A stretch of DNA of 60,765 bases, the filler included, from Dugesia japonica (lineage: Eukaryota): assembly GCA_001938525.1 (NCBI GenBank). It is 5 parts of 5 records of this genome, joined end to end, with 100 filler letters (N's around TTAATTAATTAA, not from the genome) between each part and the next. Parts side by side here need not be neighbours in the genome. Positions count along the whole stretch, not along the records: positions 1 to 10,055 come from MQRL01573860.1; 4 more parts are not named here. One strand, written 5' to 3'. Of the stretch, positions 1-60,765 are shown piece after piece. A model generated the notes under the pieces. It did not search any database. It was not told the DNA's origin and saw only the letters and a list, made by a program, of their open reading frames with translations. Every line of letters begins with the position of its first letter. Position 1 is the first letter of the stretch. Both the position numbers and the translations under genes were made by a program.

Positions 1-182
1 AGTATTCACATATATTGATTAACAATAAAATCAATTACAAATAAACGACCGAACCATAAAATATTTTTTGTTGAATTAGAATACCCAACATATACATACA
101 ATTCAAGCATTAAATTAAACATAATTGCAAATACTCAGTAACACGAACCATGAAATCTTTTGTTGAGTTAAATACCCAACAC

Positions 183-242
183 ATGGAAATGTTCCCATTA
201 GGTCATGAAGTGGACATAGACCGAAAATCGTAGCTGGCATGA
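183..242 (+). pseudogene. Orphan cassette gene Z, C-terminal remnant (first cassette copy)
   Basis: Translates MEMFPLGHEVDIDRKS*LA*. It aligns with VEMFPLRCLVNIDSEHYSSA* ending at 5447; both end GCA TGA and lie just upstream of a gene A copy. Confidence 0.5.
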
Positions 243-373
243 TAAATTTTGGTATTACTTGAATGAATAAAGTTTTGTATAATTATTACTTCAATGATTC
301 TGTAATAATTAAACTATATCTAATAAAGTATATTTCGGTGTTCATAACCAGTAAATGACTATTTAATTTTTAG

Positions 374-709
374 TGAATTTCCAATGAGAACAAATCTGGG
401 ATCGACAGACCCAGTGAGTGGTTTTCAGGCACCAAATAACTCCTACAATAGGGACACCGGCGTGCTAGCAGACCGTTCTAACTTGGGGGTAATAGAAGCG
501 GTAGTCGAAAGAATACGAGATTTCGGAGTCAGAACTTTTATTTCTCGGGCGTTCTTCCATGGAGTTTGGTGACCCAATTTTCCTATGGGACTCCACCAGC
601 TCCCACTGGAGTAAGAGCAGCCATTAATAATCTACTATGGCAAATTCAGGAGTCTGAGAACCCTGCAAACTCTGAAAATTCGGAAAACATTGAAAACCCT
701 GGAAATTGA
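374..709 (+). pseudogene. Orphan cassette gene A (first copy), with stops and frameshifts
   Basis: Follows a tttttAG acceptor. Frames give EQIWDRQTQ*VVFRHQ / NSYNRDTGVLADRSNL / TQFSYGTP..RAAINNLLWQIQESENP, then AATAAA at about 727. Homologous to 5600-6045 and 7815-8090. Confidence 0.6.
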
Positions 710-970
710 TATTGATGTTGTTTGAAATAAATGAAGTTGTTTAATTAGTAGCCTAATTGAGACTTTTGTTTCATATCTGGTCATTCTCCTTAGGTTTAGC
801 ATTTGAATAACTACGGTCATCGTAATCTGACATCCTTTTACTTTCAACTATTTTTGTAACTGTAACAGAAATTGCCTGAATTACAACTTAGTCCGTTTTC
901 AGTAATCAATAATCTGATAATCATTGTCGTTGTTTAGTACATTCGTCACTTAATCGATCGGTCGCTCCCA

Positions 971-1297
971 ATGAAAAGATCCGTGAAGACAGTGAGGACA
1001 TCGACATGTCCAGTGAATTTGTACAGGCTAGCAAAGAAAAAGTAGGAAGCCGACACTGCCACGGCAAACGCCAAATCTAAGCGGTATAAAATCAAATGCC
1101 GGGAATACCGACTTGAAGCCGAGGCTTCCCATACGCAAGAATGAGTTTGGAAACGGCAGCTAGAAAGCTTAGCGGAGATGGTAACGTCACTTCATGAACG
1201 AGAAAGTAAATTGGTAGCAGACATTCTATCTCTCCATAAGAAAATACCACTAGAGCCACTTATATTCGATAAATTCACCCAGACCTCCTGTTCCTGA
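971..1297 (+). pseudogene. Orphan cassette gene B (first copy), small helical protein with two internal stops
   Basis: MKRSVKTVRTSTCPVNLYRLAKKK*EADTATANAKSKRYKIKCREYRLEAEASHTQE*VWKRQLESL..KIPLEPLIFDKFTQTSCS*. Homologous to about 8370-8688 and followed by AATAAA. Confidence 0.6.
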
Positions 1298-2199
1298 AAT
1301 AATTATTATGACTACCTTTTGCAAATAAATTTAGTTCCAATTCGAATAAATAAAGTTGTTTCACTTTGCAAACTTCCTTCTAATCTTAATTTTTATTGTC
1401 TCAAACCTAACTTAATACCTAATTGATAATTATGTTTTCTATTTAGTGCCGAGAATACGCCTTTTATGCGTTTGATTTATTTTCAGATATTTTGATAAAA
1501 AAAACAATAATAGTCATACGATATGATTGCGAAGTCAAAATTGATTTTATCAATCACTACGCCTAAACTTATGTATTGAAGCAATGTTAAATGAGAATTG
1601 ATAAAATGAGGAAAAAGAGAAAATTTATTGATCATATTATTTAATAATCTCATAAAACACTTACACCACGGATTTAAATCACGATAATTGAATAGAATTA
1701 TTTATAAAAAGTTAATAATTAAAAAAACAAATAATCGTTAATTTCAATTAAATTTGCATTCTAAATTTATATTTTAAATACTTCAATAACGATTTAATTT
1801 TACGTCAAAAATAAATTAATATTTTCTAAAACTTTTAATCGTAGATAGTTTAAAAACCATTTTTGAAGGAAAAAAAATTTGTAATTGAAATTTTTGTATT
1901 ATTGTTAGTAAAAAATATATTAAAAAAATATTTCATTGCAAATTTCAACATATATTACAAATCCTATGTTGTTTAAAATACTTTAAAAATAACTTTATTA
2001 AATATAACTAATCTTTAAAAACATTTTAATGATCAAGAATTTAATATACTAAGAGTTTGTAAAAAAAATATTTCTAGAACAATTTTTCTAGAAAATATAA
2101 TGACTACAATTAATAAAAAGATCAATGGAAAAGAAAATGAAAACCTCAGATAAACGAATCCAACTCTCATCAATTCCAATAATTAAAGGAAATTATTAT

Positions 2200-2990
2200 A
2201 GTATTAATAAAAGATAAGCAAATGATCAGAAAATAATAATTAATTAATGAAGAAAAAATTAACTAATTTATTGTAAAAAAGAATTAAATTTAGGCAAAAA
2301 TCAGTTTTGATCGAATATCTCCGCCCAGGAAAATCATGGAGACTTGGAAGAAGAAAATCTCAAAAGAAAATATTTAAGGTCAAAAGGATTGTCTAACAAG
2401 AAAATTCCATCATTATCAGATGGACCCTTACAAAGATTTGAAGTGTGGGCTAATAAGGGGCCAGAAAAGAAACATAAAACAACGACCAGAAAATCACATG
2501 ATGAATTAAAAATAGACACCAAAAGAAGTTCTAAAAATCTTAGAAAAAATCTGGAAAAAAAATGGCACCATCGCAATGAGTAGCAAGAATTTCAAATTAA
2601 AAATAGCAGGTCAATATCGATGATGCCGGGTTGTATCAAAAATGGCATATATACCCCCCGAAATTTAGAAGAAAAAACATTAAAAATTTTCATTTACTCA
2701 GTGTAAATCATTGCGTAAAACGTTAACTCCGTTGCATAATACGACTTGTGAACATAAATTGAGAAACGTTCAAAAAAAAATTTCAACAGTTTCAGTGGTT
2801 TATTTATTGTGTGAATAACCAGCGAAATTATTAAATACATTTTAGAAGATTAAAATCGTGACTATCGGACCAGAAATCGACAGAGAAAACAGTTCTGATT
2901 CAGAGAAAAAAATTAAAAGCAATAAAATCAAATATTAAAACAACATCAAAAAGCCTAGCAACCCAACAACAATAATAATAATAATAATCA
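2200..2990 (+). repeat. Degenerate Lys/Asn-rich dispersed repeat family (copy 1)
   Basis: Nucleotide-level similarity to 4000-4620 (-), 6760-7060 (+) and 38170-38560 (-), e.g. gctaataaggggccagaaaagaaaca vs gccaatgagaggatagaaaagaaaca vs actaatgagaggccagagaataaaca. Boundaries are approximate. Confidence 0.5.
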
Positions 2991-3049
2991 TAATAATAAT
3001 AATTATCATAATAATTATGATTATAATAATAATCATAATGATCAAAATC

Positions 3050-3096
<47 letters not shown>
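2970..3096. repeat. (AAT)n microsatellite running into an assembly gap
   Basis: Direct reading. Similar tracts occur at about 9995-10055, 17375-17428, 19128-19197, 24460-24479 and 46682-46728. Confidence 0.95.
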
Positions 3097-3999
3097 NNNN
3101 NNNNNNNNNNNNNNNNNNNNNNNNNNNNNNNNNNNNNNNNNNNNNNNNNNNNNNNNNNNNNNNNNNNNNNNNNNNNNNNNNNNNNNNNNNNNNNNNNNNN
3201 NNNNNNNNNNNNNNNNNNNNNNNNAAAAAAATAAACAAATATTAGGGAAATTAATTAAAGTGCGCAATAAGAGAATTACAATGTCCATCTAAAAAACGGC
3301 TCACTCTTTCTTTTCATACATGCCAACTGAATATAAGAAAACAGACATGTGGATCGCGATATTCATCGTGGCCTAACTACTGCCGATTCGCATAATACAA
3401 GCAAAAATTTTAATTTATGATCAGCGTGAGGATGTGGTCTAATGTAGCGTTGAGTGTATTCCTAATATGATCGTTAGGGGGAATCCGTGCCGGTGTATTA
3501 TCTGTTGTGACAACAGTTAGGCAAAGTTATGTAATCGAATGCATATTACCTATCTTATCCAAGCTGGTACTATCTAAAGGGAGTGTGTGTTTCACAGTAA
3601 TGATAACGATGATTGAGGTGATTCCAGAGTTGATAGTGAATAGAGTGTTGACTACGAGATGGTATTATTGTTTCAGCTGTAGTGAAAATTTGTTTGTAAC
3701 AAAAAGCAGAAAGAACTTGCTTCGTTTCTTAAATGTGTTTCNCATCAAATTCTCCTTGTCGAAAATCCTTTAAGGACATTGTCTACAATGTAGATACAAT
3801 TTAATGAGTGTGGACAATTATTAAGCCAGTTAGTATCGCCGCAAAAAAATTTATGGATCATAATATAATTAAATAAATAAATAAGCATTGGTATATGTNN
3901 NNNNNNNNNNNNNNNNNNNNNNNNNNNNNNNNNNNNNNNNNNNNNNNNNNNNNNNNNNNNNNNNNNNNNNNNNNNNNNNTTGAATTCGCTTGACAAAAT

Positions 4000-4620
4000 T
4001 CTCCTGATGGTTTCTTAATTACTAATTCACTCGTTGAAATTGTGGGTTGATCTCGTTTCCTTTGGTAAATAATCCGATTGATTCAATACTATAATTGCTT
4101 TGCGAACGTTGATGGTTTTACACAAATAATAACACTGATTTAAATTGAAAAATTGCAGAACAATTGACTAAAATTCAGGAGGTTTAAATAGTATTTCTAT
4201 TGACACCCCGATTTGCTTGGCATTAGCCAGCTATTTTTAATTCAAACTTCTGATTTTTCGATGGCGTTGATGCTAATTTTCAGAATTTTTAACAGGTTTT
4301 TTGGCATTCTATTGGTGCCCATTTTTGGAATGGCACATGATAATAATTTCTTTGTTCTAATTATATTTTCAGGTTTGTCATTGCCTCAATCTTCAAATCC
4401 CTGCTGAAGGTCTCCAGATCATGGTTGAGATTTTTAATAACAAAATTCCAATGCCTTAACCGAAATTCTTCTGAGATTTTCTTGAGCCCTCCTCCTGTGA
4501 TTATCTGGAGCGAAGTTATTGGCATAAATTGAATTTTGGCGCAATTTTAATTTATTTTTTTAGTTTAAATTAATTAATTTTTTGTGTAATTATTTATGCA
4601 ATTATTTCCTTCATAATTAT
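4000..4620 (-). repeat. Degenerate Lys/Asn-rich dispersed repeat family (copy 2)
   Basis: The reverse complement matches 2280-2800 in order (caagaaaatctcagaagag, ggcaatgacaaacctgaaaa, tatttaaacctcctgaattt, cagtgttattatttgtgtaaaacc). Confidence 0.45.
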
Positions 4621-5272
4621 TATTTCATCTGCTTATTATAATTGATCCGATTTAATTTAATCATTCGAGCTCTTCGTCTTCATGTTTTGTTCGTTTGATA
4701 ATATGATCTTGATTTTCATACTTGCTATTCTTAATATTTTCCTTCCCGCAGTATTACTCTTTACCTTCTTATGATAATGGACGATTTATGACCCCCTTTG
4801 ATCCTATTTCTCTTTCAACTTGGTCTTTCACCCCAACATTATTAATATTATAATAATTACCATCATCATTATTGTTGCTATGATTATAAAAATCATTATG
4901 ATTATTACTCTTATAATAATATCCATTATTATTATCACTATGATTATTAGTTTTATTATTATTATTAGATACTATCATTATTAGAATTAACATAGTTATT
5001 ATCATCGTTCTTATTGACTCGGATGTTATTTCGACTAACATCAATTTTCCTATCCACGCTAATGTGACCATTAGTTCCACGTATTATTATTTCTACTAAT
5101 ACTAATTTCACTCTCAATGATAACACTATTGGCAATAGTAATGATTTAAATGAACCAGTATTAGCACTAAGTCTAAGGCTTCAAGTTTTAATGAGAATAA
5201 CCTATATTAGTTAATTAAGAGGTTCATAGTTAGATCGAGGTACGATCCATCTTAAACCTTATATTATTTAAG

Positions 5273-5447
5273 ATATGCAGGGTGGATTGAGGAAGGACCT
5301 GCGGACCATCTCCGACAACTCATCGGCCACTTGTTATTTCCCGACTTAGTGGAACACCCCGACGAAACGGACTTACAGTGTTTCGTCGAGATGTTTCCCT
5401 TAAGGTGCCTTGTAAACATTGATTCGGAACATTATTCATCAGCATGA
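5273..5447 (+). pseudogene. Orphan cassette gene Z, last exon (second cassette copy)
   Basis: Open frame YAGWIEEGPADHLRQLIGHLLFPDLVEHPDETDLQCFVEMFPLRCLVNIDSEHYSSA* after a possible 33-bp GT-AG intron (5240-5272). Confidence 0.5.
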
Positions 5448-5599
5448 AGTTTTGACATCGTTTAGTGGTTTACTTTATTTTTGAAAATATAATTTCTGTT
5501 TTTACGTAATCGTTTATTGATCTTAATTCATATTTAAAATATTGATTATCGTTATAATTTTCTTGACTGAATAACCATTGCTTTATAATGTTATAGTAG

Positions 5600-6045
5600 T
5601 GGAACACAAATTGGAGGTCGTGCTTGATCGACGAACTGGCCGCACGATGTTCAAACGTTACAGAAACCTGCATAATTGAGATGATGGGGTACTTATCGAT
5701 AGGGCAAATTTGCCTGCCGAGGATATAGACGACGAGAAAGAATGAGACGCCAATGAGCGGCGAGCATATTATGAGTGGAACGGACCAGAGCGCAACCGTG
5801 TGGTCTTCCCCACGACTACCACCATCCAAACAAATACAAACGGAGAGACACAGGTTATCCGGACATGGCACGAAGGATCATCCGTTACAGGTCTTACTAC
5901 AAATCGGCTACCNTCCTTTTCTAACCAGAGTGCATTCGTGCAGGATCATCTTTGGAGTATCCGAAACTCGGAAGATAGTAATGCCCTGAGAGCTGTCTTT
6001 ACCCCAGCCCTGTTTTTTCTACCCCAAACTCAGGTAGAACTATAA
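5600..6045 (+). pseudogene. Orphan cassette gene A (second copy; longest, single frame with two stops)
   Basis: EHKLEVVLDRRTGRTMFKRYRNLHN*DDGVLIDRANLP..*..VFPTTT..QDHLWSIRNSEDSN..VEL*. Includes the ORF-track entry 5800-6045. Confidence 0.6.
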
Positions 6046-6759
6046 CACAATTAACAAAACTCAAATATTTAGATGATTTTAATTGCTTTTTGATGTGGTC
6101 AAAGAAACTTTGTTGGTGTTAGGAGCNAGCTTCTAACTAACAGTCACATAAAAAATAACTTTAAAAGTATTAAGTTTATCTAATTAACAAATAAACACCG
6201 ATCAATATTGATTTTTAAAAAATCTTGATTGTAAACCTTCTAATTTACATTAAAAAATTTACTTTTTACCTTACCAAGATTTAATTAAATACTTAAATGG
6301 AATGGTTAAAATTATGTAGTTTTTATCTTGGATTTAATAGATTCTGCGTACGAACAAGGAAGGGGTCTCAACTGAATACGTACGTATGCAAAAAATTATA
6401 TTTATCCTTTCTCTGTCCTTCTGACAGAGCGAAGATGCCGTTGGCCCTCCAAGCGTCAACTAAACAAGCATTTATAGTAATGCAACTTGATTATAAAGTC
6501 AGGTTGCCAGATCATTACCTATTGCTAATCGTCATAAATTAATGTTAGGGTGAAACTCGAGATTAAAGATGAAGATTCAACCAAGGACTCAAATATGGGG
6601 CGGTAAAAAGAAGGAATGAAACAGGGGTACTAAGTAAGAATAATTATTATTCGGACAATAAATTATAATAATTAATCAACGAAAGATCGGAGGAAAAATC
6701 TAAATGAATGAAGAAACGACAAGAATAATAAAAATAATAATATCAAAGCAAACTTAATT

Positions 6760-7060
6760 ACCGGAATTATAATTTATAATCGAGATACAAGAAAATTTTT
6801 ATTAAAATTATAATTAAAATAAAAAGAAAAATTAACAAATTTTCTTTGAAAAAAAGAAATCAAATTACGTAAAAATCTTTCAAAGAGGAATATCTTCCCT
6901 CAGGAGAATTGGATGAAGTTTAAGAAAGAAAAACTTGAAAGCTAATATTATTAGGGGAATTGAATTTCTCAATAAAAAAGCCTTATCATTAACAGAAGGG
7001 TCAAGAAAAGGAGTTAAAAATCAGGCCAATGAGAGGATAGAAAAGAAACAAAAAACAAAG
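6760..7060 (+). repeat. Degenerate Lys/Asn-rich dispersed repeat family (copy 3)
   Basis: Colinear similarity to 2200-2490. Confidence 0.45.
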
Positions 7061-7814
7061 TCATAAGTTATTCTGCGTTTAGAAGATTGATAAGGTAGAG
7101 TGATGAGTCAGCATAATCAACAAGTAATTCTGTTTTAATTCAAGATAAATAAAGCATTCATCCAAATTTAAATTGCACTACCCGATAAAAAGAAAATATA
7201 TTTCTATTTTGATTTCTATTTATGATTATAGACCTGTAATTATTACTTGTGATTAATAATTAGCTGGGGAAATTTGCGTTTAGTTTTATAAAGACTATAA
7301 TACTTGTTATAGATATTTTGTTTTTATTTTTAATAAATTTAGATAAGGAAGTGGATTTTGACAGTTTTAGAAATTTATTAGCCTCAAACTTACTGTATAG
7401 ACATACGACATTATCCTATTAATTATCTTTTATATAAATTTGTCCTCTTTAGAACAGTTATGTCCAATATTCTTAGTCACATTAAAATTCATTTACCAAA
7501 AGAGAAAGATCACGGAGAAAACAATTAATAGGGCACCTACTATTTTCCGAAAAGATCCTCTCACCACATGAAACTGACCTTCAGTGTTTTTAAGAACTGT
7601 TTTCTTTCCCATGGGAGGTGGATTTATATCATACTTCTTGACGTTGTTGGCTAGATAACTCTTGTCCATCATATTTTCTAATAAACAATAATCTCTTTTG
7701 TACCTGTAATGGAAACACTTAATAAATTTAAAATTGTTAATTTTTTGCGGAGTGATCCGTTAAAACTTTATTTGGTAGATTTTTCCTTGACTAATGTTAG
7801 AATATTTATTTCAG

Positions 7815-8090
7815 TGGAATACAAAAAATAAAAGATATTCAAACCCCCATAACCGTGACGCCGGGGTGTTAACAGATAACTCTAATCTACCCCATGTCAA
7901 CGCAAAGGTCGCACGAATGAGAAACTACGAAGAGTGACGTAGCTTTTTTAACTGGAGTGTTCCGAATCGTACTCTACCCACACGATTCGTGTACGAAGCA
8001 CCAATGACCACTACCAAAGCACGGGCAATTATTGATAATTATCTGAGTAGTATCAGAGAATCAGTAGACCCAGAAAATACCGAGAACTAA
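7815..8090 (+). pseudogene. Orphan cassette gene A (third copy)
   Basis: After a tttcAG acceptor: EYK..KRYSNPHNRDAGVLTDNSNLPHV..TRFVYEAP..RAIIDNYLSSIRESVDPENTEN*. Confidence 0.6.
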
Positions 8091-8369
8091 ACCTGCTGTC
8101 ATTTGTTATGGGCATTATTAAATATTGTATATTATGGTCGTTGGTGGTTAATTGAGCNNNNNNNNNNNNNNNNNNNNNNNNNNNNNNNNNNNNNNNNNNN
8201 NNNNNNNNTTTTTTTTTAATTCGTTCACTAACATTTTTTATATGTAATTTCCGTTGGACCTTAGCAATCAATTGTGCTCTTAATTAAAAATCAGTCTATC
8301 ATCATTGTTCTACGATTAATAAATAATAGCATTTTGTTTAGTAAATTCCTCTACTACCGGTCTACCGCC

Positions 8370-8688
8370 CACTCTAAGAAGACAGTGAGAATATCGAAAT
8401 GTTCTGGGATCTGTATAGTTTGGCCAAAAGGAAATGAGAGGCAGATACGGCCAATGCTAACTCTAAGGTAAAACTTTACAAAAACAAATGCCGTGACTAT
8501 CAACTTGAAGCTGAGGCTTCCCACGCACATGAACGCGTTGGAAGCGACAAATGCCGTCTATTGCAAATGTTATCCAGTCCCTCTATGACCCAGAAAATAA
8601 ACTGGTATCTGATCTCCTAGACATGCGTAAGCGGATCCCTTTAGAGCCGCTTATGATTGACAAGACAGCTCAAACCTCTAGATCATGA
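8370..8688 (+). pseudogene. Orphan cassette gene B (third cassette copy)
   Basis: KKTVRISKC..LYSLAKRK*EADTANANSKVKLYKNKCRDYQLEAEASHAHERV/WKRQMPS..KRIPLEPLMIDKTAQTSRS*, with frameshifts. Confidence 0.6.
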
Positions 8689-8959
8689 ATATGCGTATTA
8701 TCAAAACGAATGTTGATTGTCTTTTGATGTCAAATAAATTCATTTACTTGATAATTCTTTTTGCATTGTTTATTTGACAGTCTTATGTATTTGAACTTGT
8801 TAACTGACCATTTACTATCTATTTTTATTTAGTGGCTAGAATACGTCTTATCAATAGACCTCTAAAACTTATTTGAGGTGCACATACCTCTACCTTTGAT
8901 TTGGGTTCGATGTTTTCCCTTTAAAGATATTTGTCAATTAAAATTTATTTAGTTTGAAA

Positions 8960-9290
8960 TTACATAATAACGAGAGATCCCGGGTCTAACCACTGGGTAG
9001 ACTCTTCAGGTGAAAAATTAAACGCGCCATCATCATCGTTGTCATCCCAACGAATCCACATCTTATTTCCTAATTGACTAGATAAACCCGATATGTACCA
9101 TTGCAAGAAGTCAATTTTGTGCTGAAGAACCTGTTTAATCTGTTCCGCCAACTTGCTCTGCTTTTTTGCTGTGGTCGAGCTTCTTAATTGTTTCAGGTGT
9201 CATAACAAGGCTCTTTCATTTTGTCGCTTAATGTGACGTTCCAATAACAATTTTTGAATGAGACGATGGCACCTCCGGAGAATGGTGGTT
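8960..9290 (-). pseudogene. Orphan ORF D, convergent on the cassette
   Basis: The frame extends upstream of the ORF-track entry through one stop: TILRRCHRLIQKLLLERHIKRQNERALL*HLKQLRSS..LAEQIKQVLQHKIDFLQWYISGL..WIRWDD. Coding-like GC content. Confidence 0.3.
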
Positions 9291-9995
9291 AAACGAATAC
9301 GTGGCGCGATACAGATAATAATTATGAGATTAACAAATAGACTGAGTGAATTAAATTCAATTGAATAATAAGAATAGCTATCAACTAGATAATCAAAAAC
9401 AAATCAATTCACAATCAAGGAAACTTATATTTACAAGAGAAAACAGATTTGCGTATTCTTATAAACCATCAACGGCTCGAGTGGCATGCACTTCTTTAGA
9501 GTTAAAGTATCTGAGACCAGTTCATTTTCACGGTCATGGAGGGATATGATGATCTCTGCGAAAGACTAACTGGGTCTTCTAGAGTCTCTCCTGAGCGTGG
9601 GAAGCCTGTTTCTTTTCGAAACTTTGTCGTCAGCTCCTCGAATGCAATAACGGCAAAGGAATAAAAATCGAATGATGATAGCAATTCGGTATTCGTACCC
9701 AAAAGGATACTACGATTAAAACCTTTATTTGGATCATAACTCACGTGCTTATATCAGTAATAATAATATTATTACAGATACTATAATTTAATGGAATTCA
9801 TCAATCTAATACTAAGCAAGTCACGAATAAATTTTATTTGTGAAAGATGATGAGATCGATGCCATAATGCTAAAATAATAACGAGAATAACGAGGAAATC
9901 AATAATTCATTGTTAGTATCAAGAATAATATTAATAATAATAATAATTAATAATAATAAAACCCATAATAATTAGTAAAAATAATAATCATAATT

Positions 9996-10055
<60 letters not shown>

Positions 10056-10155
10056 NNNNNNNNNNNNNNNNNNNNNNNNNNNNNNNNNNNNNNNNNNNNT
10101 TAATTAATTAANNNNNNNNNNNNNNNNNNNNNNNNNNNNNNNNNNNNNNNNNNNN
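10056..10155. other. Artificial 100-bp scaffold spacer (44N-TTAATTAATTAA-44N)
   Basis: Identical structure at 19198-19297, 28129-28228 and 49102-49201. The 12-mer is a six-frame stop linker. Confidence 0.95.
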
Positions 10156-10859
10156 TAATAATAATAAAATTAATAATAATAATGAAAGAACGTTTAAATG
10201 GATGCATTAAAATTCTGTCTGTAAAAACTAATTTAATGCTAAATTCTAATATATTAATAAAATTAGAAATAATATTTAATATAAAAAACAATACTCTAAG
10301 ATTAATTTTTCTGAAACGGTTTTGATTTTTTATTGAATGTTTGATACAATCATCTTGTTCAGATTTGAATTGATGATGTCATATATAACAAGAAAAGTTG
10401 TCCTTATTAATGACCTTGTTAATTGGTTACGGTAATCTAACTTGGTAACTGATTCTATAAAACAAAATCACGCTGATCCCAAGTATTATGAATCCATTAA
10501 GATATTATCATACATAACGGATTATTATGTAATAAATTTAATTAACTATTCTATATCAACAAAAGCTTTCCTAAATTTGATAATTAAAATTAAGATACAC
10601 TTAAAACCAAATTATTGATAAAATCAAGTAATAATACGCAATAATGAAGACAGATTCTATCTCTACTTCTTTTTTTTCAATAAAAAATAAAAACAAAAGA
10701 AAATATGCCTGTGTTACTTGACTAATTTGAAATTATTGATTACGTAATGGATATTTTCTATTGGTGTTTTGTAAATTCATTACCTGACGCATTGCAGCAT
10801 TTATATTGAATCAAGTAAGCATTAATTTTTATTTTTTTATTAATTAATTTTTTATAACA

Positions 10860-11693
10860 ATGAAAATTTTGCCTGTGATTGGTTCATTAATATTGACAAT
10901 GTTGTCAATGATAATGCTTTGTCATTGTAAATACGTTGGTGAGTTTACTGAAAGTAAAATTTATCGGCTCGTAAAAAACAGTGAATCAAATGGTATATTG
11001 GTTAAAAATTCAGCGGAAAATATTAATCCAATTTTATTTAATGATCTGATGCCGGAACCTCATAGTTTAAATGAAAATCGATTGAAAAGGATTTTGGGAG
11101 ACAGACTGAATACGATTTGGACGTCTATTAAAGAACCAGTTAATATGGACCAAAGAATTGAACAATCCTATGATTCTATGCTAGAAATCCTGGCTGATTC
11201 GTTAAATTTCACAGAGATTAGAGGTGAAAAACTTTCCCTTTATGCTAAACGACTGCTGCAAAACTGGTTGGTGGATAAGTCAACATGTAAAATTAGATAT
11301 CACTGGGATGATCTTGGTAAATTGTTTTGGCCACGATATCTCAGAAAAGCGATTTGTGTTAATTCCATATCTAATTCATGTTCTTGGCCGCCAGGCATGA
11401 AATGCACACTTTCTGTTCCTGTTCCTGTGCACCACTTGAGATGGACATGTTATAAATCCGAAGAACCACTATATCACAAAAGGCAAAAACGTCAAAATCG
11501 TTTGTATAGAAATGTGAAGAAATCCCACAGAAAAAGACAAATCAATCCGTTATGGAGTCCAGAAAAAAGAGTAAAGCAGTTACGAAAATTATTAAGAAAA
11601 ACCAGCTTATGGAAAAAGGGTTACAATTGCCAATGGAGAATAAATGAAATCAGCCAACTGAGCACTTGTAAATGTGGATGCGAGAAATCGTAA
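10860..11693 (+). CDS. Noggin-like secreted cystine-knot protein (nlg type), intronless
   Basis: Signal peptide; C..W.DLG.LFWPRYLR...C, SCSWPPGM.C, LRW.C, C.W and CKCGC match the nine noggin cysteines. A 59-aa basic insertion between C5 and C6 is the noggin-like hallmark. Confidence 0.92.
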   Translation: MKILPVIGSLILTMLSMIMLCHCKYVGEFTESKIYRLVKNSESNGILVKNSAENINPILFNDLMPEPHSLNENRLKRILGDRLNTIWTSIKEPVNMDQRIEQSYDSMLEILADSLNFTEIRGEKLSLYAKRLLQNWLVDKSTCKIRYHWDDLGKLFWPRYLRKAICVNSISNSCSWPPGMKCTLSVPVPVHHLRWTCYKSEEPLYHKRQKRQNRLYRNVKKSHRKRQINPLWSPEKRVKQLRKLLRKTSLWKKGYNCQWRINEISQLSTCKCGCEKS

Positions 11694-12287
11694 ATTGATA
11701 ATTAGAAACATGATTTTTCACTGACTGAAAATTAATTTGGACTTTTTCATTGCTTTTATTTTATTTGTATTGTGATAAATCTTTTGTTTTTTATAGATAT
11801 GTTGTCCATACAATTCTTATTTTNNNNNNNNNNNNNNNNNNNNNNNNNNNNNNNNNNNNNNNNNNNNNNNNNNNNNNNNNNNNNNNNNNNNNNNNNNNNN
11901 NNNNNNNNNNNNNNNNNNNNNNNNNNNNNNNNNNNNNNNNNNNNNNNNNNNNNNNNNNNNNNNNNNNNNNNNNNNNNNNNNNNNNNNNNNNNNTTTTATT
12001 AATAAAATTATAGCAAGAATCATAGCGAAGATTATGATAATAATAATCAATAATTATGATAATAATAATCAATAATTATAATAATAATAATTACTATTAT
12101 TATTATGGTATTTATACCATGTATGTTATTGGCCATAATGATAATGGCAATTAGTAATAAATTAACAACCACATTGGTGATGTTACTATTATGGATAAAA
12201 CTTTTTGACGATTATGGAAGTAGTAACGATAGCATGAGTAATAATTATAAAGGTAACAATGATAATAATAATGATAATAGTAAAAAT

Positions 12288-12650
12288 CAGGCCCGGCCTG
12301 AGCATTTGACGTGCCATAGACCAAGGTTTTAAATTTCGCCCATCCACTTTAATTTTCTCAAAAAATCTCACGAAAACATTTCGCCAATGTATTGTATTTT
12401 CATTCATGAGTTTTTTATTAAATGAGTCAATTGTTTTTCCTTCATTCAATCTTCTAACCAAGTCATTTCATGCTCTTTTAATATGGTCGATACATTTTTC
12501 CAGTCATTAAATCCTTTCGCAGTTAGTGCTATTTCTATCTTATATAAAAGCCTGCATGGAAAACAAAAAAAGGATTGATTTAATTTTTTTGTATATATTT
12601 GGTCCCCAATTTACCGTGGCCTTACTGGCTCGGCTCTAAGGCCGGTCATG
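12288..12650. mobile_element. hAT-type MITE
   Basis: Ends CAGGCCCGGCCTGAG / CTAAGGCCGGTCATG form imperfect TIRs. Flanking 8-mers gtaaaaat / gtaataat (7/8) are the TSD. Confidence 0.7.
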
Positions 12651-13167
12651 GTAATAATCCTATTATTAATGATAAAACTGATGGCGTTAATGAAATTAAT
12701 AAAGTTATAATAGCAATAAGAAAGATCAATAGAATATAACGAGTCTTATTATCAATAACTATAATATTATCATAATTGTTATAATTTCACGGGTTTAATT
12801 TGTGTATTGATTGATTTCAAATGATTTTGTAATTTTTTGAAGTTCAAAAGTATTTATATACTGTTCTGTAAGCTTTGTGCATTTTCCATAGATTAATTAT
12901 TATTTGATACCTCATTTTTTCATTAATTTTACTATTTTTCTTTTATATTTTTTTCAGTTGATACGTTATGTTTTGGATATTTGAGATTACCTTTACGGTT
13001 TTGGGTAATACTTTAGATTATGAATTTATTTAGTTTAATTTCCGAATTTATTGTTTGATATTATTGGTTTTCTAATCTTGGGTTTCTATGCCATAACAAA
13101 TTAATTTTATTCCTGTAATTGGTTATTTTGTTATTTGTGAAGATTAATCGATTGCATTAGCATTAAT

Positions 13168-13638
13168 CAGGGTCGCTCCAACCACAGGGCTACATGGGCA
13201 ATAGCCCCAGGACGCAAGCCTTTTGGGGTGGCAATTTTTTTTGCGATATATACATTTTTTTGTTCTTATTAGTCATTTAGTTATTAGTTTTACAAAAATT
13301 CATTTTTCATTTTATTAGTTTGCATCTATTTTTAAATCAAAACAATTTCTTAAAATATTTAACTGATTTTTATATTCAAATGTGCTGGAATGACTAAAGA
13401 TATTACAATAATTTATGGTGCCATAAACTTCGATAGACGACTTAAATGTAAACAGACCACCTATGTATACTCGCCGCCCGGGTGTATTTCTTTTTCTAAA
13501 CGTAATTTGTATTATTTATTAATTTGTATAATTTTGCCGGACACCAAGCTCCCGTTTGTTATTCTGTGAATTTTCTTACGAAGACTGGCGCATTATTTTT
13601 AGTAGCCTACGGGCGTCGAATCTCTTAAGACGGCCCTG
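13168..13638. mobile_element. hAT-type MITE
   Basis: TIRs CAGGGTCGCCT / AGACGGCCCTG; 8-bp TSD gcattaat / ccattaat. Confidence 0.75.
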
Positions 13639-14191
13639 CCATTAATATTTCCTATGTTGCTAAATTGCCCCGAACATGAATTAGTCATAAAATCTACTTA
13701 GTTCATGAAAAAGAAAAGTTTGTTTCATAATTTATGAATTTGGTAAGAATAGTTTAGTTAATGTAGTGTATTGAGCACACTAAATAAAAACCTTCATGTG
13801 CTGTTTATTTCAACCAAACGAACTAACACATTGGATGTGTTCATAATCTTTTTCCATTTGTTAACTTGATGATAATTAATAATCTTATTCGAAATTATTT
13901 ACATACATTTAGTTATTTAAAGTCCATATTTTGAGTCACATATTTTATGCGATATTAAATACCGTTGATTTTATTCACATAACATACCTATTAGTAATAG
14001 TAAATAGTCGAACGAATGTTAAAACTCAAATTTTAAACAATATTTTTTTAATTACGAATTTATCAAAAAATTAAAAAAAAATAATTTCTAATCTTTGATT
14101 GGTTTATTAAATAAAAGAAAAAAATTCGATATGTATTACAGCTTATTTTACTTAAAATTTCGATATTACAAATTTTTGATGTTACTGTAAT

Positions 14192-14579
14192 CAATGTTCC
14201 CTATAACTTTTTATGGTAATGCGCAGAAAAATGTTACTTGGGGAACTTTTTTTAAGTTTGGGAAAATTTGAGAGCTCATAATTTTCTTTTTATTGACATT
14301 ACAATTAAAGACCAGACACTAGAGCAACTTTATTTTTACCAAATAACTTTAATATAAAGCATACAATATCATAATTATGTTTTTGATTACTATTACTATT
14401 GACTTACTATTTTTGATAATTTTAGTTTATAAGACTAATTTTAAATGGCAAATGTTTTTAGAAAAAATAAAACTTAAATAATGTAGTAAAATGAGTTAAA
14501 ATTACATTTTTATCATACTGTATTCTGTGCGCGGCAAATAATTTTTACGAAATTTGCGCGCAACTTAGAGGGAACATTG
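14192..14579. mobile_element. hAT-type MITE
   Basis: TIRs CAATGTTCCCTATAA / TTAGAGGGAACATTG; flanks actgtaat / actgtatg. Confidence 0.7.
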
Positions 14580-15444
14580 ACTGTATGATTTGCATTCTTT
14601 GAAATTACTAAGACTTTTATTCAATCTATCANNNNNNNNNNNNNNNNNNNNNNNNNNNNNNNNNNNNNNNNNNNNNNNNNNNNNNNNNNNNNNNNNNNNN
14701 NNNNNNNNNNNNNNNNNNNNNNNNNNNNNNNNNNNNNNNNNNNNNNNNNNNNNNNNNNNNNNNNNNNNNNNNNNNNNNAACTGAATTTGTAATTTCAGTA
14801 TATTATCAATTCGTTTAGGAAATATGACGTAATCTCGATGTAATTAATTTGCAGTACAGAAGTTTCAAATCAATTAATAACGGAAAATAATTTATTAATT
14901 AAATTATTAATCATTTACTTACAAACATTTTTCGAACAGCACTAAATCTACTTTNNNNNNNNNNNNNNNNNNNNNNNNNNNNNNNNNNNNNNNNNNNNNN
15001 NNNNGTAGTAAAATGAGTTAAAATTACATTTTTATCATACTGTATTCTGTGCGCGGCAAATAATTTTTACGAAATTTGCGCGCAACTTAGAGGGAACATT
15101 GACTGTATGATTTGCATTCTTTGAAATTACTAAGACTTTTATTCAATCTATCACACAACCAAATTACCATACTCTTCTCAATTGCAATACTATATAATTA
15201 AATTAAACTGGAAACTTTTTAATTTTTACATTTTCAAACAGTCATGTTACAGTTTAACCCTATGTCCATTCAGAAATTAAGCCTACCTTTTTCATAAATG
15301 AACTGAATTTGTAATTTCAGTATATTATCAATTCGTTTAGGAAATATGACGTAATCTCGATGTAATTAATTTGCAGTACAGAAGTTTCAAATCAATTAAT
15401 AACGGAAAATAATTTATTAATTAAATTATTAATCATTTACTTAC

Positions 15445-15806
15445 AAACATTTTTCGAACAGCACTAAATCTACTTTTACATATAACTTCCCAAGCTCCAC
15501 GTTCTAAATAATCATTATTCACATAGAGATAATAATATTTCAACTTTCAAGTATGGTTTTCTTTTGAGGACTAAGTGCTACAGTCTTGTTGGAAAATGTT
15601 GGCATCTGAATATAATTTTTATGTTTCTAGGATTCAAGTACTGCTACACGTTTTGATTTTAAATTAGATTCAGAACTTATTAGTGATGCTAATCCAAATC
15701 CAATAGGACCACTTCTTACTATACACACATCATAATGTGCACCAAAAGAATAATTTCTTTTTGAAATGAAATTACAATTTTTTATAATTTTAAAAGTATT
15801 TTTCAT
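15445..15806 (-). pseudogene. COQ6: COQ6-like FAD monooxygenase, first two exons only, with an in-frame stop
   Basis: MKNTFKIIKNCNFISKRNYS (mitochondrial-type leader), YDVCIVRSGPIG (decayed GxGxxG), VAVLES*, FSNKTVALSP, a short intron, then RGAWEVICKSRFSAVRKMF followed by GTAAGT. TAG at 15627-15629. No downstream exon is recognisable. Confidence 0.72.
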
Positions 15807-15909
15807 TTACGTATTATATAATAATTACTTTTTCCTTAATTAAATTCTTTAAAGAAATAAAACTTAAATACTAGTAGTAAAATCGTATTCTTAAATTAAG
15901 TACTAATTA

Positions 15910-17327
15910 AGTTTACTGGAGAGCAAATAAAAAAGCATGGGTCACAGCTGATATAGTTCTTGAATAGTTTTTCAACTGCTTCGTACCGGAAATCGAAAAT
16001 TATTCAAAATCTAAAGATATCAGTTTCCAAGCTTTACTACTCATAGACTATGTTCCAGGACATCCAGAAGACCTAGTTCATCCAAACGTAAAAGTAACTT
16101 TTTTGCCACGCAATACGACATCAATAATACAATCGCTTGACCATGGTATTAAAAAAACAAGTAAATCATATTACATACGTAGAAAACTTGAGTTTATATT
16201 GGAAAAATTCGAATGTAGTCCAGGTATGAAATTACCTGAGATGTTGAAAGAATTTTATATTTTAAAATGTGTTGATTTAATAATTTTTATCTGTGCAAGA
16301 ATTGAAGTATTCGACACTAAATGCTGGTTGGAAAAATTTTGAAAAAAATTTGGCCTGAAGTCGTTTTGCAAGAAAATTATATAAGTTGTACAAGTATGAT
16401 TATCAATTCTATTGTAAATATGGCTAGATCAGTGGGTGGAGAAGAATTTGACGGCATGAATGAAGAAGTAATTTTAGATTTAATAAATGTTGATGCAGAT
16501 TTAGACGAGGAAGAGNNNNNNNNNNNNNNNNATACATCTCAGCTAAATAATATAAATAATTCGATAGAAAGCTCATTGCAGATTATTGACGAATGAGACG
16601 AAAATGTGTGTATTAAAACCCTAGATAAAACAGTACAACTGGGCTAACAATTGGAAGAATGTGTTACAAATTTTGATCCCTCAGAAGAACGTTCTACTGA
16701 ATTTAAAATAAATATTAAAAACTGTTTTGCCCCTTATGTAAAAATGCAAAAAAAACATTAAATAGCACATGAAAAATCACTTCTTAATAAATACGCTTTT
16801 TAAATAAAGAAAATAAGAAAAATTTAAAAACCTTGGCACAAAAAAGATATCGTTGGAACATTATTTTAGATAGCTACGACAGCGAATAAATATTTATTAT
16901 TTACATACTCCATTTTTATTTGGAATGCTTTAACTTTTATTTTNGATTTTTTTTGTTTTAAATTGAAATAAACGTACGTCTTTGTTCATAACAAACTGTT
17001 TCTTTAGCACTAAACCTACTGTAATTCCATACATACATATTTCTTACACAACGGGTCAAGGGACCCGCGGAGAAAAAATTATGTATTTTAAGAAAAGAAA
17101 ACCCTTTAGTTCAATTTAGTATATGAATATAATACTTTTAAAATAATCATATCAACTAGTTTATTTATTAAATAAATAAAAACATAAAAATCTCAAATTT
17201 GGAAATAATTATAAATAAACCTTAGTTAAGTTAATTCTGTATAAACAGCGCGTTATATGGGAGTACTCCTATAGCACGTTTTCCTATAAAGCGGTACGTA
17301 TCTACCGCGTTAAGCGAGGAATAACTG
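15910..17327 (+). mobile_element. pogo/Tigger DNA transposon, 5'-truncated, decayed DDE_1 transposase
   Basis: LLIDYVPGHPEDL..NVKVTFLPRNTTSIIQSLDHGI motif. Right TIR CGCGTTAAGCGAGGAATAACTG is followed by TA. Confidence 0.85.
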
Positions 17328-17374
17328 TATTACTTAATAATAATAATAATAATCATCATAATAATAATATTTAC

Positions 17375-17428
<54 letters not shown>

Positions 17429-18114
17429 NNNNNNNNNNNNNNNNNNNNNNNNNNNNNNNNNNNNNNNNNNNNNNNNNNNNNNNNNNNNNNNNNNNNNNNN
17501 NNNNNNNNNNNNNNNNNNNNTTATTATTATTATTATTATAACTTCAGTTGAACAATTACTCAGTCAGATTGATATACAAAAGGAATGAATATATTTAAAT
17601 GATTAAAATATGTAATAAATAATGAAGTAATTAGTGAAAAATAAATGAAGAAAAATTAATTAATGTAACTTAAATATTATACAATCGCTTTGTCTTTATT
17701 AAAAACTTAATAAACTTGTAATATTAATCGGCCCATAGCAACTGATTCGATAGTATTGAGTTATATCACATTTAAACAGTTGGGTACGTAACACATCTAT
17801 ACTCATACATTTATTTATCAAGAAACATGTCACAATAACGTCTGCATATTAAAAATAAATTATATTAACAACAAAATTATGAAATCATGAATTTAGGCTT
17901 TGAGATTTCATCTTTTTATCGATATTTTGTAATTCTAAAACAATAGAAATATTGCATGCGTATTTATCTGCCAATATTAAATCTCTGCTTATGCAATCAT
18001 ATATTTTATTGGTGTATTTTATGGATATCAGCTGATTTATCGCAACATTTTCATTCTTAACCAGCAAGCATTTTTTATTTGTTTTTTATTTGAAATATAA
18101 TTTTGACAACATTG

Positions 18115-18933
18115 ATGATAACTTTGACAGTGATTCTTTCATTAATTTTCTTGATATTTTCAGTTTCAATTAATTGCGACTGTTTAGGAGAATATAATGA
18201 AGAAAAAGTTTACATTAGAATACCACAGAAAATAAAGAATCGTATCTCTATGAAAGTTCTTGGTCAGCAAATAGCTCCTTTAGAAAATGATTTTATGCCT
18301 CCATTATACAGTCTTAATGAAATTAAATTATTTAAAATCCTCGGAGACAATTTAGATCCTTTTTGGTCATCAGTTAACAAACCGGTTGTCCAAAACGATA
18401 ATAGATCATTATCGTATGATCCGAGGCTAGAGCAATTTCTAGATAAATTGAATATTACTCATGTAAAGGAAGAGAAAATATCTGAAAATTTAAAACAACA
18501 AATCGAAAACTGGTTGTTGGATAAATCAACTTGTCAAATAGAATATTTCTGGGAGGATCTGGGAAACTTATTTTGGCCTCAATATATTAGACGAGCAAAA
18601 TGTGTGAACTTCAATTTCAGGTCTTGTTCTTGGCCACCAGGAATGAGATGTAGGCTCGGAGGAAAAAAACTAATTCATTATCTTCGATGGAGTTGTTTTG
18701 AAACAGATCAATCAGAAATTCAAAACAGACGAAAACGTATTAATTTTAAACGTAATAGAAACCAAATAAATAATAAACAATCCAATTTGCGTTCATTTTG
18801 GAAACCGAATAAAAGGAAAAGGCGATTGAAAAATTTGATTAAAAGTACAGGAATTTGGAAAAATGGATACCGATGTGAATGGAGAATCAAAAGAATAAAT
18901 ATTTCAAATAGATGTGAATGTGGTTGTGAATAA
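18115..18933 (+). CDS. Noggin-like secreted cystine-knot protein (second tandem paralog), intronless
   Basis: First ATG at 18115 (the ORF track starts at TTG 18103). Signal peptide; WLLDKSTC, WEDLGNLFWPQYIR, SCSWPPGMRC, LRWSC, a 59-aa basic insertion and CECGC. Confidence 0.92.
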   Translation: MITLTVILSLIFLIFSVSINCDCLGEYNEEKVYIRIPQKIKNRISMKVLGQQIAPLENDFMPPLYSLNEIKLFKILGDNLDPFWSSVNKPVVQNDNRSLSYDPRLEQFLDKLNITHVKEEKISENLKQQIENWLLDKSTCQIEYFWEDLGNLFWPQYIRRAKCVNFNFRSCSWPPGMRCRLGGKKLIHYLRWSCFETDQSEIQNRRKRINFKRNRNQINNKQSNLRSFWKPNKRKRRLKNLIKSTGIWKNGYRCEWRIKRINISNRCECGCE

Positions 18934-19139
18934 AATATTTAAAATATTCCACTTTTTTTTGCAAAAATTAGGAATTATGGGAAATTTTTTGAAAGTAGAG
19001 TTTATTATTGATTTCTATAATTTATTAATTACGTGAAGTGTGTTATCGCGAACTGTCAATAAAAAAATATTTTACTGTTATTTTCAATTGACAAATATAA
19101 ATTATGTTTGTTACTAATTAATAAAATTTATTATTATTA

Positions 19140-19197
<58 letters not shown>

Positions 19198-19297
19198 NNN
19201 NNNNNNNNNNNNNNNNNNNNNNNNNNNNNNNNNNNNNNNNNTTAATTAATTAANNNNNNNNNNNNNNNNNNNNNNNNNNNNNNNNNNNNNNNNNNNN
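19198..19297. other. Artificial scaffold spacer
   Basis: 44N-TTAATTAATTAA-44N. Confidence 0.95.
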
Positions 19298-21479
19298 TCC
19301 TGCCTGGCTATCTGTTCTTTATGGTTTTCAGTTGCAGATCTTTTTGTCTGAGTCGATCTTGGGTGATCCACCATGGTTCTATATCAGTGCCAGATTCTCT
19401 AAGGGACTCCCATAATACAAGCATCTCATTATATTGATTAGATGAGAAGGAGCAACCTTCGGCTTTTAAAGAGTCCGTTGCCATCAGCTTCGTTATAGGT
19501 CTCGACATCTAAGTAAATAAGAATATCATTACATGATATTTACCGAATCATAATTCATATAGTTATTAATAAAACAATACTCAATATATGCTTGAACAGA
19601 TAACCAATCACTCATCATTGTAGATGGAGAGAGGTGTCCAGGATCTCAACACCATTTCACTCCAGTGTAACATGATGATCATATTACTACTACTTCTTCT
19701 TTATAAGTGTCAATTGAATTCATTTATTCGTTGAACACTCAGCTCTCTTCAAATGATGACTGTATCTCCTGTTAGCATCAATATTATACCGAACTTCTAA
19801 AGATAATAAAATTATTAGTATTTATTGATTTAAAATAATTATAAATATCAATGGTTAATGTATTCNAAAAATGAAACCTTAATTAATGATTATCATAAAT
19901 ATTAATAAGTAATAATATATAAGAAATCCAGAAGTGAGATGATTAATGAAAACTCAAATTCATATTTTCCTTGATAATTTACAATCGTAATAATACAACA
20001 ATATTCAATGAAAAGTAAGATTCAACCACCACACATCAATGTTTATCATTAACACGAGTCTCTTTTAATTTATCATTACTCTATTCCACAACTCATATTC
20101 ATTTATTCTAACTGTAATCATCTAATCATCTTTACTTTCTCATTGCCATTACCACTAGTTCGTCTCTATCATAATCACATCTCTCGTGATCAATATCCAT
20201 TCATCATATTGTTCATGATTAATATCAATGACAATTAACGTTAATTTTATACTCATAAACCTTTCTTTCATATCAACTATCAGCAAACTTTTCTATTTAT
20301 CAACTCCTCTTTATATTCATTAGCGTCGTGATCATTATCACATCTCACTAAATTCATCGACATCGTAATCACTACCACTTCGTAGCCATATCATAACTCT
20401 CTATCTTCATCATTATCATAATCATTATCATAACTCTATCTTCATCATCATTATAATCATTATCATAAAAATTCATATCATTAATTCGTATCGGTGGATA
20501 ATCTCGTGTGGATATCTGCATGATGACGATCACTTTTATCAGCAACGCTAGATAATTCTGGTCGTCACATCAGTATTCTATTCATCATTTCACATTTTAA
20601 AATAATTTAACAAAGACAAGTTAATAAATTACTTTTCCAAATATATCTTTTCCAATTTGATTCTAATAATAAAGCGACTTGAAACTTTTAACAATAAGTT
20701 ACCAAGAGCCAAACCTTAATAAAACGATGATTATCTTTGTATAATTTTTATCTACTTAAATTCTATTCTGTAGCGTCACTTTTTGACAGATCTGGTGGGT
20801 GTCCACTTACATATTGACAGAACTTGCTGAATCGTGCGGTGCTCACTCCCAGATTCGTTATAGATGACTATATTTAATCATGATTTAATTTTNANATTTT
20901 GCTCATNTAATTGTTGTTCTATATGCGATTACCGGTGCTCACTCGTCATCATAGATTTTCTCTATATTTTTATATTTCATTTTATTTAATATTTCGTTTA
21001 TCAACACAGTCAACACTTACTACTTAAAGCTTCGCTTGACATAATTATTAATTTTCTTCATGGAGATTATGTTTTACTGATCACGGTTTCGTAAAGAAGA
21101 TATATATTTGATTCCTTTAATCTTACTCGCTTCTTCATTTTCTAATTTCATCTTTGACCTGTTAATTTATTTATTATATTTATTTGTTTTATTATTAATT
21201 AATTCATTAATGATTTAATAGTATTCATCTTTATTCTGCATCATTTCCTTTAGATTCTGATTTTAATATCAGTTCTAATACATTTCTGTGCTTTTTATTG
21301 CTAATTTTCTCAGTTTATTCCGAATTATTTTCTAACAAAGCGGTTTCAGCTTAACAACTTTACTGGTTTTTGAAAATGATCAAGAGTTTATTATACTGCA
21401 GTGGTAAAATTGAATCGATTGTTGAATTTATACGATTGAACAATAAATTGCCGAATTCAAAAAAAATGGTGGATTAAAT

Positions 21480-23923
21480 GCTTACATGGATTTTGAACAC
21501 AATCAACATTAAATCGCCATGTAGCTCTATGTACATCAAATACCGAGAATACAACATTATATAAAATGCANGAAGAAAAAGAATTGAAATTTAAAGATTA
21601 TGGAAAAACAATAACACCGTCTTTCGTAATATATTCAGGTATTGAAGCTGTTCTTATACCAGCAGAAGATAGTAATCTAGTAAAGCATGTGCTAATAGCA
21701 ATAGGTCTTTTATTAATTCAATTACTGGATACAACAATAAAATGCAAGTACTATTCGTTTTCGGTGAAAAACTGTATGATTCAGTTTCTGCAAATGAATT
21801 GTCATAAAATGTAGTAGCCTTTTGGTATAAGAAAAATATGTATGCGGAAATGAAGTTGATAGCATCAGACCAGGAAGCCTTTACGACAAGCATACACTAT
21901 TACATGCCCGGAATCAATAAAAACAATGAGGTTCGTGATCATGATCACAATACTGGAAAATAACTTGGAGTTCCATTCAATCAATAAAATTTATCATGCA
22001 ATGGTTAAAATGGAGTTACCGGTCGTGTTTCATAACTTTAAAGGCTACGATTCACATCATATCATTAAATATGCGCTCAACCGATTTTCGAATTAGGATC
22101 TCAATCCAAGCGCACAGACAACTGAAAGGTTTTCTAGCAATATTTGCACATAATGGAAAACATGTTACGACACGATTTATCGATTCATTTCAGTTTCTCA
22201 GTTCTAGTTTAACAACTTTGACAAAACACTTGAAAGCTGGCCAATAACATCAACAGAATTTCTACGTGTACAACAAAAGAAGGGTATATTTCGATAAAAA
22301 TTTGCAAGTTCATATGAAATGCTCATTAATCAAACCGAGTTTCCAGCACATTGGTCAGAAATAACAAGTGAAGAATATGAAGTGTCAAAGTCAGCATGCA
22401 TAGAATCGAGAAGTAATAACTTGTTGGAATATATGATGTATTATATGAAGTTAGACATATACTTATTGGCAGAAATCTTCCAAAAATCCCGTACAAAACC
22501 ACTTGAAGAGCATGGATTGGAGCCGCTACGATTTGTTTCAATATCAAGATTGAGCTGGTCAAGTGCTCTCAAATCGATGGATAAACCAATAGAATTACTC
22601 CAAGATGCTGAAATAAACTGTTTATTTGAGTTGGAAATTCATGGAGGAATTAATTTTGTGAACAGACATTATGTCCAGGCAAATGAGAATATCTCACTGT
22701 TTTACATTGATATTAATAACCTGTATGGTTTGGCCTGAACACAGCCTTTACCATATAGAGATTTTGAATTTATATCAGAAGATCAGATAGAAAAAACATG
22801 CCAGAAGATGTTCATTAATGACAATAATGAGATTCGGTATCTGCTTGAAATTGATCTTGAAATACCGAAGGAACATCATAATAGATTAGATCAATTATCT
22901 TTGGCTCCAGAACATAAATGGCCTCTGGATCAAAAGTTAAGAGGTTTTTGATGACACATGAACCAAAACGACATTATATCGTATATTGACGATTATCGGA
23001 ATTATATATAAAGCTCGGGCTCGTTTAACTGCAGTATATAGAATAATTCAGTTCAAACAAACTATATTAATGCAAATTCAGCGAGAAGAGCAGAATCAAA
23101 GTACAAATTTGAAAAGGACTTCTACAAACTATTAAATAATTCGTTATATGGTTAGACAGTAGAGAATTTGAAAAATCGAATGTATTTCAGGCTATGTAAT
23201 AATGAGAAGAAACCTGTAACTTACACTGCCAAAGTTACATTTAAGAAAACAATGGATATCGCAAGAGGACTCAAAACTGTATTGTTTGAAAAAGATACCA
23301 TTTGTCTCAATAAATCGAGTTATATTGGCCAGGTGGTTCTGGATATGAGTAAATTGCGAATGTATAGGCTCCAATATGAAGAACTTGAAAAATATCGTCA
23401 ACAATTTCATTGCAAAATTGATATTATTGCTGGAGGCACGGATAGTTTTTTCTTATCATGTATCGGACTAGATAAAAACCAAATTTTGTCTCAGTTAAGA
23501 TAGGTTAGTCTCATGGATACAAGCAATTACCCTTAAGATCATTCCCTCTATTCCAACAATATGGCCAACAAAATTGGATTGTTTAAAGATGAAGAAAAAG
23601 GTGAGGATTATACTGAATGGGTATTCCTTAGGTCCAAATGTTATAGTTTAAAGAAAGAAGATGCTAGTACAACGATGAAGGCGAAAGGTATCAGTTTAAA
23701 ACAAACAGATATCAATCATCAAAATTATTTAAATGCATATAACAAAGATGAGGACGTAGAAGAAGAACCAAATAAAGTTATGCAGACTAGCTTCCAATCA
23801 ATAAATCACCAGATTTACACAATAGAGAGTAACAAACGCGTATTGTCTTGCCTAGATGATAAGCGCTTTTGGAGCAAAAGAAATACTAGTTTGGCCTATG
23901 GTCATTATAAAATTGATAATTAA
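21480..23923 (+). mobile_element. Polinton/Maverick protein-primed family B DNA polymerase, pseudogenised
   Basis: Across frames: YSGIEA (ExoI-like), RDHDHNTGK*LG, FHNFKGYDSHHI (ExoII), RFIDSFQFLSSSL, YIDINNLYG (motif A), YKLLNNSLYG (motif B), AGGTDSFF (motif C), GLFKDE, LRSKCYS, KAKGI and DDKR..LAYGHY. Many stops and frameshifts. Confidence 0.9.
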
Positions 23924-24541
23924 ATAATAATAAAGAAGAAAAAGAAGAAGAAACAGGAGTGTCCAAAAGACTAAGAGAAAGAAAACGAAGACGATGATTA
24001 TTTGACAACTTCTTGTGATTTTGTGTTTAAATGATGAAATAAATGTTGTTATATATTTGATTATGTTTATTATATATTATTTATATGTTAATAATAACGT
24101 AAGGAATATTAATTGTAAGAAATATTATTTATTGTATAATGACTTCTCAGATTTATTCATAGTGATATTTATAATAAGAAATATACATTTGTAGTGTTAA
24201 AATATTTTAATTAGTTATATGTAATTGATAAGTGTTAAACAAAAAAAAGAAATAAAAAAAGGTAAATAATCCGATCTATGTATACTAATAATAATAATGA
24301 AAATATATTATGTAACAGTAATTTTGTATTGATTTATGAGGGTGATTACGTAATAGGTCACATGTTATGCTTATTGTGTGTTTATTACGAATAGACCAAA
24401 TTTCACAAGTGAGCCAGAGTGAATGCTTCCTTCTACTTATAATTATAATAATAATTGTAGTAATAATAATAATAATAATNNNNNNNNNNNNNNNNNNNNN
24501 NNNNNNNNNNNNNNNNNNNNNNNNNNNNNNNNNNNNNNTTT

Positions 24542-26014
24542 TTAATTAATTTTATTATATTCATCAAATCTTTTACTTTTATCCATAACATAATCCAATT
24601 CTGTATCACTCTCATCAGCGTTTTGAAATAATTTTCTATTTTTCGTTTCATAGGGTAAAAAAATACCGGATATACTACTCATAATATTTACACAGAAAAA
24701 TATCAATGAAACTGTAAATAAGGAATATTTGATCATTAAAATATTAACGACAAATGATGAAAGTATTCCACCTAATTTTGCAGCAGAATTACAAATTCCA
24801 AATCCAATACTTCTAACAGTTGTTGGGAATACTTCCTCTGTATAAATGTAAGCCAAATTATAAACAATAAAAGCTGATCCTCTGAGAATCAATAAAAGAA
24901 TACTTAAAGCCACCGACGGCATACAAACATTTAAAAGTAAAAAACAAACAGAAACAATCAATGACAAAATAAAAAGACAAAGTTTCCTTCCGAACATATT
25001 AATCAATATAAATGTTATTAACATAAAAATGAGTTCACCCGTTGTGGAAATATAGGAATCTTTAATCGTCTGCCATGAAATTTGTAAACAACAGGAATTA
25101 TCATTTGATGAATTACTTTGATATAATAAAGGAACATTAATAAAATTAAAATTTCTAATGCACTGTCGTGGAAATTCGTTAATTTGCGAAATCAATAAAA
25201 TAATCCCATAATACGTTAATCCATCTGTGAACCATATATAAAACGTTATAAAAGTTGTAGATAAATACTTTTTATGAAGTAAATCTTTTATTGATGAATT
25301 AACTTTAACGGCTTCGTCAACATCTATGATTTTTACAGAATTATTTAATTTCGCCATTTTATTTAGAATAACTACAGCTTCATTTTTACGATTGTTTAAT
25401 AATAAAAATCTCGGAGATTCTGGTATCCAAAATACAAAAGGCGTTATTATCATGAAAGGTAAAATCGAAATTAATAAAAACCACCTCCAACCATAAATTG
25501 GAATGATAAAATAAGCATTAGTTATCACATAATATTCTCCGATAACCCAAGATCCCAATAAGACAGTAATTAAATTACCCCGCTGTTTACTTGACAAAAG
25601 TTCTGTAACCAATGTAAATAAAGAAACATTAATTCCACCTGAACTAAATCCAATAAAACATCGTAAAAGAATTAACCATTCTATTGTCGGTGTTAGAGCA
25701 CACAATATTCCAATATAGAGAGTACACACACTTGATATCAACATAATTGGTTTTCGNCCAAATTGATCACATAACTTACCGAAAATTAACACACCAAATA
25801 TCAAACCTATAAATAATGAGGTTGTTAGTAATGGTAATTCGACAATATTGATCATCCATTGACACGTTAAAACTGGTCCTAAAAACGATAAAAGCATAGT
25901 TTCTGTTGATACACAAGATTCTAAAAAGCAGCAAATTACAATAAGAATAATTTGAAATTTTCCAAATCCAATTTTATTGATTGAGTTTTCCAATGTTTCA
26001 TATTTAAGTTCCAT
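24542..26014 (-). CDS. MFS transporter, SV2-related (SVOP-like), intronless, 490 aa
   Basis: IGFGKFQ N-terminus, G.LCDQFxRK motif A, GWRW, PESPRFL, FGRK and YTEEVFPTTVRSIGFG; about 12 hydrophobic segments. Confidence 0.9.
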   Translation of the reverse strand: MELKYETLENSINKIGFGKFQIILIVICCFLESCVSTETMLLSFLGPVLTCQWMINIVELPLLTTSLFIGLIFGVLIFGKLCDQFXRKPIMLISSVCTLYIGILCALTPTIEWLILLRCFIGFSSGGINVSLFTLVTELLSSKQRGNLITVLLGSWVIGEYYVITNAYFIIPIYGWRWFLLISILPFMIITPFVFWIPESPRFLLLNNRKNEAVVILNKMAKLNNSVKIIDVDEAVKVNSSIKDLLHKKYLSTTFITFYIWFTDGLTYYGIILLISQINEFPRQCIRNFNFINVPLLYQSNSSNDNSCCLQISWQTIKDSYISTTGELIFMLITFILINMFGRKLCLFILSLIVSVCFLLLNVCMPSVALSILLLILRGSAFIVYNLAYIYTEEVFPTTVRSIGFGICNSAAKLGGILSSFVVNILMIKYSLFTVSLIFFCVNIMSSISGIFLPYETKNRKLFQNADESDTELDYVMDKSKRFDEYNKIN

Positions 26015-26892
26015 TTAAAATATTGATGTTTCTTTATTTTGAATCTACGTTGATTATTTGATACATTGTAATTGTGTGGTTGCATTGCTTGTATTTTTTT
26101 TAGAAATTGAATGATTAACCACAACGCATTAATAATGAATAAATCACTAAATGAGATTTTACAAAAATGAACGCTAGTTTATTTTTATTATGTTATAAAA
26201 TTAATTTATAAAAATATTTTTTGCAATTATTTTCATCTATTATTTCATATTAATTCAATATTAAGTTCTTTATTTTTTATTTCATAATTGTGGTTGAAAG
26301 TTATGAGCATAAATAAATTGAAAACTCCTTAAATGAAAATAAAGTTAGGAAACAAATATCGTTTTAAAAAATTAAATAATCAAAGAAAAGTTAATTCTAC
26401 AAAAGAATTATAAAATTTTATTTGTCTCGGGATACTAATAATTAAATAAGTAAACAAATATTGAAAAAGAAATGTTTTAAATTTCATTAATTAGAAAGAT
26501 TTGCCAATAGATAAGAGAAAATAATAATAGAAAAGAAATCAATGAAATTAGTAACATTGTAAAATATTTAAAAAAGGAAGATACCCAAACAATATAATAT
26601 TGTCAAATTTTAAATGGAAAATGAAAAATTATTGGACAGAATGAATAAACACGATTTTTGAAAAGATTCATAATCGAATAGATTTTTTAAGAATTCAAAA
26701 TTTAAATCCTAACATACAGAAAAATAGTATGCATATGCAATGCTTACGATATATACCATTTTATTATGTAAGTAAAGAATGACAACTAATTACGGAATGA
26801 CTTCATAGGTGTCTAAATTGCATAACTCACAAGATAGCGTAATGGTTTTGTTATAAATATTTCGACTAAGTAGTAAAATAATGACACTTTGT

Positions 26893-27000
26893 CAGTGGTG
26901 GCGAACCTATGGCACGTGGAGCAGTTATTTCGACACGCAGAGCTGGGATGGCGCTAAGAGCAATTTCACAGTGAGTTTAGAATACAGGGTCCAGAAAGCA
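26893..27000 (+). mobile_element. hAT-like terminal fragment
   Basis: CAGTGGTGGCGAACCTATGGCACGTG is a typical hAT (Charlie-like) end; the partner TIR was not found. Confidence 0.45.
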
Positions 27001-27344
27001 CTTTTCACTTTTAATTGTAAGTTCATTTTGATTATTTCTTCGCACTGAAAAGAAAATAACAATTAAAAAATATAAAAAGAGATGTGTTCCTTATGAATTT
27101 TTTAGTTAAGCAAACCACATTAACTTTATCAAATACTACAATTATACAAAACAATAGGTCCTATGTACTTGTTCCGTAATCACTAGAAATTAAATTTATG
27201 TTGGACTTTATCGCAATTAATGAATTTTTGATTAAATTGTTGGGTTGGAACAAGAGGCCAAAAGAAAAGATAAAAAAGCAGAGGTAACATTGACACGTCA
27301 GACCAGGGAGCAAGATGAAATTGTTGTGTGAAAAAGAAGTAGTT

Positions 27345-27685
27345 ACTTATGTAATGTTTACAGAGGTGTGAAATTTAAGGAGGCAAATATCTTTAAGAAT
27401 TACATAGATATGAACAAATAGCTAAGATTACACAGTAAAATCGAATTTGACACGAACTATTATAAGCTATTAAATAATAGTCTTTATAGAAAAGGCGTGG
27501 AAAGTCTTAAGAAAAAAATAAATCTAATGATCTGTAATTCAGCTAAAACGCTGATTACTTACACATCAAATCCAGGATTTGAAAGGATTATGAAAATAGA
27601 CAACGATTTAATAGTTGTTTAACTCAACAATGAGTTGATATGTTTGAATAAACTTAACTACAATGGTCAAACATTGTTAGACCTT
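27345..27685 (+). mobile_element. Second Polinton pPolB fragment (motif B region), from a different family member
   Basis: IFKNYIDMNK*LR..EFDTNYYKLLNNSLYRKGVESLKKKINLMICN..TYTSNP..ICLNKLNYNGQTLLDL, colinear with 23050-23350. Confidence 0.8.
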
Positions 27686-27840
27686 ATTAGCCTTCAGTGT
27701 ACTACATAATTTCGTTTTGGATAACGCATTAACAAAAATTTCTTCACTTTACTATCTGGAGAGCTTTGATGTTCAGGCGCTACCGGTAGATCATTCAAAT
27801 AATTATGGATCTTATTTAAAATCATCATATCCATATAGGT

Positions 27841-28128
27841 AGTAGGAAGAGAGAAGTCGAGGACAAAAATGGTGGGAGGAGGCGCACGATAACTTAAAAA
27901 TGAAAAGCGTAGTCATGGCAACGGTCGCGAAAATGGAAAAATTGATTTTGCGCGGTAACTAATGGCGATGGCGCGCGGAAACTGATTGCTTAATGTGTAT
28001 CTGAGGTAGCCGTATCTATGCCAATGGTTGTCATGGCAATTTAAAAATCTTTTGAATTTTTTTTGAATTTTTTCTAAAAAAATAAAATAATTTTTTTCGA
28101 TTTTCAAAACTTTTCAAATCTGAAAAAA
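27841..28128 (+). mobile_element. Probable Polinton terminal-repeat fragment
   Basis: Begins AGTAGGAAGAGAG (AG-rich end typical of Polinton TIRs) and contains GGCGCAC like 32713 and 33515. It is a GC-rich non-coding block next to a pPolB fragment. Confidence 0.4.
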
Positions 28129-28228
28129 NNNNNNNNNNNNNNNNNNNNNNNNNNNNNNNNNNNNNNNNNNNNTTAATTAATTAANNNNNNNNNNNNNNNN
28201 NNNNNNNNNNNNNNNNNNNNNNNNNNNN
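28129..28228. other. Artificial scaffold spacer
   Basis: 44N-TTAATTAATTAA-44N. Confidence 0.95.
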
Positions 28229-28230
28229 AA

Positions 28231-28654
28231 AATATCATACAATCTCTCTTAGAATCGACAATTGATTTAATGAAAGAATGTAGAAACATGCAGATTTCGG
28301 AAAACTCTGAAGAAAAATTTAAAATTAAAGTTGATGAAGTTATTAATAACAAGAACGCATTAATAAAGGTTAACTTTCTTTGTTTATAAATTAATACTTT
28401 TGTAGATTATTAAAGAAGTAGATTCGTATGCACCACAAAATTCATCTTTTAGTAAATTATCAATTAATTATGAATCTGTTCCTATGAAAAAGACGGCAAT
28501 AATTATTGAGTATGAAGATTTATTAGCGGTTAAAATCAATAGTTTAAAGGAACTGAGAAATGATCTTAGAGATCTTCAATATTTATTGAACTGTGGAGCG
28601 GATGTTAATGCATATATCTGTAGTAAAGATCCCACAAATCACACAATGTTTTGA
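28231..28654 (+). CDS. MED30: Spliced gene missed by the ORF track, probable Mediator subunit 30 (5' end cut by the spacer)
   Basis: Exons 28231-28368 and 28406-28654 with a 37-bp GT-AG intron, in frame. IQSLLESTIDLMKECRNMQI resembles MED30 VQDIVxRTMEIFQxLRNMQL; KINSLKELRNDLRDLQYLLN resembles KNxQLKxIxDxLRNxIWDIN. Confidence 0.55.
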
Positions 28655-28899
28655 TAAAGTTTAAAGTTTCAAATTTATAAATTTCTAACAAAACTAAATG
28701 TTGTTAATAATTTACATATTTTATAGATGTGATTTGATTTTTAGTAACATTTTTTCTAACTAAATCTGTATTTTCATATTCTGGTGATGCATACAAATTG
28801 ATATACTAATTTTAATAAAATAATGTTATTGAATAATTTTGGCATCATTAACTTCAAATATCAAATGAGTATGTCGAGAACACACAAATTGAATTCCAA

Positions 28900-29790
28900 G
28901 AGCATAATGCCCACAGGGTGAAACCAGAGAATGTTGGACATGTCACGGAGCAGGTAATTTGAGCAGCAATTATGTAGTGAAAAGGAAAATGATATGTTAC
29001 GGATGTGGAGAACCTCGCCATATGAGACGAAATTGCGTGAAAGGGAAATGTTTTCGGTGTTGCGTAAAGGGTCATAGAGCAACAGAATGTCGAGTAAATT
29101 GGAAAACAGATCAGGGGAGGGATAAAAGGTACAACGGTTTCAGTATGGAAACCGATACAATTACGTCAATGAGATTGAATCAGATGAAGAAGTCAAGAAC
29201 GCGGAAGAGTTGGAGTTTGAAGACGAGAGAACACAATACCCATATGGAGAGGCTCTATCAAGAGAGGAGTTGGTGGGAGCTAAGCATTGTTAGAGACGAT
29301 CGGATATTATCCTCAGGTGGTAGAGAACTGGAAGAACAAAGGAAATAATAGTTAGATTGTGTATAGATTTTAAAAGAGAGATAACTTTCAACAGGAAATA
29401 GAATTGATTGCAGTGCTAACAGATCGACATCAAATATATATTAAATTTGACAGACTACAAGGCAGACCTAGTGTAACAGTATGCATCCAAGGTGTAGAAG
29501 TAGAATGTTTATTGGATACAGGGGCTCGTATCAACGTGATGGATGAGAAGGTCTTAAAAAATTGGCCTACAACAAGAATGGAATGGAGTGCAGATAAATT
29601 AAGGTGCTAAAATGGTAGTGTATTGATAACGAAAGGTAAAGTTCGGTTGAAAGTAAAATCAGGAGTAAATATTAAGCAGGTGAAATTTGTAGTAGTTGAA
29701 AATGTATGTCCAAATATTATCGCGGATATTAACTTTCAAAGTGTTTTTGGATTCCGATTACGCCAAGAAATAAAATCGGTAGACAGATGA
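28900..29790 (+). mobile_element. Ty3/Gypsy remnant: gag zinc knuckles plus aspartic protease
   Basis: Two CCHC knuckles (CYGCGEPRHMRRNC, CFRCCVKGHRATEC) and LLDTGARINV. Confidence 0.85.
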
Positions 29791-30520
29791 GGTACAGATA
29801 TGGTACTTTGACCATATTAGAAAACGTGCAGATCGATGGCAGAAATTGGTGAATAATGATGGATTGTACTTTATTAGTTATCATTTTTAAATACCATAAA
29901 TTATTGTTTTTCTATTTGATCAGTTGAAACAGAAACTTTGAGAGAAACTAATAAATTAAAAGGTGAAATATAAGTTTCAATTCAAATCAGACATTGCTTT
30001 TCACCACTATTACTATTTTACTCATAGACTAAATTGATGTTGCAACTTAATAAAGTTTCTAAATGGAAAAATATTAATAACAAAGAAAAGTGTTTTGAAA
30101 TAAATATAATTAAAGGCAATCAAGACAAAAATAAAAGATTTACAAACTAAATTGGAAACATTATTTTCACACACAATAATTAATAAGGTTAGACAGCTTA
30201 AAAGATTCATGAGTTGAAAGAAGAATGTATTTGTAGTTTATTAATTTCAAAAAGAATGTTTTAAGAAAATTATTTATTTTCTAAAAATAAAAAATTAATT
30301 AAATAACTTTTTTAAATATGTACTTGTTAATGTATGCTTATTTTACTATAATTTATATTGCAAATTAGAAAAAAGTTGGAAGTATATTTGGAATAAAAAT
30401 TTATTATCCCTACTTTTACTGTTGAAAATAAAAAAACTAAATATATTTTAAAATTTCATCAATTTGCAATTTATTTGTTTTAATATTATATAATTAAGAT
30501 CAAATTTAATCAAATTTATT

Positions 30521-31244
30521 ATGTCTGATAATGAATTAGATGAAGAAATTCAAGTTGTAACTACTTCAACTGTAAACAAATTTAGAAGAATCCGTCAGCA
30601 CACGATTGAAGTAAGTAATTAATTTTATTTAATAGTTGTTGAATTTTTGTAGATGTTGACTGATCGTGGATATAAAATTGAAAATATTTACACAACAGAT
30701 GATTCTTTTAGGATGACATTTTTAAATCAAAATATTAGAGATTTAGATATTTTTTGTGAAAATAATAATCATGAAAATATTTATGTATTATTCGTCGGTA
30801 ATAAAGTGAAGAAATCTAATGTTGTTAATCATTTATCTTTTCTTTGTGAAAAGAAGTATAACGCAGCCATATTGATTCATGAAAACCCATTTCCTTCAAT
30901 GAGTTATAATAAAATAGCAGAAATGAACTATAATAAAATAATATCTATCCAAACTTTTCTAGAAGAGGAATTAGTAATAAATGTTACACATCATGAATTA
31001 GTACCAAAACACACACTTTTAAATGAGAATGAAAAGAAATTAATCCTTGAAAAATAGTAAAAAGATTTAATTTTTCATAAATAATTAAACCATTTTTAGT
31101 CAAGCCACAGAAATCCAGATTCCAAAAATATCAATTAATGATCCGATTTCTAAGTATTATAATGCATCTAGAAATCAAATGTTTCACATTATTCGCATTT
31201 ATGAAGATGACGAAGAATATCATTGCTACAGAATTGTTTTTTAA
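30521..31244 (+). CDS. RPB5: RNA polymerase subunit RPB5-like protein (divergent), 212 aa, three exons
   Basis: Exons 30521-30610, 30653-31056 and 31100-31244 (introns of 42 and 43 bp, phases consistent). Motifs RIRQHTIEMLTDRGY, FLEEELVINVTHHELVPKH, IPKISINDPISKY and YRIV. Confidence 0.9.
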
Positions 31245-32279
31245 TAAACAGTTTTTGTTTCTTTTTGAAATATTTGATTAATAATATAATATTGATTTCT
31301 AATAAAATCAATATAAATTATATATTCGTTGTATTAATGAAAAAATTGTCAATTAATTGCATATATTATTAGGAGTTTCGAATAAATTTGTAAAAAACAG
31401 GAAATGTTACCAAATTCTTTTTGATGCTGTCTCTATATATTTGAGAATCAAAAATATTAACATAATTCGTTTAATCCGGAAATTAATAACTATTTTAATG
31501 TAACAGATTGACATTTACATTGAATGGACAACGTCTAAAATGAACAAAATTCACTATCCAATAGAAATCAAATATAATTTCTCCAGAATTAGTATTGCAA
31601 ACTGTCATTGATTGGTTACCAATATGTTTCATTTGCAAATAGTGTCGAAATTTAAAAAAAATGGGAAGCTGAAGGAAAAATAGTTAAATTAAATAAATAT
31701 GCAATACAACTTCAAGAAGTAGTAAAAATCTATTTGTAATTATTGACTGATATTAGTGAACGATTTTCATTAATATTATTTATTGTTTACTACCGCCAAT
31801 TTTTAAGAATTTCTCTTTACGTATTAAATGTTTCATTTTTTAAATTATGTAAATAATTCAATAATCAGATTGATGACAATTTTCCCGCTACACAGTGACG
31901 CGTGCCTGTTGCAGGATTAGAATTCACACACTAGTCCGTATTAGACAAATGGATATTCAAAATAATCGTGTTAAAATTTAACATAAACTATAGAAATATT
32001 TATATACTTTATTGTGATATTTATTATTATCTAACTGTAAATGGAATTCAACACCACATGTAAGAACAAAGATGCGACATGATGGATTATTGAGTTCAAT
32101 GATTTGATCAAATTTCCTACTTCTATTAATATTAATAATTCTTTTTATGATAGAAGCCTCAATTTACAGCCTTAACTGCCAAGTATTAAGAATGATACTA
32201 AAGTTACCAAAATGCAACTAAAACAACTGGTATAAATCAATCAAAATTGAACTACTCACAACAGTATAAACGTAATATC

Positions 32280-32640
32280 TCACCTCAGACAATATTATAT
32301 ATAACAATCAGTTATATAAACAGAAGAAAGGTTGAGCTATGAGCAATATCCCTAGCACTTATCCCAAATTATTTACATGGATCACATTAAAAAAGAAATC
32401 ATTTATAAAGAAAATAATAAAATCAAATTTTGAGTAAGATACTTAGATAACATCTTCATTACCAATACTTCTTAATATAGGCAACAAAAACATAACATCT
32501 AATTCACATTACAAGAAGCAATAGATTAACAAATATCTTTCCTTGACACATTCATACTGAAAGAACCTAATCAAATGGGACTAGCAAACTATACATGAAA
32601 CCATTTCACAGCAGATTGATATTACCGCGGAGCGGCAACA
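32280..32640 (+). mobile_element. Penelope-like reverse transcriptase remnant
   Basis: QKKG*AMSN (QxxGLAMG), IYMDHI, RYLDNIFI (YxDD), ISFLDTFI and YMKPFHS occur in PLE order. Confidence 0.7.
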
Positions 32641-32712
32641 TCTAACAAAGAAATAAATCAGTAGCATTTGAGCTACTAATAAATAAATTTGACCGAAATG
32701 ATTATCCAGAAC

Positions 32713-34090
32713 TAGGTAGATAGTGGCGCACTGGAACACAGACTTTTTTCAAACCCCCCCTTTTTTTTCTGGCCGATTTTTTTTTTGCCTTTTTTCTGAT
32801 TTTTCAAAAGCAGGTCAAGGTCAAGTTTGGAAATTGCTATGCCAACGAAATTGAAATGGTTGGATGCGCAATGAGACGGTCAACAAGATGGTGTCTTAAA
32901 ATTTGTATTCTAATTCATAGGTGAAAAGTTATTTAATATTTGAACAACAAAAACGGCCTATAGGCGCTATTTTGAATTTTACAAAGTTGTACTATATACT
33001 ATTGGATAGACAATTAAAAACTGTCTATACACTACATAAAGGACTACTATCGTAGAGCGCTTTGTTTTCGCAGTATTTTGAAAAAAACTTATAAAGACCC
33101 CCCTGCGTGGCTAAAATAAAGATGCTATGAAAACGATTTTTTCCAGTATGATGCAAAATTAAATTCTAAAATTAAATTGTAGGACATAAATTTAAAACGT
33201 TATTAAGGTTTTAAAATTTTAAAGTTTTTTAAAAAGGCGCCAGTTTAAATTTTTTCCATTATAGTTGTTGTGATTTTGGTATTATTCAATAGAGAATTGA
33301 AAGAAGTATATATTCATTAAAAATTAAATTCTAAAAATATGGTTTCCTAGCAGTAAAATTAAAAAAACCAGAAATTTAAAAATTTGGGGGGTGGTTATAA
33401 TTTTTGAGTTGTAACTTATATCATCTGAAATGAAATCGAAAAGTACCTATACATTGCTTAAAGGACTAGTATCGAAAAATGGTTGCTTCATGGTATAAAT
33501 TGCGATTACAGTGTAGTAGGTAGATAGTGGCGCACTGGAACAAAGACTTTTTAAAATTTAAAATATTGAATTTAAAAGACGAATATACATGCTATGATAA
33601 CAAAATTGATATCTTTGGAATTTTAATGAAATGATGGACATAACTGTCATCTCGGAATTTTATCCCGACGTAATGGTGAGGATTTTTGAAAAAGATTTTA
33701 AAATTTAAATTGTAAATACCTTGTACAGGTGTGGAATGTTAATATCTTGACTCGATTTTGATATTATCTGATAGAGAATTAAAAAAACTATCTATATATT
33801 GTTGAATAAACTGATATCAAAATACATGCTTTACGAGAAAATCAAAGAACAAAGAAATTAAAAATTTTTAAAAATGGTTTATTGGTATCATTTCACTATC
33901 AAAGTATCTTATCTTAGAAAGTATCTTATCAAAGAAATCTTATATCATTTGAATCGCAATGAGATTACAGATACAACTGTCATGTTTTCAACTCAGTGTC
34001 ATGATTTTTTAAATTCTTTTTTTTAATTTTATTTTAGTTTATTTCTTTTTAAAATTTTTTTTCAATTTTTTTTATTTTAAAATTTTTTTT
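32713..34090 (+). mobile_element. Two tandem Polinton-like terminal-repeat blocks with internal subrepeats
   Basis: TAGGTAGATAGTGGCGCACTGGAACA at 32713 and 33517 (the second preceded by AG, giving AGTAGG). Recurring ATAGAGAATTAAAAA..CTATAC..GGACTA subrepeats. Abuts the capsid remnant. Confidence 0.5.
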
Positions 34091-34099
34091 TAATTTTTA

Positions 34100-34775
34100 T
34101 TTCTTATTTAATGCCAATTGATGACCAGCCAATACTGATGGTTCAACGCGTACACGTCTAACCATTAATTTTGCATCGAGTAATAATAATTTAGGTTCAT
34201 TGGCTGCAGATTCCTAACAAATGTTAGCATCTGCTCTTTTCAATCGAATGTGAACATTGACACCTGAAATAAGATATTTCGGTTGATCCATAAAGTCAAG
34301 TTGCAATGAACCGCATAGAAATAATGATTTAGATAATTTTAAAGAATTTTTTCTATTATCTTCTGATCACTATCCCATAGCTGTGAGACAAATATTTTTA
34401 CTGTCGTCGTTATAATTCAATATAGTTTCAATCAATGCTTTTTGAATATAGATTCCATTTCCACCTTCAATTTTGAAATTATTAAACGAAAGAATTACAT
34501 TCTTAAAAGCATATGAAACATATAGTTACTAGGAATCGCATCATGTTTGTCAGTCAAATCGTTGCCTGCCTTTCAAGTACTTTCACTTTAATATACAATA
34601 AAGTATCATTCAAATCCAAATATTCAGTTTGAGATCCATTTATATAAAATTCTNNNNNNCTTTTTGAATCAGAAATTGAATTCATTGGAAACACATCTTC
34701 AAACGCAGCATTTTTAATAACTGCTTGAGGTGATGGACGATCCAAAATACATAATTCAGTTTTACCGGAAATCAT
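34100..34775 (-). mobile_element. Polinton major capsid protein (PY, double jelly-roll), N-terminal half, pseudogenised
   Basis: MISGKTELCILDRPSPQ..FPMNSI..EFYINGSQTEYLDLNDTLLYIKVKV, then YIQKALIETILNYN and LCGSLQLDFMDQPKYLISGVNVHIRLKR. The upstream frame ends in a basic tail (KRMRGHGTIFE) that abuts the ATG. Confidence 0.8.
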
Positions 34776-34989
34776 TTTCAAAGATTGTTCCATGTCCTCT
34801 CATTCGTTTGTTTATATGTGATGCATTTGATTGTTTACGTTTTTTATTAATTTTTTGCAGTGGCATGTTATCATATTACTTATTTCCGATGGAATTTTAT
34901 TTTTTATACTAGATGATAACATGTTTGCTACTTTTGGGATCATATTAGTTACTCCCCTAGGTAACGATTCGTGTTGAAATGTCTTTGTT

Positions 34990-35530
34990 CTGGACTTCTG
35001 CGAACGGCATCTCTGTAGTTACGAACTACATTTATTTCTTCAGTTTTTACTTCGTCTTGTATGTCTTCCCATTCTTTTATTGCATTAAATACATCGTCTA
35101 CTTTTTCTATTTTTCCTGATTTGATTTTTTTGTTTAATCTTTCTGTCGTTGAAACTATTCATTATTAGCTCTTTTGTTAAGTCCTCTTTGTTCCATTTAT
35201 GAGCCATCAACTTTTCTACCAATCCTTCAATCTTCTTCTTATAGATATTTATGTGCTCTTCATTCCTTCGATAATTTAGAGCTTCCTCCATATCTTTAAT
35301 CATTGTTGATGGTCTAAAAAAAGCCTTTCTGAATCTTTCTTCAAATTCCAATGATTTGCCTTCATTTTCATAGATTTGACGCAGTTCTTTATCTATGAAA
35401 GCAACTACAATCTAACTCCTTTGGCCTTTCTTTATTCCGGTTATATCAAAATATTTCGTTGTCTTCAAAATAAATTTTTCGACATCATCACCTGATTTGA
35501 AAATTCCAGGACTCATGGATTGTTGCATTT
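34990..35530 (-). mobile_element. Gypsy gag N-terminal remnant
   Basis: MQQSMSPGIFKSGDDVEKFILKTTKYFD..FEERFRKAF..ALNYRR..YKKKIEGLVEK, a retrotransposon gag-like helical pattern. Confidence 0.55.
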
Positions 35531-38169
35531 AGAATATATTTATTTATTTTTCAACCTTATAATTTTTAAAATTTTATATTTTAAAAATTTCAAAATAACC
35601 AATCTTCATATTAAATATAAAAATTAAAAAATCTCAGACATCCGAAATTCATGAATCGATAGTCACAAAACGGATCACCGCTGATAACTATCTCTACCAT
35701 GATTTTTTATAATTTTAATCTCAATAGAGATCCAAATAATAGTATACTAATGATAGTGATAATTCCAGTTGTGTTAGTAGCGATACCGGAATAATACTGA
35801 CGATAACCTTGATAAAATTGACAATTCAAATTAATAATAATAGAGAAACAGAACAAAGATAATTACGTTAATAAAAGTGATATTATACTCGATAAATTTA
35901 ATAAAAGATCGGGCCGTACTAAATCTAACAATGATGACAAACATAATTATATTAAGGATAATGACATTACTAAATATACATTAATAACCACAGCCTAATA
36001 CTGATATCCACTGCAATCGATGGTAATCATTTAGATATCATTAAGCATGTTAATGGTAAAATAAAGTTATTAATTTTTCTGCTAACAATACTGGCTACGA
36101 TAATAATAATGTTAGCAATAGACAATTAAAATTAGGACTAATAGCATTAGAAATTGTGAAATCAACAAACAACATGACAGTGAGATTAATGCTATTTGCA
36201 CTAGTCAAAAAATCCGGTTGTTCGCTCGAGCAACAAAAATAATGCATTGATAATATTCATGTATGCGCAATAAGTTAGACCTCTTCTTTATCAATGAGTC
36301 ATGCCAATATCGATCTCTCCTATAACATCTCCAATTTCTTTAGAATAGAAGTGATGATTATCAGTAGTTGGAAGCGTTGTATCTGCCATTGATTGTCTGC
36401 TAGTCATTGTGAAGAAACGAATTTTTTTGTCACGGTGAATTCACTGTGAGCTATGTTAACAGTGCCAATTGCTAATTGCCTGATAATCCAATTTAGTATC
36501 TGAAAATGAACAACCAAATTGTTAATTTGAAAACATTATTGTTCATGCAATTCATCGAATAGATATGTTAAACTTGCTCGTGGATTATCGTAGTCGTCCC
36601 CAGGTGATAATTTTAAAATGTAATGCATCATGAATAGTCCATATTTAAAAGAGAGTAAAATTAACTCTGATAAAAATGTCATCATCGTTGGATTTTTAAA
36701 TATAATAATTACAGGAATAGACGTAAGTAATTTATTCATTATAATTTTACACTTTAATATTATAATTAAAATTACAACATAAACTATTCACTAGTAATAA
36801 TAATCCTTGAAACAAAGGGAATAATTTGCTACTGAAGATCGATCTCCAAAACTAGTTTTTGTAGACTTTTTGATAATCAATGTCACTGAGCTAAATCGTC
36901 GATTTTTATTCAACAATATTTTTCCTGCAATTTAACCCTTTCTTCCTCTACGTTTATTGAGTATTTCAACTCAACAAAAGATTTTATGGATTGTAATTGA
37001 TGCTAATTATAAAAATAGATAATTGGTTCATGATTTTATAGGTGTTGATTTTATCCCAGTGTATATGTCAATACTATATTATATAATCAATATTTGATGA
37101 TGTAAATAGAGTTATATGGTGTAAATCACCTTATATAAATAAACANNNNNNNNNNNNNNNNNNNNNNNNNNNNNNNNNNNNNNNTACACAAATATGCTTA
37201 TCTATTCACAACTTATCAGCTTAATTTAATTTGACAGAATACTGCTTCCCGTAGAGGTCAGAGTTTCTGCAAATGAGAAAAGTCTGATTAACAACTAAAC
37301 CAATCAGTATTTATACTGATTTCACGCTAGTGGGTTTCATACACCTACTAGCTACTACACAATAATTTTTNNNNNNNNNNNNNNNNNNNNNNNNNNNNNN
37401 NNNNNNNNNNNNNNNNNNNNACGCTAGTGGGTTTCATACACCTACTAGCTACTACACAATAATTTTTCAAAATAAATTCAGATTATTAATAAAAGATTTT
37501 TACATGTTAAAACAAACTCAATAAATTTCAGCATAAAAATAATGTTCAATAATAAAAATAATGTTCAATAATAAATTCAGACTATTAAAAATTTTACCAA
37601 TTAAAACAAAATCAATAAATTTCAGCATAAAATTAAAAACTGTACAAAACAAATAATTGAAACACTATAAAATAATCAACACTGTATAATTCATGAAAAT
37701 AAAATAATCGAAGTAAATAATGTCATAAAAACAATTTCCAATATGAATGTTCATAATTAATATTTGGATTGACATCCTTGAGGCTGGATGATTGAATTGT
37801 ACTTGATGAACTGATTGAGGATTTGAATGATCTAATTGTATTTGACGAACGGATTGAGGATTAATGTGAGGTTATGTTTGCGTGTTGTGCATGCTGTGTT
37901 TTGTGTGTTACAACTGTGTACAGCTGTACCTTAACACGTGTAAATTATTAATTTTCCTGAGATATCCTGCCGTTGATAATTGATTACCTTGTTTTCCGTA
38001 GCCTGGTTAAGTCTTGATTCACACTGATTTATCCAAACAAAACAAAATCTTTTGATTGTGTTTTGTCTAGTTTTTTGTTCAATAGGTTTTTACTGACAAC
38101 CCGGCTTTCACCGTATTGGTGGCTATTTTGGTTTTTGGTTTTGTGACTTTCAAATGGTACTTTCTCTAA

Positions 38170-38560
38170 AACTCTTAAATTTTCTACGATTCCATTTGTC
38201 TTTTATTGGCTTCTATTTTTGGAAGCTTTGTAATTTTGATTCCTTTGTTTTTGTTTATTCTCTGGCCTCTCATTAGTCCAATCTTGATAGCCTTTTTTAC
38301 TAGGGATGATCCGTTTTCTCTGTTAACCAAATCGAATTCCTCATGTTTTTATTTATCGAAATTTTCTTTTCTTGACTTCTTACGATTCGTCTGAGAAAAG
38401 TTATCACCCTTTTTCATATTTTCGACGAATTAATTTTCCTTTTTTCTTGAAAATTAATTAATTTTTTCTTATTATTTCTTTTTTAATTCTAATATTGTTT
38501 TATTATAATAATTAATTTATGATTAATTTATAATTATAAAAATAATTATTAATTTGATTG
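38170..38560 (-). repeat. Degenerate Lys/Asn-rich dispersed repeat family (copy 4)
   Basis: The reverse complement is colinear with 2230-2500 and 6780-7060. Confidence 0.4.
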
Positions 38561-39753
38561 GTGATTCTTATTATTTTCCTGATTTTCTTTTAATCTTCTT
38601 TTAATTAATTATTTGTAACTTTCTTTTATTTTCAGGAATTGCAATTACTATTGATTAGCTATTTGAAAGGGTTTCATTATTCTTCTTAATGACCAAATTT
38701 TAGACTCCTGATTATAGTTTCTTCTTAAATCAAGTGTTTCACCAAAACAATAATAAAAATCATAATAAATATTGTTAGATGAGTTTGGAGAATTCATCTG
38801 ATCATTAATATCAAAACTCGATTCCATAACAAAATTTATTCTCAAAAAAAAAACTATGTACATAAATTTGCTTTTTTCAAACAAATTTGAAAATTTATAA
38901 TCAAAGCAAAAAATATCAGATATCAGCATTTCCAAAATATTTCATTTTAAAATTAAATATTTTATTTTATTCTATTTAAATTTTATTAATATTACATTTA
39001 AAAATACAGTAAAAACACATTTCAGTAAAAATATTTTATTCTCTATTTAATTAAAAATTTCATATATTTTATTTTATTTTATTTAAATTTTATTAATTTT
39101 TAATTTAAAAAACAGCGCAAAAACACATTTTATTGAAACTATTTTCTAGCCTATTGTATTTAAAATTTTATCTTTTATTTTATCTAAAATTTTTAATTAT
39201 TAAAAATTTATCAAAAAAATATATTTTGTTGACAAACAGAAATTTGAAAATTTTAAGAATATTACAAAATTACAAAAATTTCAATACACATTTAGTTATT
39301 TTTATAAATAATGAAAATGATAATTTATTTATTTCAAAAATTATTTTTATCATACAAATTTAAATATTTAATTAATCTGACCCCAATGAATTCCGTTCAA
39401 AACACAAAAATTTCAAATCTGTCTCAAAAACTCTCTTCTAATTATAATAATAACAATAATAAGAATATAATAATAATTTAAATTATTTTATATAACATAA
39501 AAAATGCGTTAATCAAAAATAAATATAAAGTTAAAAGCGATAATTAAAATCACAAGTAAAGAATGAAAGTGTAATAATAAACATTTATTTATCAAAAATA
39601 ACAGTAACTATATACCTACTTTAATAATGATAATAATAATGATTATAATAATAAATATAATAATAATAACAATAAAAAATAATAATAGTAACAATAATAA
39701 TAATCAAAAAACAATAGTAATAAAGTATTGTTAAAAATTTCGGAAAATATTTA

Positions 39754-39945
39754 TCAACGCTGTATATTTTTCTTGATCCCCGATTTCTTATTCGCAAACC
39801 AATTTGTAATCTAGAAATAACTTGTTAAAAAATATTGACTACGCCTATCGACTCCAATACAACCAGATGCTTGCATATTGCCTTAGATTGAACTAAGGAC
39901 TTTCTTCTAATAGTACTATTTCCTGCTCATTGAATCGAGAAATAC
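39754..39945 (-). pseudogene. Divergent homeobox remnant
   Basis: Helix-1-like RFNEQEIVLLEE, then a disrupted middle. After a tttctAG acceptor, exon 39810-39754 reads ITNWFANKKSGIKKNIQR* (WFxN recognition helix). Confidence 0.45.
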
Positions 39946-40615
39946 TTGGTTGATAAAAGATAAATTAATAACAAAATAATATTAATTTACATTATTTGAT
40001 ATAATGTTACACAACATAAAACATGTGTTGATAAAATATAAATAGAAAGTTAAAGGCAGAGATTAAAATCGTAAGTAAAGAATGAAAGCATGATGTAATA
40101 AAATAATGTAATTATTGTGATATTTATTATTATCCAATTGAAAACGAAATTCAACACTACATGTTGAAAGAAAAAACATGCGACATGATAAGTTATTGAG
40201 ATTGATATTTTACAATGTTCAATAATGGGATCAAATTTCCTAATTCTTTTTGTAGATAGTGTAAAATATTATTTGTTATAACAAGTCTACAGAAAAGATA
40301 AAGATTATACAATTGAACACACTCATATTTTGTGACAAGAAACAGTTTCCTAAAACATTCAGAATAATAATGCAGACGAACGATACTAGTTGTTAGCCGC
40401 TGCTATCCTTTCTACAGTTTCTATCTATAAATATTTATTAATAAGTTATAAATAAAGCTAGTGAAAAATTTATTTTAATAAAATAATAATATTAAAACAA
40501 TTAATTGTTTTAATTATTTTCTTTTTTTATTTGAAATTTCTTCAATTATTATTAAATAAAATTTTTATGAAATTTTTCATAAAATTTTTATGTAAAATAT
40601 GAAAACATCCTAACA

Positions 40616-42745
40616 TCCCACTTTTTGAAGAAATTTCAACTTTTCCACATTTCTGTATATTACTCTTCCTTGCTTGTCTTCTAGCTTGTAACTTCTTTCA
40701 TGGATCTATTCCGTTATCTCATATGGATCATTGTATCTTTCCTTGTCCTTAGACCGTTCTTCGTTTTTCACCAAAAATTTCTGACCAATTTTGAAGGCTC
40801 TGCGGGTTGGGTATAATTTGCCACTGAATAATTTCTGTTCTACGTCTTCATAATCAATTCATCTTTCTCATCGAATCTCTCTTCCGTACACCATGGCTGC
40901 TGTGCTAGTTTTAATCGTCTTTTGATATGTTGTGTTCATCATGAACTCTAATTNTGGAATCTTTTCGTCCCAATTTGCTTTTCCAGATGCATTTATNCAG
41001 TCCCTGATGGTTCTGAATTGTCTCTCAACCAAGCCATTTGTCCCGTAGTGGTATGGGCTCGAGTAACATAGCTCTATGTCCATTCTGTATGCCATATCCT
41101 TGAACGCTTTTGATTTGAAAGTCTTCCCGCAATCCATATGTAATTCTTTTGGTGCTCCAAACCATATAATCCATTTCCATGATTATCTTGTATATAGTTT
41201 CCTCATCTTGTCTTCATAAGGCCGACGACGATATATATTTACTATAGTGATCTATTATGGCTAGAATGTATTTTTTTCTCCGTAGTGTCTCTTTGAAAGA
41301 TTCACATACGTCAATATTGATATTTTCAAATACAGGATTAGCTTGCAGTGTTATTTTATCTTCTTCGGTTATTGATGTATATACTTTATTCTTTTGAAAT
41401 TTTCTGCATGTTTGCGTTGCCTATGTTACTAGTTCGCGCATATTCAGCATATCATATCCAATTGTAACATAATGTAACATCTTTTCTTGACCCACGTATT
41501 GTGTGAATTTCCTTTATCCATTCGGATCGCTTCTCTATTGGAATCCATATTTTGTCGCTTTTTGTTCTGAATTTACCTTTTTTTATTATGTATTCTGAAC
41601 TTTTGCCTTCGTTGATGTTCCTTATTATATTCTTTATTTCAACATTATCCTTCTACCATTTGAATTCCGTATCCGTTGTCATAATTCACAGTTATTGGCT
41701 CTTCATATTTCATTTCACATTGTACACAAGTTTGGCACACCGTTCTAGATAGCATGTCCACATTGGAATGTGCTTCTCCTTTTCTGTATTGAATATCCAT
41801 ATCCAAATTACTTAAGCAGTTTACCCAGTTCTTAAACTGCGCTGTTATTGGTTTTTTGTCTTTATCATGATAGTTATCGCCTTATGATCAGTTCGTAAGA
41901 TGAATCGTCTACCGTATAGATAATGTCAGAAACTATTACAAATATTGTCAACAATTCTTTCCTGGTTATGAAATATCTTTTTATTTGCGCGTTCATTACA
42001 TGAAATCCGTATGCGATCACTCTTTCTCGACCGTTATCATCCATTTGTTTTTATTAAAGCCTGTTTCAATTCCTGAAATGCTTCATTGCATTTCAGTATC
42101 AATATTAGCTTGTCTTTGTTTCTGCTACATAATTCGTCTTATGCTTTGGCTTTTGCAGAATATCCTTTGATGAATATAGGGTAGTAATTACACATAACTA
42201 GAAAGCTTCTGACTTGTTTTGTACATTTTGTCCTCTCGAAATTCTGTATACTTTCTATTTTTGTAGGATCTGTTCGTATGCCATTTTTAGCCAAGATATG
42301 CCCTAAAAATCAGCTTATTTTCGCAGTAGACTGAATTTTCTTGGGTTGATACGTAATCCAGCTTTTGCTACTTCTTTAAGCACCGTGTCCAGCTTCTTGA
42401 AATAGTCCGTGGAATTATCCGAATAAATTAAAATATCATCCATATATACCATTGCTTCAGGTGTGCTTCCAAGCACGTTTGCGCATGGTGCTGCTGCAAT
42501 TCAAAATGGCATCCTCATGAAACCGTATTGACCTTTTTGGTTGAAAACGCTTTTTTCTCCTGTGACGATTCCTCCAATTTAACCTGATAATACGCATTGC
42601 CTAGGTCTATTGTCCTGAAAAAACGGGCTTCATTTAATCTATCTAGCAGTTTATCTGTGTTTGGCATTGGATATTCTTGTCTTTTTGATATTTAATTCAG
42701 CTCGTGAAAGTCTAAACATAATCTCAGCTTTTTCTTTGATTGGTT
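40616..42745 (-). mobile_element. Ty3/Gypsy pol (RT-RNaseH-integrase), decayed, with PPT and 3' LTR start
   Basis: LRLCLDF, FRTIDLGNAYYQV, VYMDDILI, FILRTDHKA, IIDHYSKY, DCGKTF and PYHYGTNGLVER. Purine tract AAAAAGTGGGA is followed by TGTTAGG at 40615. Confidence 0.9.
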
Positions 42746-42753
42746 GTTCTTAG

Positions 42754-43375
42754 GGTCTAGTTTTATTGTAGAAAATGGAAATTTAGTTAAAGTAATGGAT
42801 AAATCGAAAATGAATGAATATGAAAAACGGAAAGTAGAGGAATTAATTTGTGATGAAGAAAAAATGGAAAATATTGATATAAACTATATACATATAAATA
42901 CGAAAAGTCAGTTGATGACAGCAACTGAAATAGATGAATTGAAAAGAAACGGTGAAAGTGGAGATACGATATTGAACAAGTTAATTGAAAATAGTACAAG
43001 TTTTGCGCAGAAAATCACATTTGCCCAAGAGAAGTATTTGAGTAAAAAAAAGAAGAGATATATTTCCGTGATATCAGTTCATAAAATCATAACAAGAATG
43101 CTCTGTGAGTTGTACGAGCCAAGAGTAAACTGAGAATAATGTAATTAGTGATTATTGTGAATTTAAAACTAGGAATCTGCGCAAAGATACGGTTTCTCAG
43201 ATATTGGCTTACTCAAATGCTCATTTTGGCAGTCGAGTTTTGTTGTCGGAAACTTGTGTAAGTTTGATTCTCGGTTCATTAATCGAGAGGGGAGCGCAAG
43301 TCATCACTTTCTATCACGGTAGCTCTTCCGTCCTTCCCGAATGTTATTCCAAATGGAAAGAAGTGGAAAATTGCG
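42754..43375 (+). pseudogene. TRMT6: TRM6/GCD10 (tRNA m1A58 methyltransferase non-catalytic subunit), two internal exons only
   Basis: SQLMTATEIDELK..G..IL.KLIENSTSF..K..FAQEKYLSKKKKRY, then NLRKDTVSQILAYSN..ETCVSLILGSLIERG. The 5' side is cut by Gypsy RT, the splice phases do not match and no 3' exons are seen. Confidence 0.8.
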
Positions 43376-44394
43376 TTTACAATCTTTCGTTTATTATTTA
43401 ATTAACCATTTAATTAATTAATTATTATTAAATATTTATTAATAACAAATTTTTAAAACAAAGTAAAGAGCATTTGAGTGCTTTACATTGATGTCTAATT
43501 GTAAAGTTTATTATTTTTATTTCCTGCGTATGTATCAATTGCTATAAACTACGTGTTCTTCGCGTGCTAGTGTTCATTAATCTTAGAAAAGTTGTGATAT
43601 AAAATATTTGCGTCTAAACTGGCATAATATAATGCATTCATCAATTTATTGAATTGCTCATGTATTTTTGGAAAAAGATGTATCTTTCTTGTTCACTTCA
43701 TTGATTTTTATAAAATCTATACACACTTGGATTTTTCCATCTTATTTTTAATGTTACTATCGGTACTCGTTATAATCAAGTATTAACATACACAAATACT
43801 ATTCAACCCATTTCCAACACTTCTCTCAATTTCCTTTGGGGTTTCTGAATCTGTGCTGGCTATGGCCGCTCATTTCTATCTACTCACCAAAATTAGTAAA
43901 ATAATCGGTGTAGGGTGTTCCAGTGCAGACGTATTCATCTACAGTTATTTGTTGTTAACATTAGAATAAATCTTTTTAAATTTTATTGTTTTTAAAAATA
44001 TAACTTGCACGAAAATTAGAGGAGCAAAAACATGCTCATAGATAGCAAATGACAATAACATAAAAAATCCTGTGTAATTTATAATTGAAAAATTTATTAT
44101 TATTTTTATTTCCTACGGATGTATCAATTGCCATAAATAACGATTTAAATAAAATTTTATTGGTTTCATAATGATGTGAAAACATAATCTCATTTTGAGC
44201 ACATCAAACAGCTGCCTGTTATTCTCTTTCATTTGATTGCTGAACCTAACGTGAGTGATAAATATGTGGTTCTTCACCTTGTTCCTTAGTCTTATTTACA
44301 TAGAGTATAGTTCTTGTAAAAAGAGCTTCCTGTGATAGTTGTGGAGATCACTTTTCAGCTGTTTCATTATTACAGTTTTGACACCGCTTCTCTT

Positions 44395-45736
44395 ATATTA
44401 TGTTACGGTTGCAATAAGCCGGGTCATATAAAAAAAGACTGCCCATCAACATTCATGAGAAAATGTTTTGAATGCGGATCGATCGAACACATAAGGCGTT
44501 TTGCATGAAGATAAAATGACAAAAGTGTTCACTTAAAGGACATCTGACAAATGAATTTAGAACGTCAAATGGAAAAATTCAGCAGATAAGAAGACAGGCC
44601 AAGTATGATAGACGAAAATTGGGTGATAAAAAATGGGGTCAAATTATAAAAGGTTAACACAGAACAAAACATCAAGACGAAACAATGGACGAAATACCAT
44701 AAACACAGCCAGAGACAAATCCCCTAACAGAGAAATATATGAAAACGAATACGATGATGACGACAGATAAGAAAGAGAATACCACGAAAACAGACACCCA
44801 AATTGGAGGGCTCCGTCAGAAGACGAGATGGTAGGAGCCTTACACTAAACACAATGGAAAATGTTACTCGCAACCGAGGCCACGAGATGAATACTGAAAG
44901 CGGCAGTGTAAGTGACGATAGAAGTAAAAAGAGAAACAGCCAGGATAAAAATCTATAACTGAAAATAATGACAGTTAAAGAATGGAAAGGAGTATAGATA
45001 TCATATGCTAGAATGCAAGGTAGGCCCAGTATTGAGATGGAAATTCAAGACAAGCCACTCAATTGCCTGTTGGACACAGGAGCGAAAATTAACGTGATGA
45101 GCGACAGAGTTATTACAATTGGATATGATATGCTGAATATGCGCGAACTAGTAACATAGGCAACGCAAACATGCAGAAAATTTCAAAAGAATAAAGTATA
45201 TACATCAATAACCGAAGAAGATAAAATAACACTGCAAGCTAATCCTGTATTTGAAAATATCAATATTGACGTATGTGAATCTTTCAAAGAGACACTACGG
45301 AGAAAAAAATACATTCTAGCCATAATAGATCACTATAGTAAATATATATCGTCGTCGGCCTTATGAAGACAAGATGAGGAAACTATATACAAGATAATCA
45401 TGGAAATGGATTATATGGTTTGGAGCACCAAAAGAATTACATACGGATTGCGGGAAGACCTTCGAATCAAAAGCGTTCAATGATATGGCATACAGAATGG
45501 ACATAGAGCTATGTTACTCGAGCCCATACCACTACGGGACAAATGGCTTGGTTGAGAGACAATTCAGAACCATCAGGGACTGTATAAATGCATCTGGAAA
45601 AGCAAATTGGGACGAAAAGATTCCAGAATTAGAGTTCATGATGAACACAACATATCAAAAGACGATTAAAACTAGCACAGCAGCCATGGTGTACGGAAGA
45701 GAGATTCGACGAGAAAGATTTATCGATTATGAAGAC
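44395..45736 (+). mobile_element. Internally deleted Gypsy: zinc knuckles and protease fused directly to integrase
   Basis: CYGCNKPGHIKKDC, CFECGSIEH and LLDTGAKINV. 45113-45736 is a near-identical inverted copy of 40844-41467. Confidence 0.88.
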
Positions 45737-45769
45737 ACTGATTATAGAATTTCATTGCAATCATCTTCA

Positions 45770-46573
45770 TCAATCTTTGCAGTCTAATAGCTTGATGATA
45801 AAAATTCCCATTATTGCTCGGTTGTGAAAATTTTTATCTCGATTCTTATATGCAGTAGATTTTTCAGATTGATTTCTATTATCTGAAGATGTAAAATTTA
45901 CTAAATTCTTTTGGTGCTCAAAATTTGCCTCAGCTTCTGAACGTTGGTTATAATACCGAGGTTTACTAATCACTTGCGAATATGTTGGTTTCATGACATG
46001 GACTTCTCAACGCGGAAATTACTTTTCTAAATTCATTGCATATTTTCTTCTTCTTTCGTCAGATATTGATTGGTCTAAAGCAAAGGATTCACGTAGTTTC
46101 TCACTCTGTAATCCTTACAGAATAAATGCTCTTGCAATTTCTTCAATTTTTAATTTCCTTTGAAACCATTTTTTTCACTCGAATCTCAAAATTTCTGTAC
46201 TTCTCTTCTGTTCTCTGTTTAATTGAAGACAATTCCTTTACTTTATCATAAATCGATTTTGCATCTGTAAAGGTTTCCATGAACCAATTTTTGACCTCAT
46301 TAGTAACAGAATCATTTGAGAAGGTAAATTCTTCCCTTAACAATTTCGCATCACCTCTTAGGAGCATATTTAACGCGAAAGCAAATTCCATTTGATTGAA
46401 TGTCACAAAATCTTTCGTTGTGTGCATCCAATCTTCGGCATCTTGACTGAGACCATCAAAGAAACATGGTTTCGGAATCAACATTTCTTGGGTGTTTTAG
46501 GAAAATTAGAAAAAAGATTTTTCCTTTCTTCGCGTTTCGCTCTTGTAACTCATTAATTCTGGTGTGGTTGCCA
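45770..46573 (-). mobile_element. LTR retrotransposon gag remnant with possible PBS
   Basis: PKPCFFDGLSQDAEDW..LLRGDAK..ELSSIKQRTEEKYRNFEIR (retrotransposon gag motifs). TGGCAACCACACC begins at 46573. Confidence 0.7.
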
Positions 46574-46681
46574 GTAAAATGACTTGTCATTAATATTAAG
46601 CATTTATTTAAGAATATATATTTTGTATTATTCAAACAAAATTGAATGTTTAAATAATCACTATTTTCTAACTTTTATTAA

Positions 46682-46729
<48 letters not shown>

Positions 46730-46793
46730 AATATTAACTCCTAACTTGTTCCAGCAATATATCAACTAAAAATGCTATATTTGAAAACTATAA

Positions 46794-47666
46794 TTAAGTG
46801 AATTCAACAACGATAGAAATAAGTGCGAATGGCAGTATAAATAAACGAATCGCATTATTGGTAAAATTTATATCGCCACGATCATTATTTGTATCCTCTT
46901 TACATTCTTCCAATATATTTGTAATAGAGACGTGCTTTATCGCTACAGAACTTGCTAACTTTACAACATACCTTCCTCCGGAAATCTCATGTAGTCGCAA
47001 TAGGAATTGGCGAGGATTATCACACGTCTAAAATCCAAATATTCAAACAATACTTATTATATAAATATTAATTTACTGGTTTAACCCAATCGATTGATAG
47101 TTCTCCATTGTTAGGCTCGACAATTGAAATTGGAAATAGTTTGATATTGTGTAAAGATGATTGATGAATATGCGTCGAGAAACAGTCAGATAGATTCGTA
47201 TTCAAAGCGCACAGCCAATTATACTGAATGGCAAGACGAGAAATTGTGCCAAATCTATTATTTGTTAACGATGAATCATAAGGAAAAATTGAATAATTGA
47301 AAACATGAGGAATGTGTTTCTTGTCAGCCGTGGCATCAGGACTATTAGGCGATCGCAGGCTAATAACACATCAATAATATTATTATAGCAAAATGTCATT
47401 AGTATTTACAGAGATAAATAGACAGTCCCATCCAGTACAGATGAACCGAAAATAGCTTCCTTCAACACACTGACTCCCCAATTATTTTCACCAATATGAA
47501 TCCAACTATGACCACAAACTTCAAATTTCGCAGAATCCCACGATGTATTACGGTGTGTTGGTCTAGAAAGATACCCAGTTTGGGTACAATGTTGTGCTTC
47601 ATTCGTATTTACCACAGTAGGAATTTTTACTTTCATCATTTTATGAGTTTCATTCCATTCGATTAC
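46794..47666 (-). CDS. MAN2C1: Cytosolic alpha-mannosidase (GH38, MAN2C1-like), last three exons
   Basis: Exons 47666-47410, 47359-47077 and 47027-46794 (introns of 50 and 49 bp, in phase). Motifs IEWNETHKMMKV, RPTHRNTSWDSAKFEVCGH, LSLLRSPNSPDATAD and LRLHEISGG. Upstream exons are not in this scaffold piece. Confidence 0.9.
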
Positions 47667-48279
47667 CTGAAGATGGGAATCGTATATTTTATTTAATAAA
47701 ATCTACAACTTTTTAAAATCATTTTGCTCAAGGCATATTAAATTTCGATTCTATAATTATTTTATTTTATTTTCAACATTTTTTCTATACTCTTGCTAAA
47801 CTTATTATCTTGTAAAGTGTTTTTCAGAAATATGTGAAAGCTTCATCACATACCTGGCAGTGCTGCAACGATTTAAATTCCAAAAAAGTTTGAGAAATCA
47901 CAGGCGAATCGCGATTCTTAAATGTTAAGAATATTTATGAAATCATAATTAAAATTGATCATTGACTTCGTATAAATTTTTAAATAAAAGCGAAAACTAT
48001 AAACCATTCATCCAGAGAAAACTATTTTTAAAAATGTAATAAATTATACTAATAAAAACTTTGATTCGTATTAAAATGGCAAGAAAGTAGTGTCGTATTT
48101 TAAACGAAGATTTTGACTAAAACAAGTCAATTCCCAACGAAGACAAAGTCCAAAATTAGAATTATTATCAGAAACAAAAAAAATTATCAAAGCTTTTATT
48201 TTAATGAATTCTAAAATTTATTAATCAAATTTTTGTAAAAAAACATGTTAATCATAAAAATAATTTCAATAAAACTACT

Positions 48280-48550
48280 TGTGACCATCTCTCAAGCAGA
48301 AACTCGATTTTCTTGGAATAGAACTACTTAGTTTTTGAACAAAAAAGAATTCTGCAATAAAATTTCAAAATCCTCCTCTGCAGGAAATGATCTTTATTTC
48401 AACAAACTTTGTATTGAACGCAATATGCGAAAATCTGATAAGGCAATATCCGCACTCTACATTGAATGTAAAAGAACTTCCTAACCAAGTTTTAAAATTT
48501 TTTCCCGTGTAGCCATTACGACGTGAGATCTAGCGTTGTCATTATTAATT
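48280..48550 (-). mobile_element. Mariner transposase C-terminal remnant
   Basis: DNARSHV and KLG*EVLLHSM*SADIALSDFRILRS (decayed HPPYSPDLAPSDF). Confidence 0.75.
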
Positions 48551-48892
48551 TGATTAACAATATCTCAAGTCTTCATAATAAATTTATTCAATTTTAAGTT
48601 GATTTCGTTTTTGTTAAAAGATAGACAAATAAATATTCGTAATATTCCAACAAATCAACCCATACAGATCAGTGGAAAAGTTAATTTTTAAAAAAATATA
48701 TTTTAAAAGGAAAATTTGAAAATTAAAATTTCTAAAATGAAATTTTTTAATGGTTTGCACCATATTTCCGAGAATATGTTCAATAAATTAGAAATTTAAT
48801 ATTATAATTAATGACCAATGAAAATTAATTTTAACTAGATTAATGTAAATTGTGTTTCTATTTAAACGTTTATAACCAGAATGAATTGAGTA

Positions 48893-48931
48893 ATAGTTCC
48901 TAAAGAAAGCATAGCCGAAATATTGAACTAT
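48893..48931 (+). ncRNA. Minimal type I hammerhead ribozyme motif (core mutated)
   Basis: ATAGTTC-CTAAAGA-AAGC ATA GCC-GAAA-TATT-GAACTAT. Perfect 7-bp stem I, with CUGAAGA changed to CUAAAGA. Confidence 0.6.
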
Positions 48932-49101
48932 CTATTTAAAAAGAAGAACATCGTTTTGATCTTTGCAATTGAAAATGTTTGTTTTTCAAAATATTTGTTT
49001 AATATACAGATCAATGGTAAAGTTAACTTTTAGAAAATAAATTTTAAATTTAAATGAAACCATGTCAATATTTCAATAAAACAATGAATTTAAAATAACT
49101 T

Positions 49102-49201
49102 NNNNNNNNNNNNNNNNNNNNNNNNNNNNNNNNNNNNNNNNNNNNTTAATTAATTAANNNNNNNNNNNNNNNNNNNNNNNNNNNNNNNNNNNNNNNNNNN
49201 N
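49102..49201. other. Artificial scaffold spacer
   Basis: 44N-TTAATTAATTAA-44N. Confidence 0.95.
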
Positions 49202-50881
49202 AATAAACTCAGTTACGCATATTATTTAATTTCAAATACGAACCATAAAATCTTTTGTTGAGTTTAAATACCCAAGAATAATAATAATAATAATAAAAGT
49301 TTTCAAAGATTTGTAATTGAACACACTCAATAATTTAAAATATTTCCAACCAAAAACACAAAACAAAAATATTAAAACAAAACAATTTCTTCACTATCAT
49401 AAATTCTTTACAATTATTATTACTGTCAATCAATAAAATTTAATTCCAGAAATATTAAGATAAAGAATTACTGTCAACAGTTATTAATAAAAAAAATATG
49501 TTTAATGGTAATAAAATATATTATTATCATTACTATTACATTATTTTTTGTTATTCAATTTTTATTACTACAGTAATATGTAAGGAAAAAAGTAAAAAAT
49601 TGGGAAAAACAATCAACAAAATTCAAACATAACACACGCACATAACACTAAACATAATACATGGACACAACATATATAGCATACATACATAACAAGCAAA
49701 AAAAAATCAGATCAGCAGAGCAATCGATCATCATAGATTCATTCAATCCAATTAAACCAAACAACAGAGCAATCAATAGAAATATCAATCAAATTTTAAC
49801 TTCTAATCACATTGACTATATTATCCTTACTTTTAATTGACTCACTTTTATTTTTAAGATTAACTCTTGACTAATGTAAATTTATTTTATCAAATGTACA
49901 AGCTTTATTTATTAATTTTATTTTTATTAGACATGTAACTTTTATTAAAGGTTTTTAAAACCGCTTTAAAACTGTTTTAATGTAGTATTTTAAATCTTCT
50001 TAATGAATTATTTGACACATTCGCTGCTTGCAGTTGCTTTGTGCTCTTATTCTGTCGTCTCCTTTCTCTTATTATATTCGTTTTGTTTTTCTTCCAGTTG
50101 TTTTCTCACTATTACATCAGTTCCTTCGTATCATTATACTATTTTTACTTCATTCCTTCCATTTATTGATGGTTGCTCGCAGTTGATTTCTCTTTATCCT
50201 TAAATTAATTCTTAGACCATTTTTGCCGCATTCCTCTTACTCTTGAGTCTTTATCTTCTTTTTGTTTTCTGACTTACTCAAAAATGATCTCTTAATGGTC
50301 GGTTTTGAGGTGTTCTACACTAACACTTGTCACAAAAATATTTTCTCTTTTAACAATAATTAATTGAAATTTACATATTTATTTAAAAATTGCCATAGTT
50401 TTCTTTGAAAAAAATCAATTTTATTATAAAAATAATTTATAAAATCTGTCTAATTTATTTTATTTTGTTAACTGGTCATTTTTTAAAGTTTAACAATAAA
50501 TTTTTTTTAAATAAAAATTAATGTTTTATTGTAAAGTTTAAATTATCTGGGATAAAAAATTAGTTATTATTTATTTTAACGGAACATTATAGGAGTATTT
50601 ACTGCTTATAATGAAAAATATTATTCTGTAAAACTTCAATATTTTATAAATAATATTTTATTTAAACTATTATTAAATATAAAAATTATACTTTAAATTT
50701 TTGATGATGCAATTATTATAAAATTAGAATGATGTTAATTACATAAATTATTCAATTTATTAAATTAATACTATAATGAGATTTGTTTAAATTAACGTAT
50801 CTTATAATCTTATATAAATACATTAGTTAGTGGAAGCAATTATAGTTATTTTTTTATATATTTTCGCCGATTAAAATATAA

Positions 50882-53800
50882 ATGAGGATACTAATATTTG
50901 GTTTTCTCATTTCAGGTAGTATTTACTTTTGAAAGATTATAGCTTATCATCGTATTTTTAGTTTGTTATGCATTTGATTTCGATTGCTTAAAAGGTCCAA
51001 AGTTTTGGTGCGCTACTTTTAAAAACGCTGAAAAATGTGGGAAAATAACAGAATGTTTTATGAATAAAAAAAATTTGGTATTAAATATTTCAAAAAATAA
51101 TTTACTATTTGCATAAATCTTTAGAACAAACAAGATGAAATGCCCTACGTAGGCTCAAAATCCGAAACGTGCAGTATGTGCATGCAGTTTGTTGAAGTTG
51201 TTGAAAGTAAAATTCCTAAATTAACTGAAAAGGAATTTATAAATCTAATTAATACATTGGTTTGTGATCGAATTCAAGAAATGACGAGATCTCACTGGAA
51301 ATGTCGAGATTTTGTTGCCGAGTTTGGGCCACTTATTTATGAAGAAATTAAAACAGAAGCAGTATAAATTTGATTCTTAATTCATTTTAATTAAATAATA
51401 ATAGACTCCTGAAAAAATATGTGGATTAGTACAAGCATGTCAAAATCAGAAAGAAATGTCATTCATTAAAATATTCAACAAGATTCCGGCTGATAATGAA
51501 TTATGCGCAAAATGTAAAGAAATATTCAATTTCCTTGATGCAATGTTTGCTAAAGTGACACCAGAGGAATTTAAATTTCTATTGGAAACTCTGGTATGTT
51601 CACAGTTACCTTCAGAATTCCAATCCGAGTGCAAAGCATTACTCGACGGTTATGTAACACAATTATACTACTTAATAAAATCGCTTTTGGATGGTGATCG
51701 AATTTGTCCATTAATTCATTTTTGTCCATCTAATTCAACTGTTACATTAAATTCTTGGAATTGCCAGACTTGTTTGGATGTAGTAACAGTGTTAAAGAAA
51801 GACATGGTCAATGTTCCTTCATCAGAAGTGCAGACAATTATTAAAAATAATTATTGCGCAAAAATGAGTCTTATAGTAAAAGGATTCTGTAATGAATATG
51901 TTGATAAATACGTACCATTATTCATGAATGATATTCATTCATCCTTGGTGAGCATTTATTGATGAAATATATCATTTTTATTATTAATAATTATAANNNN
52001 NNNNNNNNNNNNNNNNNNNNNNNNNNNNNNNNNNNNNNNNNNNNNNNNNNNNNNNNNNNNNNNNNNNNNNNNNNNNNNNNNNNNNNNNNNNNNNNNNNNN
52101 NNNNNNNNNNNNNNNNNNNNNNNNNNNNNNNNNNNNNNNNNNNNNNNNNNNNNNNNNNNNNNNNNNNNNNNNNNNNNNNNNNNNNNNNNNNNNNNNNNNN
52201 NNNTTATTATTGTTGATAATATTATTAATTATTATTATTTAATATTATTATTGTTAATAATATTATTATTAATTATTATTATTTATTATTATTATTGTTA
52301 ATAATATTATTATTGATTATTATTATTTGCTTTAGACTCCTCAACAAATATGTGGCACAAATCATTTTTGCATGGTTCCCAGTATTCCAAAACCTGCTGT
52401 TGATATGGTAAATTTCATTTTTTAGTCACAAATTATTATTATTAAGTATCTATAAAATATTATTAAAAATAAGTTTACGAATATTGCGTTGAGTTAATTA
52501 CTACATTTTGAACTGCAATCTGGTTGAAAATAGTGAAAATAGGTATTTGTACAAACACAGATCAATGGTATACTCCTCCACACAAATGTACTCAATTGAC
52601 TTCTTATTAATTTTGTAAGAATAATTCATATATTAAATAAGAAATATCAAGAATTCGATAACTTGAAACGCATGATATTTTCCACTAATAATTAGCGGGG
52701 AGTAAATTCTCAATAGTAATGATTTTTATTTAATATATTCAATGAAATCAACTCATTCAGTTTCTTTTGTTATTATATTTAATCTTTGATTTCTTAACTT
52801 AAGAGGTTCTTGTCAGTTGATAAAAAGAGCTTCAACTAATATTTTCTTCTAGAATCGTCTAGGAAAGCTTATTTAGTTCCGCTTTTTAATAACATCCCCA
52901 TTCTTGTGGGGCTTGGAATTTCTGAAATTAAACATTGCCTCGTTTAGATTAATCCTCACCAGTGTTTCTCAATCTTTTTTCGGTACTGACTCCATCGGCA
53001 CTGACTCCATCACCTACCGATACAAATTGATTAATTATTTCTGCCACCCATACTTAGTACTAGATTGAAATGTAATGTTACTGTTGAATATTGACGGTTT
53101 GACTAGAGTAATCGGTGCACTGACAAATGAGCGCCGACAAGGACTTCTAGGACATCCAATGCTATAGTAACAATGCAATAGAAGGATGGCATCGTGCTTT
53201 TGCGACCAATGTTGCCGCGTAGCATTCAACTACTTATAAGATGGAGTAAGGAGGTAATTGTGAACGAAAAAACAAAATATTGCAATTTTTGACCGAATGT
53301 CTGTACATTAAGAAAGATAAAAGTTTTATGTTGATGTTATATTAATGCTCAAATGAAGCATACAAGTTATGAAAACTAAGTTTTCATCGCTCACGATTAC
53401 CCACTAACTCTGCGTTCACTTTTTATCTCCAATAAATTCATTTTTTTGTCGCCCATTTTTGGGAAACACTGATCTACATACATACTTCGAACAAAATTCA
53501 ATAATAGATATTTTCAGTTTTTTGCTGTTTGTATTAATAGTTATTTTGTTAGTTATTTTTAAGTGATAAGTGAAAAAAATTAATTAAAATATATAAAATT
53601 AGAAACATTTGTTCAATATATAGCTTATACACTTGGAAAATATTCACGTTTTTAGCTAAGACTCGAAATTTTCATGTTGCTCTGTCCTCTAATTAATATT
53701 TATTAGTCAATTTGTTTTGTTAATAACGGGTAAAATTTACAAAAATCTATTCTTACACAACTTGAATAAGTGTATTGCTAGAAATTTGCAGTAGTGAATT

Positions 53801-56800
53801 TAATGTGTTGTTTAACAAATCTGTGTTTAATTTAATTTCTTGCATAATTTCATTTATTTTCTATATGATATTATAAATATTCGGTTAGATTTATATATTC
53901 TATAGCAGCGTTTCCTAAACTTTTTCACCCCGGCACCCTTTTTGATTTAAAATTTTTGATGCGGAAGTCTTATATACTAAAATCTTAGAATTTTAATATC
54001 AGGGCCACTTTAAATATAAGAGCTGTTTTTTATTTTTCAAAGTCACAGCTGAATGAAATGAAATGAAATTGAGTCATATAAAATAGAATGGAAATTAATT
54101 TTTTAAGGCAATATCAATGGAATCGAAAAAGAACTTTAAATTGGATTCGAATGGAATCAAAAAATTATTTATAAAGCTTTTTTGGAAATATATTTACAAA
54201 AGGTTCGCGGAACACATTTTGGGAAACTCTGCTCTAAAGTGTGTTAACACTAATTTTTTAAATATTACATTATGGTTTCATTGTACTGGGAAATAGTTGT
54301 TTCGAAAATAATTTAGAGATTCGTAAAATTTTCAGTGGTTTTCTTGACATTTAATTTAAATTTGACAAAGCAAGATGACTTAGGAAATTATTGACGTTAT
54401 TAACAAGAACAACTAAATCAGTGTTTCCCAAAGTGGGCGATACCGCCCCCTGGGGTGCGCTAGAACAATCCAGGGAGTGATAGTGGCCTCGGGTTCATTG
54501 GGGCGCTGAATAAAAATAAGGAAGCGGTCAAAGTATAAAGGAGGAAAAATTTAAAACACATTCGTACAAATTTCATTTTTTTAAAAATAATATTGTAGAT
54601 TCGGAGCATATAATTTCATTTATAATGTAAGGATATAAAGAATAACCGCTAAAAACTAAATTTTAGCAGGTAGATTGAAATATAGATAAGTATATATTTT
54701 TTGTTCATTTAAAAAAGGGGTAATTTCTTTCTAAAAATGGGGTGGTAGGTCAAATAATTTTTGGAATCTATGATCTAAATCAAAAGAAACCGATTATAAA
54801 TATTCTTCATGTGTAATATAAAAATATTTGAAAGTGTTTTATGATAACAGAACGGTCCAGTTACATGTAACTTATGTGAAATTGTCGTTAGTGAAATGAA
54901 ATCATTTGCATCGAATACAGAAAATGTCAACAAATTAAAGATAATGGTTAAAACGGAAATCTGTTCACATTTAAAATCATTAAATTCTGAAGTAAGATTT
55001 AATGATTTAATTAATTTGTCACATGTTTTGATTAAATAATAATTAATAAAGTAGTCACATGTTGTTACATTTTGTTGTTTTAAGTGCTCAAGTATCGTCG
55101 ATCGATATGGAGATACTTTCATGACGTTCATTATAAATCACATGGATGCAAAAACTATTTGCAAATTAATACACGCGTGCACATCTACATCTGTTCAATT
55201 GAAACCAACACAGGTAAAAATATTCTTATGATTAAATTGTGTGACCTTTGTTCACTCATGTTTAATCTTTAAATGTAATCTCTAAAATAATAATAATTAT
55301 AATAATAATAATTTTAAATTAATGAATTTGTTTATTTTCCGACGATAAATTAGTTAGTATTTGTTTGTTTTATTCGTAACGTTAAAATTATCGATATAAT
55401 TTGAGTTGATACCAAAATACTATATTGTATGTTTAATTATGAAAAGTAATGCCAATAATGAATTCTAATAATATTGTTTAATAGAAATATAGTTAATTTT
55501 TTACGAAGCAACACATCGGTCAAATAGTCTTAGGACTAAGAGAAACAATTTTTTTTAGAAATTCGACTCTATTCATCAACATAATCTCCTTGAAGAGTGA
55601 TACATCCATTTCAACGCTCCTCTAACTTGTTGATACCTTTTTTGTACAACGATTTGTCTTTGCTCTCGAAACATGTCTCATCTTCGACAATCATTTCTTA
55701 ATTTGAACCAAATTTCTTTCTCTGGAGCATCTTTTTGATGTCTGCAAAAATTACAGTAGTCTCTAGAGGCCAGGTCTGGATGAGGAAGCAATTCAAAGCG
55801 TAATTAATTTAATCCAACCATCGATTTGTGACACGGGGCATTGTCTTGGTAAAACAGCACTTTTTTCTTTTGCATGTTAAGCCGTTTTTTTATGGATTTC
55901 TACACTCAAATGATTCAATAATGCCATGTAATATTTTATATTGATAGTTTTACTTTTCTCAAGATAGTCGACGAACATCAGCATCATCGGTGTTTGTACG
56001 ACCGCGTTTAAATTGAATACAGCTAAAAATATTCTTATGATTAAATTGTGTGACCTTTGTTCNNNNNNNNNNNNNNNNNNNNNNNNNNNNNNNNNATAAT
56101 AATAATAATGATAATTTTAAATTAATGAATTCGTTTATTTTTTGACGATAAATTAGTTAGTAGGTTAATTTATTAATTTGTTTGTTTTATTCGTAACGTT
56201 AAAATGCTAGATATTATTTGAGTTGATACCAAAACATTATATTGTATGTTTAATTATGAAAAGTAATGCCAATAATGAATTCTAATAATATTGTTTAATG
56301 GAAAAATAGTTAATTTTTACGAAAAAAGCACATCACTCAATTAGACTCCGGACTAAATTTATTCGACTTTATTCATCGACATACTCTCCTTGAAGAGTAA
56401 TATATTTTTTTCAACGCTCCTCTAACTTGTTGATATCTTTTTTGTAGAATGATTTGTCTTTGCTCTCAAAACATGTCTCATCTTCGACAATCATTTCTTC
56501 ATTTGAGCATAATTTCTTTCTCTGGAGCATCTTTTTGATGTCTGCAAAAATTACAGTAGTCTCTAGAAGCCAGATCTGGATGAGGGAGCAATTCAAAGCG
56601 TAATTCATTTAATCTAACCATCGTTTTCATCGACTTGTGACACGGGGCATTGTCTTGGTAAAACAGCACTTTTTTTGCATTTTAGGCCGTTTTTTATGGA
56701 TTTCTACACTCAAATGATTCAATAATGCCATGTAATATTTTATATTGATAGTTTTACTTTTCTCAAGATAGTCGACGAACATCAGCATCATCGGTGTTTG

Positions 56801-59690
56801 TACGACCGCGTTTAAATTGAATACAGCTAAAAATATTCTTATGATTAAATTGTGTGACCTTTGTTCGATAATGTTTAATCTTTAAATGTAATCTCTATAA
56901 TAATAATAATGATAATTTTAAATTAATGAATTCTTTTATTTCTTGACAATAAATTAAAGGCATACCTCGATTAACGCTACCTATTTTAGTGCTAAAAATT
57001 TATTCGCTACAGTGCTCTTGATTTAAAAAAAAAATTATTTTAACTTTAAAATATTTTTTCAAAGGTTTTCTTTTTCTAATTTCTCATGAAAATTAATTTA
57101 TAATTGTGAAAATCCTTGTTTTTGAAAAAAAAATATCAAAAATAACTATAATTCGCGAAATCCCACAATATTAAAATTTGTAATAAATTGTTCATTCGAA
57201 ATAGTGATATGCTTTGATATAACATCAGTAATTTTGATTAATTAAATGAACACTTTATCACCCTACATGGAAATTTTAAAGAGAAAAAAGAAAACTTTTT
57301 AAGCAAGGAACCTTAGACACGTTTTTTTAAAAAATCATAATTAAATATTAATTTACACCTTTATTTTGTGAAATGTATATTATATATTTTTTTGTTTTTA
57401 TTGAAATTTTTTTGTTATATTGAATCCTACTTTATTTTCTAATTTTTAAATGAAGAAAAAATAAAACAAAATTTTTTTTTAAAATAAAAATACCATCTTT
57501 TTTTATTTTTGCCTTCAAAATACAAAAAAAATTTATTGGGATCGTAACCCCATATTTTAATGTAAATAACACCTTTTTTAACGCTGTTTCTGTTAACGCT
57601 CAATTTTCAGGAACGCATTATGAGCGCTAAACGATGTATGCCTGTATAATAGGTTAATTTATTAATTTGTTTGTTTTATTCGTAACGTTAAAATGATAGA
57701 TATTATTTGAGTTGATATCAAAATAATATTATGTTGTCACATATGAAATGTCCGATTACATAATAGACAATGAAATCAATAAAAGTCCAATAAAATCAAA
57801 TTTTATTTAAGTAAAATAGTCACCATCGGATTCTACACCTTTTTGCCATCTAGAAAATAGTTTCAAAATACCATTAACAAAAAAAAATTTTTTCTCTGGA
57901 GTCTGAATTCGGATATGGCCATTATGACATCCTCCCGATCAGCAATGATTTTTTTAACCGAAAAATTATCAATATGCTTAAAAAATGATAATCTGTCGGA
58001 GATAAGTCGGTGGAATATGGTGGATGTGGCAAAGTTTCAATTTTTAAGTCTGTCAACTTTTGCGACGTCTTCTTTGCCACATGTGGTCGGGCATTATCAT
58101 GCAAGAGGATGATTCCTTTCCTATTGACCAATTTAATGCATAACTTTTTGTGCATTAATTCCATTTCAGAACAGTATTTGTCTGAGTTAATAGTTTGACC
58201 TTCTAACAAAAAAAAATGTATGACTCCAGCTATAGACCACCAAATTGTCAGCATTGTCTTTTTCGGGTGTCAATCTGGTTTAGGACAGTGTAAAGGAGGT
58301 TGATCGGCATCTAACCATTGTGCCAATCTACGATTGTGATGAATAACCCATTTTTCATCACAAGTGACAATGCGATCTAAAAATGATTCCGATTTATTTC
58401 GATCCAGCAACATTTGGCAAATTTTCAATCTTTGTGATTTTTGGGAATTATTCAATAAATGAGGAACCCATTGGTCCATCTTTTTTTTCTTTCAAATGAC
58501 GGGAAATTGTTTGACGAATAACGTTTTACTAAGTTGTCGTACAGATTGACTAGTGTTTAGTTCCTCTTCACGTTTTACATCGTCGTCGCTAATGACNACC
58601 CCGGGGCGCCACCTTTCCATATTGACCCGGGTTAAATCACCCTTTTGAAATATGTCGAACCATCTCCGAAGAGTTCTTTCATTAGCTGAACCCTCTCCAA
58701 ATGCAAAAATTAATGTTTCCGACAGCTTCTGTTGGATTATGCTTTAATTTCCATTCATATAAAAATAATGTTCACATTTCCGTAGTTTTTAGCTTGTGTT
58801 CCATGCTGTCTAAAAATAATTTAAATAAATNNNNNNNNNNNNNNNNNNNNNNNNNNNNNNNNNNNNNNNNNNNNNNNNNNNNNNNNNNNNNNNNNNNNNN
58901 NNNTATTACATAAAAATATATTAGTTTAAAAAACGAGTTCTAAAATCGGACATTTCATATGTGACAACCTAATATATTGTATGTTTATTTATGAAAAGTA
59001 ATTCCAATAATGAATTCTAATAATATTGTTTAATAGAAATGTAGTTACTTTTGGTTTTGAAATTCGTATTTTAAATTTAGAAAGTAAAAGGTGTTGAATG
59101 CGAAGCTTGTCGTTTCGTTGTTAAAAAAATCAAAGAATATATCTCTGATCCTTCTACTGAAACTGAAATTAAAGATTTTTTAAAAAATAAGTTTTGTTAT
59201 ATTTTTGGATCAGAGAAAATTCAGGTAATATTAAACTTAAATGTATTTCTGCATTAAAATCAATGTAAATTTACAGTGCCAGCAAATTGTTGACGAATAC
59301 TTCAATATAATTTTGAATTTTATTTTGTCTGAAATCGATGTAGATAAAATTTGTAAGTTTCTTGGTATATGTAAAGTAAACCTCTCAGGTATTGAATGTG
59401 AAATGTGTGAACGAGTAATGGATGAAGTAATTCAGTTAGTTACATCTAACCATTCTGAGCAAGTAGTTTCTAATTTTATCACAGAAAAAATCTGTCCTCG
59501 TATTGGTGTGATAAAAACTGAAGTGAGATTTATTCAATTAATTATCGTAACTTCTTCTAATCTTGATATTTTCCAGTGTGTTAATATCATTGATATTTAT
59601 TTACCTGTGATATTTTCCATTGCTCGTTCAACGTTAAATAGTAAAGTGATATGTGCCGAGCTGAAACTCTGCACTTTGCTTTCTAAAAAG
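50882..59690 (+). CDS. PSAP: Prosaposin-like protein: signal peptide, SapA and at least six SapB domains; 3' end not found in the window
   Basis: Exons 50882-50915, 50962-51077, 51125-51361, 51405-51947, 52336-52407, 54851-54991, 55085-55213, 59081-59224, 59277-59522 and 59577-59690, all GT-AG and in phase. SapA CLKGPKFWC..AEKCG; SapB CxxC starts CSMC, CAKC, CQTC, CNLC, CEAC and CEMC. Confidence 0.9.
52780..52950 (-). mobile_element. Penelope GIY-YIG endonuclease C-terminal remnant (intronic)
   Basis: RRKILVEALFIN*QEPL matches the RxxxEALxI..PxLN end of the PLE endonuclease. Confidence 0.5.
52960..53471. mobile_element. hAT (Charlie-like) MITE
   Basis: TIRs CAGTGTTTCTCAA / TTGGGAAACACTG; the TSD is decayed. 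Confidence 0.65.
53906..54231. mobile_element. hAT (Charlie-like) MITE
   Basis: TIRs CAGCGTTTCCTAAA / TTTGGGAAACTCTG; TSD ttctatag / ctctaaag (NTCTAGAN-like). Confidence 0.7.
54419..54772. mobile_element. hAT (Charlie-like) MITE
   Basis: Left TIR CAGTGTTTCCCAAA, decayed right TIR TTTGGAATCTATG; TSD aactaaat / atctaaat. Confidence 0.65.
56957..57644. mobile_element. Tigger-family MITE
   Basis: TIRs (A)AGGCATACCTCGATTAACGCT / AGCGCTAAACGATGTATGCCTG, resembling the Tigger1 CAGGCATACCTCG end; flanked by TA. Confidence 0.8.
57729..58972 (-). mobile_element. Full-length mariner element (DD34D), transposase frameshifted
   Basis: 29-bp TIRs TTATGTTGTCACATATGAAATGTCCGATT / AATCGGACATTTCATATGTGACAACCTAA with a TA TSD. 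Motifs WVPHLL, TCDEKW, HDNARPH and HPPYSTDLSPTDY. Confidence 0.95.
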
Positions 59691-59860
59691 GTAATTCTCT
59701 TTATTTATAGCTTTAATAAATGAATTTCATTATTATAAATTATTTCTTTTATAACATATTAAGAAGGAAGGCTATGTAAAATCTTTGGATGTACATATAC
59801 TAATAGACACATTCCAAATTATTTTACTGGTTAATAAAATTTGAAATATTGAATACCTTT

Positions 59861-60003
59861 GGGATCATCCATTATGGACGTCCCCAAAAATTAGCACTTT
59901 TTGACCCACCTCCACTTGTCCCTTGGAAGGACCCCCTATTGTACACATGTCTCCCTTTTGTAGAGACCCCCCCTTCCGAGGGACGTCTTTAATGGATGGT
60001 ACC
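59861..60003. mobile_element. PIF/Harbinger-like MITE of about 143 bp
   Basis: TIRs GGGATCATCCATTATGGACGTCCC / GGGACGTCTTTAATGGATGGTACC; flanked by ttt on both sides. Confidence 0.6.
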
Positions 60004-60621
60004 TTTGTTAGAATTGCTATTTCTTAAATTTTAAGAATTTATCATAATAAAAAATATATAATTGCAATTATTGCGAGAATAATTGTTGGACATAACCATT
60101 GATCGTTTTATAGAATTCATTTAATATAAAAGTTTTGATCAAAATTTTTGGTTTTTTTATTGATCTTGGATAACAATTCGAAAAAAGTCAATTCCTGACG
60201 ATATCCAATATCAATAAAAAACCCTATTTTTGATAACAGCTTTTATATTAAATGAAAAAATATATAGTTCCCCAAATTTATATATTTAAAAAACTAACCC
60301 TAATTATAATAAATAAAAGAACAGCAATTTTGATCTTTGCTTGTTAAATAATTTTTTGAATTAAAAAATTATTTCCTGTTAAAAACGAGTTTGTTTATTG
60401 ACAGATCAATGGATTTTTTATTAAAAAAATACTTTTTTNNNNNNNNNNNNNNNNNNNNNNNNNNNNNNNNNNNNNNNNNNNNNNNNNNNNNNNNNNNNNN
60501 NNNNNNNNNNNNNNNNNNNTTAATTCTATATTACAATTAAAATCCAATGAAAATTGATTTTACTCAGATTTATTTAAAATCTGTCTTCATGTCAAAGATT
60601 GTAATAAGAATTTACTGAACA

Positions 60622-60660
60622 ATAGTTCCTGAAGAAGGCTTTGTCGAAATATTGAAAATA
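60622..60660 (+). ncRNA. Minimal type I hammerhead ribozyme motif (intact core) in a Penelope-type terminal repeat
   Basis: ATAGTTC-CTGAAGA-A GGC TTT GTC-GAAA-TATT-GAAAATA. Intact CUGANGA and GAAA boxes, a 3-bp stem II and a palindromic AATATT stem III. Same downstream flank (AAGAACA..TTTTGATCTTTGC) as the 48893 copy. Confidence 0.65.
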
Positions 60661-60765
60661 AAAGAACAGTAATTTTGATCTTTGCTTATTAAATAATTTT
60701 TTGAAATAATTATTCTATTTATTATTTCTATTCTATTTATTATTTATAAATTCTATTTATTATTT

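What the first reader, a model, noticed from the sequence alone, without database searches (positions are those of the whole stretch)
183..8850. Three diverged copies of an orphan multi-gene cassette (Z-A-B-C) with conserved order and peptide motifs
Seen in sequence: three GC-richer islands (183-1465, 5273-6045, 7815-8850) encode mutually homologous peptides that the ORF track misses because of stops and frameshifts. Gene A occurs three times: NSYNRDTGVLADRSNL / NLHN*DDGVLIDRANL / NPHNRDAGVLTDNSNL, with C-termini NLLWQIQES / HLWSIRNS / NYLSSIRES, each starting after an AG|TG acceptor. Gene Z (EMFPLxxxVxID..A*) precedes A in two copies. Gene B (KCR[ED]YxLEAEASH..WKRQ..IPLEPL) follows A in two copies, and both then share TATTTAGTG.C.AGAATACG.CTT (start of segment C; 1440 and 8827). 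Amino-acid motifs are retained while codons differ. Inference: these were functional genes under purifying selection in different family members before decaying. Small, tightly packed genes, several followed by AATAAA, that move as a block suggest the accessory region of a large DNA element or endogenous virus (Polinton debris is common in this window), or an unknown element class. I recognise no domain.
Basis: partly seen in the sequence, partly recalled or inferred. Interest (0 to 1): 0.72.

Follow-up and report, generated by a model that had tools for sequence, protein, structure and literature searches.

The report
Orphan micro-gene cassette of mobile element
Four broken, long-diverged partial copies of a row of four small unknown genes lie within 10 kb of an animal (likely planarian) genome, their codons show past selection, and they are likely the accessory genes of a large jumping element that would switch them on by splicing one shared leader onto each.

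Summary
There are four partial units (Z-A-B-C, Z-A, Z-A-B-C and an inverted B-C) in 183-9709, and none in the other 51 kb. Homology beats shuffles. Synonymous sites are saturated while replacement sites are not (pN/pS 0.17-0.50), so these were real genes in separate old subfamilies. Dozens of further diverged relatives exist in the same organism's contigs. One intact 94-aa relative of A is the only database match; no domain was found. B is a predicted long helix with leucine heptads. Z and B end at aligned stops, so they are not internal exons. A and C start with TG straight after an acceptor-like AG, which fits a start codon completed by splicing; no RNA read shows this. The carrier's class is not shown: no termini, pol, integrase or capsid are linked, and the window's Polinton debris shares nothing with it. 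I favour a large Ty3/gypsy (Burro-like) LTR element (about 0.5) over a Polinton (0.2), leaning on unchecked notes. The scan noted what looks like the same cassette on other pieces of this genome.

The parts
183..242 (+). Z1: 3' fragment of gene Z, unit 1 (5' part replaced by an unrelated repeat; in-frame stop at 231)
374..709 (+). A1: gene A, starts TG after AG; broken by stops and two frameshifts (near 435 and 535)
938..1297 (+). B1: gene B, predicted long helix with leucine heptads; acceptor candidates at 938 (AG|TA) and 993 (AG|TG); stops at 1043 and 1142
1447..1470 (+). C1: first codons of gene C after AG|TG, truncated
5273..5447 (+). Z2: gene Z, unit 2; acceptor-like AG then its own ATG at 5275, frameshift near the start, 58 open codons
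   Evidence: many diverged contigs share its core 5348-5399
5600..6045 (+). A2: gene A with an internal insertion, two stops; closest to the intact relative P0013
7453..7641 (+).
7815..8090 (+). A3: gene A, AG|TG, deletion near the start, one internal stop
8342..8688 (+). B3: gene B; acceptor candidates at 8342 (AG|TA) and 8386 (AG|TG); stop at 8435, frameshifts
8833..8910 (+). C3: start of gene C after AG|TG, runs into the end of the inverted unit 4 (end approximate)
8960..9306 (-). C4: the only long copy of gene C, about 115 codons, one internal stop, acceptor not intact, AATAAA 12 nt after the stop
9431..9709 (-).

Best explanation
The region holds four decayed, partial copies of an ordered cassette of four small genes (Z, A, B, C) that evolved under purifying selection, and it is likely the accessory-gene block of a multi-copy mobile element, most likely a large Ty3/gypsy (Burro-like) LTR retrotransposon, whose genes would each be expressed by splicing a shared short leader onto their own acceptor. 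SHOWN: homology, fixed order, selection, separate stops for Z and B, 124-252 nt spacers, acceptor-like AG before each gene, many diverged relatives in the same organism, no sign in the reads that units 2-4 are transcribed. INFERRED: (1) separate subfamilies of one element inserted here independently and decayed (0.85); (2) a leader ending in A completes A|TG for A and C, perhaps for B, while Z carries its own ATG, and each message ends at its own poly(A) signal (0.55); (3) the carrier is an LTR element, with the cassette in or next to the 3' LTR so that solo LTRs scatter it without gag-pol (0.5); (4) the products are small regulators of the element or of host cells, B as a coiled-coil adaptor (0.4).
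For: Selection: 9 blocks gave pS 0.58-1.14 against pN 0.14-0.39. In 7 of 7 blocks simulated, 0-3 of 1000 neutral best-of-six-frame controls were as low. Spacers are barely alignable while the ORFs are conserved. Copy number: 347 contigs of run X7 lay on 5200-9800, 303 of them under 95% alike, with loose-end groups of 10, 30, 7 and 10 contigs around the Z core. P0013, an intact 94-aa relative of A (E 1.6e-13), begins at the acceptor codon and has the length of one gene. The coding frame of A and C begins two bases after the AG, and those bases are TG at 5 of 5 intact A and C acceptors. Background is 30 of 401 acceptor-like sites, and third positions are saturated elsewhere, which fits a Met codon. 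Precedents: springer-clade env gets AU|G by splicing (10.1101/2023.08.03.551782, passage); Burro-like elements carry accessory ORFs (PMC6431247 section 7).
Against: No terminus, target-site duplication, primer-binding site, gag, pol or env is linked to any unit. The gypsy debris in the window has no match to the units. The LTR assignment rests on unchecked earlier AI notes, not on a test here. No leader exon or donor was found, and no spliced read was seen in three RNA runs read at 6-25% depth; unit 1 has no read evidence at all. The five TG sites are two homologous groups, not five independent events. The M of P0013 may be a GTG start called by a gene finder. The better-looking B acceptor is followed by TA, not TG, and its phase differs among copies. 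Third-position excess was not significant in 3 of 9 blocks, and block edges came from tblastx. Poly(A) signals inside a sense-strand LTR cassette would tend to cut the genomic RNA short. The host is not identified by a direct test.
Confidence: 0.45

Rival explanations
1. The cassette is the accessory block of a Polinton/adintovirus-like DNA element, expressed from one leader with alternative acceptors and poly(A) sites as in the adenovirus major late unit (recalled).
For: Acceptor plus poly(A) signal per gene suits a DNA element. Polinton-type polymerase debris is in the window (Pfam DNA_pol_B_2, E 4.7e-4, under its cut-off). Polintons are active piRNA targets in planarians (PMC8532177, passages).
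Against: The debris is more than 11 kb away and has no match to the units. No TIR, capsid, ATPase or protease was seen beside any of the 4 units. No real relative of Z, A or B in IMG/VR, PHROGs or BFVD.
Confidence: 0.2
2. The cassette belongs to a non-autonomous or undescribed element class that carries only these small genes and borrows its enzymes.
For: None of the 4 units has an enzyme gene beside it. All tested proteins are orphans but for P0013.
Against: All units are truncated, so absence means little. Long purifying selection on four genes is easier to explain in an autonomous element.
Confidence: 0.17
3. Z, A, B and C are exons of one multi-exon gene (host gene or transposase) that was duplicated and lost function.
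For: Each block starts at an acceptor-like AG with a T-rich tract. A, C and B4 all begin in phase 1.
Against: Z1 and Z2 end at an aligned TGA, and B1, B3 and B4 at aligned stops. No conserved donor was seen at block ends in the alignments. P0013 is a closed 94-aa protein. No joint between blocks.
Confidence: 0.08
4. The cassette is a host operon resolved by spliced-leader trans-splicing and later multiplied.
For: Short spacers with a poly(A) signal followed by an acceptor resemble operons (recalled). Flatworms trans-splice (PMC12582326, passages).
Against: Reported flatworm leaders end in a full AUG, which would open phase 0. The conserved frames of A and C are phase 1.
Confidence: 0.05

Closest known systems
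Burro / GYPSM1 giant Ty3/gypsy LTR retrotransposons of planarians (PMC6431247, section 7 read whole)
   Same: Likely host group; high copy number; accessory ORFs of regulatory type; decayed fragments with stops and frameshifts.
   Different: The section describes known domains (MATH, BIR, BCL2, ankyrin) in or upstream of a 4,873-5,140 aa polyprotein and names no row of 60-115 aa orphan genes. No Burro sequence was available to compare and no link was shown here.
Springer-subclade env of Drosophila errantiviruses (bioRxiv 10.1101/2023.08.03.551782, two passages)
   Same: Start codon completed by splicing a short leader to a downstream acceptor.
   Different: There the split is AU|G, one gene, mapped by experiment. 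Here it is A|TG, two or three genes, inferred from DNA only.
Accessory genes of complex retroviruses: HTLV-1 HBZ (PMC3391691, search listing only); MMTV sag, HIV nef, foamy bel (recalled)
   Same: Several small spliced genes near the 3' LTR; one leucine-zipper-like protein.
   Different: No sequence similarity was found. B lacks the canonical bZIP basic-region spacing (recalled pattern, checked by eye). Orientation to a genomic RNA is unknown.
Polinton/Maverick accessory ORFs and adenovirus common-leader transcription units (recalled)
   Same: Tightly packed small genes, each with an acceptor and a poly(A) signal.
   Different: No core gene or TIR linked; no viral relative found.

Membership tests
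Ty3/gypsy LTR retrotransposon (Burro-like) | Long terminal repeats with TG...CA ends and 4-5 bp target duplication | tested here: inconclusive
   All units are truncated; pairwise alignments show no shared end; no assembly to stack copies.
Ty3/gypsy LTR retrotransposon (Burro-like) | gag-pol (RT, RNase H, integrase) in the same element | tested here: inconclusive
   None adjacent; gypsy debris at 28-47 kb has no match to the units. Solo LTRs would look like this too.
Ty3/gypsy LTR retrotransposon (Burro-like) | Sequence match to Burro/GYPSM1 library entries | not testable with these tools
   No repeat library held; Grohme et al. 2018 and its supplement not held.
Polinton/Maverick/adintovirus | pPolB, integrase, ATPase, protease and capsid genes in the same element | tested here: inconclusive
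   None within the units or their flanks; polymerase debris 11 kb away is unrelated by tblastx. Truncation limits the test.
Polinton/Maverick/adintovirus | Terminal inverted repeats with 6 bp target duplication | tested here: inconclusive
   Self-comparison shows no TIR pair around any unit.
Single multi-exon gene | Internal exons without stops, ending in conserved donors | tested here: not met
   Aligned terminal stops in Z and B; no conserved donor; closed 94-aa relative of A.
SL trans-spliced operon of flatworms | Frame opened in phase 0 by the leader's terminal AUG, or own ATG downstream | tested here: not met
   Conserved frames of A and C are phase 1 from the AG; leader AUG from PMC12582326 passages. 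Z has its own ATG and would fit.
bZIP transcription factor (gene B) | Leucine heptad repeat on a long helix | tested here: met
   Every seventh residue reads W-L-L-L-L in B1, W-I-L-L-M in B3, F-L-L-L in B4; model helix 14-91, pLDDT 85, pTM 0.45.
bZIP transcription factor (gene B) | Basic region N-x7-R/K followed by Leu ten residues on (recalled); Pfam bZIP match | tested here: not met
   Spacing does not fit; no bZIP family in Pfam at E up to 1.
Splice-completed start codon | RNA junction from a leader donor to the AG|TG site | tested here: inconclusive
   No such joint among 17, 63 and 16 reads laid on 5200-9800; nearly all came from diverged relatives.

The most novel reading that the evidence does not exclude
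An invertebrate retroelement carries a complex-retrovirus-like regulatory cassette of at least four orphan micro-proteins, one a leucine-zipper-like helix. One shared leader supplies the first base of the start codon to several genes, so translation of the cassette is gated by splicing, and the block has been kept by selection across subfamilies saturated at synonymous sites.
Probability: 0.3. Interest if true: 0.8.

Novelty: new variant of a known kind. Interest (0 to 1): 0.55.

Why it matters
Accessory genes of invertebrate LTR elements are mostly single enzymes or fusogens (PMC5408684, abstract). A conserved four-gene block of unknown small proteins with splice-gated start codons would bring a planarian element close to complex retroviruses in its gene control. 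It would add four protein families and give specific junctions to look for in existing piRNA-pathway knock-down RNA data (PMC8532177). If the carrier is a Polinton instead, it would show an adenovirus-like transcription plan in these elements. These four copies are dead; their value is that deep divergence makes the selection signal clear.

Tried and rejected
Homologue searches: B1 alone, 0 of 1 candidate scored; A alignment, 1 of 540 candidates, P0013 itself; Z alignment, no candidate. All three were limited to near lengths, so fused forms were not searched. P0013 is a singleton on a 512-nt contig without context. Pfam (A, B, Z pieces, P0013), PHROGs (9 proteins) and PDB sequence searches: nothing above cut-off. 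ESM Atlas: no usable hit for Z2 or P0013. IMG/VR: L001 is an antisense chance match in a phage; L002-L014 share only the typed motif, 12 of 13 being one protein with unrelated flanks; L015 is a 7-residue word match; P0013 0 of 19. JGI metagenomes: 0 of 599 for P0013 and 0 for the Z motif. The A model is unusable (pLDDT 53); both fold searches had 0 matches at E 0.001. B zipper as two copies: no verdict. No RNA holder listed. CpG depletion was looked for as a cause of the stops: none overall (window 1.00). A recalled likeness of C to the front of Polinton polymerases found no support against the window's own debris. Gene C has no database search, so its affinity is open. A paper on planarian noggin-like insertions was not found, so that host clue is recalled. 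Literature searches for a described cassette listed none; only listings and the cited passages were seen.
Full report
SETTING. The window is 28% GC animal DNA with gaps. It holds two noggin genes, an MFS transporter, RPB5, Gcd10, saposins, and debris of pogo, mariner, gypsy and Polinton-type elements. All 24 listed sequencing runs carry one organism label. A planarian host is likely: over 70% A/T fits (PMC11410931, passages), a long insertion in both noggins fits a recalled planarian trait, and earlier notes on this genome say so. I did not test it directly. No assembly was available.

OBSERVATION. Every quoted motif is present. tblastx added a third Z (7453-7641) and an inverted unit with a third B (9709-9431) and the only long C (about 9306-8960). 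The layout is unit 1 Z'-A-B-C' (183-1470), unit 2 Z-A (5273-6045), unit 3 Z-A-B-C' (7453-8910) and unit 4 B-C on the minus strand. Profiles found no other copy in the window. Of 13 within-gene protein pairs, 12 beat all 2000 shuffles; one did not (139/2000). The short Z1 piece gave 1 and 40 of 2000, and four cross-gene controls gave 258-1755. Z, A and B are not related to each other.

SELECTION. In 9 ungapped blocks, nucleotide identity is 46-68%, pS 0.58-1.14 and pN 0.14-0.39; pN/pS is 0.17-0.50 in the proposed frame and 0.67-2.53 in the other two. Third-position excess was significant in 6 of 9 blocks after allowing the best of three frames, and not in 3 (p 0.07, 0.10, 0.30). For 7 of the 9 blocks a neutral simulation that picks the best of six frames reached the observed ratio in 0-3 of 1000 runs; block edges were not re-chosen in that control. 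Spacers are only weakly alike (0-123 of 300 shuffles reached the score in 7 comparisons). Saturated synonymous sites mean the units are not a local tandem duplication. They come from lineages that diverged long ago while still functional.

COPY NUMBER AND EXPRESSION. On 5200-9800, run X7 (contigs, probably containing DNA) laid 347 contigs: 16 at 99% or more, 28 at 95-99%, 303 below 95%. Groups of 10, 30, 7 and 10 contigs share the Z core and diverge outside it (19 of 133 loose-end rows were shown). Three raw RNA runs, read at 6, 25 and 25%, laid 17, 63 and 16 reads. None was 99% alike and one per run was 95-99%; small piles at the Z core and the B zipper come from diverged relatives. So units 2-4 show no sign of transcription, some relatives are transcribed at a low level, and no splice joint was seen. 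Unit 1 has no read evidence.

PROTEINS. A profile of A over 1.84 billion representatives gave one match, P0013, 94 aa, E 1.6e-13, 44% identical to A2, a singleton from an ENA contig. Nothing else was found for A, B or Z in the searches listed under Tried and rejected. The B model is one long helix (residues 14-91, pLDDT 85, pTM 0.45, five-row alignment) with leucine heptads in all three copies. It lacks bZIP basic-region spacing and a Pfam match, so it is zipper-like, not a bZIP. The A model is unusable. C shares x-R-I-R-L with different codons in three starts and was not searched in any database.

GENE STRUCTURE. Z1 and Z2 end at an aligned TGA and the three B copies at aligned stops. The next acceptor-like AG follows 124-252 nt later. 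AATAAA lies within 50 nt after 6 of 10 stops against 21% background, a window chosen after looking; with 100 nt p is 0.11. A (3 of 3) and C (2 of 2 intact acceptors) begin TG straight after the AG, and the conserved frame treats that TG as the last two bases of a codon; P0013 starts at this codon. Only 30 of 401 acceptor-like sites in the window are followed by TG. Keeping the third-position G while other third positions are saturated fits Met, hence a leader ending in A. Z has its own ATG after its acceptor. B is unresolved: a T-rich AG|TA site in all three copies, and a second AG|TG site in two (993, 8386) inside a 12-base block identical between them, in frame with the B body in unit 1. B1 and B3 also have different stop codons at the same aligned codon (1043, 8435). 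This may be a functional stop or read-through site, or two independent hits; I could not decide.

MECHANISM. The committed reading: a mobile element makes one primary transcript, splices a short leader to one of several acceptors in a 3' cassette, and ends each message at a local poly(A) signal, giving four small proteins. Splicing completes the start codon of A and C. Fragments of several subfamilies then accumulated and decayed here, among other repeat debris. Four units within 9.6 of 60.8 kb has p about 0.014 under uniform insertion (post hoc), which hints at nesting or a repeat-rich site.

CLASS. Nothing in the window fixes it. The units match neither the polymerase debris at 21-24 kb nor the gypsy debris at 28-47 kb, and no termini were found. 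Earlier notes of this scan describe, on other pieces of this genome, micro-proteins with the Z motif in a 4.4-kb element read as a solo LTR (e1-9268182), split A|TG starts (e1-9389716) and a small zipper gene (e1-9225201), and in another genome common-leader splicing in a Burro-like element (e1-8578977). I had the motif, the phase-1 TG and the paralogue evidence from my own calls, but the LTR lean comes from these unchecked notes; before reading them I favoured a Polinton. Hence 0.5 for LTR, 0.2 Polinton, 0.17 unknown class.

LITERATURE SEEN. PMC6431247: section 7 whole, plus passages. Passages only: 10.1101/2023.08.03.551782 (66), PMC13524379 (no mention of Burro or accessory genes), PMC11410931, PMC8532177, PMC12582326, 10.64898/2026.01.28.702291 (101), PMC13238120. 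Abstract and outline: PMC5408684. Listing only: PMC3391691. Five searches listed no description of such a cassette. Grohme et al. 2018, its supplement and Repbase were not seen and could already show these ORFs. Adenovirus, MMTV, HIV and foamy-virus comparisons are recalled.

VERDICT. A real, formerly selected, multi-copy cassette of four orphan small genes. It works like the spliced accessory region of a complex virus; membership in any element family is unproven. New variant of a known kind, interest 0.55.

Noticed in passing
window 2230-2610 (+), 4227-4596 (-), 6804-7058 (+), 38243-38494 (-): A second, coding-like repeat in four copies at 66-72% identity, three of them between the cassette units. 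No Pfam match. It looks like the front of a Penelope-type ORF (recalled), but could be a further gene upstream of Z in unit 3.
   Followed up: partly
window 3240-3900 (-): Decayed frame that resembles a Penelope-type reverse transcriptase by eye (recalled); no Pfam match in three frames.
   Followed up: partly
window 10848-11693 and 18094-18933 (+): Two intronless noggin genes, both with a long basic insertion near the C-terminus, and homologous upstream DNA (10690-10894 with 17937-18149, 67%).
   Followed up: no
window 21497-23923 (+): Decayed protein-primed-type DNA polymerase B gene (Pfam E 4.7e-4, under cut-off), unrelated to the cassette.
   Followed up: partly
window 50-88, 140-179, 36957-36989, 49235-49275: Short dispersed repeat, twice at the window start, that replaces the 5' part of Z1.
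   Followed up: partly
window 1043 and 8435: B1 and B3 have different stop codons at the same aligned codon, with conservation continuing in frame beyond it; unexplained.
   Followed up: partly
window 14483-14954 and 15005-15476: 100% identical blocks on either side of gaps, probably an assembly artefact.
   Followed up: no
window 40844-41467 and 45113-45736: Two gypsy integrase fragments, 98% identical, in opposite orientation.
   Followed up: no
window 55207-56956: Tandem duplication of about 800-950 bp at 83% identity, with shorter copies to 59052, between saposin-like exons.
   Followed up: no
window 24542-26014 (-): Intronless 490-codon MFS sugar-transporter-type gene.
   Followed up: no
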